Below are positions 1-48,488 of a DNA stretch of 48,488 bases, piece by piece (position 1 is the stretch's first letter; every line of letters starts with the position of its first letter). The translations under genes were made by a program, and so were the position numbers. This stretch comes from a virus (lineage: Duplodnaviria; Heunggongvirae; Uroviricota; Caudoviricetes). Under the pieces are notes generated by a model, which saw only the letters and a list, made by a program, of their open reading frames with translations, did not search any database and was not told where the DNA came from. Location of the stretch: the IMG/VR virus record IMGVR_UViG_2597490154_000001; one strand, written 5' to 3'.

Positions 1-139
1 GCAAAAACCTATTGATAAGCAAATAATGAGGGCCGCGAGTTCTCTATCTCAATCATCTCAATCAACACCTATATCCTACTGGCTTTCGCTTCGGTTGAGG
101 CGAATCGTCGCATGGATTGACGTGTTTAATGAGGATTAA
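1..139 (+). CDS. possible 3' part of a tail assembly chaperone -1 frameshift extension (gpGT-like); only meaningful if the molecule is circular and the window end joins the window start
   Basis: Slippery heptamer T TTT TTG at 48463-48469, 8 nt before the stop of ORF 48197-48478; the -1 frame stays open across the 48488/1 junction and stops at 137-139, 5 nt before the tape measure start. Confidence 0.3.
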   Translation, partial: QKPIDKQIMRAASSLSQSSQSTPISYWLSLRLRRIVAWIDVFNED

Positions 140-144
140 TACTA

Positions 145-2937
145 ATGGCCAGCAATAAGAACTTTAAGCTGGCTTTTGAAATTGGCGGCAAAGTTGCCGC
201 CTCTCTCCCCAAAAGTTTTACTACAGCTAATCAGGCTGTTGCTAAATTAAATGCCGAGCTTGCTGGATTAACGAAAGAACATGGGGAAATTCAAAAGCTA
301 CAATCTGTAAAAGTAAAGGTTGGACAGACTGCCCTCGAATATCATAAAGCTGCCGCTCGCGTTGAAGAGTTACAGAAGCAAATAAAAAACACGGCCAATC
401 CAACCAGAGCGATGCTTCGTGACTTTGAGAAGGCAAAAACACATTCATCGAATTTACGAGCATCACTACGTTCTCAGCGTGAAGAACTGGCCGCTTTAAA
501 GTCTGCCTATCAGGGAGCTGATACATCTGCCAGAGCTTTGGCCTCAAGAGAGAAAGAGCTTAAAGCCAGCATTGATCGTAATCGTGAGGCTCAGGCCCGT
601 AGCGTTGAGCAGGTTAACCGCTACAGAACGGCTTTGGCTTTAGCCAGAGCAAATGTTCAGCAAGTGAAAAAACAGCAGGAGGAACTTAACCGGGCATTAG
701 AAAAACAACGTATTGATAAAATTAACAGCTATAAAAATGCGTTGGCTGAAGCACGGAAAAATGTTCTTGCAGTAAAACGTGCTCAGGAGGAGTTAAACCG
801 CGCGTTGGAAAGGCAGCGTGAATTGAAGCGAGAGCATCTTGGTGAGGCAAAGAGTCAACTTGTAAGGTCAGGATTACAAACTGGTGCTGTAGCGGCTGGT
901 GCATTTGCTGCTGCTAACAATGCAGCAAATTTCAATCGTGAAAACAAAATGATTGGTCTTACGGCAGATATGAAGCCGGAAGAAGTTCAGGCGATGGGGC
1001 AGGCGATGCTTGTTACCGGAACGGCCACCAACCAGTTTGCATCTGATATTCAGGCCGCTCAGGGTTTTCTTGTCGCTGCTGGGCAGGATTATAAAGAGGC
1101 TCAGGCGAATCTACTAACTATTGGGCGAACAGCTACAGCTACTGGCTCTGATATCCTCGATGTCTCGAAAGCATCATTTACATTAAGTGACTCATTGAAG
1201 ATTGATCCATCTCAAATGAAGTCTGCAATGGGGATTCTGGTTCAGGCAGGGAAAGAGGGAAACTTTGAATTTAAAGATATGGCCAAAAATCTTCCTGTGC
1301 TTGGTGCTCAGTTCCAGGCATTAAAAATGGGAGGTAAAGAAGCCGCCGCGACGATGGGGGCAGCTTTGCAGATAGCTCGCAAAGGTGCTGCAACTTCGGA
1401 TGAGGCTGCTAATAATATGAACAACTTTTTGGCGAAAATACTTTCCCCTGAAACACTAAAAAAAGCAAAGAAAAATTTCGGTGTAGATTTATATAAAATT
1501 GTCACAACAGCGCAGAAAAAAGGGAAGAATCCATTCGAAGCTGCAATGCATTCTGTCATGAAAATGACTAAGAACGGAGATCAGAAGTTACTTGGTGAGC
1601 TATTTGGCGATATGCAGGTTCAGAACTTTGTTCGTCCGATGATTCAAAACTGGAAGGAATACCAGAGAATCAAAGCAACATCTCTTGGAGCTGGAAGTGC
1701 TGTTATTGACCGCGATTTTGCCAACATAACGAAAGATAATGCGGAGCGATTGAAACAATTACGTATTCAGGCTAGCAATGCATCATTAAGTTTTGGTCAG
1801 GCCTTGCAACCTGCTTTAAATGCCGCGCTTAGTGTTTTGGTTCCGCTGATTACAAAAATCAGTGAATTTGTAGCTAACAACCCCAATTTTGTTTCTCAGA
1901 TTGTGATGGCGGCAGGTGCGTTTCTAACCATGAAAAGTGTGGTTATAGCGTGTAGGGTAGCTATGCTGGCTTTATCTGTAGCGACAAAGCTAACCCCTTT
2001 CGGGTGGATTCAGATGGCCATATCAGCCATTGTGGCGTTAGGTATATTGTTGTATCAGAATTGGGATAAAATAAAAGAATGTGCATCAAAAGTTTGGCCT
2101 GCTATTAAGGATTACACTGTTAAGTCTTTTGAGACTATAAAAAACTTTATCTTAAACTTTGATCTCAATGGATGGATTATATCCATGTTTGGTAAAGCAT
2201 GGGATTATCTTTCCAATATAAACTGGAGTTCGGCAGGAGTAAAGATTTACAGTACATTAATTAGTGCTTTTAAATGGATGTCTCCGCTTCCGTTATTAAT
2301 TAAAGCGTTTAAATATGTAAAAAATTATCTTTCTGGTGTTAACTGGAGCGAAACAGGAAAGAAAATCATAGATACACTGGTATCTGTTTTTATGCGTTTT
2401 TCACCAGTTGGACTCTTTATAAGAGCATTCCAATCTGTAACGGCTTATTTATCTGGAATAAACTGGAGTGAGTCAGGTGCAAAAATAATTGAGACGTTAA
2501 TCACTGGGATAAAATCAAAAGCAAATGCTTTAATTAATGAAGTGAAAGGCGTTTTTTCTTCTGTACGTGAGTATTTACCGTTCTCTGACGCGAAAAAAGG
2601 TCCATTCTCACAGCTAACAAAGTCAGGTGGTGCAATAATGACTACTCTGGCATCAGGTGTTAGCAGGAATAACAGCTTACAGAATGCAATAGCAACCAAG
2701 TTCGGGCAATCAAATTTATCACCTCACGGGATATCTGCCGCCGGGACTTCTGGACCTCGCCAGAACGTTAACGCTGTGACTGGTGGAATAACCTATTCAC
2801 CTGTAATCAATCTTCCGGCTGGTTCACCAAAGGAAACTGAGGCGGCAGCTAAAAGAGCATTAGATGCGGGATATTCTGATTTTGAGAAGAAATTGAGTGC
2901 TCATATGTTCCAACAACGGAGATTAAGTTTTGGATGA
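145..2937 (+). CDS. tail tape measure protein
   Basis: 930-aa ORF with coiled-coil-rich N-terminal half, hydrophobic segments and internal ~40-aa repeats; lies between tail chaperone and gpX/gpD-like genes. Confidence 0.85.
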   Translation: MASNKNFKLAFEIGGKVAASLPKSFTTANQAVAKLNAELAGLTKEHGEIQKLQSVKVKVGQTALEYHKAAARVEELQKQIKNTANPTRAMLRDFEKAKTHSSNLRASLRSQREELAALKSAYQGADTSARALASREKELKASIDRNREAQARSVEQVNRYRTALALARANVQQVKKQQEELNRALEKQRIDKINSYKNALAEARKNVLAVKRAQEELNRALERQRELKREHLGEAKSQLVRSGLQTGAVAAGAFAAANNAANFNRENKMIGLTADMKPEEVQAMGQAMLVTGTATNQFASDIQAAQGFLVAAGQDYKEAQANLLTIGRTATATGSDILDVSKASFTLSDSLKIDPSQMKSAMGILVQAGKEGNFEFKDMAKNLPVLGAQFQALKMGGKEAAATMGAALQIARKGAATSDEAANNMNNFLAKILSPETLKKAKKNFGVDLYKIVTTAQKKGKNPFEAAMHSVMKMTKNGDQKLLGELFGDMQVQNFVRPMIQNWKEYQRIKATSLGAGSAVIDRDFANITKDNAERLKQLRIQASNASLSFGQALQPALNAALSVLVPLITKISEFVANNPNFVSQIVMAAGAFLTMKSVVIACRVAMLALSVATKLTPFGWIQMAISAIVALGILLYQNWDKIKECASKVWPAIKDYTVKSFETIKNFILNFDLNGWIISMFGKAWDYLSNINWSSAGVKIYSTLISAFKWMSPLPLLIKAFKYVKNYLSGVNWSETGKKIIDTLVSVFMRFSPVGLFIRAFQSVTAYLSGINWSESGAKIIETLITGIKSKANALINEVKGVFSSVREYLPFSDAKKGPFSQLTKSGGAIMTTLASGVSRNNSLQNAIATKFGQSNLSPHGISAAGTSGPRQNVNAVTGGITYSPVINLPAGSPKETEAAAKRALDAGYSDFEKKLSAHMFQQRRLSFG

Positions 2938-3148
2938 TTATAGAACGGTTCAAGGGGACTCATGGGATAGTATCGCGTTAAAGTTGTATGGTAATGAGTA
3001 CCTGTCTTATCTTCTTATTGATGCTAATACTGAGCACCGCTTTACGGTGCTTTTTTCTGCGGGAATTATTCTTAAAGTTCCTGATGCTCCGGTTATGCCA
3101 ATATCAGTAAATAATTTGCCTCCGTGGAGACGCAATAGTGTTACGTAA
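2930..3148 (+). CDS. tail protein X-like (LysM-like small tail protein)
   Basis: 72-aa ORF (TTG start) resembling P2 gpX by recollection; sits between tape measure and gpD-like gene. Confidence 0.5.
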   Translation: MDDYRTVQGDSWDSIALKLYGNEYLSYLLIDANTEHRFTVLFSAGIILKVPDAPVMPISVNNLPPWRRNSVT

Positions 3149-4139
3149 AACGCTTTTTGATGTTGTATATCAGAATGTAAATATTACCGCTCATATGTCA
3201 CCTGATGTTTTGTCAATGTCTTATACAGATAATGAAGATGGTCAGGTCGATGATATTTCCATTATATTAAAAAATGATGATGGGAAATGGTCTGGAGACT
3301 GGACACCTAAAAAGGGTGATTTTATTGATTTGAGCTTTAAGCCTATAAATCAAATCGTCCTTGAGTGTGGGAAATTCCAGGTGGATGGCATAACTTGCTC
3401 TGGACCACCTTCTGTTGTTGAGGTGACTGCTGTTTCTGTTCCTGTTTCATCAGGCATTAGACGTGATTTAAAAAGTAATGCATGGGAAAAAACAACTCTT
3501 AAAGATATAGCGACTTCTATAGCTAAATTAGCTAACCTTGAACTGTTGTTTCTTATTGATGGTGATAGTAATCCATATTATGCGCGTGAAGATCAAATGG
3601 AGGAAAGCGATTTAAAATTTCTCCATCGACTTTGCCAGGATGAAGGGGTGTCGTTAAAGGTCACTGATAGCCAATTAATAATATTTGCTCAAGAGATGTT
3701 TGAGCAAAAAGATCCTATCGCTACGCTTACGTTAGGTATTGATGAGATAATCAGATATAGCTTTAGCACACAATCTACAGATTTGTATAAAAGTTGCACG
3801 TGCAAATATCGCGTACCTAAAAAAAGAAAGTCGCTTTCGTATACTTGGGTAGATCCATCCGTAGAAGAAGGGGCGAATCTTAAGATAAGAAAACTGGTAG
3901 CTAATTTAGATGAAGCAAAACGTAAGGCAAAGGCTGCTTTGCGGCTTAAAAATAGATATCAAAATACCGGATCTTTAGTTTTGGTTGGAGACACCAGATT
4001 GGTAGCTGGTGTAACTATAAATCTGGACGGATTTGGTTCATTTTCTGGAAAATATCTTATATCGAAAGCTGTGCATTCAATTGGGGCTAGTGGTTATACC
4101 ACCTCGATTGATGTCCGAAGAGTAATTAATGGGTATTAA
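3138..4139 (+). CDS. tail protein D / late control D-like (baseplate hub)
   Basis: 333-aa ORF, GTG start overlapping upstream gene; position and size typical of P2 gpD / Mu gp44 family. Confidence 0.7.
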   Translation: MLRKTLFDVVYQNVNITAHMSPDVLSMSYTDNEDGQVDDISIILKNDDGKWSGDWTPKKGDFIDLSFKPINQIVLECGKFQVDGITCSGPPSVVEVTAVSVPVSSGIRRDLKSNAWEKTTLKDIATSIAKLANLELLFLIDGDSNPYYAREDQMEESDLKFLHRLCQDEGVSLKVTDSQLIIFAQEMFEQKDPIATLTLGIDEIIRYSFSTQSTDLYKSCTCKYRVPKKRKSLSYTWVDPSVEEGANLKIRKLVANLDEAKRKAKAALRLKNRYQNTGSLVLVGDTRLVAGVTINLDGFGSFSGKYLISKAVHSIGASGYTTSIDVRRVINGY

Positions 4140-4141
4140 TT

Positions 4142-4762
4142 ATGAATGATTTAGAAACATTATTACGTCAGACTATAAGAGTTGGCGTTGTTTCTGATAT
4201 TGATGATGGTGATGTTACAGCAAGAGTTACTTTCGATGATCAGGATAACGTCACTTCGGCAAAGTTATCAGTTATTGTGAAAAATACAGATAAGAATGCT
4301 GATTACTGGATGCCAGATATTGGTGAGCAAGTTTTGTGTATCTTTCATCCCGCAGGGCCGCAACAAGGTTTTATTCTTGGTAGTTTTTATGATGAAACAC
4401 AGAAGCCGCCATCTAATACTGTTAATAAACGCGTAATTAGATTTAATAACGGAACTCGTATTGAGATAGACAGAGAATCTAATTTACTCCTTGTTGATGC
4501 TGTCGGAGATGTAACCGTTAAGGCTACAGGAACCGTAACTATTGATGCTCCAGAAACCATCATTACCGGAAATGCTACAGTTGAAGGATTACTAACCTTC
4601 AAAGGTGGAATGAAAGGATCTTCTGCTGGAGGTGTTGCAGCTACAATTTCTGGGAATGTTAAGGTTGTTGGTGGTGATATAGATGTTGATGGGATTAAAT
4701 CTAAAGGCCACCATCACACAGCTCAGGGGGAATACGCTCCGACAACGGAGGCTCAGGCATGA
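4142..4762 (+). CDS. baseplate spike/assembly protein V-like
   Basis: 206-aa ORF with Gly-rich C-terminal region, follows gpD-like gene; P2 gpV / Mu gp45-like order. Confidence 0.7.
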   Translation: MNDLETLLRQTIRVGVVSDIDDGDVTARVTFDDQDNVTSAKLSVIVKNTDKNADYWMPDIGEQVLCIFHPAGPQQGFILGSFYDETQKPPSNTVNKRVIRFNNGTRIEIDRESNLLLVDAVGDVTVKATGTVTIDAPETIITGNATVEGLLTFKGGMKGSSAGGVAATISGNVKVVGGDIDVDGIKSKGHHHTAQGEYAPTTEAQA

Positions 4763-5226
4763 TTGTGGGTATGCTTGGTACAATGCCTTTTGTTGCCTCA
4801 TCAATAGTAGTGAATACGTTCAACAATTTTAAAAGGACGTCAAAGCGTCGTGTAGCGCGCCATGATGTTATTGGGCTTAAACCTGTTCTGGAGGATATAG
4901 GTCCAGATCTGGATGAAGTTAGTTTTAATATGCGGTTGGATACAACACTTGGCATTGTTCCATTGGCTGCGCTTTCATTACTTAGGACGATGCAATCAAT
5001 TCAGGAAGTAAATCCTGTTGTAATTGGTATTCAGTATTTTGGTAATTTTATAATTACAGATATAGAGGAATCATGGACTTATTTCGGTCCAACTGGGAAT
5101 CCGCGAGTGATTATCGTCGGCATTAAATTACAGGAAGTCGGACAGACCTCTCTGAAAGAAGCATTAGTTGATATTGCTGGCAATATAGAGTCAAAAACTA
5201 GAAGTGCGTTAGGTAAATTATTATGA
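4759..5226 (+). CDS. baseplate-module protein, function unknown
   Basis: 155-aa ORF translationally coupled (4-nt overlaps) inside the baseplate gene string. Confidence 0.4.
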   Translation: MIVGMLGTMPFVASSIVVNTFNNFKRTSKRRVARHDVIGLKPVLEDIGPDLDEVSFNMRLDTTLGIVPLAALSLLRTMQSIQEVNPVVIGIQYFGNFIITDIEESWTYFGPTGNPRVIIVGIKLQEVGQTSLKEALVDIAGNIESKTRSALGKLL

Positions 5227-5543
5227 ATAATACGTTTACCATATTATCACCTTCTTACTCGATTGATTGGTCGCCCAAAACAGTTGTAGAAGAAGTTTTG
5301 CAAAATGTCTCTACTATTATTAACACTCAGATTGGCACTGTACCATATGCCAGAAAATTAGGAGTTAATTCAAGTCTTGTTGATAGCCCCAGTCCAATTT
5401 TTATTGCTACAGCAACACGAGAAATAATTCAAAAAATTAGTGAGTTTGAGCCTAGAGCGATTATCCATTCTGTTACTTTTGAAAGAACGGACGTTTCTGA
5501 TGGTTTTATTAGGCCAAAACTTGTGATAGGAGTTAGAGAATGA
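5223..5543 (+). CDS. baseplate wedge protein gpW/gp25-like
   Basis: 106-aa ORF; size, position upstream of J-like gene and sequence pattern resemble P2 gpW family. Confidence 0.65.
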   Translation: MNNTFTILSPSYSIDWSPKTVVEEVLQNVSTIINTQIGTVPYARKLGVNSSLVDSPSPIFIATATREIIQKISEFEPRAIIHSVTFERTDVSDGFIRPKLVIGVRE

Positions 5544-6664
5544 CGTTGCCGCGTGGTGGTTTGCCAGATATTACTTTCGCAGATTCTAACCCGACTGATA
5601 TAACAACTCGTTCAATCAGGGCTTTTGAGAGTATAACAGGTGAAACATTAGCACCTGCTGATCCACGTAGATTATTCATCTTATCATTGTGTGAGATTAT
5701 TATACAGCAAAGAAAAGCTATCGATTTTTCTGCAAAACAAAACCTTCTTACATATGGTGAAGGTGAATATCTCGACCATATAGGCTATCTGACGGATACG
5801 CCTAGGCTGGAAGCTCAATCTGCCTTGACTACATTTGAGTTTAATCTGTCAACAAAATTATCGGGGATATATACAATACCTGCTGGCACTCAAGTTTCAA
5901 CTGGAAATGGTGTTATTTTCCAAACAGATATTTTGTTGGAAATACCTGCTGGGAAAACAGTTGGTACAGTCTCAGGATATGCTGTTATACCTGGTTTATC
6001 TGGGAATGGCTTTTTACCAGGGCAAATAAATGAGTTGGTGACTCCGTTGCCGTATGTTTCCAGCGTAAGGAATGTAACAACATCTAATTCTGGTGCTGAT
6101 ACGGAGTCAGATGATAATTATGCTGAAAGAATAAAACTGTCGCCGGAAAAACTGTCTACAGCAGGGCCGGAGGATTCTTATAAATATTGGACAAGAACAG
6201 CCAATCAGAATATAAAAGATGTGAATGTATATACACCATCGCCCGGAATTGTAGAAATCCGTTCTTTGTTAGAGAACGGAGATATACCTTCTGATGAACT
6301 ATTAGAGCAGATAAATAGCGTTCTCTCTGCAACTAATATTCGACCATTCACAGATAAAGTTCTTGTTAAGAAACCAGAGAGCATTGAATACGATATAATA
6401 ATTAAATACTGGATTAACTCATCGGACAAAAACAGAACAACTTTAATTCAAAGTGAGGTTGAGAAAGCTATTGATGAGTATAAACAATGGCAACGTTCGG
6501 TTATGGGAAGAGATATAAATCCAGATGAAATTATTCAACGTTTAAAAAATGCTGGGGCTAAAAGATTAGAAATATCAAGTCCTGTTTTTACTGTGGTTGG
6601 AGAGACACAGGTCGCCAGAGAGAGAAATATAAATTGCCAGTATGCGGGGTTAGAGGATGGCTGA
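5540..6664 (+). CDS. baseplate J-like protein
   Basis: 374-aa ORF following gpW-like gene; conserved order W-J-I-fibre. Confidence 0.75.
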   Translation: MTLPRGGLPDITFADSNPTDITTRSIRAFESITGETLAPADPRRLFILSLCEIIIQQRKAIDFSAKQNLLTYGEGEYLDHIGYLTDTPRLEAQSALTTFEFNLSTKLSGIYTIPAGTQVSTGNGVIFQTDILLEIPAGKTVGTVSGYAVIPGLSGNGFLPGQINELVTPLPYVSSVRNVTTSNSGADTESDDNYAERIKLSPEKLSTAGPEDSYKYWTRTANQNIKDVNVYTPSPGIVEIRSLLENGDIPSDELLEQINSVLSATNIRPFTDKVLVKKPESIEYDIIIKYWINSSDKNRTTLIQSEVEKAIDEYKQWQRSVMGRDINPDEIIQRLKNAGAKRLEISSPVFTVVGETQVARERNINCQYAGLEDG

Positions 6665-7238
6665 TATCTTTAATGTTAGCTTGTTGGATGTTTTACCTCC
6701 TAACTTAGCTAGCGATCCCAACGTGATAGCTATGTCGAAAGCTATCGATGATGAACTACAAGCAATTAACAATTTAATATATAAGACAGAAATATATAGC
6801 GTTGTTGATAACCTGGATTCAGTTGTCCTCGATCATTTAGCTTGGCAATGGAATGCTGATACATGGAGGGATAGTTGGCCTGTATCGTTAAAGCGTTCTG
6901 TTTTCAAATCAATAATACGAACAAAGCGAATAAAGGGTACAAGGGCAGCGGTTGAAGATGTAGTAAATAGCTTGGGTGGAGAGGTAAACATAATAGAATG
7001 GTTTGAAACATCACCACCTGGCGAACCATATACAGCCTCAATTGTTGCTTCGATTAACTCTTTTGATGGTGCCGTTCCTTCGAAAGAGATGTTGGAAGAT
7101 ACGTTAAGAAGTATCAAGAGCGCAAAGTCGGCAAGAACATTATTTACATTTTCGCAAGCAGCCAATGTTTCTGGTGGTGTCGGTATTGTTGGTGCTTGTC
7201 AGCCTGTGTCTTATATACGATTAATTGGCGAGTGTTAA
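6657..7238 (+). CDS. tail protein I-like
   Basis: 193-aa ORF between J-like gene and tail fibre gene. Confidence 0.55.
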   Translation: MADIFNVSLLDVLPPNLASDPNVIAMSKAIDDELQAINNLIYKTEIYSVVDNLDSVVLDHLAWQWNADTWRDSWPVSLKRSVFKSIIRTKRIKGTRAAVEDVVNSLGGEVNIIEWFETSPPGEPYTASIVASINSFDGAVPSKEMLEDTLRSIKSAKSARTLFTFSQAANVSGGVGIVGACQPVSYIRLIGEC

Positions 7239-7268
7239 TTCGCAATTTGTTTATTCAAGGAATTAAGC

Positions 7269-9677
7269 GTGAGTAAATTATTATTTACGATGACTGACGC
7301 CGGGCGTCAGGAGTTGGTTAATGCCAACAAAACAGGAACAAATAAAGTTGAGATTGTTTCTGTTGGTTTAGGTGGTAGATATTATGTCACGTCAACCTCA
7401 CAAACAAATATAACAAACGAAATAAAACGACTTACCACAATAGGTGGCAAAGTTGTTTCCCCTGATACAATTCATGTAACGGCGAAGGATGATAGTAAAG
7501 ATGAGTATGTTGTCCATACAATAGGATTGTATACAAATAAGGGAACGTTGTTTGCTGTATACTCGCAAGAACAAGCAATAATAAATAAAGCATCATCTAC
7601 TATTGCTTTAATATCAAGTGACATAGCAATCAAGACTCTTGATACTAAAAATATTATATTTGGTGATGTTGAGTTTATTAATCCTCCCGCGACCGAAACT
7701 GTTGTTGGGGTTGCAAGATTTGCTAATGAACAAGAAATTGATGCAGGTACAGATGATTCCCTTGCTGTTTCAGCAAAGCGGCTTAAGCAAGCCATTGTGA
7801 AACATGAGCAATCACGTAATCATCCTGATGCAACTTTAACCTCAAAAGGCTTTGTTCAACTTAGCAGCGCCACCAATAGCACGTCTGAAACGCTTGCTGC
7901 GACGCCTAAGGCTGTTAAGGCAGCATATGACCTGGCTAACGCTAAATACACCGCACAGGACGCGACCACTGCGCGGAAAGGGATAGTTCAGCTCAGTAGC
8001 GCCACCAACAGCACGTCTGAAACGCTTGCGGCAACGCCAAAGGCTGTTAAGGCGGCATATGACCTGGCTAATGGCAAATACACCGCACAGGACGCTACCA
8101 CTGCGCGGAAAGGAATAGTTCAGCTCAGTAGCGCCACCAACAGCACGTCTGAAACGCTTGCGGCAACGCCAAAGGCTGTTAAGGCGGCATATGACCTGGC
8201 TAATGGCAAATACACCGCACAGGACGCTACCACTGCGCGGAAAGGGATAGTTCAGCTCAGTAGCGCCACCAACAGCACATCTGAAACGCTGGCTGCGACG
8301 CCAAAAGCTGTTAAGGCGGTAATGGATGAAACGAACAAGAAAGCGCCCTTAAACAGTCCTGCGCTGACCGGAACGCCAACAACGCCAACTGCGCCAAAAG
8401 GGACTAATAATACTCAGATCGCAAGCACGGCTTATGTGATGGCCGCGATTGCCGCACTTGTAGACTCGTCGCCTGACGCACTGAATACGTTGAACGAGTT
8501 AGCGGCGGCGCTGGGAAACGACCCGAATTTTGCGACCACCATGACTAAAGCGCTTGCGGGTAAGCAACCGAAAGATGCCACTCTGACGGCGCTGGCCGGG
8601 CTTGCTACTGCGGCAGACAAGTTTCCGTATTTTACGGGGAATGATGTCGCCAGCCTGGCAACCCTGACAAAAGTCGGGCGGGATATTCTTGCGAAATCGA
8701 CCGTTGCCGCTGTTATCGAATACCTCGGTTTGCAGGAAACGGTAAATCAGGCTTCTGGCGCATTACAGAAAAACCAGAACGGCGCAGATATTCCAGGAAA
8801 AGATACCTTCACAAAAAATATTGGTGCATGTCGCGCTTTTCACGGTGCTATTAGTACAGGGGCAGGGAACTGGACAACGGCACAATTGATTGAATGGCTG
8901 GATTCTCAAGGGGCATTCAATCACCCATACTGGATGTGCAAATGTTCATGGTCATACGGCAATAATAAAATTATTACCGATACTGGCTGTGGAACTATTC
9001 ATCTTGCAGGTTGCGTTATTGAGGTTATGGGTAATAAAGGTGCCATGACCATCCGTGTAACAACACCAAGCACTTCCAGCGGTGGCGGAATCACTAACGC
9101 TCAATTCACTTATATTAATCATGGTGATGCTTACGCTCCTGGCTGGCGACGAGACTACAACACGAAAAACCTGCAACCTGCATTTGCTTTAGGGCAGACA
9201 GGAAACAGGGTTGCAAATGATAAAGCTGTTGGCTGGAACTGGAATAGCGGTGTTTATGATGCAGACCTAAAAGGCGCATCAACATTAATCCTCCACTTTA
9301 ATATGAATGCGGGGAGTTGCCCTGCTGTACAGTTCCGCGTGAATTACAGAAATGGCGGTATCTTTTATCGTTCAGCGCGTGATGGTTATGGCTTTGAAGC
9401 TAACTGGTCAGAGTTTTACACCACAACACGCAAACCCTCTGCGGGAGATGTTGGTGCATATACGCAGGCAGAATGTAACTCAAGGTTTATTACAGGTATT
9501 CGCCTTGGCGGTCTGTCATCTGTTCAGACATGGAATGGTCCCGGCTGGTCTGACAGGTCAGGTTATGTCGTTACGGGTTCAGTTAACGGAAACCGTGATG
9601 AATTAATTGATACAACTCAGGCAAGGCCAATTCAGTATTGCATTAATGGAACGTGGTATAACGCGGGGAGTATTTAA
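7269..9677 (+). CDS. tail fibre protein (constant N-terminal part fused to currently expressed variable C-terminal part Sv)
   Basis: 802-aa ORF, GTG start with SD; tandem ~44-aa repeats ([19 protein letters not shown] motif); C-terminal third lies inside the invertible segment. Confidence 0.85.
7848..8330. repeat. tandem direct repeats, period 132 bp, about 3.7 copies, inside tail fibre gene
   Basis: Units start at 7848, 7980, 8112, 8244; near-identical DNA and encoded 44-aa units. Confidence 0.9.
8713..8738. other. gix/hix-like recombination crossover site (left), inside tail fibre gene
   Basis: TTATCGAATACC-TC-GGTTTGCAGGAA; reverse complement closely matches the right site and the Mu gix half-site TTCCTGTAAACC as I recall it. 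Confidence 0.7.
8723..8794. repeat. left arm of ~72-bp imperfect inverted repeat bounding the invertible segment
   Basis: Reverse complement of 11717-11788 with 2-3 mismatches; encodes peptide [16 protein letters not shown](N/K)QNGADIP in both fibre variants. Confidence 0.9.
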
Positions 9678-9679
9678 TT

Positions 9680-10213
9680 ATGATGCACTTAAAAAATATT
9701 ACTGCTGGCAACCCTAAAACAAAAGAACAATACCAGCTAACGAAACAATTTAACATCAAATGGCTTTATACAGAGGATGGGAAAAACTGGTATGAGGAAC
9801 AAAAGAACTTTCAGCCTGATACGTTGAAAATGGTCTATGACCACAACAACGTTATTATTTGTATTGAAAAGGATGTTTCAGCAATTAATCCAGAAGGCGC
9901 AAGCGTCGTTGAGGTTCCTGATATTACAGCAAATCGCCGGGCTGATATTTCGGGTAAATGGATGTTCAAAGATGGCGTAGTGATAAAGCGAACTTATACC
10001 GAGGAGGAACAGAGGCAGCAGGCAGAGAATGAAAAGCAAAGCCTGTTGCAACTTGTCAGGGATAAAACCCAGCTATGGGACTCACAGCTACGGCTGGGCA
10101 TCATTTCCGACGAGAATAAACAAAAATTAACCGAGTGGATGCTCTATGCGCAGAAAGTCGAATCTACAGACACCTCCAGCCTGCCAGTAACATTTCCCGA
10201 ACAACCTGAATGA
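9680..10213 (+). CDS. tail fibre assembly protein (Tfa/U-like)
   Basis: 177-aa ORF immediately after fibre gene; N-terminus MMHLKNI shared with inverted paralogue. Confidence 0.8.
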
Positions 10214-10216
10214 GAC

Positions 10217-10241
10217 AAGGCCCGATAGCGGGCCTTAATTT
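10217..10241 (+). terminator. rho-independent terminator between convergent Tfa genes
   Basis: Hairpin AAGGCCCGATAGCGGGCCTT followed by T-rich run. Confidence 0.6.
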
Positions 10242-10769
10242 TTATTCAGGCTTTTGTGGCCATTCAGGATTTGCCGTATCCACACGGCTGACCAGAACAC
10301 TGTAGCGTTCCCATGCTTCCAGTCGTGTGCGTTCCTCGTCTGTTGCCATATTCAGCCTGACAGCGCGTTCCAGCGGCTGGATGACTGATTCAGCTTCGGA
10401 AAACAATGCGGCCTTTTGTGATTCGGCTTGTTGTTGCTGTTCGTCTGCCGTATAAATCCGTTTAACTACAGCTCCATCCTTAAACATCCACTTTCCTGAA
10501 TCATCGGCACGACGATTGGCTGTTATATCTGGAATCTCAACGACACTAAAGCCTTCGGGATTAAGCGTTGAGGCATCTTTGGTTATGGCAACAATAATAT
10601 TATTTTCGTCGTATACAATCTTTATGGTGTCGTCCTGAAAGTTATTTACTTCCTCATACCAGTTTTTACCGTCCTCAGAGTAAAGCCAGACAACTCCGTG
10701 TTTCTTTGTTAATTCATACTGTTCCAGTGTTTTAGCGTTACCCGCTTTTATGTTCTTTAAGTGCATCAT
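10242..10769 (-). CDS. alternative tail fibre assembly protein (U'-like)
   Basis: 175-aa ORF on - strand, paralogue of 9680-10213, inside invertible segment. Confidence 0.8.
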
Positions 10770-10770
10770 A

Positions 10771-11790
10771 TTAAACGCTCGCTACATTATACCAGGTGCC
10801 ATTTATATACTTTTGAACGGGTCTGTAATAAACGCCCGCTATATTATCGGCAGAATTGGACCCTGTATCCTGAACATTAATACCAGTCAATACATGACCT
10901 GACGGGCACTGGAAATTCCATGTTTGCCAGTTATTCACGCCATAATATCGCTGTGAACCAAGTCGAACATCTTTCACATAACGGGAATCAAAGTTACCGT
11001 AATCTGAGGGATTAACACGCCCTGTAATATTTATGGTTTTATTACTTTGAATACTGCCGGAGACAAAGCGCATAACATGGACGTTATTAGCATAAACATC
11101 CAGATACCCGTCGCCATTTTGTTTAAATCCCGTGTCATTATCACCCAAAACAATCGAGTTACCGCCAAGAGCACTGGATGTTCCGATGCCCAGTGCACCA
11201 TTCAATTGACCGCCAGATAATGACAACGCCCCAACCTCAGCAGCAGTCGGTTTAATGTGCGAACTGTAAATTACATATACAGTTCCATCTGTCAGGCCTG
11301 TTGGTTTATTCGCTGTATAAGTTGGTGATGTATGAATCGTTACGCTGGCGTTACTGGTATAATCCCACTGAATATTAACACCTGTGGCGTAATTACCTAT
11401 TTCAACATAAACATCATAGGTATTACCGGATGTATTCACCCATGCAAAATTAGTAAATCCAACCGATGTCCGTCGCCATAATGCACCAGTAATACCTTTT
11501 GGATTCCCATTTCCGGCACGCAGAACCAGCTCAGAGATGCCTGCTTGATGCGAGGAGCCAACGTTATACCCTGCGCCACCAATCAGGCTTATGTAAACCA
11601 CGGAACTGGCTTGTGGCATTGTTACAGTTGCCAGTTTGAACCATCCAGCACCACCACTAAAAGACATGGTTGTTGAATTTGTTGTGCCGATATTACGCAG
11701 GAATAGTTTTTTATCGGGAATATCTGCGCCGTTCTGTTTTTTCTGTAATGCGCCAGAAGCCTGATTTACCGTTTCCTGTAAACCGAGGTT
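10771..11790 (-). CDS. silent alternative tail fibre C-terminal cassette (Sv'-like), expressed only after inversion
   Basis: Reverse frame open from crossover site to stop at 10771 with no stops; ORF track shows internal Met at 11667; shares junction peptide with expressed fibre. Confidence 0.75.
11717..11788. repeat. right arm of inverted repeat bounding the invertible segment
   Basis: Reverse complement of 8723-8794. Confidence 0.9.
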
Positions 11791-11798
11791 TTTGCGAA
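11773..11798. other. gix/hix-like recombination crossover site (right)
   Basis: TTCCTGTAAACC-GA-GGTTTTTGCGAA, two 12-bp half sites around a 2-bp core. Confidence 0.7.
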
Positions 11799-11862
11799 TT
11801 GCCTCTGTGTCGTCTGAACGATATTTTTTCCCGCTTTTAGCAACAATCGCGGTTTAGAAAGT

Positions 11863-12417
11863 ATGCAATATGGTTATGCGAGGGTGTCAACTTTTGACCA
11901 GAATTTGGAATTACAACTGGAGGCGCTCAGGAGTTTAGGATGTGACCGGATTTTTGAAGATAAAATATCCGGTGCTAAATCAAAACGACCAGGACTTGAT
12001 AAGCTACTTAAGGTGTTACGGCCGGGCGATACGGTTATTGTCTGGAAGCTGGACCGAATGGGGCGTTCCCTGATTCATCTTGTTGATTTACTTAACCATT
12101 TTTTATCAAACAACATTGAGTTTATTTCGATTACGGAAGGGATAAAAATTAGCACTTCAATTGGCCGCTTTGCCTACACGATGCTGAGTGCAGTCGCAGA
12201 GATGGAGCGGGAAAATATGATTGAAAGAACGCGTGCAGGATTGGCGGTGGCAAGGGCTAACGGCAGGATAGGAGGACGCCGCTCAAAGCTGGCACCAGAG
12301 CAATGGGAACAGATCGGAAGACTTATTGCGAATGGTGTTTCACGTAAGCGGATAGCGATTATCTTCGATGTTACCTTATCCACGCTTTACCGCAGGTTTC
12401 CGGCTGGGAATCATTGA
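11863..12417 (+). CDS. site-specific DNA invertase, serine recombinase of the Cin/Gin/Pin/Hin family
   Basis: 184-aa ORF; N-terminal YARVSTxDQ catalytic motif, resolvase-like core and C-terminal HTH; high similarity to P1 Cin as I recall it; adjacent to inverted repeats. An internal Fis-dependent enhancer is expected by family knowledge but not located. Confidence 0.95.
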   Translation: MQYGYARVSTFDQNLELQLEALRSLGCDRIFEDKISGAKSKRPGLDKLLKVLRPGDTVIVWKLDRMGRSLIHLVDLLNHFLSNNIEFISITEGIKISTSIGRFAYTMLSAVAEMERENMIERTRAGLAVARANGRIGGRRSKLAPEQWEQIGRLIANGVSRKRIAIIFDVTLSTLYRRFPAGNH

Positions 12418-12546
12418 CTGGAGTTAGGCCAGTAGTATGATGCTCGCAAAACGAGATCCAATTTAGATCCTTTTACTGGTGGATTATCGTTCGATCAGTG
12501 AGAGACTTCGTGCATGACCGAAAGTGTTGTGGTAGAGTTCTCTTAA

Positions 12547-12563
12547 AACCACGTAACGTGGTT
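12547..12563. promoter_or_regulatory. palindromic operator-like site AACCACGTAACGTGGTT in the repA control region
   Basis: Perfect inverted repeat, same ACCAC-N5-GTGGT architecture as the sites in the cI/cro intergenic region. Confidence 0.45.
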
Positions 12564-12605
12564 ATGATTGTGGGTGTCTGGTTGGAAACTGACCAGATAT
12601 GGAAA

Positions 12606-12716
12606 CAAAAAGCCCGCAGATAAATCTGCGGGCTTCTTGCGACATCCACGGAAAACCAACAACAACAATCCATGGGCGCCTCGACAACTCCCATTATACG
12701 TTGGTTTTCCGTGGAC
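12606..12716 (-). ncRNA. candidate CopA-like antisense RNA of the IncFII-type replicon
   Basis: Large stem-loop (CCACGGAAAACCAAC ... GTTGGTTTTCCGTGG, 12647-12715) plus a hairpin at 12610-12634 that on the - strand is followed by a T-run; lies in the repA leader. Confidence 0.45.
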
Positions 12717-12730
12717 GCAAGAGCGAACAT

Positions 12731-13579
12731 ATGGATAGACCAATGCCGTCTCTACGTTCCGCTTACGTTTGTAATTTGTCGCCGGAGTTCCAGCCTCCAA
12801 AGCACCATACGCACAAGCTGCCGCTAGTGTTATCTGATGCTTTACAGCGCATTAATGGTCGTGATCTTACGTGTGAGGTTGCGTTCTACGTTAATCAGCC
12901 GTCAGAGCGGAAGCGCCGGATAAACGAGCATCGTCGTCGGGCGATTAATGCTGTGATTGCTGCGATTTTGCACCATGTAAACATCATTTCTAAGCGGGTT
13001 CTGGCCAGTGCTGAGGCGTTGGCTGATTTTTGCGGCCTGTCTACCGTATCCGAAGCTGGGAACAAGTCTATAACACGCTGTACAAGGGCGTTGTCGCAAC
13101 TGAAAGCGTTAGGTTTTATTGATTATGAACGTCGCTGGGATCGGGTGAATAAACAGTATTGGCCAGCGAAAATAGAGATTCGTGATCAACTGCTGGAAAC
13201 CGTTGGTATTACTGAACAAGCATGGAGACGTGCGGTTAGCCAGAAACTTAATTACTTCAATGCGAAGAATAGCGAACGGCTTAAAAAAGCGATAACGGAG
13301 GCTGATTATAAGCGTATTGTTATGCAGGAGCAGATGGAGAATGTATGGCGTCAGAGGAAGACAGCCAGAGAGATAAAGGCAAAACAGAAAGCAGCGGAGA
13401 GAGCTGCGCGTCTTGTTCAGGAAAAGGGAGAGGCCGAACTTCGTCATCAAATCACTAGAGAGGTTAGCCAGGAATTTGCTGATGGCATGTATCCTGGTGC
13501 TGACCTTGCATATTTACGATCCCTCGTTGAGCAGCGTTATAACAGGTTAAGAAAGACCTGGAAATCACTCCAACATTAA
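12731..13579 (+). CDS. repA: plasmid replication initiator RepA1 (IncFII RepA family)
   Basis: Clear similarity to R100/R1 RepA1 as I recall it (SITRxTRAL...LG(F/L)I.Y block, RRRAI motif); start set at internal ATG 12731 because 12599-12730 covers leader RNA structures. Confidence 0.85.
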   Translation: MDRPMPSLRSAYVCNLSPEFQPPKHHTHKLPLVLSDALQRINGRDLTCEVAFYVNQPSERKRRINEHRRRAINAVIAAILHHVNIISKRVLASAEALADFCGLSTVSEAGNKSITRCTRALSQLKALGFIDYERRWDRVNKQYWPAKIEIRDQLLETVGITEQAWRRAVSQKLNYFNAKNSERLKKAITEADYKRIVMQEQMENVWRQRKTAREIKAKQKAAERAARLVQEKGEAELRHQITREVSQEFADGMYPGADLAYLRSLVEQRYNRLRKTWKSLQH

Positions 13580-13860
13580 CCCACCTGAATGATGAATCCG
13601 GTTTTACCGGAGGATTATCTACGTCGCAATAAAATATCTGTTCAAAAAACAACCTAAATTAATTTTCTCTAAACCTGAACACAGCAAAAATATCGCCTTC
13701 ACAGGCATCGGCTAATAAAGTTATCCACAGTTTTGATATGTATATGCAAATGGTTTTTTATAATAGATGCACTAAACAAATAAATGCAAAATCACTTTCT
13801 TTTATTAAGACTTTCTTTATTTAACTTACACAGGCTTTGCCTGTGAATATGTTCGCCCTT
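13580..13860. other. probable replication origin region (oriR-like) with DnaA box
   Basis: AT-rich non-coding stretch just downstream of repA; TTATCCACA at 13721-13729. Confidence 0.5.
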
Positions 13861-14114
13861 GCAGCGAGCTAAAGCTCGCGCCGGTTCGAGTCGCTACGCT
13901 CAAATATACCTCCTCCGGCACTTGCCGGAGGCATGGAGCAGCCCGATCATCCTTTTCGAAACGGCACGTTTCGAACTATACAAAATCAATTTATATAAGG
14001 CCGAAATAAGGCCTACGGCCGGGCTTTGCAGGAGGAAGGGGCGAGCCTTATCAATAAACGTCGATAAATACGCACACAGTAGCCATCAGAACGCGATAAA
14101 ACGTAAGAAACATC

Positions 14115-14204
14115 ATTTCCTATTAGACATAGAAAACTTGTCTTATACGCAATGTAGTAAATTTCTATTGCCACATAGGAAAAGATTTCCTACCATCGTA
14201 GATA
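14115..14204. repeat. three ~20-bp imperfect direct repeats (ATTTCCTA...CATAG), candidate regulator binding sites
   Basis: Copies at 14115-14136, 14161-14183, 14184-14204, just upstream of HTH gene 14211. Confidence 0.5.
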
Positions 14205-14210
14205 TAATAA

Positions 14211-14510
14211 ATGGAGATGGTTATGGATAAAGATACTGTTTTAAAAATGTTGAATCCGGCTTGTTTAAAAAAAGCGGATGAATGGGAATCTCCTACATGT
14301 GGAGAAGTTCGGGCAGTCATTGGCCTGACTGGAATGAGCGGCTCGCAGTTGGCCAAAAAACTAGGCTTAAAAGATAGTCGCAATGTTCGCAACTGGCAGA
14401 TGTTAAAGGAGTCCACATCCAGATCCAGCATTCCGTATGCAGCCTGGGCGCTGCTGTGTTACTTCGCTGGGTTAGGGTTAATCTTCATTGATAACAAAAC
14501 AGATGTTTGA
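14211..14510 (+). CDS. helix-turn-helix DNA-binding protein
   Basis: 99-aa ORF with central HTH-like segment (GLTGMSGSQLAKKLGL); overlaps the next ORF by 4 nt. Confidence 0.5.
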   Translation: MEMVMDKDTVLKMLNPACLKKADEWESPTCGEVRAVIGLTGMSGSQLAKKLGLKDSRNVRNWQMLKESTSRSSIPYAAWALLCYFAGLGLIFIDNKTDV

Positions 14511-14797
14511 AACATGCAAATATGAGGTTTGTTATGGAACTTGTACGCAAAACACGCAAAGAGTTCTTGGACCTGTATCGCATGGGAGCTTTCACTTGTG
14601 TTGTGGCTACCCAGGACGAAGTGACAAAAAGCTGGCGGCTTTTTGCTCTCAATAAAAAAGGGATTGCCGTTTTCATTGAAAAAGCCCGTGGTGGTATCCG
14701 CGAATGGGCGGGATTGAATTATGTGGCTGATTTTTGCGCAGCTATGGGGATTCGTCGCTGGGAAGTCCATATGCCAGGAGTAAAGTCACAAAAATAG
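14507..14797 (+). CDS. hypothetical protein
   Basis: 96-aa ORF translationally coupled to the upstream HTH gene. Confidence 0.4.
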   Translation: MKHANMRFVMELVRKTRKEFLDLYRMGAFTCVVATQDEVTKSWRLFALNKKGIAVFIEKARGGIREWAGLNYVADFCAAMGIRRWEVHMPGVKSQK

Positions 14798-15041
14798 GGC
14801 TTTCGCGTCGAAAATGAGGCGAAACTGAAAACGAGATTTCATTAACAAATAAGCAACATAAAAAACGGTGGAAAACGCCCAGGAAAACATGATCTTTTGA
14901 GCGGATTTTTTAGATCCGACAATGAACGGTGATCCGGTGGTGCCGATAACGTCCATTATGTTAAATGGCCCCGTTTTTCTTGAAATTATAACTCACAGGT
15001 TATATAGTTAGTGATATAAACTACAGGTTATAGGATTGAGC

Positions 15042-15389
15042 ATGTGGACGGTACTTTTTAGCCAGCGATTTGACGGCTGGCTAAATGAGCAAGAAGACGC
15101 TCTTCAGGAAAAGGTTTTGGCTGATTTGAAAAAGCTACAGGTTTACGGACCTGAGTTACCCAGGCCATATGCCGATACCGTAAAAGGTTCTCGGTACAAA
15201 AATATGAAAGAGCTTCGCGTTCAGTTTTCTGGCCGTCCGATAAGAGCCTTTTATGCGTTCGATCCGATTCGCCGGGCTATCGTTCTTTGTGCAGGAGACA
15301 AAAGTAACGATAAGCGGTTTTATAAAAAACTGGTGCGTATAGCTGAGGATGAGTTTGCAGCACATCTGAACACACTGGAGAGCAAGTAA
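15042..15389 (+). CDS. RelE/HigB-family type II toxin (addiction module killer protein-like)
   Basis: ~115 aa; toxin-first arrangement followed by an HTH antitoxin overlapping at the stop; ORF track start 15036 is TTG, ATG at 15042. Confidence 0.6.
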   Translation: MWTVLFSQRFDGWLNEQEDALQEKVLADLKKLQVYGPELPRPYADTVKGSRYKNMKELRVQFSGRPIRAFYAFDPIRRAIVLCAGDKSNDKRFYKKLVRIAEDEFAAHLNTLESK

Positions 15390-15688
15390 TGAGAACATTA
15401 GATGAGGTGATTGCCAGCCGTTCACCGGAAAGCCAGGCGCGAATTAAAGAAATGGCAGATGAGATGATTCTTGAGGTCGGCTTGCAGATGATGCGTGAAG
15501 AACTCCAGTTATCACAAAAGCAGGTTGCTGAGGCGATGGGTATAAGCCAGCCAGCAGTAACAAAGCTGGAGCAGCGCGGAAATGATTTAAAGCTGGCGAC
15601 ATTAAAGCGTTACGTTGAAGCTATGGGAGGCAAATTAAGCCTGGATGTTGAGCTTCCCACAGGAAAACGAATAGCGTTTAACATCTGA
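15389..15688 (+). CDS. HTH (XRE-family) antitoxin, HigA-like
   Basis: 99-aa ORF with HTH (LSQKQVAEAMGISQPAVTKLE), start overlaps the toxin stop. Confidence 0.6.
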   Translation: MRTLDEVIASRSPESQARIKEMADEMILEVGLQMMREELQLSQKQVAEAMGISQPAVTKLEQRGNDLKLATLKRYVEAMGGKLSLDVELPTGKRIAFNI

Positions 15689-15730
15689 TCAGAACGAATG
15701 ATAAGCCCCTGTTGCAAAGGGGCTTTTTTG

Positions 15731-15851
15731 TGCTCATGGAATTATATAATTATAGATTTATATAAAAAGTGCTTTACAGGTGGGACAATATTTCCTAGTG
15801 TTATACCCGAAACCGAGCGATACCCGCCCTGGTTAAACCGGAGATAACCCG
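15731..15851 (+). promoter_or_regulatory. copy 1 of a triplicated promoter/leader cassette (AT-rich motif, TTTACA -35, conserved ~50-nt leader, SD)
   Basis: Near-identical to 25433-25544 and 32064-32174; ends at the ATG of the downstream gene. Confidence 0.6.
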
Positions 15852-16232
15852 ATGAGCATGATTAAAATCCGCAAAAACGCTTTCCTTAAAATTCAAACTA
15901 TCCTGGCTGGTTCTGTTGGCGTGATTTGCCGTTCTTCTTCAAGCCGCATCGATGACGGCTACGATGATGAGTATCGTGTGTCCTCGTGCGATGAGGCTTT
16001 AACCTGGCTGAAGGAGAATCAGGAACGTGCCCAGGTATATCTGGAAACAGAGAACGGCAATCAGATGCTGCGTATTAGCGGTCGTTATGGATTTGAAACT
16101 ACATTCATGGCCTATTTTAATCAGGCTTACTTTGACAAGGAGCTGGCCTGGTACACTGATCGCATGAGCAAAAGCGAGCCAGCCCCGATTACACCGCCGA
16201 ACAATAAATCATTTTTATTCCTCGTTAAGTAA
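15852..16232 (+). CDS. hypothetical protein driven by cassette copy 1
   Basis: 126-aa ORF with SD GGAG; no recognisable family. Confidence 0.5.
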   Translation: MSMIKIRKNAFLKIQTILAGSVGVICRSSSSRIDDGYDDEYRVSSCDEALTWLKENQERAQVYLETENGNQMLRISGRYGFETTFMAYFNQAYFDKELAWYTDRMSKSEPAPITPPNNKSFLFLVK

Positions 16233-16295
16233 ACACAATGCGTAAAGTGTCATTTTGACACTTTGCGAGTGTTAATATTGTGCGAGGAGGATGCT

Positions 16296-16568
16296 ATGAC
16301 GGGTTATGAATTGAAATTATGGCGTCGTGGGATGAACTGGACGCAGGAGCGAGCCGCCGAAGAATTTGGGATATCGTTGGCTACATATAAGCGATATGAG
16401 AAGGGGGAGCCGCCGAGGGTCATTGAGATGGCCATTCGCGTTCTGTCATTTGACGATATGGTTAAGGATCTTTCACGCCTTGATAAAGACGCGATTCTGT
16501 TAAGGCTGCAAACCCTTGTATGGGAAAAGGTTAAAGTGTCGTCAGAATTGGAACAAGGGATCAAATGA
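16296..16568 (+). CDS. small HTH (XRE-like) DNA-binding protein
   Basis: Strong SD GAGGAGG before ATG 16296; HTH-like WTQERAAEEFGISLATYKRYE; ORF track start 16263 is TTG. Confidence 0.55.
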   Translation: MTGYELKLWRRGMNWTQERAAEEFGISLATYKRYEKGEPPRVIEMAIRVLSFDDMVKDLSRLDKDAILLRLQTLVWEKVKVSSELEQGIK

Positions 16569-16615
16569 TCCTTTACGGATCGTTTTCTGGTGGTGTAATG
16601 TAAGCGCCAGAAAGA

Positions 16616-16640
16616 CAAAAACCGCCTTGCCGGGCGGTTT
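16616..16640 (+). terminator. rho-independent terminator
   Basis: AAAAACCGCCTTGCCGGGCGGTTTT. Confidence 0.7.
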
Positions 16641-17340
16641 TCAGTCTGAAATTTAAATCTTGCTTGGTAGGCTGGATTTAAAAAGACACCTCTTGATTGG
16701 GGCGGCTTTCTTGCGTCTAAAGATAATCAAATCTTTTTGCGCCTGCAACCCCTTTTTTACTGGTGCACGTTTCAGACTCACGCTCGCGTCGTTGTCTTTG
16801 CTACTTCGTTGGGTTCGGTGTTTTTGGGCGAAGTGGCGCGCGGGTATGCGTACAAGGGGAAAGTGTGCTGACGCAAGCCAGGAACAGCGATCTAAACTAA
16901 GTCGAGTCTGAGAAAGGCAGGAGTGCGACAACTCGCCTGTGCTCAATGAGCAGAAGAAGGTATATCAGACGACCAATGGCATGATTGTGGGCCACAGGGC
17001 GCACACGGCAGCGAAGCATTGGAAACGATGTGGAGCTATCTGGTGGCATGAGTTCCGGTACTCGATCTCGAGCTTTTTTTGATGCTTTTGAGAAGGGGCC
17101 GGAACTCCGGTAAAGGGCACCCTGTATGGGGGGAGGGGGGGGTGTGTCTGAAGGGTGGTTATCGGTTATGGTGGAATTATGATGCGTAGAAAAGCGAGTT
17201 TGCTGCAAGCTATTGGGTCCATTATTTCTTTGTTTCCGGCAGTTGATCATTTTCGTCATATGGCGACACGTTCCAGTATGGGCTTGGTGCGTGACGCTGA
17301 CGCTATTCGAAAGGATTTTCAGAAAGTCTCTGGTGTTGAT

Positions 17341-17373
17341 AAGAGAGAAAAGAGTAAGGGGCCGTAGCCCCTT
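17341..17373 (-). terminator. rho-independent terminator of the antirepressor operon
   Basis: Hairpin AAGGGGCCGTAGCCCCTT with T-run on the - strand, directly after the ant stop. Confidence 0.6.
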
Positions 17374-17377
17374 GTAG

Positions 17378-18520
17378 TTATGGTCTGCTTTTCTGTGCCA
17401 GCTTATCAGCACATGTTTTTATCAGATCCTGTAGTGTCCTGGCTGGCAGGTTTGCATCCAGTACGCTGAGTATGCTGTTGTGATCAGCCTGGTCGATTAC
17501 TTTGCCTGTCGGTGGTAGTAGCTTGAGCTGAGGATTCAGGTTTTCGTCAAAACTGATAAGTGCTCTGGCGTTTCTGAGCAGATCAAGAAGTAAGGCTGAT
17601 ATCACATCATCTTTAGTCATTGTTGGTAGATTTAGTGCCGCTTTAGTTTTCTCCGTCGCCTTGTCAAACTCTTTGATTAGTGTCTTGCGGTAGTTTGGTT
17701 CCGTTAATAGCCGATGATGTTCTGTTGCCGTTCGGATAATCTTTGTTTCCTGATACAGTCGGTTGTATAGCATTCGCTCGTATTCTGCCTTTAACACGCT
17801 GCTGATAGCGTTAAAGGCTTCAATGTAGGCCAGCTTGATATCCTTCACGCCTGGACCGTCGATACTTTCCATGAGCAAGGTAAATCCGTCTTTTGTCATG
17901 CGATAGATTGTTATTTCGCGGTCGCTTCCTTCCAGCGGTCGTTGTTCTTTAAAGAAGTGACGCGCCGCAGCCGTGCGAGGAATGCGTAACGCATCGATGG
18001 CCATAACGATGGAATTGTTTGTGGTGCTGAATGCTTGGGCAACATCGGCTGAGGTTGTGAGTGGCTCGTTGTTGCACACCTTAACGTAATACATTGGTTT
18101 AGCGTTGAGCGTATCGACAACCTCACGAGCATTGTTTGGTGAGACGGTTACGGTCGCGGCCGTTTGCGCGTTCTGGTTGAAGTAGCAGTCTTCCAGCCGT
18201 TCGAATACATCCCATGCCTGATCGGTTTCGAGCATTTTAGCGTGACGTGCAGCCCCGCGTTCGGTCCAGAGGATGAGCTTTCTAACGTTATTCGCGATGG
18301 TTTGAAAATCTCTTAAAGAGATTTTCAAACTTTGGAGATCTGTACCTTTTACAACTATGAAATGTTTTCCTTCTGTAAACCGGGACTTATTACGGTGGTG
18401 ATTTCTGTGAAGACATTCGACGCTACAGCCATATAGTTTGGCAAGCAGCTCCGTGGTGATAACGGGGAGCTGGTTATGCAGGATAGGCTGTAGGGTGTTA
18501 ACGGTCGGAAGCGTTTTCAT
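17378..18520 (-). CDS. phage antirepressor (KilA-N/ORF6N-type N-terminus with Ant-like C-terminal part)
   Basis: 380-aa ORF; N-terminal region resembles antirepressor N-domains; start overlaps the upstream small ORF (ATGA). Confidence 0.6.
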   Translation of the reverse strand: MKTLPTVNTLQPILHNQLPVITTELLAKLYGCSVECLHRNHHRNKSRFTEGKHFIVVKGTDLQSLKISLRDFQTIANNVRKLILWTERGAARHAKMLETDQAWDVFERLEDCYFNQNAQTAATVTVSPNNAREVVDTLNAKPMYYVKVCNNEPLTTSADVAQAFSTTNNSIVMAIDALRIPRTAAARHFFKEQRPLEGSDREITIYRMTKDGFTLLMESIDGPGVKDIKLAYIEAFNAISSVLKAEYERMLYNRLYQETKIIRTATEHHRLLTEPNYRKTLIKEFDKATEKTKAALNLPTMTKDDVISALLLDLLRNARALISFDENLNPQLKLLPPTGKVIDQADHNSILSVLDANLPARTLQDLIKTCADKLAQKSRP

Positions 18521-18708
18521 TTTGCACCTCCCATAACTACTTTGGTTACGAGGGAGATTTTTGCGACAGAAACAGCGTTATCGTTGCTGGCGATGCGCAT
18601 AGCTTCGCGCTCGATGATTTCAGCCAGGCGGAATTTATCGGCGTATGAGGCTTTCTTGAGAAGGATCTTTACGAGGTTGACGTAATAGTCATGGGGTAGG
18701 TTTGTCAT
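18517..18708 (-). CDS. small protein translationally coupled to the antirepressor (in the position P1 icd occupies)
   Basis: 63-aa ORF, 4-nt overlap with ant start; preceded by antisense-RNA-like hairpins. Confidence 0.4.
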   Translation of the reverse strand: MTNLPHDYYVNLVKILLKKASYADKFRLAEIIEREAMRIASNDNAVSVAKISLVTKVVMGGAK

Positions 18709-18865
18709 TGTGATGATTCCCTTAAAGGTTAAGGATACTCACCACCGTCAGGTTCCAATCATTGGGTGGTGAGACGTGCAGGGTTGGAACTACCGGACAC
18801 AATGACGAACCGGCGAGTCTTACGACTCCCCCGCACGCCCCACCATAATTTGGGTGTAGCAGTGC

Positions 18866-18960
18866 TTTACGCATAAAAAAACCGCTAACGCGGTATGCGC
18901 CATTGTGTCTACGGGGTTCCAATCCCGACCGTAGATTTTGCTACGGCTAGGAAAGTGTCC
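18866..18960 (-). ncRNA. candidate c4-like antisense RNA with its own terminator
   Basis: Hairpin 18911-18934 displays GGTTCCAATC in the loop; - strand terminator (ACCGCG..CGCGGT then T7) at 18866-18890; complementary elements at 18750-18760 and 18783-18790 in the icd-like leader. Confidence 0.35.
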
Positions 18961-19112
18961 ACCAATGGCGCATTTATGTCAATACGGCGGGATTTTAACA
19001 GAGACAACCACATAGCGTGGGTTTGAAAAACGGAATTTTCTGCTCATTAAGCGCATGATTTGACCAATCAAATTTGTTTGATACTGAATTTTGGGAATAT
19101 CATGTGAATATA

Positions 19113-19219
19113 AGGAACTTTAACGTGAGCGTTGGGAACTTAACGTGATTTATTGTTGAAAAAAGTTGCTTTGCATCCAATTTTTTGGATATGATTTGAA
19201 TGTAGGGAACTTCATTGTA
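19113..19219. promoter_or_regulatory. three direct repeats (GGAACTT(T)AACGTGA-like) around a putative promoter for gene 19282
   Basis: Repeats at 19113-19128, 19134-19148, 19205-19219; -35/-10-like TTGCTT/TATGAT between them. Confidence 0.4.
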
Positions 19220-19281
19220 TTGGATGTGGTTTCTTTTGAGAATGGAAATTGGTAGTGAATTTAATGCAGAGGAGGTAAAAA

Positions 19282-19854
19282 ATGACTGAACTGTCAAAAA
19301 ACTCATGTTTTTCAACAATTCACCTAATGATCATAAAAGAACTTAGGCTAGAAAGAGGTGTGCATCAAGGAGTGCTGGCTCAAGCGGCTGGAAAAACACC
19401 AAACGCATGGACAAAGATAGAGAACGGGCAGTCTGTATTAACGGTTGATGCTCTTTTTGGTGCTTGCTCTGCCCTTAATATTAGTCCAATGAATTTCATG
19501 TTGTTGGTAGAAAAACTGATTCCCGAATTTAATCGCTGTGGTTACTACTTTTTCCCTGGAACAATCGATCAGGATGAGGATAACCTTTTGCCTCTGATGC
19601 TGAGTTACTTCAACAGCAAGGGGTTTGAAGCATTGAGAAATAGGCCATTCGAAAGAGTTAGCATTAGCTCAATGGGATTCTCATTTGGGGGCGGCATCCC
19701 TGTTACTCCAACTGCTGTAATGTATTGTTGCGATGAAGCATATAGAAATTGGGTCGATAACGGCGCTGATATGGATAATCGAGATTATCTGGAGTCATCA
19801 ATAGGTCTTGGACGGTTTTTAATGAGTGAAGAAACAAAAAAACCGTCCTATTGA
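19282..19854 (+). CDS. HTH (XRE-like) N-terminal domain protein with ~110-aa C-terminal domain of unknown function
   Basis: 190-aa ORF with strong SD; stand-alone transcription unit with its own terminator. Confidence 0.55.
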   Translation: MTELSKNSCFSTIHLMIIKELRLERGVHQGVLAQAAGKTPNAWTKIENGQSVLTVDALFGACSALNISPMNFMLLVEKLIPEFNRCGYYFFPGTIDQDEDNLLPLMLSYFNSKGFEALRNRPFERVSISSMGFSFGGGIPVTPTAVMYCCDEAYRNWVDNGADMDNRDYLESSIGLGRFLMSEETKKPSY

Positions 19855-19868
19855 GGACGGTCCTTTCG
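19842..19868 (+). terminator. rho-independent terminator
   Basis: CCGTCCTATTGAGGACGG followed by T-rich tail, overlapping the stop codon. Confidence 0.6.
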
Positions 19869-20252
19869 TGCTGATCGGATTCGCGGTCCTTTCAGCATAA
19901 CGTCGTTGTACTAATACAACCACGCAAGCACAAACAGCAACTACATTCTTACCCAACTGAGGTGAATAGTCCACTATTCATATAAAAAAATTTAGCTCAT
20001 TAGCTCATGCAAAATGAAGGTTTTTAACTTATTTACGTGTAATCTTATGTAATAAAAGCGTTTTTTATTCCTTCATTATGAAGGGTATGACGTGTAATAT
20101 GGCTTGGGGCCTTTCCGCCGATTCGCACCCGGGCACTGACTTTCAGGAAAGGATTATCCACTTGCCGTACCACGCAGGCACAAACAGCGTGCTTGCTCTC
20201 GCGTCATTTTCGTCGGTGGGGATGCCGTGAAACGGCCTGTAAGGGCCACACA

Positions 20253-20375
20253 ATGAAAAAATACTACATGTGTATTTTTATCGTTGTTACTGGGGCTTTG
20301 TTTACGCCACATGGAGAGGGTTGGAAGATTACTGATAACGCTCTGAATGTGACGATAAACATTAGCAGCAAGTAG
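20253..20375 (+). CDS. small hydrophobic protein (40 aa), function unknown
   Basis: MKKYYMCIFIVVTGALF...; SD-like AAGGG 8 nt upstream; own terminator immediately downstream. Confidence 0.35.
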   Translation: MKKYYMCIFIVVTGALFTPHGEGWKITDNALNVTINISSK

Positions 20376-20380
20376 CGATT

Positions 20381-20404
20381 AGGCCCCTTCGGGGGCCTTT
20401 TTTA
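20381..20404 (+). terminator. rho-independent terminator
   Basis: AGGCCCCTTCGGGGGCCT followed by TTTTT. Confidence 0.65.
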
Positions 20405-20625
20405 TGGTTGAATTTAAACGCTGGAGCGCATTAAGCCTTTCAGAACTGCTTCACGTACCCATGCTGGCCTGGTGGATAGCAGGGCAAATAAGCGACCAGC
20501 TTGCAGCCGTTTGAGGTCGGTTAGACGAGTTTTCAGTAACCGTGTATATTGTTGCTCGGACATAACAAATTCCCCTTGTTGTGTCGCTACGGCCAACAGT
20601 TGGCGCTGGAGGCCGTCACCTTCTC

Positions 20626-20874
20626 TTACTTCTGGTTGTATTGAGCCTTGAGTAACTCAAAAGATTTTGTCAGCACTTCTTTCAATGACATATCCATTGA
20701 GCTGGCGAACGTTTTGTACTCGCGTTTAAATTCAGGGTCGACGTTAAACGCCATTTGTGCCCCACCTGATTTGGTTCTGGCTGGCGTTTCAGTCGGGTCG
20801 AAAACCTGCGGTTGTTCGATCGATGGCGGTACGCCTTTGCTGTTCTTCTTTGGTGGTTTTGATGGTGCGGCCAT
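20626..20874 (-). CDS. ParG-like small partition protein (basic, probable ribbon-helix-helix)
   Basis: 82-aa ORF immediately downstream of the ParA-like ATPase. Confidence 0.5.
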   Translation of the reverse strand: MAAPSKPPKKNSKGVPPSIEQPQVFDPTETPARTKSGGAQMAFNVDPEFKREYKTFASSMDMSLKEVLTKSFELLKAQYNQK

Positions 20875-20888
20875 GTGTATCCTCTCTT

Positions 20889-20921
20889 ATATAAATCTAT
20901 AAAACTATAATTATATATTAC
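20889..20921. repeat. AT-rich motif site (TATAAATCTATAA / ATAATTATATA family) between the two par genes
   Basis: Member of a dispersed motif family with at least 8 sites in the window. Confidence 0.6.
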
Positions 20922-21586
20922 GCGGCAGTAGTCAGAGCCTCAAGCTGGTTGATAATCCCCTGAATAACGTCGTCTGCTTTTTTGCGTGGCGCAACGTATG
21001 AGCACTCAATGAGGCTTAAGCCTTTATCCTGAGCTTTGCTCAGAGCTGGCTTGTGGGGAATGTACTTATCGACAACAAAGTATGGCGTATTAGCCAGGTA
21101 CTCTTGGGCTTCAATATAGTCAGCTTCGTTTTCAGCCGCGCCGGAAAACACCATGCAAATTTTCTTGATTGGTACACCCTTTTTAACGATGCCGTGAGCT
21201 GTGTTAACGGTGGTTTCCAGGTCATCGGTAGAGAATCTGGTTGGCAAAATAACCATATCCAGAAATTCAGAGAGCTTCGGTACTGATTCAGATGCGTAGG
21301 CACCGCCATCAACGATAACCAGGTCGTATACTTCTGATTCGATGATTTTCTGGACTTGTGATGGCGTGCCGCACGGCTGCGCCGCGATTGCAGGTTCGAT
21401 ATTGTTGGCCATTCTGCGTTGTACCCAACGCGTTACCGTTCCGTTAAGCACATCCATATCGATCAGGCATACATTCCAGCCAGCCTTTGCATAAGCAACT
21501 GCTAAAGCACGAGCAATGGTTGATTTGGTTACGCCGCCTTTTCCGTTGAAAATACCTACAGATATAGTCATTTGTCGAGACTCCAT
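20918..21586 (-). CDS. ParA/ParF-type partition ATPase (small Walker-type)
   Basis: 222-aa ORF with deviant Walker A GKGGVTKST near the N-terminus. Confidence 0.85.
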   Translation of the reverse strand: MESRQMTISVGIFNGKGGVTKSTIARALAVAYAKAGWNVCLIDMDVLNGTVTRWVQRRMANNIEPAIAAQPCGTPSQVQKIIESEVYDLVIVDGGAYASESVPKLSEFLDMVILPTRFSTDDLETTVNTAHGIVKKGVPIKKICMVFSGAAENEADYIEAQEYLANTPYFVVDKYIPHKPALSKAQDKGLSLIECSYVAPRKKADDVIQGIINQLEALTTAA

Positions 21587-21593
21587 GTGTTTG

Positions 21594-21699
21594 ATTATAT
21601 AATTCTATAAATCTATATTTATAGAATGAGGTAAGCATAACCAACTTTTTGGCGGATGAAAAGTGTTTTATATAATTATATAAATCTATAATCATATAA
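21594..21699. repeat. two AT-rich motif sites upstream of the partition operon (candidate centromere/operator)
   Basis: TATATAATTCTATAAATCTATA at 21594-21627 and TATATAATTATATAAATCTATAA at 21669-21699. Confidence 0.55.
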
Positions 21700-21721
21700 G
21701 CGGGCGTTAGCCCGCTTGCAG

Positions 21722-22096
21722 TCAGAGGTCAGCTATCGTTGATATCAGTTGATTTGCTAGCTGTCGCTGTTTACGTGAGAGGGTTAGAGCAGCTTCTGAG
21801 CGGTCGCTAAGAGGGGTGTTTTCATCGAGAATCATGAGGCATACAGAAATAATAGCCCTGTTATATGCCATCAATGGCTGGCACAGCTTCGATATCGCTG
21901 GCACATCGTATTGTAAGGCCGTTTTGAGGCAGACTTTTTGTTCTGATGCCAGATGAAGGATAGATTCTATCCAGTCGATATCTTTCTCATTATCAATGAG
22001 TTGGCATAACATACACTCAATCGCTATGTTCAACGCTTGGATTTCGATTCCAGCAGTGATCAGAGTTTCGTTTTTATTGGCTGTATGTAATTCCAT
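21722..22096 (-). CDS. hypothetical protein encoded immediately downstream of the CI-like repressor gene
   Basis: 124-aa ORF; operator-like palindrome lies between it and cI. Confidence 0.45.
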   Translation of the reverse strand: MELHTANKNETLITAGIEIQALNIAIECMLCQLIDNEKDIDWIESILHLASEQKVCLKTALQYDVPAISKLCQPLMAYNRAIISVCLMILDENTPLSDRSEAALTLSRKQRQLANQLISTIADL

Positions 22097-22130
22097 GCGT
22101 AGCCTCTTTTATACTTTTTCATGTTGTCAA

Positions 22131-22147
22131 AACCACAAATCGTGGTT
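22131..22147. promoter_or_regulatory. operator-like palindrome AACCACAAATCGTGGTT, also a hairpin
   Basis: Perfect ACCAC-N5-GTGGT palindrome followed by T7. Confidence 0.5.
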
Positions 22148-22188
22148 TTTTTGAGCGTAGAAATGCACGGCTTTCGCCGTGCTGTGTA

Positions 22189-22851
22189 TCATAACCAGTT
22201 GACAACACTAACTACGCGGCCAAGAACTTTATAACGCTTAAATTCCTCGTTATTCAGATGCTTAGTGTTCATTTCAGCATCCCTTTCGGTTGACAGCATA
22301 ACAGCATTGTCACCCGGTATGACTCTACAGTGCCTCAAAACAACCAGGCCATTTCTGTCTTCAAGGGCATAGATCCCCTCATGAATCTCTGTATCGTCTG
22401 TATTAATCAGGACTTGGGAGCCAGGGGATATTGTTGGTGACATTAGCTTTAGCTCATCGTTGCTCTGGAGAACAGACAGAGACGATGGGTTGATGTTCTT
22501 GCTTCGTAGAATCTCCTGTTCTATCGCCAGCACTGGCTTTTCTCCGGCGTGCGATGCTATGTCATTTTTTATAGCTACAAGCCCAGGAATAACAGGTGCG
22601 TTAGTATTCTGGGGTGGGAACGGGTTATCTGTTAAGCACGCGATATAAGGCGCTGATGCTTTCAGGGCGTGCGCGATTTTCTTGATGGCAGGTATAGATG
22701 GTTGTCTTAATCCGGCCTCATAGTTCTGCAAGGTGCTTAAGCCTATTCCAGTGACTTGCTGGAGATCTCCGGCAGTCATGCCGGATTGTTTCCGTAGAGT
22801 CTGAATGCGCAGACCTATTTCTTTCTTGATGTTCTCGTCGTTGCTTTTCAT
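22189..22851 (-). CDS. CI-like prophage repressor (HTH plus S24 LexA-like peptidase domain)
   Basis: 220-aa ORF; N-terminal HTH; C-terminal Ser (LMSPTISPG) and Lys (RYKVLGRVV) motifs typical of autocleaving repressors. Confidence 0.8.
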   Translation of the reverse strand: MKSNDENIKKEIGLRIQTLRKQSGMTAGDLQQVTGIGLSTLQNYEAGLRQPSIPAIKKIAHALKASAPYIACLTDNPFPPQNTNAPVIPGLVAIKNDIASHAGEKPVLAIEQEILRSKNINPSSLSVLQSNDELKLMSPTISPGSQVLINTDDTEIHEGIYALEDRNGLVVLRHCRVIPGDNAVMLSTERDAEMNTKHLNNEEFKRYKVLGRVVSVVNWL

Positions 22852-22887
22852 TTCTCATCAATCGTGAATGGGGGGGTTATTTATACA

Positions 22888-23008
22888 TTACCACATTTAG
22901 TGGTTTTCACACGGTAAGACGAGAGGTAGACCACAAATAGAAGGTTATTTTTTGTTTCCCCATTGAAAAACTCACGATTTGTGGTTTTAATACCACATAT
23001 CGTGGTTT
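22888..23008. promoter_or_regulatory. divergent cI/cro-type promoter-operator region
   Basis: Palindromes ACCACATTTAGTGGTT (22890-22905) and ACCACATATCGTGGTT (22992-23007), plus two degenerate copies. Confidence 0.6.
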
Positions 23009-23024
23009 AACTGGAGTTAGTTAA

Positions 23025-23519
23025 ATGACCTTTCAGGAGTGGGTTGATGAAAATGGAGGCCAAATTGGTGTTGCCAGAAAGTTTGGCTTTACGTCATCAC
23101 TGATTGGTGCCTGGTATCGCTTCGAGAGATTCCCTCGTGCGGATAACCTGACGCTGCTGGTGGCGTATTCGGAAGGCCGGATTAATGTCCAGCAATGGGC
23201 GGCAGATTTTGCCGAACGTCAGCGCCAGCGTAGCGATGGCACATCGGTTCGGCAGAACAAGATCAAAGGGAATCTCCCTGTTAACTGCTTATCAAGGTTG
23301 AAAGCGGTTTTCTCTGAGCTGGGAATGCCTGCGGAGCATTGCAATCTACGCGGTCCGCGATTCATTGCTCGCTGGAAACACTCACACGTAACCGTTTCAG
23401 AGGTTCGTGATGCGATTGCCATGCTGGAGTTTAAGAATAAAGATTCCAGCGATATCGAGCTGATTCATAAGGAGATTAGCAACGCTCGGCGTTCAGCACT
23501 TGGGAGGCTTGAGGAATGA
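23025..23519 (+). CDS. Cro-like HTH regulator, divergent from cI
   Basis: 164-aa ORF; position and N-terminal HTH-like segment. Confidence 0.45.
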   Translation: MTFQEWVDENGGQIGVARKFGFTSSLIGAWYRFERFPRADNLTLLVAYSEGRINVQQWAADFAERQRQRSDGTSVRQNKIKGNLPVNCLSRLKAVFSELGMPAEHCNLRGPRFIARWKHSHVTVSEVRDAIAMLEFKNKDSSDIELIHKEISNARRSALGRLEE

Positions 23520-24031
23520 TGATTCTGGCCTTCTTTGGTGATAATCACCAGATTCAATCGCAGGTGGTGCACTACCTTGATCAAACGATTAAAGGATTTG
23601 TTATCGATCATATTGATAACGATAGTAAACGTCTATCTGTAGAGCAGAAAATTGGAGGTGTGCAGCGACTGGTTGCCAGCCGTAACAGACGTGACACCGT
23701 AACAGTAGTCACGGGGATCACGGAGGTCATGGAGTACCAGATGTTGCTGCATCGTGGAGCTGTTTTCTGCGTTCTTCCTGGCATTCTGCCAGCAATTCTT
23801 GCTCGTGGTTTTGTCCCTATTGATGAGTCGTTTTTATATGTAACTCCAAGCCGTTCCCTTCTGGATTCGGAGGCGAAGCGTCGCATTTATATGCTGCCGG
23901 ACGAGGCATTTTCTGAATGTTACCGCCGTGAAATGAGGTTGGGTAAACGAGATGTGTCTGTTTCTCGTGATGGCAGGTTTTTAAGCAGCCGCACGGTGAA
24001 AAGCACCAGGAATGACGGGGGCCATCAATGA
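23516..24031 (+). CDS. hypothetical protein
   Basis: 171-aa ORF, coupled to neighbours. Confidence 0.4.
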   Translation: MMILAFFGDNHQIQSQVVHYLDQTIKGFVIDHIDNDSKRLSVEQKIGGVQRLVASRNRRDTVTVVTGITEVMEYQMLLHRGAVFCVLPGILPAILARGFVPIDESFLYVTPSRSLLDSEAKRRIYMLPDEAFSECYRREMRLGKRDVSVSRDGRFLSSRTVKSTRNDGGHQ

Positions 24032-24261
24032 GTGGTTATGTTCGCGGTGCTGCGATGCATTGCCAGAATCCCCAATTCTGGCGCTTTCTGACCAGTAAAA
24101 CAGGGAAGAACATTTCAAACAGTTCTGAGGCCTCTGTGATTCTGCGTGAGTTTTGCGGGATCTCATCCCGTAAAGAGCTGGCAAAGAACTACGCGGCCAG
24201 AAGCATGTATGTCCAGTTAATTAACGAGTTCAACCTCTTTATCAATGGTAAGGGGCGCTGA
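24028..24261 (+). CDS. hypothetical protein
   Basis: 77-aa ORF with overlapping start/stop. Confidence 0.3.
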   Translation: MSGYVRGAAMHCQNPQFWRFLTSKTGKNISNSSEASVILREFCGISSRKELAKNYAARSMYVQLINEFNLFINGKGR

Positions 24262-24665
24262 TGAACGGACGTACACCAACGAAGAAAGAGAAACTTTATA
24301 TACAAGCGGTGCTCACTCACGTGGGTTGCATAGCTTGCATTATTGATGGCCGTGAAATTGAGAATCCAGAGCTGTGGACGGAGCTACATCACGATCCTGA
24401 TTACGGCAGCGTTGATGAGAATTGCCACTTCCATAGCTTTGGGTTGTGCGCACCACATCATCGCGGTGTTGTGCCTGGTGGTGGGCGCGTGCCTCCGCAT
24501 ATTGCCGTTCGTCACCCTCCCCTGAGTAATTGTGCTCGCTTTGTTGAGCGTTATGGCACCGATGAATTTTTGTGTGCGCAGACGTGGGAGCTGTTGCCGC
24601 AGTCAGTTAAAGACGAAATTGGGTTTGATCTTAGTCTTGGTGAAGTACCAGGGGATACCAAATGA
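24261..24665 (+). CDS. Cys/His-rich putative zinc-binding protein (possible nuclease or regulator)
   Basis: 134-aa ORF with CxxC ... CxFH ... CxPHH spacing. Confidence 0.35.
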   Translation: MNGRTPTKKEKLYIQAVLTHVGCIACIIDGREIENPELWTELHHDPDYGSVDENCHFHSFGLCAPHHRGVVPGGGRVPPHIAVRHPPLSNCARFVERYGTDEFLCAQTWELLPQSVKDEIGFDLSLGEVPGDTK

Positions 24666-24994
24666 GATATACCGGCTTTCGCAAACCAGCGACCAGGAAA
24701 AGCAAATACGGCAATAAAAAAACTGTTGTCGATGATATCGCTTTTGATAGCAAAAAAGAGGCTGATTACTACTGCGAACTGAAGCTACTGAGAAAAGCTG
24801 GCCGCGTTGTGACGTTTCTTATGCAGGTGCCTTTTCATCTGCCTGGTGGTGTCGTTTATAAACTTGATTTCATGGTGTTTTATGACGATGGGTCGATTGA
24901 TTGTGTCGACACTAAAGGTGTGCGAACAGACGTCTACATCATGAAGAAAAAGCAGGTAGAGGCGCTTTATCCCGTCACGATACGGGAGATCTGA
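24662..24994 (+). CDS. hypothetical early-region protein (DUF1064-like by recollection)
   Basis: 110-aa ORF with KSKYGNKKT motif. Confidence 0.4.
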   Translation: MRYTGFRKPATRKSKYGNKKTVVDDIAFDSKKEADYYCELKLLRKAGRVVTFLMQVPFHLPGGVVYKLDFMVFYDDGSIDCVDTKGVRTDVYIMKKKQVEALYPVTIREI

Positions 24995-24997
24995 ACA

Positions 24998-25375
24998 GTG
25001 AGACGCGATCTGGATAGCTTGTTTGAGCTATGGGCGCTGTGGGTGCGCAATGGCTGCAACGCCCGTAGCGGTTTCGCGTCGATGTTAGAAATGATGATGG
25101 TTACGCGTTGCCAGTTTACCGGAGGGGGCGGCGCACCAAATGACTCACTGGAAACCAGTATCGAGGGAGCGGTGACGGCCCTCACGGTAGTTGATGAGAC
25201 TGCGGCGCTGGTTGTCCGAATTGAATACGGGGCGTGGGAGATTCGGGGCCTCGACATAAATGCACCGCATATTGATAAAGCCCACGCCCTTTCTCTTAGT
25301 CTCAGACAGTATCGCCGGAAGCTGGCAAAAGCCAGGGCGTATGTTGTCGACTATTTGAAAAAGCGAAGAGAGTGA
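24998..25375 (+). CDS. candidate Q-like late antitermination protein
   Basis: 125-aa ORF just upstream of a repeated promoter cassette; LFELWALW motif resembles the small Q-like family as I recall it; weak call. Confidence 0.35.
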   Translation: MRRDLDSLFELWALWVRNGCNARSGFASMLEMMMVTRCQFTGGGGAPNDSLETSIEGAVTALTVVDETAALVVRIEYGAWEIRGLDINAPHIDKAHALSLSLRQYRRKLAKARAYVVDYLKKRRE

Positions 25376-25432
25376 AAGTGTCATTTTGAGCTGTTTTGAT
25401 GGTGTGTAGACATCGGGAACATCGAAAATCTA

Positions 25433-25544
25433 TAAATATATAATTATAGATTTATATAAAAAGTGCTTTACAGGTGGGAAAAAATTTCCTAAGGTTATAC
25501 CCGAAACCGAGCGATACCCGCCCTGGTTAAACCGGAGAAATCTG
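25433..25544 (+). promoter_or_regulatory. copy 2 of the triplicated promoter/leader cassette (candidate late promoter)
   Basis: Identical over ~112 bp to 32064-32174; lies directly after the Q-like gene. Confidence 0.6.
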
Positions 25545-26612
25545 ATGAATAAACAAGTAATTATTTCTGACTGGATCAACAACCCTAACAGCCTGTTAAG
25601 CACTGATACTGGCTACCTATTACGCCATGTTAATGGTCGTATGGTCAAAAGCGATGAGCACGAAACCTTTTTCTTTGTTGAAGACGATGGGCGTATCTAT
25701 GAGGATGGTTACTCTTATGAAGCCCAAACTGGTTGTATCCCTGCGGAGCTGGTGGACGTAACAGAAGATCTGCGTAAAGCATGGCTTGAACAGCAGCAGC
25801 GCGGAGATGATTACGTAAACACCTATCAGGAACGCCAGAACGCGCGTCTTGCCCGATATATTGCTCGTGCAGAAAAAGCCAGAAAAGAAGGTGCGGTAGC
25901 GCATAAGCGAGCGCATGACCTGTTGGATGTGATCCCGTTAGGCCAGCCGATTTTAGTTGACCATTATAGCGCGAAAGGCCATCGCCGCCGTTTGTCTAAA
26001 GCTGATGCGTTATTCAGAAAAGCGTTTGTTGAATGCGAAAGTAAAGCATCACACTACGAGAGCAAAGCCGCAGGTGTTGGTCGTAATGGAATTTCGTCTG
26101 ATGATCCTGATGCGCTATTTAAGTTGCTTCGTAAGCTGCAAGGCTGCATGAAGTCACACGTCAAAATGAAGGCCGCAAATAAGGCCATTCGCAAATACAA
26201 AAAAGACCAATTACAGCAGCTTTCTGCATTAATCGATCTCAGGTTTACAGAAAGCGAAGCCAAAGAGTTACTGGCCGGAGATTTCTGTGGGCGCATCGGA
26301 TTCCCTTCATACGCACTGAGCAACAATAACGCCGAGATCAAACGACTACAGAGCCGTATTAAGGAGCTTGAATCGGTCAAGTCTGTAACAGGAGCACAGC
26401 GCGAAGAATACGACGACTTTTCTATGAAGATAGATCCAGAGGATAACCGCATCCTGTTTTATTTCCCTGGCAAACCAGAGGCAAACATTCGTTCGCTGCT
26501 TAAATCACGCGCCTTTAAGTGGAGTCCAACCCGTAATGCATGGGTTCGCAAGATTACTCCAAATGCCCTGGCTGATGCCCGATATCTGAAAGAATCGCTA
26601 TTGAAAGCCTGA
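25545..26612 (+). CDS. hypothetical protein (355 aa, coiled-coil rich)
   Basis: Driven by cassette copy 2; no confident family assignment. Confidence 0.5.
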   Translation: MNKQVIISDWINNPNSLLSTDTGYLLRHVNGRMVKSDEHETFFFVEDDGRIYEDGYSYEAQTGCIPAELVDVTEDLRKAWLEQQQRGDDYVNTYQERQNARLARYIARAEKARKEGAVAHKRAHDLLDVIPLGQPILVDHYSAKGHRRRLSKADALFRKAFVECESKASHYESKAAGVGRNGISSDDPDALFKLLRKLQGCMKSHVKMKAANKAIRKYKKDQLQQLSALIDLRFTESEAKELLAGDFCGRIGFPSYALSNNNAEIKRLQSRIKELESVKSVTGAQREEYDDFSMKIDPEDNRILFYFPGKPEANIRSLLKSRAFKWSPTRNAWVRKITPNALADARYLKESLLKA

Positions 26613-26644
26613 CAGTAAGCCTACGGCGGGATGTCTCCCGCCGT

Positions 26645-26677
26645 ATATAGAATTATATATTTATATAAATGTATAAG
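26645..26677. repeat. AT-rich motif site
   Basis: TATATAGAATTATATATTTATATAAATGTATAA. Confidence 0.5.
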
Positions 26678-26689
26678 GACGCCTCGACA

Positions 26690-26971
26690 ATGAAACGCAA
26701 AATTATTAACCCCCAAGATGTGATTAATTTCCTGACCGATCACCCATGTTCAAAAGTGGACGTAATCGCGGAGCACATTGGTGTGTCGCAGAACTCTATG
26801 CGTTGCAGACTGAGAAGCATGGTTGCCGAAGGACAGATAACAACCAGGAAAATAAATGGTTGCCTGTACTACTCCGCTAAACCGGAATTGCCATTTGGCA
26901 TGAATCCTAACTCCATGTTGTTTAACACCTTATTAGCCAAAGTTAAGCCGTTGAGAGGGGCTGTGGCATGA
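26690..26971 (+). CDS. small putative winged-helix DNA-binding protein
   Basis: SD AAGGA before ATG 26690; ORF track start 26669 lacks an SD. Confidence 0.4.
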   Translation: MKRKIINPQDVINFLTDHPCSKVDVIAEHIGVSQNSMRCRLRSMVAEGQITTRKINGCLYYSAKPELPFGMNPNSMLFNTLLAKVKPLRGAVA

Positions 26972-27333
26972 GCATCAAAACCCATACCGGAATAATCATC
27001 ACCATTGATGGTGAGAAAAAAGTGAAGTTACGCGAAACGCCGACAACCTGGTGTGTTGGTCCGAAAGAAACATATCGCAAGGAAGATGGCCGTCGTTGTG
27101 GCGCACCACTTTCCCGCCGTCGCCTCCTTTTGAGCACGATAAAACCTATCGGGCAGGTTGAGCAACCAACGACTTTGGTAACGAAGATTTCAGACAAGAG
27201 TCTGGCAAACCTGATCGCTGATGCGGACAAGGTGCTGGAGCGAAACACCCCCGTTGCAGATGAGGAATGGTGGCAGGATTTCCGAGCCGCAATGCTAGAG
27301 CTTCAGGAACGTCGTCGGGAGGAGTTGAAGTGA
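26968..27333 (+). CDS. hypothetical protein
   Basis: 121-aa ORF. Confidence 0.4.
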   Translation: MSIKTHTGIIITIDGEKKVKLRETPTTWCVGPKETYRKEDGRRCGAPLSRRRLLLSTIKPIGQVEQPTTLVTKISDKSLANLIADADKVLERNTPVADEEWWQDFRAAMLELQERRREELK

Positions 27334-27590
27334 GTGGATCAAATTGTCGAATTAATGGCAATCGAATAGAGCCGTGTGCTGCATTGGCAAAGTCTCTTGA
27401 GCACGATGCTGAATGCTCAGTAAGAAAAGGCTTACTGCTATACAAAATCTGGAATGAGAGTTTAACCCGTGGACCTGATTTGGTGATGTTGCGTTCCGGT
27501 GAGTTTTCTAAATCACCTATTCGAGTCTCATTTTGCCCATTCTGTGGTGAAAGTCTGAAAACGTGGGAAGCGGAGGCAACCAGTGAATAA
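27330..27590 (+). CDS. small zinc-ribbon protein
   Basis: GTG start overlapping the upstream stop; C-terminal CPFCGE motif. Confidence 0.3.
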   Translation: MSGSNCRINGNRIEPCAALAKSLEHDAECSVRKGLLLYKIWNESLTRGPDLVMLRSGEFSKSPIRVSFCPFCGESLKTWEAEATSE

Positions 27591-28227
27591 CCGCTTTTAC
27601 ATGATGTGCTTGCGTGAAACTGTGGGTAATAACGCCTCATTCCATTGCCATAACGGCAATGGTTACAGTTCTGATATCGATCGCGCTCATATTTACACGC
27701 TGGAAGAAGCCCAAAAAGCCTGGAATTGTGGGCGAGATATCGATCAGCCTGTTTGTGCCGATAGTGTGGATGCAATGGCTGTGTGGCACGTTGATTGCCA
27801 GTACATCCCTACAGAAAGCCTGATTGAGTCAGATTGCACTGAGTATGTGGCCTACAAAAAAGGTAGCTGGAACGGCAACGATGTTTACTGGCTTCAACAC
27901 GGTGGATTGCCAACAGATGACTTCAGTAAAGCGACCATCTTTAGCTTCGCCAACAAAAACGAACCAGGAATAGTTTGGTTGCCATTTTCCATTGCTGATG
28001 CAGCAAAGCGCCGGACGTTCAATATCAATAACTTTAACCGCAGAACAATGGTTCAGGGCGCAGGTTTGGTCATGCCTGACTGGTTGAAAGAGCAGAACAG
28101 AAGAAAGAAGTCGCGAAGCGGGAAGGTGCGTTGGAATTGTCCGCATTGCGGAAAAATAACCTGGCAGTACAGCCCATATGATTTTGAAGGCTGTCGTGAT
28201 TACAACTGTGAAGGATGGCGAGAATGA
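27583..28227 (+). CDS. cysteine-rich hypothetical protein with C-terminal zinc-ribbon
   Basis: 214-aa ORF; CPHCGK ... C..C near the C-terminus. Confidence 0.45.
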   Translation: MNNRFYMMCLRETVGNNASFHCHNGNGYSSDIDRAHIYTLEEAQKAWNCGRDIDQPVCADSVDAMAVWHVDCQYIPTESLIESDCTEYVAYKKGSWNGNDVYWLQHGGLPTDDFSKATIFSFANKNEPGIVWLPFSIADAAKRRTFNINNFNRRTMVQGAGLVMPDWLKEQNRRKKSRSGKVRWNCPHCGKITWQYSPYDFEGCRDYNCEGWRE

Positions 28228-28937
28228 CAATTGACTATCAGGTACTGCGTGAGGCGGCAGAAAAGGCAACACCAGACGAATGGGTCGCATTTATTTCGAC
28301 GGATACTGGTACTTATGCGGTGCACACGCCCGGTGATGAACGATGTGAAGACGTTATCAAATGGACCGGCTTTGATGGACAGAAAAATGCAGAGAACAAC
28401 GCTCGTTATGTTGCCGCGTTCAACCCAAAGGTTGCACTGGAGCTGCTTGGTGAAATTAAGCGCCTGGAGGACACAAATATTGATGCTATGTGTCGAATTG
28501 CAGAGCTTGAGACTAATCTCGCGGCGCTGGCGGCGGAGAATGAACTGGCTCGTAAGGCAGTTCAGGCATTCTGCGATGTTGTTGGCGACAACACCGAGGT
28601 TATCGCTGAGGAGGTTGGGCGAGATGGCGTTCTGGTTATTTTGGAGGCCATGAAGGCAACAGGAAATATTCCAGCCACCGATGCTTTTCTGGCTGAAATT
28701 CGTGCGGAAGCACGCAACGAGGGGATTAACTATACCGCCAGCCGTCTTGCTGCTGCGTTCAATCACGGATTTATCAATAAGTCTTTGCGTGAAGTTTTCG
28801 ACGTTACACGCATGATTTTGTCAGCGAAAGAAGAGTTGGCTAATGAAGCGCATCCGATTGATGGCCTGTCTGGTGAATATGCAGAGAAATCCCTTGAAGA
28901 ATGGGCGGAACAGATTCGTAAAGGAGGCGACAAGTGA
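28215..28937 (+). CDS. Ead/Ea22-like protein
   Basis: 240-aa ORF; N-terminal region resembles lambdoid Ea22-like proteins by recollection; coiled-coil middle. Confidence 0.4.
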   Translation: MARMTIDYQVLREAAEKATPDEWVAFISTDTGTYAVHTPGDERCEDVIKWTGFDGQKNAENNARYVAAFNPKVALELLGEIKRLEDTNIDAMCRIAELETNLAALAAENELARKAVQAFCDVVGDNTEVIAEEVGRDGVLVILEAMKATGNIPATDAFLAEIRAEARNEGINYTASRLAAAFNHGFINKSLREVFDVTRMILSAKEELANEAHPIDGLSGEYAEKSLEEWAEQIRKGGDK

Positions 28938-29125
28938 GCAATTTAGCGAGGCTACGAGCAGTATTTAGATATTCAGAGCGGGTAATGAAGCACATACAAC
29001 CGAAAACATGGCAGAAACTGGACTCTATGGGAGTTAAGTTGGAGAAGATTACTCAACTTAAGCAGTGGCATATCGGCGAATATTATGGAAGTCCTGGTCG
29101 GGATGTTCGGTTGGTCAAAAGTTAA
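28934..29125 (+). CDS. hypothetical protein
   Basis: 63-aa ORF. Confidence 0.3.
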   Translation: MSNLARLRAVFRYSERVMKHIQPKTWQKLDSMGVKLEKITQLKQWHIGEYYGSPGRDVRLVKS

Positions 29126-29269
29126 GTATTGTTTTTTTATCGATCGATTAACCACATTGTGAAGGTTTTTTTATGGGGAAACCTTGTTTTAGGTGGTAAC
29201 TGGGTGTAGTGTTTCATTTAACGTAGTAAAACTGCGTTAAGCGATTACCGCGTAATTTGTTGCTTTATG

Positions 29270-29302
29270 AAGCCCTGCCTTTTTCGGCGGGGCTTTTTTT
29301 TT
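29270..29302 (+). terminator. strong rho-independent terminator immediately upstream of the lysis genes (tR'-like position)
   Basis: AAGCCCTGCC ... GGCGGGGCTT followed by T9. Confidence 0.75.
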
Positions 29303-29315
29303 AACGAGGATTTCA

Positions 29316-29711
29316 ATGTCAGCAGAACCAATTTCCGGTACGGCCGTTGCTGCTGGTGGCCTGATGGGTGCCAGCGTTTTTGGTATTGCAACTGGTATTG
29401 ATTACGGCGTTGTATTCGGGGCATTTGCTGGCGCTGTTTTCTATGTTGCTACAGCGGTGAATATTAGCCGTCTCAAGCTGATTGGCTATTTCTTTACATC
29501 GTTCATTGTTGGAGTGATTGGAGCGCCGTTAGTTGGCTCATTTCTTGCCAAATGGACCAGCTACAACGATCGTCCTCTTGATGCGCTTGGTGCGGTTATT
29601 GTGGCTGCATTGACAATTAAAATCCTCACGTTCGTAAACAGCCAGGATCTCGGTAGCATCTTTGGAATGCTTTCCCGCTTACGTGGAGGGGGTTCAAATG
29701 GTAAGCAGTGA
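29316..29711 (+). CDS. holin-like membrane protein
   Basis: 131-aa ORF with hydrophobic segments, SD GAGGA; first gene of the lysis cassette. Confidence 0.55.
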   Translation: MSAEPISGTAVAAGGLMGASVFGIATGIDYGVVFGAFAGAVFYVATAVNISRLKLIGYFFTSFIVGVIGAPLVGSFLAKWTSYNDRPLDALGAVIVAALTIKILTFVNSQDLGSIFGMLSRLRGGGSNGKQ

Positions 29712-29994
29712 CCCGTCAGCACTGATTAATGCGGTGCTTTGCACAGTAATAGTAATGGCGCTGATGCTTTATCGACGGAAAGACTCCAGGCATCGTCCAT
29801 TTGTTTCCTTTCTGGCTTATATCTACGTCATTGTATACGCCAATGTTCCCTTCCGTTATGTGTTCGGTCTTTATCAAGAATCCCACTGGCTGGTGGTTAT
29901 TGGAAATCTGATTATCTGCATCGTTGTTCTGTATTTCAGGGGCAATCTGGCGCGGATAGTTGACGCATTAGGGTTTAATCATGACCAAAGATGA
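29698..29994 (+). CDS. second small membrane protein of the lysis cassette (holin/antiholin candidate)
   Basis: ~98 aa from ATG 29698 with SD GGAGGGGG; hydrophobic. Confidence 0.45.
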   Translation: MVSSDPSALINAVLCTVIVMALMLYRRKDSRHRPFVSFLAYIYVIVYANVPFRYVFGLYQESHWLVVIGNLIICIVVLYFRGNLARIVDALGFNHDQR

Positions 29995-30523
29995 GATTTT
30001 TAACAGCATTCTTGGGAAAGAGGGCGGTTATGTTGATCACCCTGACGACAAGGGAGGCCCAACAAAGTGGGGCATTACTCAGAACACTGCCCGTGCTCAT
30101 GGATACCGTGGCGATATGCGCGATTTAACTCGCGAACAGGCACTGGAAATCCTTGAGGCTGATTACTGGTACGGACCACGCTTTGATCAGGTGGCCGCAT
30201 TATCCTCTGATATTGCTGCAGAGCTGTGTGACACGGGGGTGAACATGGGGCCAACAGTGGCGTCAAAAATGCTTCAACGCTGGCTGAATGTGTTCAACCT
30301 GCGCGGGAAGCTGTATCCCGATTTGGATGCAGACGGACGAATCGGTCCACGTACCATTAATGCGCTGCGTGCTTATCTTGGGAATCGGGGAAAAGACGGC
30401 GAACGGGTGATGCTGACGTCGCTGAACTGTACGCAGGGCGAACGCTATCTGGAGTTGGCGGAGAAGCGCGAGGCGAATGAGTCGTTTGTCTACGGCTGGA
30501 TGAAAGAGCGAGTGGTGGTATGA
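29981..30523 (+). CDS. endolysin, GH108-type N-terminal domain with C-terminal peptidoglycan-binding domain
   Basis: 180-aa ORF with N-terminal EGGYVDHPDDKGGPTKWGIT motif. Confidence 0.8.
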   Translation: MTKDEIFNSILGKEGGYVDHPDDKGGPTKWGITQNTARAHGYRGDMRDLTREQALEILEADYWYGPRFDQVAALSSDIAAELCDTGVNMGPTVASKMLQRWLNVFNLRGKLYPDLDADGRIGPRTINALRAYLGNRGKDGERVMLTSLNCTQGERYLELAEKREANESFVYGWMKERVVV

Positions 30524-30798
30524 CTGGTTTGAAGGCCGTTTTGTCATTTATTGGCACAATTATATTGGTTGCATTCGGCGCGTTTGGTTTTGGTCGTATG
30601 AAGGGGCGAGAAAAGGCCGAAGATGAAGCTGAAAAGCAGCGCATTAATGAGAATGCAGCCGCCGTAAAAGCCACTGCGGAGCGGCGTATAGAAGTGACAA
30701 AAGAGGTGGGCAATGTACAGCAGAGTGTTAACCATATGGCTGATGACGATGTTGATCGCGAGCTGCGGGAGTCGTGGAAGCGTCCCGGTGGTGGTTGA
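30520..30798 (+). CDS. i-spanin (Rz-like)
   Basis: 92-aa ORF with N-terminal TM segment and charged coiled-coil; follows endolysin. Confidence 0.65.
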   Translation: MTGLKAVLSFIGTIILVAFGAFGFGRMKGREKAEDEAEKQRINENAAAVKATAERRIEVTKEVGNVQQSVNHMADDDVDRELRESWKRPGGG

Positions 30799-30922
30799 TA
30801 CCGCCTGTGATTGGGTAAAGCCCATCTACCTGACTGATCACGATATCGATGTTATGGACCGCCAGACAAAGAAAGATATTCTGGCTCATAACAGGGCATG
30901 GGAAATCAACTGTCCAAAGTAA
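30713..30922 (+). CDS. o-spanin (Rz1-like lipoprotein) overlapping the i-spanin gene in another frame
   Basis: 69-aa ORF with signal peptide and lipobox-like LIASC. Confidence 0.65.
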   Translation: MYSRVLTIWLMTMLIASCGSRGSVPVVVDTACDWVKPIYLTDHDIDVMDRQTKKDILAHNRAWEINCPK

Positions 30923-30953
30923 TATATATTTCTATAATTATATAAATATATAG
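30920..30953. repeat. AT-rich motif site upstream of the tRNA
   Basis: AATATATATTTCTATAATTATATAAATATATAG. Confidence 0.5.
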
Positions 30954-31090
30954 TTACAACATTCTATGCGCTTTTCTCATTAGCGCACGCATCAACCATG
31001 TTTGTCTGATATGCCGCCGCGCCCAAAAATCCTGAATTTATTGGCTGGGATTTTCGTGCGCGGCGCCACACCAGACAAACAAATCAAATA

Positions 31091-31166
31091 TGGCCCCTTA
31101 GCTCAGTGGTTAGAGCAGGCGACTCATAATCGCACGGTCATCGGTTCAAGTCCGGTAGGGGCCACC
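31091..31166 (+). tRNA. tRNA with CAU anticodon, most like tRNA-Ile2 (lysidine) rather than initiator tRNA-Met
   Basis: Folded by hand: 7-bp acceptor stem GGCCCCT/AGGGGCC, D-stem GCTC/GAGC, anticodon loop CTCATAA, T-loop GGTTCAAGTCC, encoded CCA; G1-C72 pair excludes initiator. Confidence 0.9.
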
Positions 31167-31475
31167 AATTCACTCTCACACATAAAGATAAGCGCGGTGG
31201 AGTTACTTCTTCGTGCTCATCTTTATGTGTGCCTGGTGCACATTTCGGGAAGCCGTTGGTTAGTGAGTACAGGCAGGGCCTGTTATCCGCAAAGGGGTAA
31301 AAGCTGGAGCGGCACGGAACTGTAGCCGTGTTACCAAAACAGCGTTGTCGGGCGATATCCGGCACACAACAGGCAAGGGCATTAATCAGTCTGGTTAGTG
31401 CCCTTTTCGTTGTGTCTGCTGTAGAGCTGGCCAGCGTTATGACTGCCGGAGATAAGCGCCGGAGGCACAACTAAC

Positions 31476-32063
31476 ATGGAGGCAATTGCATTGTTTAATC
31501 TGATTTATGCAGATCCCCCCTGGGAATACAAAGATAAGTGTAAGGATGGGAATCGTGGAGCTGGTTTTAAGTATCCAACGATGAAAGCTGAGGATATTGC
31601 TCGTATTCCTGTCTGGCAGCTTGCTAATCCTGAATCGTGTTTGTTGGCCATGTGGTGGGTTCCGACTCAGCCAGAAGAAGCGTTGCTGGTGGTGAAAGCA
31701 TGGGGATTCAGGCTTATGACCATGAAGGGCTTCACATGGAACAAATGTGGTAGCCGACAACCAGATAAGCTGGTGATGGGGATGGGGCATATGACTCGTG
31801 CAAACAGTGAAGATTGCTTGTTTGCGGTAAAAGGCAAATTGCCGACCCGCCTTGATGCGGGGATCATTCAGTCGTTTACATCGCCTCGTCTGGAGCATTC
31901 TCGGAAGCCTGATGTGGTTCGTGACAAGCTGGTAAGGCTGTTAGGTGATGTTCCTCGTATTGAGCTGTTTGCTCGCGGTGATTTACCTGATGGTTGGCAT
32001 GGCTGGGGCAACCAGTGCAATGGAGGTATCCAGTTGCATGATGCTCTCTGGCAAGTGGCATAG
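31476..32063 (+). CDS. MT-A70 family N6-adenine DNA methyltransferase (orphan)
   Basis: 195-aa ORF with catalytic DPPW motif (IYADPPWEY) near the N-terminus. Confidence 0.8.
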   Translation: MEAIALFNLIYADPPWEYKDKCKDGNRGAGFKYPTMKAEDIARIPVWQLANPESCLLAMWWVPTQPEEALLVVKAWGFRLMTMKGFTWNKCGSRQPDKLVMGMGHMTRANSEDCLFAVKGKLPTRLDAGIIQSFTSPRLEHSRKPDVVRDKLVRLLGDVPRIELFARGDLPDGWHGWGNQCNGGIQLHDALWQVA

Positions 32064-32174
32064 AATTATATAATTATAGATTTATATAAAAAGTGCTTTA
32101 CAGGTGGGAAAAAATTTCCTAAGGTTATACCCGAAACCGAGCGATACCCGCCCTGGTTAAACCGGAGAAATCTG
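32064..32174 (+). promoter_or_regulatory. copy 3 of the triplicated promoter/leader cassette
   Basis: Identical to copy 2 over ~112 bp. Confidence 0.6.
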
Positions 32175-32444
32175 ATGAAAGTACAAGACCGTGAAGTAGT
32201 AAAAAACCTCCTGCAATACCTGACCTCAAAAAACCTGACGGGCAGCGTTGAGTTCCGTGAAGCGTTAAAACATTTCAACGTCACTACGGTTTATCGTTGG
32301 GAAAACAAACATTCTGAAAGACCGTATGTGGTGGATGTTTTTGCGCCTGATATTGAGTGCGGTTTTGAGCGTCATTCGTTCAAGGAGAAACATTCTGCTG
32401 ATTTTTTTTGTGAGGTTGTATGTGCGGCAGGAGATGATGAGTGA
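32175..32444 (+). CDS. hypothetical small protein driven by cassette copy 3
   Basis: 89-aa ORF with SD GGAG. Confidence 0.45.
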   Translation: MKVQDREVVKNLLQYLTSKNLTGSVEFREALKHFNVTTVYRWENKHSERPYVVDVFAPDIECGFERHSFKEKHSADFFCEVVCAAGDDE

Positions 32445-32641
32445 TGCGTATTTCCTTCAAACGTGCGACTGAGCAGCAACGCAAAGAGTTCCTGGCTGAT
32501 GATGTAGCGGCCGTTTATGACCTCATGAAAGAGGTTGTGGAATCAGGGAACTACACGGCGGCAAAGATGCTTAAACTGCAATTCTTGCTGGGCGACCTGA
32601 AATACAAATCCGAAGTTGTCGCCGGACGACGCGAGCATTAA
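32441..32641 (+). CDS. hypothetical small protein
   Basis: 66-aa ORF coupled (ATGA overlap) to the upstream gene; followed by a terminator. Confidence 0.4.
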   Translation: MMRISFKRATEQQRKEFLADDVAAVYDLMKEVVESGNYTAAKMLKLQFLLGDLKYKSEVVAGRREH

Positions 32642-32663
32642 ACCGTAACGATAACGAACAACG

Positions 32664-32690
32664 AGCCTCGGCAATTGCCGGGGCTTTTTT
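32664..32690 (+). terminator. rho-independent terminator
   Basis: AGCCTCGGCAATTGCCGGGGCT followed by T6. Confidence 0.65.
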
Positions 32691-32715
32691 ACATCCAGAC
32701 AAAGGAGAACATGGG

Positions 32716-33015
32716 ATGCCTTCGACAAGCACCAAAAAAGAAATGGCGGTTAGTGATGTGCTTTACGCGCTTTCGACTATATGTGACGGAGCAATGATGA
32801 GGATGAAAGTCCTCCGTGAAGCATACGGAAAAAGTCACGATGAGGCAGCTAAAGAATGCCTGAATGAGATTGTGGACTTCATTGATAACCATCGTTCAGT
32901 TATATCGCGTCAACCGACAGAGTCGTCCATCACGATTAGCGCACCGGTTATCAATATATCAGTAACTGCGGCGTGTAAATCAGCAGCGGAAGATGATCGT
33001 GCTTATGCCGAGTGA
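32716..33015 (+). CDS. hypothetical protein
   Basis: 99-aa ORF. Confidence 0.4.
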   Translation: MPSTSTKKEMAVSDVLYALSTICDGAMMRMKVLREAYGKSHDEAAKECLNEIVDFIDNHRSVISRQPTESSITISAPVINISVTAACKSAAEDDRAYAE

Positions 33016-33205
33016 TTTGTTCTGGTTTCCGCTTCCAATAAGAGATTTGTTGGTATTTCTGGCTGGCGCTTACGTCTGGAGAAAAGCGAAAGATACCTCG
33101 TTATCTTTGAGGTTTGTCTTAGCTATATCGGTAGGAACCGCGCTGGGTACGGCGTATCTCTTGATATTACTGGAGGTATTCATTGAAAAATGGATAGTTT
33201 CATGA
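32993..33205 (+). CDS. small membrane protein
   Basis: 70-aa hydrophobic ORF. Confidence 0.4.
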   Translation: MIVLMPSDLFWFPLPIRDLLVFLAGAYVWRKAKDTSLSLRFVLAISVGTALGTAYLLILLEVFIEKWIVS

Positions 33206-33354
33206 ATGGTCTTGGCATTTTTCTGATGGTTGTGGCTGTGTGTTTTTGTATCTCGCTGGTGGTTATTGCTGGTGTCCTGTGGCGCATCTTAGTGGCGCAG
33301 AGAGCTTTTCGGCTTAAGCGGGAGCAAATGCGCCTTGATTTCTATCGAAAGTAA
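33202..33354 (+). CDS. small membrane protein (50 aa), not in the ORF track
   Basis: ATG overlaps the upstream stop (ATGA); one TM-like segment then basic tail; terminator follows. Confidence 0.35.
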   Translation: MNGLGIFLMVVAVCFCISLVVIAGVLWRILVAQRAFRLKREQMRLDFYRK

Positions 33355-33360
33355 CTCTTA

Positions 33361-33388
33361 CAGCCTCGCGTGTCGCGGGGCTTTTATT
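33361..33388 (+). terminator. rho-independent terminator
   Basis: CAGCCTCGCGTGTCGCGGGGCT followed by TTTTATTTT. Confidence 0.6.
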
Positions 33389-33401
33389 TTCAGGTGATGT
33401 T

Positions 33402-33812
33402 ATGGAAAAGAAAGAAGATAAACCGATTGCCATTGGTGCAGAGTCTGTTCCGTTTAAGTTTGAATTATCCCAACTGGTAACAATGCGTATCAGTGAAGAG
33501 TGGGGAGAAGTTCAAGCCCGTGCTCAGTATGCAAATGGCGAAAACCAGTATTTGATTCACTATCAGGCGGCTGATGGTCGTGCTACCACAGAGTGGTTCG
33601 GTGAATCGATGTTGATTGCGATGGAAGATGATCGTTATCCAGGCTGCCCTGTTTTTGCCTGTGTTGATTTGCCAGAAGGCGCGGTACTTGAAGACGACAA
33701 AGAAGAATGCTCGTCTGATGGCGAACTTGTCATTACTGGAATCGTTGATGGTAAGCCGGAATACTCTCGTATTGAGGTAAATAACGGCCGCATCCGTTTG
33801 ATCCCTGCGTAA
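33402..33812 (+). CDS. hypothetical acidic protein
   Basis: 136-aa ORF. Confidence 0.4.
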   Translation: MEKKEDKPIAIGAESVPFKFELSQLVTMRISEEWGEVQARAQYANGENQYLIHYQAADGRATTEWFGESMLIAMEDDRYPGCPVFACVDLPEGAVLEDDKEECSSDGELVITGIVDGKPEYSRIEVNNGRIRLIPA

Positions 33813-33873
33813 TGCATTACAGCAGCTCTTGTGCTTACCAGGGGCTGCGATAATGCGCAAACCAAAGCTGCCT

Positions 33874-33918
33874 CATTAACTCCAGCTCGCTGTGGAGTTA
33901 ATGCTGGTGGCTTTTTTA
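33874..33918 (+). terminator. hairpin terminator candidate
   Basis: 10-bp stem CATTAACTCC/GGAGTTAATG, then T6 after a short spacer. Confidence 0.45.
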
Positions 33919-34046
33919 TTACTGGAAGGTGGGCGACCGCCGTCAGTTGCGACCTGACGACAGTCATTCATACCCACAGGGTGCCGTGGATACAAACCGA
34001 GGCCCACTTGCTTGCACAAGCGAGGGGATTTTAGCGGATAAACGGC

Positions 34047-34670
34047 ATGACAAAACATCTTAATGTGGTTTCTTTACCACTTTCTGTGTTGATTGGTTAT
34101 GAAAAGAACGCTCGCACACACTCCGTGGAGCAGGTAGATCAGATTGTTGCCAGCATACAGGAGTACGGATGGACTAATCCGATCCTGATAGACGAGAACA
34201 ATGTTGTAATTGCTGGTCATGGTCGAATTGCTGCGGCCACTCAGTTGGGGATGGATGATGTTCCCTGCATTGTTCTGGAAGGGCTAACGGAGAATCAGAA
34301 GAAGGCATATCGTCTGGCCGACAACCGTATTCCGCTGAATGCTGGTTGGGATGAAGAGTTGTTAAGCGCGGAGCTTGCAGATCTTGCGGCCGATGATTTT
34401 GCTCTGGACTCAATTGGTTTTACTCAGCGCGAACTGGATAACTTATTGAGTGCGGCGGTCTACGATGACACAGAGGGTATGGATATCCCATTTGAGAAGG
34501 ATGAGGCCAAATCAGGCGTAAAAGTTCAGTACCTGTCATTTGGAGGTCATAAAATCCCGGCAACGGATGAGGAAGCGGATCGTTTTGACTGCGCGGTGTC
34601 TCGTTATGTTGATGATAATGGCAGCTATATCGGATTTGTATCCGCATTGCTGGCTGGGGAGGTGTGCTGA
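34047..34670 (+). CDS. ParB-like nuclease (ParB N-terminal) domain protein
   Basis: 207-aa ORF with AGHGR motif; paralogue of 37337-37927 (~60% identity in the N-terminal 100 aa). Confidence 0.7.
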   Translation: MTKHLNVVSLPLSVLIGYEKNARTHSVEQVDQIVASIQEYGWTNPILIDENNVVIAGHGRIAAATQLGMDDVPCIVLEGLTENQKKAYRLADNRIPLNAGWDEELLSAELADLAADDFALDSIGFTQRELDNLLSAAVYDDTEGMDIPFEKDEAKSGVKVQYLSFGGHKIPATDEEADRFDCAVSRYVDDNGSYIGFVSALLAGEVC

Positions 34671-36043
34671 TGCTTCACCTCAATTACGACATAACGCACC
34701 TACGCGGCGCGGAATATAACCCGCGTTTTATCGGTGAGGATGATCTTGCGAGGCTGGCGGAAAGCGTCAGGGAGCTGGGGCTTGTGAAGCCATTGATAGT
34801 GCGCGGCGATTTGCTGGTGGCGGGACACCAAAGGACGAAGGCGCTACGTAAATTGGGAATAACGCGTGCTGCGGTGTATGTGTTGCCCTGTGAAACGACG
34901 GTATACGACGAAGTACGGTTTAACCAACTGCATAACGGAACGGATTTTGATAGCGGAGATGAGCGTTGCAGGGTGTCAGGTCTGGAAGATAAGCATGGTT
35001 TTGTTCAGGTATCGGCAAGCCAGATCTCAGGCAATATGCGCGCGAAAATGGCATATGTTCGAAAGAACATAGCGGAACTGGTTATCAAGTATGGTCCGTG
35101 GGGTGGTTGTGTTGCGACTCAGTCTGGTGAGGTTATTCACTGTGCTCAGTATGCATTAGCAGCGAAGATGACGCGCACACCGCTAACGGTGTTTGTGATC
35201 CCTGATGTTGAGAAGGAAAAATACCAAAGTTATCTGAATAAAACTTATGGTGTATTTGAGTATTCTCATCTGGAGAAAACAACATACATCCAGACGTATG
35301 CGCAGCTTATGCGGTTGCGTAATGGTGGCAGCCTGAAATCAAACCTGTATGAGTCGTTGATCCTCCCGATCATTGCCAAGACGCCAAGAGGAATTGATTT
35401 TGGTTCGGGGCAGGGAGACTACGCGCGAATGCTCAGGGCAAAGGGATATAACCTGCATGATCTCGAGCTTTTCCGCCGTAAGGGCGCTGGAAACACTCTG
35501 GATAGGGCCGCAACAAACCGGATGATTGATACGCTGGTGGACGACTTAAAAACGCGAGGGCGTTACGACTACGTGATTTGCGATAGCGTTTTGAACTCGG
35601 TCGATAGTGTCGAGGCTGAATGGTCCGTTCTGACGGTTCTAAAAGGCCTGTGTAAAGCTGGTGGGTCAATATTCTTTTCTGGTCGTAGCCGTGGAGAGCT
35701 GGAAACAGTCCTGAAGCAAACACAAGCGGCGAGTTCCAAAAGCCGGCTTTATTTTATTGATCATAACGGTTTTACCGCGTTGTACCGGAAGGGGCACTGG
35801 TTTTACCAGAAGTTTCACTCTGATGATGAAGTGAAGCAGTTGTGTCGTGTACATGGTTTCAGGATTAAGCGGTCAATATTCAACTGTAAGAGCTGGTATT
35901 TGCACGTCATTAACGATGATTCCCTTAGTTGGGCGAGTCTGGAGAAAGCTGTTCGTTTTGAGTTTGAGTTGCCGTTGCCTGGTGGTTCAACAATCGGACG
36001 ATCTGATGATGTGCTGGCGGCTTTCCGGCCGTTGATTAAGTAG
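34664..36043 (+). CDS. fusion protein: N-terminal ParB-like domain plus C-terminal class I SAM-dependent methyltransferase-like domain
   Basis: 459-aa ORF; AGHQR box; C-terminal GIDFGSGQGD, acidic residue after beta-2, YDYVICDSVL; no DPPY/NPPY or PCQ/ENV DNA-MTase motifs. Confidence 0.6.
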   Translation: MLMLHLNYDITHLRGAEYNPRFIGEDDLARLAESVRELGLVKPLIVRGDLLVAGHQRTKALRKLGITRAAVYVLPCETTVYDEVRFNQLHNGTDFDSGDERCRVSGLEDKHGFVQVSASQISGNMRAKMAYVRKNIAELVIKYGPWGGCVATQSGEVIHCAQYALAAKMTRTPLTVFVIPDVEKEKYQSYLNKTYGVFEYSHLEKTTYIQTYAQLMRLRNGGSLKSNLYESLILPIIAKTPRGIDFGSGQGDYARMLRAKGYNLHDLELFRRKGAGNTLDRAATNRMIDTLVDDLKTRGRYDYVICDSVLNSVDSVEAEWSVLTVLKGLCKAGGSIFFSGRSRGELETVLKQTQAASSKSRLYFIDHNGFTALYRKGHWFYQKFHSDDEVKQLCRVHGFRIKRSIFNCKSWYLHVINDDSLSWASLEKAVRFEFELPLPGGSTIGRSDDVLAAFRPLIK

Positions 36044-36059
36044 TGTGTAGGAGGCGCTG

Positions 36060-36779
36060 GTGGCTGACAGAATTGAGATAAAGATGGATTTTTCTTCTCA
36101 GGATATTCAACGACAACTCCAGCGCCTTGAAGAACGCGAATTGCCGTTCGCAATGGCGCTTGCGGCAACCAGAACGGCAAAGGCTTCTCAGGCTGCGATT
36201 AAGAATGAAATTAATCGGGTATTTGACAGGCCCACGCCGTGGATTCAGAACTCTACTTACGTTTTGGCCGCAAAGAAGAGTGATCCTACAGCCATTGTGT
36301 ATGCTCGTGAATGGGGAGGAACGCCAGCCCCTGTAACGTTGACTCCGCAAATCGAAGGTGGCCAACGACAGTACAAACGCTCAGAAGGGGCGCTAAGGGC
36401 TGGTGGATATTTGCCTAACGGCTGGCAGCTTGCTCCTGGTCCCGGCGCAAAGCTGGACAAATACGGGAATATTTCGCGGGGGCAATTACAGCAGGTCTTA
36501 TCTGGCCTAAGAGTTCAGCGAGATGCGCATCAAAATCGCCGTCAGGGCAAGCCTACGGAGTTTTTTGTTGTTCGACCTGGTACAAGTAACCCGCTTCAAC
36601 CAGGCGTCTGGCAGCGCGTTGGGCGGCGTCCTACGTTGATCCTTACGTTTATCCAGCAACCTAGCTATTCGCAGCGTCTTGATTGGCATGGCGTGGCGCT
36701 GCGTGCTGGTGAGGATGCGTTTGCTGATGAAGTCACAAAGGCTATTGATGACATCCTTTCTAAGACGTTCTCTCGTTAA
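36060..36779 (+). CDS. hypothetical protein (239 aa)
   Basis: Last gene of the ParB-like operon before the AT-rich packaging-proximal intergenic region. Confidence 0.45.
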   Translation: MADRIEIKMDFSSQDIQRQLQRLEERELPFAMALAATRTAKASQAAIKNEINRVFDRPTPWIQNSTYVLAAKKSDPTAIVYAREWGGTPAPVTLTPQIEGGQRQYKRSEGALRAGGYLPNGWQLAPGPGAKLDKYGNISRGQLQQVLSGLRVQRDAHQNRRQGKPTEFFVVRPGTSNPLQPGVWQRVGRRPTLILTFIQQPSYSQRLDWHGVALRAGEDAFADEVTKAIDDILSKTFSR

Positions 36780-37080
36780 TCATCGTGTGGTTGATGGTGT
36801 TGTTATGCAGGGTGTATTCACTGTGTTCTGTAGCGTCGCTCGCTGGCTGTCTGTGGGGGAGCACGAGCATCGTTTCATCGTCCGGCAGAATTGGGTCCTT
36901 CTGGCCAAAAGCGTTGGATGCGGGTCATTCGAACCCCGATGTTCGGCTAGCTAAACGTGAAAAAAGTTAGGTTAAAAGTTGCGGTAAAAGAAATTTACTC
37001 ATCTCATTGAAAAATATCGGGAAAACGTGATTTTTTGCTGTATTTGTGCTGGTAAAAAGAAAGTAGGAAATTTTCTTTTA

Positions 37081-37265
37081 GATCATCAAGATACGCGCAG
37101 ATCTTTAACCAATGTGATGTTGTTCTGATAAAAATCGTTATAAATCATGCAAATACATCCGATCTTTTAACCAAAACACCATCGCAAGATCCTTTTTACT
37201 TATAAAAACTTAATAAAATCAGATAATTATGCTGGTTTGTGTGATTTTTTATGAGTAAAAAGATC
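37081..37265. promoter_or_regulatory. GATC-rich intergenic region with direct repeats GATCTTT(T)AACCAA; candidate late promoter and/or packaging (cos/pac) recognition region
   Basis: Five GATC in 185 bp (37081, 37100, 37161, 37188, 37262); repeats at 37100-37114 and 37161-37177. Confidence 0.35.
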
Positions 37266-37336
37266 GTCATTTTTCTCTTTTAGTATCAATAAGTTAAACA
37301 GTTTTCTTTAACCTGTTGTGTTATGGCGGTTAAAAA

Positions 37337-37927
37337 ATGGCTCTAAAAATCGAATATTTACCAGTCGGTAAGCTGCTCAGATATGCCAAAAATTCACGGA
37401 CTCATTCAGATGAGCAAGTTGAACAGTTGGTGAACAGTATCCGTGAGTTCGGTTTCACTAATCCTGTGCTGATCGATGAAAAGAATGAACTGATTGCGGG
37501 GCATGGGCGGCTTGCAGCAGCCGAAATTCTGGAAATGGATAAAGTTCCGGCGATTCGGTTGAGTAACCTTTCTGAAAAACAGAAGAAGGCGTACAGGATT
37601 GCAGATAACAAGCTGGCCTTAAATGCTGGCTGGGATATGCAGCTTCTGGCCGAAGAAGTCAAAGAGTTAATGGATGATGATTTTGATATTGATCTGCTTG
37701 GGTTTAATGATGCAGAGCTTGACGAAATGTTAAGCGATGAACAGCCGCAGGAAGAAGACGATAATTCTTCCCCTGTTGTTCAAATTAAGTACCTGGCTAT
37801 TGATAAAGAACGTATTCCCGCGACGGATATGGAAATTGCATTGTTGCTGGATGTTTATCGTCAGTACCACGATGCGCATGAAACGCATGAGGGATTTGTT
37901 CAGTATCTTGCTAATGGTTGCAAGTAA
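37337..37927 (+). CDS. ParB-like nuclease domain protein, first gene of the packaging module
   Basis: 196-aa ORF with AGHGR motif; overlaps the small terminase start. Confidence 0.7.
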   Translation: MALKIEYLPVGKLLRYAKNSRTHSDEQVEQLVNSIREFGFTNPVLIDEKNELIAGHGRLAAAEILEMDKVPAIRLSNLSEKQKKAYRIADNKLALNAGWDMQLLAEEVKELMDDDFDIDLLGFNDAELDEMLSDEQPQEEDDNSSPVVQIKYLAIDKERIPATDMEIALLLDVYRQYHDAHETHEGFVQYLANGCK

Positions 37928-38478
37928 TGGCCATCGTCAGTAAGTCAGAGTTTGCCCGCCGGAAAGGTATTTCTCCGGCAATGGTTACGAAGCTCTGTCG
38001 TTCCGGTCGCATTCCAGTGCTGAAAAGCGGCAAGCTGGATTTTGATAAAGCCAGTGCGGCTTATGAAGCGAGCCGACAGGTTGGTCGTGAGGTATCTGCT
38101 GAAAATGGAAAAAGAGGGCATGGGATATCTTCGGAACAACCAGAGTTACCCGCTGATGATGCCGGATTAGCTGGTGGTACTTCCGGTGTTGCGGTGCAAT
38201 TCAACAAGGCTAAGACCGCAGAAAAAATTTATCAGGCAAAGCTGAAACGCCTTGAATTTGAAGAAAAGGAAGGCTCTCTCATCGCTAAAGATACGGTCAG
38301 GGATGATGCATTTCTGGCAGCTAATGAATTGCGTAGCCGCTTATTTAGTATTGCTCCAAGAGCAGCTCCCCGTTGTGAAGGCAAAACAGCCAGGGAGATC
38401 GAACGCATTATTGAAGACGAGATTAATTTTGCGCTTCAGGCGCTCCAGGAATCCCGATTTATTAAGCAGGAAGAATAA
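37918..38478 (+). CDS. terminase small subunit (Nu1-like, N-terminal winged HTH)
   Basis: 186-aa ORF immediately upstream of the large terminase; N-terminus resembles lambda Nu1 as I recall it. Confidence 0.65.
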   Translation: MQVMAIVSKSEFARRKGISPAMVTKLCRSGRIPVLKSGKLDFDKASAAYEASRQVGREVSAENGKRGHGISSEQPELPADDAGLAGGTSGVAVQFNKAKTAEKIYQAKLKRLEFEEKEGSLIAKDTVRDDAFLAANELRSRLFSIAPRAAPRCEGKTAREIERIIEDEINFALQALQESRFIKQEE

Positions 38479-38483
38479 ACCTC

Positions 38484-40340
38484 ATGGGCGAAACAGTATG
38501 GAGCACCGCTTTTTTCCGTGCGCTTCGCCCTAAATCACGGCTAACTGTTTCCGAATGGGCTGATAAGTATCGTCATGTAGCGCAGGGAACGTCTCCAGAG
38601 CCAGGGCCGTGGCGTACAAGCCGAGTGCCATATTTGCGTGAACCAATGGATGTTATTGGTGACGCTGATACAGAAACAGTAGTGATGCAATGTAGCTCGC
38701 AAATTGGTAAATCCGAATTACAGCTAAATGTTATGGGTTACTTTGCAGATCAGGAGCCATCTCCTCAGTTGATGATTTATCCAACGGTAGAGGCGGCTGA
38801 GGCTTTTTCAAAGGAGCGTATTGATCCGACGTTCAAATATTCCCCTGGTTTGAAACACAAGCTGCATGAAGGAAAAGAGGGGCGCGGTGCAGCCAAAAAG
38901 TCCAGCACGACTATACGTATGAAGCATTACGCTGGTGGATATATAGCACTTGTTGGTGCTAATTCCCCAGCAGGTCTTGCATCCAGGCCAATTCGAATAC
39001 TGTTAGCTGATGAGATTGATCGTTACGGTGTGACGCAGGAGGGCGACCCACTAAAACTAGGTATTCAGCGTACTACCAACTTTCATAATCGTAAGAAAGT
39101 TTTTGTTTCTACTCCTGTTTTGGAGGAAACGAGCAAAATCCACAAGTGGTTTAAGCTCTCCGATCAGCGTTACTACCATGTTCCTTGCCCATGTTGTGGC
39201 ACCATGCAGGTGATGAAATGGTCGCAAGTCAGATGGGATAAGAGCGATTCAGGTGAGGCGTTACCGGAAACGGCCAGATATGAGTGCTGTGAGTGCGGCG
39301 GGATTATGCGCGGATCTGGTAAACCAGACGTTGATTGGTTGGCAAAGGGGGTATGGATAGCTGAACATACTGGAGTTAAAGGTATTGTTGGTTTTCATAT
39401 TAACAGTCTTTACTCCCCGTGGGTTGCATTGTCAGAGCTGGTTGAAGAATTTACGGAAGCAACCAGAAACCGCGATAAAAATGGATTAATGGAGTTTATT
39501 AACCTTAAGCTGGGTGAGCCATGGAAAGAGGATGCTAAAGACGATATCGATCCTGAATACTTGTTGCAACGCAGAATAAGGTTTGAAGAGTTTTTACCAG
39601 ATGATGTTTTATTGTTAAGTGCTGGTGTTGACGTACAGGACACGTATTTAGTTTGTGAATTGGTCGGTTGGGGAAAAGGTAAGGAGTCATGGGGGATAGA
39701 ATATAAAATATTCCCAGGTGATCCCGCACAAGATGTTGTCTGGAAACAACTTGATGAATACTTACTCCGTAGCTGGTCATTCCGTGACGGTCGAAAATTA
39801 CAGATTTCTTCTGTTTGTATTGACTCTGGTGGGCATTTTACGACAGAGGTATATCGCTTCACTAAGCTGAGAGAATCAAGGCGAATATACTCTATCAGGG
39901 GGCGTGGTGGGGTAGGTTTACCATTTATAGGAAAGCCAAGTAATAATAACCGTGTGGGTGCTATGTTGTTTAATTTGGGGGTTGATGATGGTAAAGGGAC
40001 CATCATGGCAAGAATTAAACTACATGATCCTGGTCCTGGTTATATGCATTTCCCATTAGATTCTGACAGAGGATATGATACCGAATACTTTAAAGGATTA
40101 TTATCAGAGAAAAAAATATTTGAATATAAAAATGGGCAGACAAAAGAAAAGTGGGTGAAAGTCTACGAGCGTAACGAGCCTCTTGATTGCCGTAACTATG
40201 CAACTGCCGCGATGGAAATTCTGAACCCTAATTTTAACTGGCTTGCCGAACAGGAAATGCGAGGTAATGTGTATGTGCAGAACTCGTCAGGTATACGTAG
40301 AAGACGCCGTAGAGTTATAAGTAAAGGCGTAAACATATAG
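38484..40340 (+). CDS. terminase large subunit (lambda gpA-like)
   Basis: 618-aa ORF; size and position typical of gpA-family terminases. Confidence 0.85.
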   Translation: MGETVWSTAFFRALRPKSRLTVSEWADKYRHVAQGTSPEPGPWRTSRVPYLREPMDVIGDADTETVVMQCSSQIGKSELQLNVMGYFADQEPSPQLMIYPTVEAAEAFSKERIDPTFKYSPGLKHKLHEGKEGRGAAKKSSTTIRMKHYAGGYIALVGANSPAGLASRPIRILLADEIDRYGVTQEGDPLKLGIQRTTNFHNRKKVFVSTPVLEETSKIHKWFKLSDQRYYHVPCPCCGTMQVMKWSQVRWDKSDSGEALPETARYECCECGGIMRGSGKPDVDWLAKGVWIAEHTGVKGIVGFHINSLYSPWVALSELVEEFTEATRNRDKNGLMEFINLKLGEPWKEDAKDDIDPEYLLQRRIRFEEFLPDDVLLLSAGVDVQDTYLVCELVGWGKGKESWGIEYKIFPGDPAQDVVWKQLDEYLLRSWSFRDGRKLQISSVCIDSGGHFTTEVYRFTKLRESRRIYSIRGRGGVGLPFIGKPSNNNRVGAMLFNLGVDDGKGTIMARIKLHDPGPGYMHFPLDSDRGYDTEYFKGLLSEKKIFEYKNGQTKEKWVKVYERNEPLDCRNYATAAMEILNPNFNWLAEQEMRGNVYVQNSSGIRRRRRRVISKGVNI

Positions 40341-40351
40341 AGGAAATATAA

Positions 40352-40591
40352 ATGAACAATGAAGCATTTTCTCTGACTGAAGCCAGAGAGATGTTATCTG
40401 TCTGGCGGGAAGCATATCGCGCTATTGCTATTGGCGGTCAGTCATATAAATTTGGTACGCGGCAGTTAACTCGTGCGGATTTATCAGAAGTCAGAAAAGA
40501 GATGGATTACTGGCGTAATGAAGTAGAAAGATTATCAGCAGGTATACGCCGAGGCCCACGAATTAAACGAGTGGTGATAAGAGATTTATGA
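40352..40591 (+). CDS. head-tail joining protein W-like
   Basis: 79-aa ORF between terminase and portal; C-terminal RRGP like lambda gpW. Confidence 0.6.
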   Translation: MNNEAFSLTEAREMLSVWREAYRAIAIGGQSYKFGTRQLTRADLSEVRKEMDYWRNEVERLSAGIRRGPRIKRVVIRDL

Positions 40592-42162
40592 ATATTCTTG
40601 ATCGAGTTATTGCGCCGTTTTCACCTCAGAGGGCATTAAATCGAGCTTTGGCAAGAAAACGGTTAGAAGCACTTGAAGGTATTAATAACCTTGGATATTC
40701 ACGTCATGGTGCAAGCACTCATAAAAAATCATTAAGGGGTTGGTTTAGTAAAGCTGGTTCTCCTGATGATGATATTGTTAAAAATATAGATAAATTGCGT
40801 GAGCGTTCTCGTGATCTCTTCATGGGAAACCCGCTATCGGTTGGCGCAATAAAAACTATCAGGACAAACGTTGTTGGTTCCGGTTTAAAACTAAATGCGA
40901 ACATTGATGCCGATTTCTTGGGGATGACGCAGGAAGAAGCGCGAGCATGGGAAAAACATGTTGAGCGTGAGTTTAGATTATGGGCTGATTCTCCAAATTG
41001 TGATGCATCAAGAATGTGTACTTTTGGACAATTGCAATCATTGGTTCAAATATCTGCGTTAACATCTGGCGATATATTTGCTGCGCTACCAGTTATTAAG
41101 CGTAAGGGTGTTATATATGATTTGTGCGTCTATTTAATTGAAGGTGATCGTGTTTGCAATCCAGAGGATCGTTTTATACCAAATCTTTACGGTGGCGTAG
41201 AGGTTGGTGAATTTAGCGAGCCTGTGGCGTACTGGGTTGCAAAACATCACCCAGCCGGGACTTCTGGTTTTGTAACCCGCAAGTGGGAACGTATTCCCGC
41301 ATATGGGAGTAAAACAGGAAGAAGAAATATTCTGCATGTCATGCAGGATTTTGAAAGGCCTGGGCAACGCCGTGGCGTTCCTGTCCTTGCTCCTGTAATT
41401 GAAGCATTGAAGCAGTTAGGACGATACACCGATGCTGAATTGGTTGCTGCGGTTGTGTCAGGGATGTTTACTGTCTTTATTAAAACAGACGCTCCTGATG
41501 GGCCAGTCGGTGAATCGGGTATCCCTCAGTACGAGCAGATCGATAACCATGATGATAACACCCAAGAAATGGGGAATGGCTCCATAGTAAGTTTGGGTGA
41601 AGGTGAGTCGATAGATACAGCAAATCCCGGGCGACCAAATACGGCATTTGATGGTTTTGTTGTCGCCATATGCCGTCAAATTGGGGCTGCTTTAGAACTC
41701 CCTTACGAACTCTTGGTAAAGCATTTTACAGCAAGTTATAGCGCAAGCAGGGCCGCATTACTTGAAGCCTGGAAAATGTTCCGTATGCGACGTGACTGGA
41801 TGGTTCAGTCATTTTGCCAACCGATCTATGAGGAATGGTTGGCCGAAGCCGTTGCTAAAGGTCGTGTTATTGCCCCTGGTTTTTTTTATGGGCCTGAATA
41901 TCGCGCTGCATGGAGTGGCGCTCAATGGTATGGCCCATCACAAGGCCAATTAGATCCCCTTAAAGAAGTCAAAGCTGCAAAACTGCGTGTTGAGGAAACA
42001 TTCTCTACCCGTGAAAAGGAAGCGGCTGAAATGTCAGGTCTTAACTGGGAAGAAACCGCACAAATCTGTGGCAGAGAAGAGAATGCTCGCCGTGAGTTGG
42101 GGCTTATTACACCTCCTGTTTCTGAGGTAAATGAACAAAATATGGAGACTGATGATGCCTAA
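40588..42162 (+). CDS. portal protein (lambda gpB-like)
   Basis: 524-aa ORF after W-like gene. Confidence 0.8.
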   Translation: MNILDRVIAPFSPQRALNRALARKRLEALEGINNLGYSRHGASTHKKSLRGWFSKAGSPDDDIVKNIDKLRERSRDLFMGNPLSVGAIKTIRTNVVGSGLKLNANIDADFLGMTQEEARAWEKHVEREFRLWADSPNCDASRMCTFGQLQSLVQISALTSGDIFAALPVIKRKGVIYDLCVYLIEGDRVCNPEDRFIPNLYGGVEVGEFSEPVAYWVAKHHPAGTSGFVTRKWERIPAYGSKTGRRNILHVMQDFERPGQRRGVPVLAPVIEALKQLGRYTDAELVAAVVSGMFTVFIKTDAPDGPVGESGIPQYEQIDNHDDNTQEMGNGSIVSLGEGESIDTANPGRPNTAFDGFVVAICRQIGAALELPYELLVKHFTASYSASRAALLEAWKMFRMRRDWMVQSFCQPIYEEWLAEAVAKGRVIAPGFFYGPEYRAAWSGAQWYGPSQGQLDPLKEVKAAKLRVEETFSTREKEAAEMSGLNWEETAQICGREENARRELGLITPPVSEVNEQNMETDDA

Positions 42163-43219
42163 TTGGTGGGAAATAAAAAATAGCACGGGTGAAGATGACT
42201 CTCCGGCTGAACTTTTAATTTACGGGTATATTGGTGAATTTGATGAGGTTTCTTCTTCTGACATAGTTAATAAATTAAAGGATATTTCATCAAATACTAT
42301 CAGCGTAAAAATTAATAGTTATGGTGGTTCTGTTTTTACTGCTCAAGCTATTCTTTCATCATTAAAGCGTCATAAGGCTAATATTACTGTTTATATTGAT
42401 GGTATTGCTGCATCGGCTGCAACCATTATTGCAATGGCAGGTGATAAAGTTGTTATCCCATCTAATGCTATGATGATGATCCATAATCCGTGGACATTTG
42501 CTGCTGGTGATGCGGATGAACTACGTGATATTGCTGAGATGATGGATAAGGTACGAGATAGTATTTTATCTGCATATAAGGAGAAAACAGGGCTTTCTGA
42601 GGATAAATTAATTGAACTAATGGATCAGGAAACATGGCTAAATGCAGAAGAGGCTGTAGAGCTTGGATTTGCTGACGAAGTTGAAAAACCAATGCGCTTA
42701 TCCGCTTCTATAAAGGAAGGGATGCTTTCGCTCAATGGAATAACTTTTGAAGCATCAAGGTTTTCAAAATTACCTGATTCGCTCGCAAAGTTGCCACAAA
42801 ATAAAAATGAATTATCTACTGAATTAAATGAACAAAATGAGGACGATGTTGTGACTCTTGATGAATTAAAAAATAAACATCCAGAATTATACAATCAGGT
42901 TTTTAATGCTGGTAAAGACGAGGGGGTTAAATCAGAACGCGAGCGCATTGAAACAATCGAGAATAGCGTAATTCCAGGTCATGACGACCTGGTTAAGAAT
43001 GCAAAATTCAAAACGGGAATTTCTGCGGCTGAACTTGCTTTGGAAATTATGAATGCAGAGCGAGCGCGTAACAAAAACTTTCTTAATCAACGGCAAGAAG
43101 ACGCAAATGAGGTGAATAATTCAGTTGATGTTAATCAACCAGAAAACAACGGCGATAAACAAGCTGAAGTAGTAAAAAATGTTATTGGGTCAGTATTTAA
43201 AAATCGCGATAAAAATTAA
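42131..43219 (+). CDS. prohead protease / scaffold (S49 ClpP-like, lambda gpC-like)
   Basis: 362-aa ORF after portal; N-terminal peptidase-like region, acidic coiled-coil C-terminus. Confidence 0.7.
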   Translation: MNKIWRLMMPNWWEIKNSTGEDDSPAELLIYGYIGEFDEVSSSDIVNKLKDISSNTISVKINSYGGSVFTAQAILSSLKRHKANITVYIDGIAASAATIIAMAGDKVVIPSNAMMMIHNPWTFAAGDADELRDIAEMMDKVRDSILSAYKEKTGLSEDKLIELMDQETWLNAEEAVELGFADEVEKPMRLSASIKEGMLSLNGITFEASRFSKLPDSLAKLPQNKNELSTELNEQNEDDVVTLDELKNKHPELYNQVFNAGKDEGVKSERERIETIENSVIPGHDDLVKNAKFKTGISAAELALEIMNAERARNKNFLNQRQEDANEVNNSVDVNQPENNGDKQAEVVKNVIGSVFKNRDKN

Positions 43220-43228
43220 GGTGAGTTT

Positions 43229-43612
43229 ATGCGAGAGTCTTTTTCATTTGAACCAGATAATCTGATTATTTCTGGTGGTATGCCAGCAATTACAACAAGT
43301 ATTAAACTTGCCAGCGGTAAAGTAAATCGAGGTGAGTTGCTTGCTTTTGTCAGTATTGATCAGACAACAAATGTTGTCACTGTGGCACCAATAAATCTCT
43401 CTGGTGAGGGGGTGGCAAAAGAACCGTATTGTATCGCTCAACATAGTATTGATGCGACTGATTCAGCGCAAGTTGGAACAGCATGGCTGACCGGAATGTT
43501 CAATGCACACGCAGTTATCCTTCCTGAATCAGCAAAGATTGCCGATGTATATCTGGCTTGTCGGAAGGTTGGGATATTCCTTAATACCGCACAACAAAAT
43601 CCATCTGCATAA
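43229..43612 (+). CDS. head decoration protein (gpD-like)
   Basis: 127-aa ORF between protease and major capsid gene. Confidence 0.5.
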   Translation: MRESFSFEPDNLIISGGMPAITTSIKLASGKVNRGELLAFVSIDQTTNVVTVAPINLSGEGVAKEPYCIAQHSIDATDSAQVGTAWLTGMFNAHAVILPESAKIADVYLACRKVGIFLNTAQQNPSA

Positions 43613-43632
43613 TATAAAGAGGTCGTATTTTT

Positions 43633-44676
43633 ATGCCGAATATTGATATTTTTGAACGACGTACAATGCTTGAGCCTGTTATTCAGAATTTCAAGGCTCG
43701 TCGTTTTCTTCTTCGTACCTTTTTTCCTGGTGTTCAGACCTTTAATACAAAGAAAGTTGATCTGGATTTTGTTCGCGGTGGCCGTACTATGGCTCCGTTT
43801 GTTGGTAAAGGTTTTGGCTCAAAAACCGTTGAGCGACGCGGCTTTGTAACGAGAACTCTGGAGCCACCACTTGTTGCACCTGATTTGGTAACAACAGCCG
43901 AGCTGCTTTTAAACAGGCTTCCGGGTGAGAATATTTACAACGCAAAATCGCCAGCAGAACGAGCCGCCGAGCAATTAGGTAAAGATTTGCTTGAGCTTGA
44001 TGAAATGGTTAACCGCCGTGAAGAATGGATGTGTGCACAAGTCTTGTTTACGGGGCAGGTTGATATTGTTGGTGAAGGAGTGGATGACACAGTTTATTTT
44101 TGGCCTGAAGAGGAAGGAGATAAACCATATCTTGAACTGACAGGTGATGATTTATGGAGTGCAGCAAACTCAGATCCGTTAGTAAATGTTCGCAACTGGA
44201 AACGTCGGGTATCACTAACTTCAGGTTTTACACCTCGTGTTGCCGTAATGGGCGCAAAAGTTGTTGATGCTTTCGTTAAAAATGAAGCAGTAACTAAATA
44301 TCTTGATAATCGCCGAAAAGAGCTTGGGTATATTGAGCCTAAGGAGTTAGAAGAAGGCGTAACTCATTATGGCAATCTTGAAGGTGTCGATTTTTATGGT
44401 TACGACGAACTTATTCGCAATGATAAAACAGGAAAACCAGAACCATTAGTACCGGAAGATAAGATCCTCTTTGGCTCTCCTGGTCGAGGAACGATGCTGT
44501 ATGGTGCTGTAGAGCTTGTAGATGACGCCGAAAAGACTCTAACGATTGTTGAGTCACCACGAGTTCCAGACACCTGGGTAACTCGTAAGCCGGCTGGCCG
44601 TTATGTTGCCATGAAGTCATCTCCACTGCCTAATCCTGGTGTGGCTGATGCCTATCTGGTGGCTAAGGTGGTTTAA
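43633..44676 (+). CDS. major capsid protein (lambda gpE-like)
   Basis: 347-aa ORF; C-terminal region aligns by eye with lambda gpE as I recall it. Confidence 0.8.
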   Translation: MPNIDIFERRTMLEPVIQNFKARRFLLRTFFPGVQTFNTKKVDLDFVRGGRTMAPFVGKGFGSKTVERRGFVTRTLEPPLVAPDLVTTAELLLNRLPGENIYNAKSPAERAAEQLGKDLLELDEMVNRREEWMCAQVLFTGQVDIVGEGVDDTVYFWPEEEGDKPYLELTGDDLWSAANSDPLVNVRNWKRRVSLTSGFTPRVAVMGAKVVDAFVKNEAVTKYLDNRRKELGYIEPKELEEGVTHYGNLEGVDFYGYDELIRNDKTGKPEPLVPEDKILFGSPGRGTMLYGAVELVDDAEKTLTIVESPRVPDTWVTRKPAGRYVAMKSSPLPNPGVADAYLVAKVV

Positions 44677-45069
44677 ATGGCCAGACTGATTAAAAACATT
44701 GATACGATAAGCCACGGCTCGCTAAAAGCGGGCCGTTTGCTTAATGGGCTAATGGATAACTCCAGAATTGCCGAACTGATTGCGTCAGGACATGCTATTG
44801 CCACCGAAGAGGATGGTGATTTGGCATCGGCTGGGGGCTATGATGCTGCTAAGTTAGCTTTTGAGCATGGATACGCATCTGCTGTTAATGATGCTGTGGA
44901 CGCGGGGTTGATTACGCGAACGGAGGCGGGTAGCTGTGTATTCGAGGTTGAGTTTGAGGATGATGGCGGCAATGAGGAAACGGTTGCTGATGATTCATCT
45001 GAATCTGTAGCTACTTCTGATACCAGTAATGCGAAAAAATCAACGCAAAAAAAAGGTAATAAGAAGTAA
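44677..45069 (+). CDS. head-module protein, possibly FI-like packaging/head completion
   Basis: 130-aa ORF directly after capsid gene; acidic C-terminus. Confidence 0.35.
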   Translation: MARLIKNIDTISHGSLKAGRLLNGLMDNSRIAELIASGHAIATEEDGDLASAGGYDAAKLAFEHGYASAVNDAVDAGLITRTEAGSCVFEVEFEDDGGNEETVADDSSESVATSDTSNAKKSTQKKGNKK

Positions 45070-45413
45070 TGAACTCCTTCAAAGAGGTTATAGCGCAAGA
45101 TATTTCTGCAATATTCCTCAATGAAAAAGAGTTTGCCGATACATATAACATAGACGGCAAGGATATCCTTGCCGTTATTGATACAGACCTTATTCATGAG
45201 CGGAATAAACGCTCATATGCTGAGTTTGCAGAGGGAATAAATCAGGGGCAAATAATATTATTTGTTTCAAGAAAAGATTTTCCTGTTCTCCCTGTCAAAG
45301 ACCAGTCAATGAAAATCAACGGTAAAAATTATATTGTTAATGAAGTATCAGATAATGTTGGTGTATTGGAAATAACTCTCACTGTTAATACTAACAGAGG
45401 AATGCCGATTTGA
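45069..45413 (+). CDS. head-tail connector/completion protein candidate
   Basis: 114-aa ORF coupled to neighbours. Confidence 0.35.
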   Translation: MNSFKEVIAQDISAIFLNEKEFADTYNIDGKDILAVIDTDLIHERNKRSYAEFAEGINQGQIILFVSRKDFPVLPVKDQSMKINGKNYIVNEVSDNVGVLEITLTVNTNRGMPI

Positions 45414-45895
45414 TTAATCTTTTGATAGATGCAATAAAAAATCGGTTGGAACATGAGGTTTCCCATGATTTATTAGTGCAGGGACCTCCTTATGATGAAA
45501 CAGACAGCGATATTAAATTGTTTGTTCCAACAATATTTAAAGGGTACTTGCCTCCTAAATCACAACCATCTCCAGATAAACCGCCAGAATTTCCTCATGT
45601 GATTATCAGGCCCACGGAAGGAGGAATGCAGCCTGAAACGGATGAAGTTAAGGTTAAGTTTCTTCTAGGTGGTTTTTGTGAGGACCATACTGGATATGAA
45701 TGGGTAATGGCTCTTCTTGAAAGGATGATGTTTCATTTTCAGGAGAAGCCTTTACTTGAAGAGAAATTTCTCTTTCAGGGCGATATCAGATGGCGAATGT
45801 TTGATGATCAACCGTATCCATATTGGATAACGGAAGCAACTGGAACGTGGCTAGTATTAAAGCCTCAGAATATTCAGTCTCAGGAGTTTATCTAA
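45410..45895 (+). CDS. neck/tail completion protein candidate
   Basis: 161-aa ORF between head and sheath genes. Confidence 0.35.
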   Translation: MINLLIDAIKNRLEHEVSHDLLVQGPPYDETDSDIKLFVPTIFKGYLPPKSQPSPDKPPEFPHVIIRPTEGGMQPETDEVKVKFLLGGFCEDHTGYEWVMALLERMMFHFQEKPLLEEKFLFQGDIRWRMFDDQPYPYWITEATGTWLVLKPQNIQSQEFI

Positions 45896-46186
45896 ATGGC
45901 TAATAAGAAAAGTAGTAAAGAAGATATAGAAAAGAAGGAAGATGTTGCTCAAACATTTGTATATATAGGACCAACAATCCCTCAACTCTCAATTTTGAAG
46001 CATAAACTATTTAAGAATGGCTTATCTCCAGAGTGTAAAAAATTAATATCACATATTCCTGGTGCAAAGTGTTTGTTTGTGGCAACCAGTGATTTTGCAG
46101 ATGCAGAGAAAAGACTTTCTGATAAAACCAGTGTCGAGTATGTAATGTACTCTAGAGTTTCTTCTTCTATCATGGAGATTAAATAA
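45896..46186 (+). CDS. hypothetical virion-module protein
   Basis: 96-aa ORF immediately upstream of the sheath gene. Confidence 0.3.
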   Translation: MANKKSSKEDIEKKEDVAQTFVYIGPTIPQLSILKHKLFKNGLSPECKKLISHIPGAKCLFVATSDFADAEKRLSDKTSVEYVMYSRVSSSIMEIK

Positions 46187-47649
46187 TGGGATATCGCCAC
46201 GGTATTTATATATCTGAACTGGCTACATCTATAACTCCTCCAGTGCAAGTTAGTGCTGGGTTGATTGTCGCATTTGGTACGGCTCCTGTTAATCAGTTAG
46301 AAGATCCAGCCTCAGCGGTAAATAAACCTATCATTGCTTATACATACGCAGAGGCCGTATCTAAAATAGGATATAGCACAAACTTCGAGAAATATACTTT
46401 AAGCGAAGTAATTAAAGTCGCATTTGGAATATATGGTGTTGCGCCAGTTGTATTTATCAATGTGCTTGATCCAGCAAAGCATAAGAAAGACGTTACTGAT
46501 GAGTTAGTAAAACTTTCTGGCGGGAAAGGTACGCTCTCTAACGATGGTGTCTTATATAAATCTGTTGTTGTGAAAAAAGCAGATGGTGATTCACCTGGGT
46601 TAACGGTTGATACCGATTATGTGCTGGCGCTGGATGATAATGGCTATACGGTCATTACAGCTATTAGCGGAGGAAAAATTACCGAAAAAGACGCTACTCT
46701 TAAGGTTAGTTATACGCATCTTGATCCCGGTGCCGTAACTAAAAATGACATTATCGGTGGTGTGGATTCCAACACTAAAGCCAATACAGGGCTTGAGTTA
46801 CTGTCAGATGTGTATCCCCGCTTCAAGTTAGTTCCTGGACAAGTGATTGCACCTGGATTTAGTTCTGATAGTGAAGTTGGTCAGCTAATGGCGGCTAAAG
46901 CCGCGCTGATTAGTGAATTGTTCAAAGCAGAAGCTATAACGGATGCGCCGACCGATAAATCTACTATCAGTGATTACTCGGCTGTTCCTGAATGGAAACA
47001 GAACAATAATCACATGGCCGCTAACCAGACAGTGTGCTGGCCGATGGTGAAACTTGGTGACAATATTTACCATCACTCAACCCATTTAGCGGCCGCAACA
47101 TGCTTGCTGGATAGTCAGTATGGTGATATTCCATCACGTTCTCCGTCAAATATAAAACTACAGATGGACGGTGCTGTACGTAAAGATGGCAGTGAAGTAT
47201 GGCTTAACATTAGCCAGGCAAACTACTTAAATGGACAGGGGATTGTAACAAGCCTTAATTTTGATGGTTGGAAATCATGGGGAAACCGTAATGCTATTTA
47301 TCCAACATCTACAGACCCCAAAGACGCATTTCGTGTTTGCCGACGTATGTTTAACTGGGTGGGTAATACGTTAATTCTTTCGCATTGGTCAAAAATAGAC
47401 AATCCTGCAAACCGTCGATTAATTGAATCGATTGTTACAAGTGCGAATATTTGGCTTAACGGCCTCACAGGTAATCAGGATATTGCAGGTGGTGTTGTTA
47501 CCTTTGATCAGTCTGAAAACACGATTACGTCATTAATGGACGGGATTGTTAAATTCCATGTAAAAATGACACCATTCTCACCTGCCAGAGATATTGAGTT
47601 CGTCATGGAATATAATCCTGATTATCTGCTGAACTTGTTTTCTGAATAA
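46186..47649 (+). CDS. contractile tail sheath protein
   Basis: 487-aa ORF followed by tube and chaperone genes. Confidence 0.8.
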   Translation: MGYRHGIYISELATSITPPVQVSAGLIVAFGTAPVNQLEDPASAVNKPIIAYTYAEAVSKIGYSTNFEKYTLSEVIKVAFGIYGVAPVVFINVLDPAKHKKDVTDELVKLSGGKGTLSNDGVLYKSVVVKKADGDSPGLTVDTDYVLALDDNGYTVITAISGGKITEKDATLKVSYTHLDPGAVTKNDIIGGVDSNTKANTGLELLSDVYPRFKLVPGQVIAPGFSSDSEVGQLMAAKAALISELFKAEAITDAPTDKSTISDYSAVPEWKQNNNHMAANQTVCWPMVKLGDNIYHHSTHLAAATCLLDSQYGDIPSRSPSNIKLQMDGAVRKDGSEVWLNISQANYLNGQGIVTSLNFDGWKSWGNRNAIYPTSTDPKDAFRVCRRMFNWVGNTLILSHWSKIDNPANRRLIESIVTSANIWLNGLTGNQDIAGGVVTFDQSENTITSLMDGIVKFHVKMTPFSPARDIEFVMEYNPDYLLNLFSE

Positions 47650-47665
47650 ATAATAGGAGGTTGCT

Positions 47666-48187
47666 TTGAGCAATCAAATTCCTGAGAGACTTATTAACTT
47701 TACAGTATACGGTGAGGGAAACCGTATTATCGGTGTTGCTGACGCAAAGCTGCCATCAATTGAGATGATGACAGAAACTGTTAGTGGTGCAGGTATCGCT
47801 GGAGAGCTTGAGAGCGGAACGCTGGGGCATTTCAAACCAATGACTGTCTCTCTTAAATGGCGAACTCTGACCTCTGCTGGTACAAAATTATTTCTATCCT
47901 CATCGCATCAGGTAGATTTTCGCGGTAGCCAGCAGGTTTATGATGCAGGAACAGGAAAATATAAAACGGTTCCTATTCGGGCTTCAATGAAGCTAAATCC
48001 TAAAAAACTGGATTTAGGTTCGCTACAGGTGGCAAAGGCTACTGATTCAGAGAATGAATTTGAAGTTCTCTATATCAAATTATTTATTGATGGGAAAGAA
48101 GTCCTGGAAATTGATAAGTTGAACTTTATTTGTATCTTTGATGGTGAAGATATATTAAAAAGCGTTCGTGATGATTTAGGTTTATAA
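47666..48187 (+). CDS. tail tube protein
   Basis: 173-aa ORF after sheath with SD AGGAGG. Confidence 0.7.
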   Translation: MSNQIPERLINFTVYGEGNRIIGVADAKLPSIEMMTETVSGAGIAGELESGTLGHFKPMTVSLKWRTLTSAGTKLFLSSSHQVDFRGSQQVYDAGTGKYKTVPIRASMKLNPKKLDLGSLQVAKATDSENEFEVLYIKLFIDGKEVLEIDKLNFICIFDGEDILKSVRDDLGL

Positions 48188-48196
48188 GGTGACAAA

Positions 48197-48478
48197 ATGG
48201 AAACCGTTAAATTAAGTAAAGAATATCGTTTTGAAGACTTTGAGCCGGTGACTGAACTCAACCTTGATTTAGACAACCTAAAAGGCAGTGATATTTTAGA
48301 GGTATCGGACTTACTGCAATCTCAAGGGCATGTTTCAGTTCAAACATCACTTGATAATAAAGTCCATGCAGCCTTGGCTGCTCGCTGTATTGGTCGTCCA
48401 ATAGAGTATCTGAATGGATTACCAGCGAAAGACTTTGTTAAAGTTTGTCAAAAGGTACAGAATTTTTTGCTCTCGTAG
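48197..48478 (+). CDS. tail assembly chaperone (gpG-like) with candidate -1 frameshift site near its 3' end
   Basis: 93-aa ORF between tube and (across the junction) tape measure; slippery T TTT TTG at 48463-48469. Confidence 0.5.
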   Translation: METVKLSKEYRFEDFEPVTELNLDLDNLKGSDILEVSDLLQSQGHVSVQTSLDNKVHAALAARCIGRPIEYLNGLPAKDFVKVCQKVQNFLLS

Positions 48479-48488
48479 GTTTTGATGA

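Follow-up and report, generated by a model that had tools for sequence, protein, structure and literature searches.

An IncP-1-like promoter–leader cassette before three operons of an Escherichia coli phage-plasmid, with predicted control by a KorC-like repressor and a partition protein

Three copies of one cassette on a phage-plasmid

The window, by which we mean the whole stretch of DNA analysed here (48,488 nucleotides), is an E. coli phage-plasmid that has the cassette sequence described below in common with pATCC25922_4 (48,488 bp, circular; E. coli ATCC 25922). It encodes RepA, HigBA and ParA with an accompanying small protein, and it has an immunity module of the P1-type c4-icd-ant organization. 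An early operon diverges from the gene for a CI-like repressor; lysis genes and a set of myovirus head and tail genes, in which the tail-fibre segment is invertible, are present as well. The CI-controlled early operon ends with a gene at 24998–25375 on the plus strand. Its 125-aa product, the 'Q-like candidate', has a predicted sigma-region-4-like fold resembling that of Q21.

Beyond this gene lies the second of three copies of one cassette. The copies occupy 15737–15851, 25431–25544 and 32061–32174, and a start codon closes each of them: ATG 15852 for a 126-aa protein (phrog_8090), ATG 25545 for a 355-aa DUF3560 protein and ATG 32175 for an 89-aa protein (phrog_6143). A repeat search of the window recovered the copies as a single family (15737–15863, 25431–25557 and 32061–32187), and a 39-nt leader core, ACCCGAAACCGAGCGATACCCGCCCTGGTTAAACCGGAG, occurs exactly three times, always on the plus strand, with zero occurrences expected from 100 shuffles. 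Copies 2 and 3 show no difference from the AT-rich part through ATGAA; copy 1 deviates solely in the promoter spacer and −10 and between the Shine–Dalgarno sequence (SD) and the ATG. These findings bear out the preliminary description, which had reported a triplicated cassette with two identical copies and a slightly different one, each leading directly into the start codon of a gene unrelated to the others. Of the extents it proposed, the three sites themselves are correct, but the copies begin a few bases after 15731. The operons headed by the cassettes comprise a 126-aa/HTH gene pair, a DUF3560 operon that runs toward the lysis genes, and an operon that runs toward the head and tail genes. 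Strong intrinsic terminators are present within co-directional plus-strand units, at 29269, 31375, 32663 and 33362.

The triplication is found in around 70 E. coli plasmids from complete genomes, with a median of 3 copies per genome, and 211 of the 214 places at which the cassette occurs are on plasmids. Three Yersinia phages also carry the cassette-bearing element, as do plasmids of Salmonella, Klebsiella, E. fergusonii and E. albertii. In the Salmonella relative, the three cassettes are mutually identical and differ from those of E. coli at the same ~10 positions. Because the copies are the same within a genome and differ between E. coli and Salmonella, they exchange sequence with one another, as expected under concerted evolution. 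The repeats had previously been proposed as substrates for homologous recombination; sequence exchange agrees with that proposal, but no inter-cassette deletion product was found. Nearly all of the plasmids keep three copies, and a search for cassette-by-cassette deletions among them returned none. The 32-kb plasmid pCREC-544_3, considered as a candidate deletion product, was rejected because it retains cassette 1 with the usual downstream gene. Searching IMG/VR for diverged leaders with 31- and 18-nt cores yielded near-identical copies only; diverged relatives were obtained through protein-anchored look-ups with homologues of the 125-aa protein, which led to relatives L026, L028 and L030, and of a 95-aa protein discussed below.

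Promoter core, palindrome and leader

Read from 5′ to 3′, the cassette can be interpreted as at least four 8-bp boxes, a −35 hexamer (TTTACA), an OC-type palindrome, a weak −10 hexamer (TAAGGT or TAGTGT) and a leader of ~42 nt. In cassette 2, the promoter (25467–25495, plus strand) has its −35 TTTACA at 25467–25472, the OC-like palindrome TGGGAAAAAATTTCCTA at 25475–25491 and the −10 TAAGGT at 25490–25495. The corresponding elements of cassette 1 (15773–15801, plus strand) are TTTACA at 15773–15778, the OC-like palindrome TGGGACAATATTTCCTA at 15781–15797 and TAGTGT at 15796–15801, and those of cassette 3 (32097–32125, plus strand) lie at 32097–32102, 32105–32121 and 32120–32125, respectively. 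The palindrome is 17 bp long, has the form T(A/G)GGAAA-N3-TTTCCTA, fills the promoter spacer and overlaps the −10. The distances of the palindrome and the boxes from the −35 and −10 do not vary among the copies.

A fourth promoter in the window has the same palindrome. It lies at 14168–14196 on the plus strand, upstream of a gene for a 95-aa helix–turn–helix (HTH) protein (14223–14510, plus strand), and consists of TTGCCA, a perfect palindrome (TAGGAAAAGATTTCCTA, 14176–14192; TAGGAAA-N3-TTTCCTA) and TACCAT. The palindrome is positioned as in the cassettes, and the promoter has neither a box array nor the shared leader; the same arrangement is present at the corresponding promoter in Salmonella. 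The operator pattern occurs at 4 relevant sites in the window (0.22 expected) and is matched best in the promoter of the 95-aa protein gene. In the E. coli cassettes the match is not perfect: the left arm of the operator has one or two mismatches.

The cassette −35 matches at 5 of 6 positions and stands at 17-bp spacing from the −10. Because the −10 matches at only 3 of 6 positions, a sigma-70 consensus scan did not call the cassette promoter, and this leaves room for an activator-dependent promoter. In a Yersinia-type relative (L029), an AT-rich array of its own precedes TTTACA-CATAGGAATAAAATTCC-TATTAT, which is followed by an unrelated leader. What has been conserved is the palindrome, which takes up the 17-bp spacer and reaches the −10. 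This comparison of sequences dates the promoter core further back than the leader.

Conservation of the leader among E. coli, Salmonella and Klebsiella starts at GAAACCG, ~8 nt past the −10, and earlier bases vary. Given the position of the −10 and the point at which conservation begins, transcription from cassette 2 is predicted to start at ~25503. A hairpin with a loop of five bases takes up the first ~25 nt, and every phage-plasmid and IncP-1 version folds in this way on its own. In cassette 2 (leader 25505–25547, plus strand), the hairpin AACCGAGCG-ATACC-CGCCCTGGTT occupies 25505–25528, and the SD (GGAG, 25534–25537) sits in a mini-hairpin, CGGA/UCUG, ahead of ATG 25545. Cassette 1 (leader 15811–15854, plus strand) has its hairpin at 15811–15834 and its SD, GGAG, at 15840–15843, before ATG 15852; in cassette 3 (leader 32135–32177, plus strand), the hairpin lies at 32135–32158 and the SD at 32164–32167, before ATG 32175. 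In every version, this second, small hairpin (CGGA/UCYG) encloses a part of the SD. On a MAFFT alignment, 93% of the cells of the main hairpin are paired, whereas no more than 54% are when the partners are slid; how strong the covariation is varies with the alignment, with 2 compensatory pairs under MAFFT and 6 in a gapless register.

By itself, the hairpin is no more stable than shuffled sequences (z −1.1 to −1.7), and the fold of the leader reaches z-scores of only −0.9 to −1.7. We therefore rejected a strongly structured, riboswitch-like leader; what remains is a small conserved hairpin. Rfam gave no gathering-score match in the window, and none at E ≤ 1 in 25400–25620. Internal direct repeats (ATACCCG, twice), considered as protein sites, are not conserved in Salmonella or Klebsiella and were rejected. 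Antisense pairing between the leader and either the C4 antisense RNA (18762–18850) or the isrK-like RNA was rejected too, as the duplex energies are no better than those of shuffles. The sole complementary 9-mers are local to the immI operon, and the C4 RNA has no complementarity to the leader. With low confidence, we take the hairpin to be an element of mRNA stability or translation.

The exchange between copies raises another reading of the repeats, as mere recombination 'joints' that share no regulatory role besides promoter activity. Illegitimate or homologous exchange between modules would have spread them, gene conversion would keep them identical, and the leader would be a passenger. 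Identity within a genome at just those positions that differ between E. coli and Salmonella would fit such joints, as would the Yersinia-type relative, which keeps the promoter and palindrome without the leader, and a cassette fragment that has moved into a conjugative plasmid. However, the hairpin and its SD context are kept from phage-plasmids to IncP-1 plasmids at ~70% identity with compensatory changes, and in each copy the operator and box arrays are spaced in the same way from the −35 and −10. Together with the retention of three copies in nearly all of the ~70 plasmids, with no cassette-by-cassette deletion seen, these points make passive joints highly improbable.

Homology to IncP-1 kle/klc promoters and a KorC-like protein

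The cassette has relatives among the promoters of IncP-1 plasmids, for which our comparison sequences were IncP-1 beta plasmids (pLME1). From −45 to the ATG, it is collinear with the sequences upstream of pLME1 klcA and kleA, with 64–67 of 91 nt identical (~70%; z 13–18 against shuffles). The order common to both is AAAGTGCTT(G/T)ACAGG, a 17-bp palindrome (7-bp arms, 3-bp spacer) over the −10, a hairpin, and ACCGGAGAAA..GATG. This homology to klcA and kleA promoters strengthens the initial view of the cassette as a promoter, 5′ UTR and SD that drive different operons. Repression of klcA/kleA-type IncP-1 promoters by KorA and KorC has been shown experimentally (PMC7314908).

The 95-aa HTH protein resembles KorC. 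It is 48% identical to the annotated KorC of pLME1 (E 2e-18; tblastn 50%, 1.6e-18). In an IncP-like plasmid, the gene that follows klcA and klcB, and so occupies the korC position, encodes a protein with 52% identity to it, and all of its full-length homologues are in cassette-bearing plasmids or IncP-like plasmids. When ten IncP-1 backbone proteins of pLME1 were compared with the window by tblastn, KorC alone matched; homologues of KorA, KorB, IncC, KlcA and KleA were not found in the window by the same search. The gene and the promoters also co-occur: relative L026, which is without the korC-like gene, is also without palindrome promoters. We propose that the KorC-like protein represses the four palindrome promoters. 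The perfect operator copy in the korC-like gene's own promoter implies autoregulation. In plasmid RA3, KorC is the main global regulator, acting on several modules and multiple promoters (PMC7414963). Our literature search found no paper tying KorC to phage-plasmids. The CI-like repressor was also considered as a regulator of the cassette and rejected, because the CI operators, ACCACnnnnnGTGGT, are confined to ~22130–23010.

These relationships bear on the position of cassette 2 after the Q-like gene, for which the preliminary description had suggested a qut-like or antitermination function of the leader. That suggestion is not supported: the same leader precedes IncP-1 klcA and kleA, and we found neither a conserved pause element nor a QBE-like direct repeat in the cassette. 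As the hairpin is also found in IncP-1 plasmids that have no Q, it is not a Q-specific element. A broader form of the idea is a Q-dependent late promoter, in which the 125-aa protein, as a Q21-like antiterminator, loads onto RNA polymerase at the cassettes and lets it continue past the terminators at 29269, 32663 and 33362 to the genes for lysis and structure; on this view the cassettes are three identical loading sites, with a QBE in the promoter or leader. The position of the 125-aa gene at the end of the CI-controlled early operon would suit a Q gene; a resemblance to sigma region 4 is also described for Q21, and a Q gene is followed by the promoter that it targets (10.1101/651190). Likewise, an antiterminator would make sense in a phage with strong intrinsic terminators inside co-directional plus-strand units, and the weakness of the −10 hexamers would be in keeping with a promoter that depends on a factor. 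Against this, the whole promoter–leader unit is common to the IncP-1 kle/klc promoters, and KorC is the sole IncP-1 backbone match; the palindrome is also found at the korC-like promoter, far from late functions; and L026, L028 and L030, whose proteins are 59–63% identical to the 125-aa protein, have no cassette after the gene. The Foldseek E values to Q21 (0.3–0.9) are not significant, and there is no match to a Pfam Q family. By inspection, the first ~25–30 nt of the E. coli, Salmonella and Klebsiella versions have no conserved −10-like pause hexamer (TAnnnT/AnnnnT). No Q21-type QBE, a direct repeat of 8-bp subsites, was found, and the sole promoter dyad fits the geometry of a KorC operator. 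Each cassette leads directly into an ORF without a promoter-proximal terminator; coding genes come before the first terminators, which lie 0.56 kb (32663) and 3.7 kb (29269) downstream. Taken together, these data make a Q-dependent promoter unlikely, and the 125-aa protein may act instead on transcripts from the early promoter. Identical promoter cassettes beside a Q-like gene are not necessarily Q targets.

The weak −10 would also be compatible with a P1-type activator-dependent middle or late promoter, at which the palindrome would bind the 125-aa protein or a small HTH activator that replaces good −10 and −35 hexamers. The model here is Lpa, which acts on the '−22 region' of the dispersed P1 late promoters. 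Those promoters consist of a −10 and a 9-bp element 4 bp upstream, are dispersed, and include LPpac directly after lpa (P1 annotation); the midpoint of the cassette palindrome lies at about −20, next to the weak −10, which the palindrome adjoins. However, the 125-aa family has no homology to Lpa (hhalign probability 0.2%), and the cassettes, unlike P1 late promoters, retain a good −35 (TTTACA, 5/6) at 17 bp. The palindrome, moreover, has the geometry of a KorC operator, and a KorC homologue is encoded in the window. We regard a P1-type promoter as very unlikely.

Box arrays, a repression model and known systems

The boxes upstream of the −35 belong to a larger set. Runs of at least four TTATAKAW boxes gave 28 overlapping matches at 8 intergenic loci, with 0 expected, and half of these loci (4 of 8) are directly upstream of a −35. 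The AT-rich motif that had been described as part of the cassette is thus present, but it is not private to it: it is one of eight loci of an 8-bp-periodic array. In cassette 1, the array (15740–15767, plus strand) has boxes like those around parA; in cassette 2 (25428–25463, plus strand), it takes the place of the IncP-1 KorA operator; and in cassette 3 (32058–32093, plus strand), it begins at the stop codon of an MT-A70 methylase gene. All three are putative sites for a ParG-like protein. Further box matches lie between parA and the gene for its ParG-like partner (20887–20918), two arrays (21595–21626 and 21668–21699) bracket a putative parA promoter on the minus strand (TTTTCA-17-TATGCT), and dispersed arrays are found between the DUF3560 gene and the next gene (26645–26676) and after the lysis genes (30922–30961).

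The proposed binder of these boxes is the small protein encoded beside ParA. ParA (20918–21586, minus strand) is a small Walker ATPase, type Ib-like, and its neighbour (20626–20874, minus strand) is an 82-aa, ParG-like protein with a disordered basic tail followed by a strand–helix–helix segment. A profile of the 82-aa family found TP228 ParG as its best match in the PDB, at an E value (0.49) that is not significant. A single-sequence structural model gave a disordered tail and two helices, and a fold search with that model returned no useful fold matches. The association of boxes with the partition protein can be followed in relatives. L028 and L030 have GATATAAATATATC-type arrays in the par promoter, and the motif recurs right after the Q-like gene and before the holin gene; L026 has AATAAATAAATATTTAAT-type arrays in the par promoter and at five other intergenic sites. 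The small proteins of these three relatives are only ~40% identical to the 82-aa protein of the window. A conjugative plasmid whose small protein is also 40% identical has CTATA-type boxes at par and in the gaps between T4SS genes. In these sequences, the box motif covaries with the small ParG-like partition protein across four lineages, which upholds an earlier suggestion of a ParG-like protein.

Homology to IncP-1 promoters, the positions of the sites, the co-occurrence of korC-like gene and palindromes, and the covariation of boxes with partition protein are all read from sequence. They favour, with a probability that we put at about 0.7, a reading of the cassette as a sigma-70 promoter unit of the IncP-1 'kil-kor' type that brings along a 5′ UTR and is doubly repressible, under predicted control by the KorC-like protein and the partition protein. 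From them we infer binding, repression and timing as follows. In the established plasmid-prophage, the KorC-like repressor would block RNA polymerase at the −10 and the partition protein, ParG-like and putatively of the ribbon–helix–helix class, would coat the upstream boxes, so that the two jointly silence the three operons in the plasmid state. On entry into a naive cell that contains neither protein, the three promoters would fire together until the repressors accumulate. Such a burst could be likened to that of RP4 klcA after conjugation: KorA and KorC hold klcA at a very low level, and a rise of ~120–220-fold is seen in fresh transconjugants (PMC7314908). The 5′ hairpin would most likely set mRNA stability or the rate of translation, and is the least certain step. 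The repression model does not account for the switching on of the three operons at induction of an established prophage.

The model invites a wider and more tentative reading, in which the lytic and late operons of the phage-plasmid are wired to a KorC-type repressor and a centromere-binding protein, instead of or besides CI, so that the plasmid state, whether newly arrived or established and with how much partition protein, directly gates phage development. The korC-like gene stands beside the replication origin; in this possible, although doubtful, wiring, the eight arrays, scattered among the phage genes, would serve both as centromeres and as silencers or roadblocks. Phage-plasmids are common in clinical Enterobacteriaceae, and the coordination of plasmid and phage life is known for few models (P1 and N15). 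Here a phage-plasmid family carries a piece of the IncP-1 'kil-kor' system (repressor, operator, promoter and even the 5′ UTR) before three phage operons. If the repression is real, two small proteins, four promoters and eight box arrays would make up a simple switch, a regulatory module would have moved between conjugative plasmids and phages, and the cassettes would offer a natural set of identical co-regulated promoters for synthetic control. KorC promoters themselves have long been known from IncP plasmids; the one described here is a KorC-type promoter–leader unit on a phage-plasmid, in which, judging from the alignments, the KorA operator is swapped for putative partition-protein boxes.

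The closest known counterparts of the cassette are the klcA, kleA and kleC promoters of the kil-kor regulon in IncP-1 plasmids (RK2/RP4 and R751-type). Both kinds of promoter have AAAGTGCTTxACAGG, which includes the −35, followed by the palindrome, the hairpin and ACCGGAGAAA-N-GATG. The palindrome TAGGnnA-N3-TnnCCTA overlaps the −10 in each case, and its outer bases (TAGG/CCTA) are the same in pLME1 and in L034. As in the phage-plasmid, the IncP-1 unit is repeated before several operons (a klcA upstream query matches kleA upstream regions in many plasmids), and the replicon that bears the unit also encodes a KorC homologue. By contrast, the inner operator bases are AAA/TTT in the cassettes and GCA/TGC in IncP-1, and the KorA operator GTTTAGCTAAA stands directly 5′ of AAAGTGC in IncP-1, where the cassette has its last 8-bp box. 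No sequence like the OA operator, GTTTAGCTAAAC, was found next to the −35 of the cassette, and the window has no KorA homologue. The genes downstream of the cassettes are phage genes or genes of unknown function, not kil genes, and the korC-like gene is not the last gene of a klcA operon but follows a separate promoter, which bears the operator.

For the box arrays, the nearest likeness is to omega of pSM19035, a ribbon–helix–helix partition protein that requires at least four contiguous repeats, whose arrays overlap three promoters and which serves as both centromere binder and global repressor (PMC9499535). The two systems share arrays of at least four short repeats at several loci of one plasmid. 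However, the pSM19035 repeats have a length of 7 bp and those of the window one of 8 bp, their sequences are unrelated, and binding in the window is predicted. Moreover, the window arrays end 7 bp 5′ of the −35 without overlapping it, and some lie in promoterless gaps. The ParF/ParG system of TP228 offers a likeness in gene order and protein architecture, a small ParA gene being followed by one for a protein of ~80 aa with a flexible N-terminal tail and a strand–helix–helix segment. Its parH and OF sites are tetramer boxes with AT-rich spacers and an 8-bp period (PMC3130281). The boxes are TATA(G/T) in the window and ACTC in TP228, where the sites are clustered near par and not dispersed.

Among phage-plasmids, P1, with its C1 operators and late promoters, likewise has one short site repeated before many operons under one controlling protein. 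In N15, according to Ravin and Lane, partition centromeres (sopC) are reportedly scattered among phage genes and affect their expression. C1, Lpa and SopB are unrelated to the proteins considered here, and it is the operator alone that is repeated in P1 and N15, whereas the phage-plasmid described here repeats a whole 110-bp unit together with its 5′ UTR.

Cassette copies in other plasmids

A cassette copy comprising the box array (a run of 8-bp boxes), the -35 hexamer and the start of the spacer was found at 1444-1490 of L021 (NZ_CP037908.1), a 28-kb conjugative cfr plasmid, where it is truncated by an IS26 end. This plasmid and the window have a HigBA module in common, together with a related pair of ParA and small-protein genes. 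The 32-kb plasmid pCREC-544_3 (NZ_CP024829.1) is a shortened phage-plasmid derivative, which is missing around 16 kb and retains cassette 1 as its sole cassette.

Operators, translation starts and terminators

Operators of the CI-like repressor, ACCACnnnnnGTGGT, lie at 22130, 22890, 22971 and 22993 (within 22130-23010), one of them 3' of the repressor gene and adjoining a 124-aa gene. Immediately 3' of the korC-like gene, which encodes the proposed repressor of the palindrome promoters, is an 87-aa gene (14534-14797), the homologue of which adjoins RepA in L026, a relative without korC. Several lineages have a conserved translation-start context, GGAGTCTCGACAAATG or GAGACCTCGACAATG, ahead of parA as well as of unrelated genes: it occurs in the window at 21565-21590 (minus strand), in two relatives reached through the Q-like protein (L028, 2995-3012 and 6365-6388; L030, 7130-7150) and in the Yersinia-type relative L029 (about 2880-2900). 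Strong intrinsic terminators were located at 29269-29296, 31375-31405, 32663-32686 and 33362-33382. Because all four sit within long co-directional gene strings leading to the lysis and structural genes, their placement implies that read-through at these sites is regulated.

Immunity module and small RNAs

The minus strand carries a P1-type immI module (17378-18947), which consists of an isrK-like RNA (18875-18947), a C4 antisense RNA (18762-18850), an icd-like open reading frame (18517-18708) and an ORF6N/Rha antirepressor (17378-18520), all on that strand; within the window, sites complementary to C4 are confined to the immI operon region. On the plus strand, a full-length match to the ryfA RNA (134.7 bits; 20105-20403), with its own terminator (20381-20398), is plasmid-borne and adjoins the par genes, and is possibly a small toxin or sRNA locus.

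Tail-fibre and late regions

The tail fibre gene contains a 132-bp repeat, present three times in tandem (7845-8319; 91-92% identity). An invertible tail-fibre segment (8719-11840) holds two tail-fibre-assembly genes in opposite orientations and has two inverted repeat pairs (8719-8801/11710-11792, 93%; 9761-10026/10423-10688), and a Hin-like recombinase is encoded at 11863-12417. In the late region, a ParB/Srx domain forms the N terminus of three encoded proteins (34047-36043 and 37337-37927), one of the three being a methyltransferase fusion, and these are separate from the ParA/ParG-like partition system. A tRNA with a CAT anticodon (31092-31167, plus strand) is assigned to Met by ARAGORN and to Ile by PGAP; P1 likewise has a tRNA-Ile2(CAT).

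Follow-up and report, generated by a model that had tools for sequence, protein, structure and literature searches.

The window analyzed here, 48,488 bp in length, is the complete circular phage-plasmid of Escherichia coli ATCC 25922, which ranks among the E. coli reference strains in widest use. Its sequence is identical to that of plasmid pATCC25922_4. This element is an already known temperate myovirus-type phage-plasmid of about 48 kb, with close relatives in E. coli, E. albertii, E. fergusonii and Klebsiella aerogenes and among the phages of Yersinia pestis. The interval 25545-29125 carries seven genes on the plus strand, which encode a 355-aa DUF3560 protein (25545-26612; PF12083), a 93-aa winged-helix-like protein (26690-26971), a 121-aa protein (26968-27333), an 86-aa Cys-containing protein (27330-27590), a 214-aa zinc-ribbon protein (27583-28227), a 237-aa Ead/Ea22-like protein (28224-28937) and a 63-aa protein (28934-29125). 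All seven ORFs match PHROG families at E ≤ 5e-32 and are therefore genes rather than chance ORFs. The six genes from the winged-helix gene through the 63-aa gene overlap successively by 4-8 nt, so that there is no intergenic space between 26690 and 29125, and constitute a single translationally coupled unit. Neither membrane segments nor signal peptides are predicted in any of the seven products, which are taken to be soluble and cytoplasmic. The layout given in the preliminary description, namely seven genes between a repeated promoter cassette and a terminator followed by the lysis cassette, was recovered in full, and its statement that none of the products has a confident function still holds after profile, structure and context searches.

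The 355-aa protein, previously described as a coiled-coil protein, can now be identified as a member of the DUF3560 family: it matches PF12083 with 108.3 bits (gathering cutoff 27.2; E = 3.6e-31) over a full-length domain at residues 94-216 and retains the motifs IPxGQPIL..H.S, GISSDDP and FKWSP.R..W. A family-specific, beta-rich N-terminal domain (residues 1-92) precedes the DUF3560 core of ~265 aa, and the AF2 model (pLDDT 91) consists of long helical hairpins and a small alpha/beta domain. No PDB relative was found by sequence or by the fold of the model, and model comparison shows that the fold offers no functional clue. The gene is conserved in all relatives compared. The core was detected in 414 of 72,556 plasmids (229 of these conjugative) vs 12 of 50,697 phage records, and DUF3560 is thus mainly a conjugative-plasmid gene.

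The same core is found elsewhere fused to ArdC-N or to LPD29/LPD30, the domains of ArdC-type or 'polyvalent' proteins, which have been proposed to work early after DNA entry (PMC5512222). On a MOBP/MPF_T plasmid, a DUF3560 gene annotated 'ArdC' lies close to ssb and korA; in Dickeya, the DUF3560 gene adjoins an LPD29 gene; and on pO157, it is encoded among antirestriction, DUF1380 and ssb genes and is up 5-fold with ciprofloxacin (PMC11125564). Because DUF3560 is present mostly on conjugative plasmids and is often fused to ArdC-N, guilt by association suggests a role in establishment or anti-restriction. The protein described here differs from the ArdC-type proteins in that its beta-rich N-terminal domain has no detectable similarity to ArdC-N and in that it is encoded by a phage-plasmid without conjugation genes; our literature search found no anti-restriction activity of any DUF3560 protein.

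A different view of the 5' half of the interval would assign it to core phage functions, with the DUF3560 protein acting as a primase or replication factor and the winged-helix protein as a late-gene regulator. Indeed, the C-terminal half of the DUF3560 protein matches phrog_19458, labelled 'primase', at 1.8e-36, both genes are retained even in the K. aerogenes relative that is only ~70% identical, and a strongly conserved array lies directly ahead of the winged-helix gene. However, no primase catalytic domain (Toprim/DnaG, AEP or zinc-binding) was matched in the protein by Pfam or NCBIfam models, Pfam gives no match at E ≤ 0.01 for the FP_Toutatis 'primase' in which the homologous part occurs, and the helical-hairpin model lacks a PDB counterpart. 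Furthermore, the element replicates by a plasmid RepA, and DUF3560 resides mostly on conjugative plasmids. No domain match backs the 'primase' label, and we consider the core-function reading as a whole unlikely.

Directly 3' of the DUF3560 stop codon, a GC-rich hairpin (26623-26645, plus strand) forms a 10-bp stem of -19.5 kcal/mol (z = -3.45), which is preserved with an altered loop in the K. aerogenes relative. The hairpin was rejected as a canonical terminator, there being no 3' T tract, and may be an attenuator or an RNA-end element. It is followed, directly 5' of the winged-helix gene, by an AT-rich array of 8-bp TATAKAWT units (26647-26666, plus strand), among the 11 matches to this motif that were found vs 0 expected. 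The array aligns with those at the cassettes and around parA, and the stretch from the array to the winged-helix ATG is nearly 100% conserved, the K. aerogenes relative included, so that the array is a candidate internal promoter or operator. With the hairpin and the array behind the DUF3560 gene, the interval may comprise two transcription units. As a separate observation, AT-rich 8-bp-repeat arrays occur at several promoters of the element.

The ribosome-binding site and the conserved upstream sequence place the start of the winged-helix gene at 26690 rather than at the earlier reading, 26669. The product is basic (pI 9.8) and, in most relatives, identical (WP_000823235.1). Its designation as a winged-helix protein is well supported by phrog_1687 ('MarR family', 5e-32) and weakly by Pfam, where the matches to HTH_24, FaeA and TrmB are all below cutoff. 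The basic 121-aa protein matches phrog_7520 (3e-83), with its halves matching separate PHROGs, and has no Pfam or PDB match.

Comparison with 11 relatives divides the interval into two parts. The region 24900-27334 is a backbone, 95.6-99.3% identical across these relatives, whereas blastn homology breaks at the stop codon of the 121-aa gene, the last gene of the backbone (at 27334-27335 in 9 of the 11), and resumes at 28953. Between these breakpoints lies a hypervariable slot (27335-28952, with no strand assigned), which is occupied in the ATCC 25922 element by the 86-aa, 214-aa and Ea22-like genes and in all 11 relatives by other genes; the gene sets differ in each relative and the slot is never empty. 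The stop codon of the 121-aa gene thus marks the left recombination boundary, and the 63-aa gene, conserved from codon ~7 on, marks the right one. Judging from these alignments, the slot seems to be a hot spot of gene replacement rather than an insertion, and 25545-27333, being conserved, is not an insert. The label 'accessory cargo' that was originally applied to the entire interval is therefore apt for 27335-28952 and has to be withdrawn for the first 1.8 kb, where the DUF3560, winged-helix and 121-aa genes are conserved backbone. Clustering of the ORFs from the 12 elements yielded 25 clusters, including ASCH-like, DUF7446, DUF1382, DUF4752 and small Zn-ribbon proteins, and the position of the 214-aa gene is taken by an ASCH-like gene in 10 of the 11 relatives.

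The 86-aa gene starts with GTG in RefSeq (the mechanical ORF opens at 27267), is present in 2 of the 11 relatives and encodes a homolog of P7 Upf87.4 (93% nucleotide identity to P7; phrog_4030 at 5e-38). The 214-aa protein is a homolog of P7 Upf87.6 and of hkaG and consists of a ~165-aa globular domain of unassigned fold that a basic linker joins to a C-terminal zinc ribbon, in which C186, C189 and C204 are invariant and C209 is nearly so among 40 homologs; its AlphaFold model is confident and has no PDB relative, and the family includes about 900 representatives. Thus, of the two zinc-ribbon proteins proposed originally, the 214-aa protein is well supported and the 86-aa protein, with one CxxC, three other cysteines and zinc-ribbon resemblances that are all sub-threshold, weakly so. 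The Ea22-like assignment was borne out: the acidic 237-aa protein matches PF13935 at residues 5-180 with 74 bits (gathering cutoff 27; E = 2.4e-20), with no sequence match to any PDB chain, the solved lambda Ea22 included. The gene itself is a mosaic, its pieces 28228-28542 and 28671-28941 matching relatives at 70-92%. In lambda, ea22 is an early gene that favours lysogeny (PMC7093339, PMC10834534).

The slot genes are drawn from a pool that is common to the P7 hea operon, a Yersinia prophage early-left operon, and the Stx2c, P1 and SJ46 phages; they belong to the repertoire of the lambdoid early-left (exo-xis) regions and the hea operon. The gene order in the latter is ASCH-like Upf86.8, Upf87.4, Upf87.6 and Ea22-like Upf88.3; the DNA of 27330-28260 shows 93% identity to upf87.4, upf87.6 and the beginning of upf88.3, with the order preserved, and the Upf86.8 family is the one that fills the slot in 10 of the 11 relatives. 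P7 differs in having no DUF3560 gene in front, upf86.8 being unrelated to it, and in that the hea operon is annotated behind a predicted C1 operator, and hence as early and repressor-controlled; no repressor operator was found at the interval described here. The genes of the lambda exo-xis or b region (ea22, ea8.5, orf60a, orf61, orf63, orf73) are likewise small, tightly packed and variable between relatives, and their products are intracellular modulators rather than structural proteins; the likeness extends to the Ead/Ea22 member here and to the DUF1382 and DUF4752 genes in the slots of the relatives. In contrast to the lambda genes, which lie in the PL early-left operon by int/xis, the ATCC 25922 interval is located behind a repeated cassette and ahead of the lysis genes of a non-integrating phage-plasmid.

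The last gene, present in 10 of the 11 relatives and annotated in them although not in the RefSeq record, encodes a very basic 63-aa protein (pI 10.3; phrog_9594 at 7.5e-48). It is followed by a conserved non-coding element (29142-29301, plus strand), a ~95% conserved core inside ~70% identical flanks, which contains a G/U-rich stretch resembling GcvB R1. The GcvB model (Rfam RF00022) scores 31.8 bits here and 28.3 bits for the orthologous site in the K. aerogenes relative, below the gathering score of 42 in both cases and with positions of the second half (R2) missing; this element is a candidate sRNA or 3'UTR element. It ends in an intrinsic terminator (29269-29296, plus strand; 11-bp stem with 7 G-C pairs and a T9 run; -24 kcal/mol, z = -5.5), the strong terminator that had been reported to precede the holin.

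Upstream, the interval begins at the second of three 127-nt direct repeats, or cassettes (15737, 25431 and 32061), which are 83-100% identical. Copy 2 (25431-25557, plus strand) comprises an AT-rich 8-bp-repeat array, a conserved ~95-nt stretch, and the ribosome-binding site and ATG of the DUF3560 gene; each of the other copies also ends in the ribosome-binding site and ATG of a first gene, with the part from array to ATG identical in all three. Copy 2 is about 88% conserved in the K. aerogenes relative, compared with ~70% identity for the genes of that element. This copy is the operon's putative promoter and leader and could be constitutive, repressed or activated. As RNA it shows no structure (z = -0.6), and it contains no CI-type operator; across the element such operators were found only at 22132, 22890 and 22992, which argues against direct repressor control of the interval. 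Copy 3 stands in front of an operon that extends into the terminase and structural genes, with two intrinsic terminators (32663-32686 and 33362-33382) between this putative promoter and the late genes. Since the same cassette heads the packaging and structural operon, co-regulation of the interval with the late genes is likely. The preliminary description had set its cargo reading against one in which all products have ordinary conserved phage functions and are strictly co-regulated with the structural genes; the shared cassette points to the co-regulation half, and no confident functions were gained on the product half.

The cassettes could also be constitutive promoters similar to lambda PR', with the terminators confining the transcripts as long as the element persists as a plasmid. 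In that case the carrier cell would always express the seven genes and the terminal non-coding element, the lysis genes would need antitermination, and the interval would be a true lysogenic-conversion compartment. The strong terminator after the promoter-proximal genes, right before the holin, is in accord with such a layout, as are the two small genes and the terminator at 32663 that follow cassette 3, and the related AT-rich arrays ahead of parA, a gene needed in the plasmid state. There is precedent in the PR' of Stx phages, which is always active and terminated in lysogeny, giving the sRNA StxS (PMC7547250), and in the EHEC prophages that encode sRNAs at the moron site downstream of PR' (PMC4104026). 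On the other hand, a simple sigma-70 consensus scan reported no promoter within the cassette, and the arrays may just as well be sites at which a repressor keeps these promoters silent. Constitutive expression would be wasteful given that the cassette also heads the structural operon, even if lambda does the same with its 6S RNA, and in both lambda and P7 the slot genes count among the early lytic genes. On balance, we regard constitutive activity as somewhat improbable.

The interval was originally compared with the site at which lambdoid phages carry morons, between Q and PR' on one side and the lysis genes on the other; classical morons at this site would be toxin, virulence, exclusion or anti-phage defense genes that benefit the host, as is stx. 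The position is indeed similar, with respect to a possible Q-like gene, promoter, terminator and holin; 1.6 kb are hypervariable; the cargo may end in a regulatory RNA, of which AgvB and StxS are known examples at such sites (PMC4104026, PMC7547250); and the winged-helix protein weakly matches phrog_142 ('Ren-like exclusion', E = 0.002). However, the likeness ends there. None of the seven products matches PADLOC-DB 2.0 at the default cutoff of 0.001, the sole weak match being that of the winged-helix protein to SoFic (E = 0.0063 over ~50 residues), and Pfam and NCBIfam searches detected no toxin or virulence domain in these products or in the slot genes of the 11 relatives. The genes are translationally coupled rather than self-contained: no promoter-like or strong terminator-like site was found on the plus strand of 26972-29125, so that morons' own promoter and terminator are absent. 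The composition is like that of the neighbors (0.43-0.51 GC per gene vs 0.445-0.50 for each kb of the window between 25 and 32 kb) rather than deviant, and the products are soluble. Furthermore, in Stx phages, tR' directly follows PR' and the cargo depends on Q because it lies behind tR', whereas here the cargo lies ahead of the strong terminator. The comparison with toxin morons did not hold up beyond position, and the slot genes have their relatives in the early-left regions of lambdoids and the C1-controlled hea operon rather than at Stx-type sites. Classical morons are thus very unlikely, and the interval is an ordinary, part-conserved, part-swappable accessory operon with no recognizable toxin or defense gene.

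The explanation that we favor, with moderate confidence, is a two-part accessory operon, backbone plus recombination slot, under cassettes that are switched on together after induction. The first part (25545-27333) is the family backbone, encoding the DUF3560 protein, a small DNA-binding protein of the winged-helix type and a basic 121-aa protein; in the second (27335-28952), lambdoid prophages and P1/P7-type phage-plasmids would be the partners in swaps of whole genes, with the joints at gene boundaries; and the unit is closed by the conserved 63-aa gene, the non-coding element and the strong terminator. The most likely start of transcription is cassette copy 2, with a possible further start at the array 5' of the winged-helix gene. 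A factor from the early operon would activate all cassettes together after induction and carry the polymerase past the terminators to the lysis and structural genes; given that the cassette heads both operons and that strong terminators lie inside both units, a common factor is the simplest model. The candidate for this factor is the 125-aa ORF just upstream (24998-25375), which resembles Q only faintly: the matches to PF06530 (Q; 1 of 17 members, E = 0.074) and Sigma70_r4_2 (2 of 17 members, 0.064) are sub-threshold, the hhalign comparison with QuuD (E = 0.042) spans 38 columns only, and the match to NCBIfam PA0613_fam (2.5e-4) scores 21 bits against a cutoff of 100. A counterpoint to late expression is that the slot genes belong to early operons in lambdoid phages and P7. 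Under the two-part operon model, the most probable targets of the products are DNA or host machinery, in the course of takeover or establishment. The DUF3560 protein would be a factor of establishment or anti-restriction type that conjugative plasmids also carry, and the Ea22-like protein would modulate the choice between lysis and lysogeny as Ea22 does in lambda. The gene set, conservation pattern, mosaic boundaries, overlaps, shared cassette and terminators are direct observations; the expression timing, the identity of the regulator and every biochemical role are what we infer from them.

The separate indications can also be joined into a bolder scheme, which we consider quite unlikely: a terminator-bounded, promoter-proximal compartment that is transcribed in the plasmid (lysogenic) state, with its arrays governed by the small ribbon-helix-helix-like partner of ParA, a possibility raised by the 8-bp-repeat arrays that also surround parA, with a transcript ending in a GcvB-like Hfq sRNA that retunes host amino-acid transport, and with DUF3560 as an establishment or anti-restriction factor acquired from conjugative plasmids. 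If true, this scheme would merge plasmid leading-region logic, control by a partition protein and an sRNA moron ahead of the lysis genes.

For ATCC 25922, these findings mean that the strain carries no recognizable toxin or defense cargo at 25545-29125, and the split between backbone and exchangeable genes guides the choice of what to delete. The DUF3560 family, with its 414 mostly conjugative plasmids, and the 214-aa zinc-ribbon family, with its ~900 representatives, both of which have confident structure models and no solved relative, are targets in the search for new host-takeover or anti-restriction activities. The side observations, if confirmed, would link plasmid partition, late-gene control and host riboregulation.

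Over the entire query, the window is identical to the circular 48,488-bp plasmid carried by E. coli ATCC 25922 (Seattle 1946), one sequence of which is pATCC25922_4 (NZ_CP117232.1); its RefSeq annotation is that of a phage-plasmid. Annotated on it are RepA, a small ParA, the toxin-antitoxin pair RelE/ParE, an XRE-type repressor, a lysis cassette consisting of two holins, a GH108 endolysin and a spanin, and the terminase, portal, capsid, contractile tail and tail-fibre invertase. The close relatives, 46-52 kb in size, are plasmids of E. coli, E. albertii and E. fergusonii as well as three Yersinia pestis phages (vB_YpM_39, 41 and 44); in addition, Klebsiella aerogenes carries a relative that is approximately 70% identical. 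A literature search found no paper on this 48-kb phage-plasmid family, and pSLy3 represents a separate 114-kb phage-plasmid group.

All seven plus-strand genes that the preliminary description placed at 25545-29125 are present: the gene for a 355-aa protein (25545-26612), a winged-helix gene (26690-26971, 93 aa; the start at 26690 is favoured over 26669 by the ribosome-binding site and the conserved upstream sequence), genes for proteins of 121 aa (26968-27333), 86 aa (27330-27590) and 214 aa (27583-28227), an Ead/Ea22-like gene (28224-28937, 237 aa) and a 63-aa gene (28934-29125). Each product matches a PHROG family with E <= 5e-32. The 355-aa protein, originally described only as coiled-coil, is now assigned to DUF3560 by Pfam above the cutoff, and the Ea22-like assignment of the 237-aa protein is likewise borne out by an above-cutoff Pfam score. 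Two zinc-ribbon proteins had been proposed; this is supported for the 214-aa protein by cysteines that are invariant across 40 homologues, whereas for the 86-aa protein a zinc ribbon is only suggested by the cysteine pattern. No product has a proven function after profile and structure searches: PDB sequence searches with six of the seven products and profile searches with the two largest families returned nothing significant, and an NCBIfam scan of the products gave nothing usable.

To delineate the exchangeable part of this region, the segment 24900-29400 was compared by blastn with 11 Escherichia and Yersinia-phage relatives. The portion 24900-27334 is homologous in all 11 at 95.6-99.3%; homology then ends precisely where the 121-aa gene has its stop codon, although in two relatives it extends to 27568, and it returns on the right at 28953, or sooner through pieces of the Ea22 gene. 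These breakpoints divide the interval into three parts, namely a conserved 5' part (the DUF3560, winged-helix and 121-aa genes), a replaceable slot (27335-28952) and a conserved 3' end, in which most of the 63-aa ORF is accompanied by 190 nt of non-coding sequence and by the terminator. The K. aerogenes relative retains the DUF3560 and winged-helix genes, and its subsequent genes differ. The view of the whole interval as accessory cargo is thus partly supported: it applies only to the exchangeable slot of 1.6 kb, and the other genes belong to the conserved backbone of the family.

Clustering of the slot ORFs across 12 elements (the window and the 11 relatives) found the 214-aa gene in the window only; the position it holds in ATCC 25922 is occupied in 10 of the 11 relatives by an ASCH-like gene (203-233 aa). 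Nine of the 11 relatives have Ea22-like genes and 10 have the 63-aa gene, the remaining slot genes of the relatives encoding DUF7446, DUF1382, DUF4752, small zinc-ribbon proteins and uncharacterized proteins. No toxin, resistance or recognised defence gene was detected among the slot genes of the 12 elements.

The 86-aa and 214-aa genes and the start of the Ea22-like gene show 92-98% DNA identity to segments of P7, P1-like elements, Salmonella phage SJ46, Stx2c phages and a number of further coliphages. In the 'hea' operon of P7, the counterparts are upf87.4, upf87.6 and upf88.3, preceded by the ASCH-like upf86.8 and a predicted C1 operator. Upf86.8, which was also considered as a relative of DUF3560, was rejected as such and belongs to the ASCH-like slot family. 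Homologues of the 214-aa protein are also encoded in the early-left operon of a Yersinia prophage, between the repressor side and the integrase, amid early genes of an Acinetobacter prophage, and next to umuDC-like genes on a Pantoea plasmid; across these three contexts there is no constant partner gene, and no fused domains were found in the longer members of the family. The slot genes are drawn from the gene pool of the exo-xis and 'ea' regions of lambdoids. Lambda transcribes ea22 as one of its earliest genes, and Ea22 favours lysogeny (PMC7093339, PMC10834534).

The backbone genes, in turn, are led by a gene that is typical of conjugative plasmids. From Enterobacterales to Desulfovibrio and Pseudomonas, the DUF3560 core (approximately 265 aa, residues 93-355) shows high conservation, with the invariant motifs IPxGQPIL..H.S, GISSDDP, MK..N..IR and FKWSP.R..W. 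It is encoded by 414 of 72,556 plasmids, 229 of these conjugative, and by only 12 of 50,697 phage records, three of which come from this phage-plasmid family. In PLSDB, 67 records have a DUF3560 core that is >= 60% identical, which indicates several dozen members of the family in that database alone. Elsewhere, the core is fused to ArdC-N (ssDNA-binding) or LPD29/LPD30 domains; on a MOBP/MPF_T plasmid, it is annotated as 'ArdC' and lies near ssb and korA, and in Dickeya it adjoins an LPD29 gene and KorA/KorB. On pO157, a DUF3560 gene is located amid antirestriction, DUF1380 and ssb genes and is upregulated 5-fold with ciprofloxacin (PMC11125564). A role soon after DNA entry has been proposed for proteins that carry ArdC-N and LPD domains (PMC5512222). 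The association with these domains is the only functional lead for DUF3560; no similarity to ArdC-N was detected in the N-terminal domain that the window's protein carries. The 'primase' label of phrog_19458 was rejected as lacking domain support, and no functional study of DUF3560 was found in the literature.

The location before the lysis genes had been likened to that of toxin-type morons. The slot genes are not of that kind but are ordinary early-type accessory genes of temperate coliphages. The six genes between 26690 and 29125 overlap by 4 or 8 nt at ATGA or GTGA junctions, each with a Shine-Dalgarno sequence, which leaves no space in which separate promoters or terminators could stand, and in composition they match the sequence around them. 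All seven products are hydrophilic (maximum 19-residue hydropathy of 0.86 vs 2.02 for the holin control) and thus are neither secreted toxins nor membrane exclusion proteins. PADLOC gave no match to the seven products at the default cutoff, the sole weak hit being that of the winged-helix protein to SoFic (E 0.0063).

Downstream of the seven genes, a conserved non-coding stretch (29142-29301, plus strand) ends in the terminator that precedes the holin. It aligns over the full length with GcvB (RF00022), below the threshold (31.8 bits vs the gathering score of 42), and in the K. aerogenes relative the orthologous site likewise scores below it, at 28.3 bits. The G/U-rich core and the next hairpin are approximately 95% conserved, against approximately 70% identity in the flanks, and the element is confined to this phage-plasmid family. 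It is a candidate sRNA or 3'UTR-derived RNA. Regulatory RNAs are known at the equivalent site of EHEC prophages (PMC4104026, PMC7547250).

Several other features of the element were observed along the way. The tail-fibre gene contains three 132-nt tandem repeats (7845-8319), and an 83-nt inverted repeat (8719-8801 and 11710-11792, 93% complementary) brackets a segment with oppositely oriented tail-fibre assembly genes, a span that takes in the paired stretches 9761-10026 and 10423-10688; a recombinase gene adjoins the bracketed segment, which is an invertible host-range segment of the Gin/Cin type. C4 antisense RNA (18762-18850) and isrK (18875-18947) both match Rfam above the gathering score, and the gene downstream of them is antirepressor-like with an ORF6N domain (17378-18520); the group (17378-18947, minus strand) is an immI module of the P1/P7 type, which coexists with a lambda-like CI-type repressor in the same 48-kb element. 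A full-length match to ryfA RNA (20105-20403, plus strand; 134.7 bits vs the gathering score of 80) is located with an HTH gene on one side and the partition genes on the other. The stretch from the lysis cassette to cassette 3 carries genes for tRNA-Ile (31092-31164, plus strand) and an MT-A70-family methyltransferase (31476-32063, plus strand).

As the preliminary description stated, the seven genes are preceded by cassette copy 2, and a strong terminator stands before the holin. Copy 2 (25431-25557) is one of three 127-nt direct repeats, or cassettes, and the terminator lies at 29269-29296 (11-bp stem, T9 run, z = -5.5). Each cassette provides an operon's first gene with its ribosome-binding site and ATG, the other two heading an operon that leads on into the ParB-like, terminase and structural genes and a gene pair encoding a 126-aa protein and an HTH protein; the cassette is approximately 88% conserved in the K. 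aerogenes relative. A leader RNA structured like the HK022 put site was rejected (z = -0.6), and an Rfam search of the leader found no family match.

In its AT-rich part, the cassette consists of about four 8-bp units, TATAKAWT, in a tandem array, which occurs 11 times in the element vs 0 expected. Arrays are found in the three cassettes (15744-15763, 25430-25457, 32068-32087), before the winged-helix gene (26647-26666), twice upstream of parA (21597-21624, 21678-21697), between parA and the following 82-aa gene (20889-20916) and after the spanin genes (30924-30943). Built of such arrays, a 42-nt inverted repeat (25417-25458 and 30923-30964, 76% complementary) brackets the entire accessory and lysis module. 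The arrays look like a promoter or operator element in common use, to which a partition-linked repressor possibly binds. The small ParA (217 aa, 20918-21571, minus strand) is followed by the 82-aa protein (20626-20874, minus strand), in which, by inspection, a disordered basic N-terminal tail precedes a strand-helix-helix pattern that reads as ribbon-helix-helix (QMAFNVDPEFKREYKTFASSMDMSLKEVLTKSFELL). The pattern recalls centromere-binding repressors of the ParG and omega type, whose targets are arrays of short repeats. By this analogy, drawn by inspection, the 82-aa protein is a candidate ParG/omega-type protein binding the 8-bp arrays; Pfam and PDB sequence searches with it gave no match. 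Between the DUF3560 and winged-helix genes, a conserved hairpin (26623-26645) precedes the array, and the two together may make the last six genes a separate transcription unit.

The palindromic motif ACCACA-N3-YGTGGT is found at only three sites in the whole element, two where the XRE-type repressor and the early operon diverge (22890-22904, 22992-23006) and one just beyond the 3' end of the repressor gene, between it and the next minus-strand gene at 21722-22096 (22132-22146). The sites are likely repressor operators. Because the motif is missing from the cassettes, their direct control by the CI-like repressor was rejected. The divergent repressor and early operon (22189-25375) upstream of cassette 2 ends in genes for a Ref-type nuclease, a DUF1064 protein and a 125-aa protein. 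The last of these (24998-25375, plus strand), directly 5' of the cassette, belongs to a small unnamed family of 31 clusters with faint, sub-threshold links to NCBIfam PA0613_fam, sigma-70 region 4 (Sigma70_r4_2), Q (PF06530, Phage_antitermQ) and the N-terminus of QuuD, and is a candidate regulator of the cassettes; no functional study of PA0613 was found in the literature.

Two of the units headed by a cassette contain strong intrinsic terminators, one standing before the holin and the others 0.5 and 1.2 kb past cassette 3, and a terminator-like hairpin annotated on the opposite strand is found just beyond the cassette-1 gene pair. The two strong terminators downstream of cassette 3 (32663-32686 and 33362-33382, plus strand) are located inside the operon that continues to the ParB-like, terminase and structural genes, which argues for processive antitermination of late transcription. 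The simplest reading of this arrangement is a Q-like design, with co-regulated promoters and transcripts that have to pass terminators. The lambda PR' promoter is constitutive; whether the cassette promoters are constitutive or activated decides whether the seven genes are on in the carrier state.

Follow-up and report, generated by a model that had tools for sequence, protein, structure and literature searches.

The window considered here, meaning the whole 48,488-nucleotide stretch of DNA that was analysed, has a 557-bp intergenic gap at 36780-37336, with a GC content of 37% against 44% for the window, which precedes a run of packaging genes encoding a ParB N-terminal-domain (ParB_N) protein, a small terminase, a gpA-type large terminase and a lambda-family portal. 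An earlier reading from the sequence alone had drawn attention to this AT-rich region ahead of a ParB-like/terminase operon and to the GATC tetranucleotides within it, and the description is accurate. Five GATC sites, numbered 1 to 5 below, are found at 37081, 37100, 37161, 37188 and 37262, and the second and third of these begin the direct repeats GATCTTT(T)AACCAA, present as GATCTTTAACCAA (37100-37112) and GATCTTTTAACCAA (37161-37174). Two functions had been suggested for the cluster, namely methylation control of the kind known for the pac site of phage P1, or binding of the small terminase. The genes that bear on these proposals are as follows.

31476-32063, plus strand: gene for an MT-A70 methyltransferase (PF05063, E 3e-23).
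37337-37927, plus strand: gene for a ParB/Srx N-terminal-domain protein (PF02195; phrog_620), the first gene of the packaging operon, 59% identical to its counterpart in Vibrio phage X29.
37927-38478, plus strand: gene for the small terminase, TerS (phrog_57, E 8e-42); the PGAP start is at 37927 and the open reading frame runs from 37918.
38484-40340, plus strand: gene for the large terminase, TerL, of the lambda gpA type (PF05876, E 7e-76; PF20454, E 5e-84).

Three ParB N-terminal-domain genes lie within 4 kb (34047-34670, 34664-36043 and 37337-37927), and the one at 34664-36043 carries a fused SAM-dependent methyltransferase domain (Methyltransf_23), which makes it a second putative methyltransferase that was absent from the earlier account. 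In a distant relative, L073, the gpA-type large terminase gene at 1366-3885 has a LAGLIDADG_3 match between two GpA_ATPase matches, which suggests an intein or homing-endonuclease insertion.

The 561 bases around the GATC cluster are a 100% match to the circular 48,488-bp plasmid of E. coli ATCC 25922 / Seattle 1946. In the RefSeq annotation this plasmid combines a full myovirus gene set with RepA, ParA and a toxin-antitoxin pair, and the element is therefore a phage-plasmid. Relatives of the plasmid are present in 71 of 5,426 complete E. coli genomes, in 70 of the 71 on plasmids, and near-identical genomes have been deposited as free phages, these being the Yersinia phages vB_YpM_39, vB_YpM_41 and vB_YpM_44 and Escherichia phage vB_EcoM-613R2. 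A literature search found no paper describing the three Yersinia phages, and the paper on Yersinia phage HQ103 has no statement on termini. Membership of the pSLy3 phage-plasmid group was also considered, but the element appears to be unrelated to it, as that group is part of the SSU5 supergroup, the elements of which are much larger at about 100 kb. Further afield, a contig search with the ParB-like protein returned only 8 distant matches (41-57% identity, mostly from alphaproteobacterial MAGs), with unhelpful upstream regions; the contigs of the distant TerS homologues P0036 and P0045 stop at the upstream gene and do not include the DNA beyond it; and the upstream regions of distant IMG/VR loci (ParB-like protein below 60% identity) are heterogeneous, some having repeated words of their own, with no clear pattern.

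Several other features of the element can be recorded. A tRNA with a CAU anticodon at 31092-31167, which is assigned to Met by ARAGORN and in the Yersinia phage records and to Ile by PGAP, has about 88-91% identity to tRNAs of many unrelated phages. The tail fibre gene region contains three tandem copies of a 132-bp unit (7845-8319, 91-92% identical), and large inverted repeats (8719-8801/11710-11792 and 9761-10026/10423-10688) adjoin a recombinase gene, suggesting an invertible host-range segment.

The large terminase has the ATPase and endonuclease domains of the gpA family and the portal downstream is of the lambda family, and cohesive ends would therefore be predicted for the genome. Their position was drawn from the ends of five related virion-derived phage records, which gives a candidate cos site with the following parts.

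36891-36904, plus strand: conserved block TTGGGTCCTTCTGG, 19-32 bp left of the cohesive end, possibly a cosQ-like element.
36923-36934, plus strand: putative 12-nt cohesive end GGTCATTCGAAC, coinciding with the record ends of relatives and flanked by the predicted cosN nick sites.
36935-36953, plus strand: conserved right flank of cosN, CCCGA...TCGGCTAGCTA.

The records of Yersinia phages vB_YpM_41 and vB_YpM_39 begin at window position 36923 and that of vB_YpM_44 at 36935, 12 nt apart, and the record of Vibrio phage XM1 carries the homologous 12-mer GGTGCTCGCGAC at each end, the right-hand copy having a non-templated A after it. This is the product expected from the fill-in and A-tailing of a 12-nt 5' overhang, and it is from the fill-in duplication in XM1 that we infer the polarity of the overhang to be 5'. 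X29 has been reported to have defined ends with steep coverage drop-offs (PMC5690320). Its record ends with ...GAGCGGGTGCTCGCGA (last bases GGTGCTCGCGA) and starts with CCCCGGCTTTCGTCTAGCTA (first bases CCCCGG), and in Rostov 7 the cohesive-end sequence is contiguous. The Vibrio ends align base for base with TTGGGTCCT-N22-GCG/GGTCATTCGAAC/CCCGATGTTCGGCTAGCTA in the window, where the slashes bound the cohesive end.

The surrounding sequence is similarly conserved. The block TTGGGTCCTTCTGG is nearly invariant in 21 enterobacterial relatives and TTTGGGTCCT stands at an equal distance from the cohesive end in the Vibrio phages X29, XM1 and Rostov 7, and within the right flank of cosN the Vibrio phages share the string TCGnCTAGCT with relatives of the E. 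coli/Salmonella clade, and only its CTAG remains in the Yersinia-proxima-type clade. The 17-mer GGTCATTCGAACCCCGA occurs in 26 of 26 full-length enterobacterial relatives scanned (23 exactly, three with one substitution), always 412-414 bp from the ATG of the ParB-like gene, and in three further relatives, whose TerS is 52-57% identical, the core of the 17-mer is kept 409-415 bp from that ATG. As its counterparts in related virion genomes form the physical ends, the cohesive end can be placed by homology at 36923-36934 with high confidence.

To the right of cos, the 400-bp stretch that leads up to the ParB-like/TerS/TerL operon holds about nine copies of a motif, GGTWAAA(A)GA, together with two IHF-consensus sites. 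Three forward copies lie beside cosN and the copies that follow are mostly reversed, as set out below with offsets given from cos.

36970-36978, plus strand: motif copy a, GGTTAAAAG, invariant in the E. coli/Salmonella clade.
36983-36991, plus strand: motif copy b, GGTAAAAGA, at +61/62 in all enterobacterial clades.
37051-37060, plus strand: motif copy c, GGTAAAAAGA, position conserved at +129-131.
37100-37110, minus strand: motif copy d, GATCTTTAACC on the plus strand and GGTTAAAGATC on the minus strand, with GATC site 2; conserved at +181-183.
37161-37172, minus strand: motif copy e, GATCTTTTAACC on the plus strand and GGTTAAAAGATC on the minus strand, with GATC site 3; conserved at +242-245.
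37188-37200, minus strand: motif copy f, GATCCTTTTTACT on the plus strand and AGTAAAAAGGATC on the minus strand, with GATC site 4; left tip of a palindrome.
37217-37229, plus strand: IHF-consensus match AATCAGATAATTA, between copies f and g.
37254-37265, plus strand: motif copy g, AGTAAAAAGATC, with GATC site 5; right tip of the palindrome.
37284-37296, plus strand: second IHF-consensus match, TATCAATAAGTTA, from the consensus scan.
37305-37313, minus strand: motif copy h, TCTTTAACC on the plus strand, conserved at +378-386 in all enterobacterial clades.
37328-37336, plus strand: copy i of the motif, a doubtful one, GGTTAAAAA in the window and GGTGAAAAA in the Salmonella clade; it overlaps the ribosome-binding region of the gene for the ParB-like protein.

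The GATCTTT(T)AACC repeats described earlier are thus two copies of a larger family. The motif was defined post hoc, in A/T-rich DNA, and its GGTWAAA core is found seven times in the 418 bp of 36923-37340, compared with 28 times in the whole window and an expectation of 0.24 for the segment; dinucleotide shuffles gave a mean of 0.32 and reached seven in 0 of 2000 cases, and a genome-wide scan did so in 0 of 20000. There is no second GGTWAAA cluster elsewhere in the window. The IHF consensus WATCARNNNNTTR has eight matches in the 48.5 kb, two of which, as predicted sites, fall within the cos-to-operon gap. The one at 37217 is kept in all three E. coli/Salmonella subgroups, and the one at 37284 has matches or near-matches at the homologous position in relatives L023, L071, L069 and L072. 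Copies f and g, being inverted, make an imperfect palindrome of 78 bp (inverted repeat I1; hairpin fold z=-3.1), and its two arms show parallel changes when the E. coli and Salmonella clades are compared. An Rfam search of 36500-37600 found nothing.

Fundamental to the interpretation of the array is its behaviour in relatives, where the motif shifts in concert with its positions fixed, to GGTTAACAA and then to GGTTAACAC, and where the cos-to-ATG length stays at 409-415 bp across the enterobacterial relatives. For instance, in the Yersinia proxima-type relatives (TerS 52-57% identical) the copies read GGTTAACAA with their orientations unchanged, at unchanged cos offsets of 49, 62, 130, 182, 244, about 316 and about 384, and nearly every GTTAAC in the 5.5-kb loci of these three relatives (7 of 7, 8 of 9 and 10 of 10) falls within the cos-to-operon segment. 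In the Vibrio phages the interval from cos to the ParB-like gene contains GTTAACA(C/G) five times, with a G before four of the five in X29. At the position of copy a, for example, the sequence is GGTTAACAA in L069, L071 and L072 and GTTAACAC in the Vibrio phages. Concerted change at fixed positions therefore points to sites for a co-evolving DNA-binding protein. Some latitude in the array is evident from vB_YpM_44 (L003 / OR545055.1), which was isolated from a plaque as a phage despite a clean 90-bp deletion of 37061-37150 that takes with it GATC sites 1 and 2 and copy d; since this phage is viable, not every copy or spacing can be essential.

Taken together with the position of cos, we consider it probable that the region is the terminase-recognition, or cosB-like, part of a lambda-style cos site. 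Of the two earlier suggestions, that of small-terminase binding sites is thereby favoured, on the basis of some nine GGTWAAA(A)GA copies at conserved distances from cos that change in concert between clades, and that of P1-pac-like methylation control is set aside for the reasons given below. In such an arrangement a winged-helix domain of TerS would bind the GGTWAAA(A)GA copies, with IHF-induced bends separating copy f from its inverted partner g, and g from h. The resulting TerS/IHF complex would position the large terminase to nick cosN 147-330 bp leftward, after which packaging would run rightward. The GATC cluster would be mostly a by-product of the repeat, with no methylation requirement indicated.

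The lambda system provides the obvious comparison. Its cosB contains R3, R2 and R1 with the IHF site I1, and a dimeric TerS docks on R3 and R2 across the IHF-induced bend, R2 being inverted with respect to R3 and R1 (PMC4669245). The element resembles lambda in having a gpA-family large terminase and a putative 12-nt cohesive end, in a conserved element that precedes the predicted nicks by about 20-30 bp, in the rightward repeats in both orientations with IHF-consensus sites between them and the terminase genes after them, and in a small terminase predicted to have an N-terminal winged helix-turn-helix. By analogy, the GATC cluster sits where lambda has cosB. The cohesive-end sequences, in contrast, are unrelated, for that of lambda is GGGCGGCGACCT and GGTCATTCGAAC matches it at 3 of 12 positions, so that the element is not a lambda-like phage in the strict sense of having cohesive ends similar to those of lambda. 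The array also differs, with about 400 bp and some nine copies against 120 bp and three in lambda cosB, making it about three times longer, and a ParB-like gene is placed between the array and the small terminase gene. The arrangement is otherwise conventionally lambda-style, with an unusually long array for the proposed recognition.

Closer relatives of the packaging region are found in the Vibrio phages X29, phi 2, Rostov 7 and vB_VpaM_XM1, which share the ParB-like protein (59%), TerS (43%, the identity to the X29 protein) and TerL (62-65%) in an unchanged gene order, as well as a homologous cosN of the form TTTGGGTCCT-N21/22-GCG/GGTnnTCGnGAC/CCCG...TCGnCTAGCTA and GTTAA-core repeats to its right, with GGTTAA in most copies. 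Their array differs in extending over only about 100 bp, in having all five GTTAACA(C/G) copies in the same orientation and in having no GATC.

What, then, is the protein that reads the array? The N-terminus of TerS has a match to a Cox/excisionase-like profile (phrog_575), residues 5-52 of its AlphaFold model have a pLDDT of about 88, and the best fold matches of this domain are the winged-helix domains of Xis, BldC, RacA and MerR, with the weak E-values that are expected for a domain of just 50 residues. The model thus gives TerS an N-terminal winged helix-turn-helix. A PDB sequence search with TerS gave nothing meaningful, and NCBIfam has no model for either TerS or the MT-A70 protein. The start of the putative recognition helix of TerS differs by clade in step with the motif, reading SPAM, SRAA or SHVW, but this co-variation also tracks phylogeny and so fails to separate TerS from the ParB-like protein as the partner of the array. 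TerS is favoured by analogy with lambda, and the array most likely represents binding sites for the N-terminal winged-helix domain of the small terminase as the co-evolving protein.

Were the ParB-like protein the binder instead, the repeats would be a parS-like loading or autoregulatory array, or would serve the protein as an accessory packaging factor. In every relative, the Vibrio phages included, the array lies directly next to the ParB-like gene, and the protein has a ParB N-terminal domain, yet beyond ParB_N no helix-turn-helix or other DNA-binding domain was detected in it. Moreover, its C-terminal part does not follow the motif, being alike in the window and L069 clades despite their differing motifs and unrelated in the Vibrio phages even though their motif core matches that of the L069 clade. 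Partition also has a separate ParA locus on the plasmid, about 16 kb away, and a partition role is improbable in X29, for which integrase genes and no plasmid functions have been reported (PMC5690320). We regard this alternative as unlikely.

Recognition by the terminase also fits the region better than does a late promoter or operator, in which a transcription activator for the packaging and head operon would bind the repeats. This is the sole large non-coding gap in a co-directional block of late genes, it is AT-rich and it has IHF-like sites, all of which would suit such a function, but a scan of 36600-37500 revealed no sigma-70-like promoter and no terminator, and the motif clusters nowhere else in the window. 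As the upstream genes are co-directional, transcription could read through across cos as in lambda. Furthermore, the likely promoter/leader of the element is a different, 127-bp cassette that is absent from the gap. A role as a late promoter is accordingly rather improbable. The 127-bp element itself occurs three times on the plus strand with 83-96% identity (15737-15863, 25431-25557 and 32061-32187), each copy having an AT-rich palindromic part (ATAGAATTATATAATTATAGATTTATATAA) followed by a conserved leader whose end, GGAG-N7-ATG, falls at a gene start. Its appearance is that of a promoter/operator/leader cassette placed at the head of three transcription units, and related inverted AT-rich arms are present at 20887-20919 and 30923-30964.

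The reading in which methylation of the clustered GATC sites, by Dam or by the phage MT-A70 enzyme, controls packaging or late expression as at P1 pac depends on what significance is attached to the cluster. The local excess that had been noted is real, at about 7-fold over 1/256 and about 10-fold over window density or local composition, with 5 sites observed against 0.5 expected from either of the latter. When 36923-37340 is shuffled with its dinucleotides preserved, about 0.9 sites are obtained (P=0.0015). Across the genome, however, 5 of the 133 GATC sites fall within 185 bp somewhere in 16% of random placements (P=0.16), and GATC as a whole is under-represented in the window (133 against 167±14). 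The cluster is thus the densest in the window and genome-wide only borderline, not significant alone. The five sites share no common hexamer, their contexts being AGATCA, AGATCT, CGATCT, AGATCC and AGATCG.

Much of the excess can be attributed to the motif, for four of the five sites coincide with its variable 3' tail, GTWAAA(A)G(G)ATC (GGTTAAAGATC, GGTTAAAAGATC, AGTAAAAAGGATC and AGTAAAAAGATC), and so the cluster would be mostly a by-product of the repeat; GATC follows the GA of the motif in 4 of the 9 copies, which can also be counted in favour of methylation control, and the other copies end in GAAA. Conservation, which was scored across 21 distinct relatives, is uneven. Site 4 (37188) is kept in 21 of 21 and site 5 (37262) in 18 of 21, the exceptions at site 5 reading GATT and GAAC with GTAAAAAGA unaffected, and for these two sites the conservation exceeds what would be expected of a tail that was wholly incidental. 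In the E. coli/Salmonella clade they mark the tips of the 78-bp palindrome, with an IHF-like site between them, which can likewise be counted in favour of methylation control. The remaining three of the five are lineage-specific: site 2 occurs in two of three clades, the Salmonella clade being the one without it, site 1 occurs in the E. coli clade alone, and site 3 in the lineage of the window alone, the G of its GATC being A in every other relative. The segment has 1-5 GATC sites in relatives of the E. coli/Salmonella clade. As the GGTTAACAA-type relatives with the same architecture have 0, 1 and 0 in the whole gap, and the Vibrio relatives none in the cos-to-ATG segment, GATC clustering does not appear to be a conserved property of the cos architecture. 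Sites 1 and 2 are moreover missing from the viable phage vB_YpM_44.

E. coli and Yersinia are expected to have their own Dam, so the sites would be methylated without the phage enzyme. The phage-encoded MT-A70 gene at 31476-32063 is present as had been stated, and its product is 73% identical to the MT-A70 protein of Stx2a phages, but the GATC DNA specificity of this family is contested (PMC10810198). On the one hand, REBASE annotations for homologues give GATC, and M.EcoGV methylates GATC in vivo when overproduced; on the other, the closely related M.EcoPA8orf6770P was inactive on GATC DNA in vitro and has been reported to methylate 16S rRNA together with a partner subunit (PMC10810198).

The element and P1 share GATC sites clustered near a packaging site and a phage-plasmid lifestyle, and IHF, which P1 pac uses, may take part in both (PMC10028697). 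In P1, pac is bound when hemimethylated and cut when fully methylated. P1, though, has seven TGATCA/G hexamers flanking a cut that lies inside pacA and is made by the PacA/PacB pacase before headful packaging, whereas in the element the GATC contexts differ, the sites lie on one side of the predicted cut only, 147-340 bp to its right, the terminase is of the gpA type rather than a headful pacase, and the ends, judging by the 12-nt cohesive ends of relatives, are probably cohesive. The predicted cut site at 36923-36934 has no GATC within it, is at least 147 bp from any GATC and has its nearest leftward neighbour at 36638. Control of the P1 pac type thus fails on three of four defining features, and we judge this explanation very unlikely. 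A related proposal, to which we give an equally low probability, is that in the E. coli/Salmonella clade the terminase motif gained edge GATC sites (37188 and 37262, and copies d and e) whose methylation tunes the assembly of terminase and IHF at cos. If this were true, with methylation set by host Dam or by the element's own MT-A70, packaging would be coupled to replication state, and P1-like logic would have arisen independently on a lambda-type cos site.

A replication origin is the least tenable reading, for although iteron-like repeats, IHF sites, AT-rich DNA and GATC recall P1 oriR or oriC and other iteron-type origins, and the element does replicate as a plasmid, RepA (about 12599-13579) is about 23 kb away with its own nearby GATC triplet and AT-rich flank, and the array adjoins cos also in Vibrio relatives for which no plasmid maintenance is reported, X29 having integrase genes. 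An iteron search around repA found weak two-copy repeats only, and the GC-skew profile of the window was uninformative. The GATC triplet in question comprises three sites within 42 bp at 12455-12496, about 100 bp upstream of repA, and is a likelier place than the cos region for Dam-linked control of replication or repA expression. Other tight triplets occur at 16559-16581 (three in 23 bp), in the gap after a helix-turn-helix gene, and at 14891-14934 (three in 44 bp).

The preferred reading, that of a cosB-like terminase-recognition array, concerns a phage-plasmid family that is found in about 1.3% of the complete genomes of E. coli, that of the reference strain ATCC 25922 among them, and which infects Yersinia pestis as a free phage. 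For this family the cos site and its likely recognition array would together provide a map of packaging specificity, which may be useful for cosmid-like tools and for predicting the DNA that the element can transduce. More generally, a GATC cluster beside a packaging operon need not mean methylation control.
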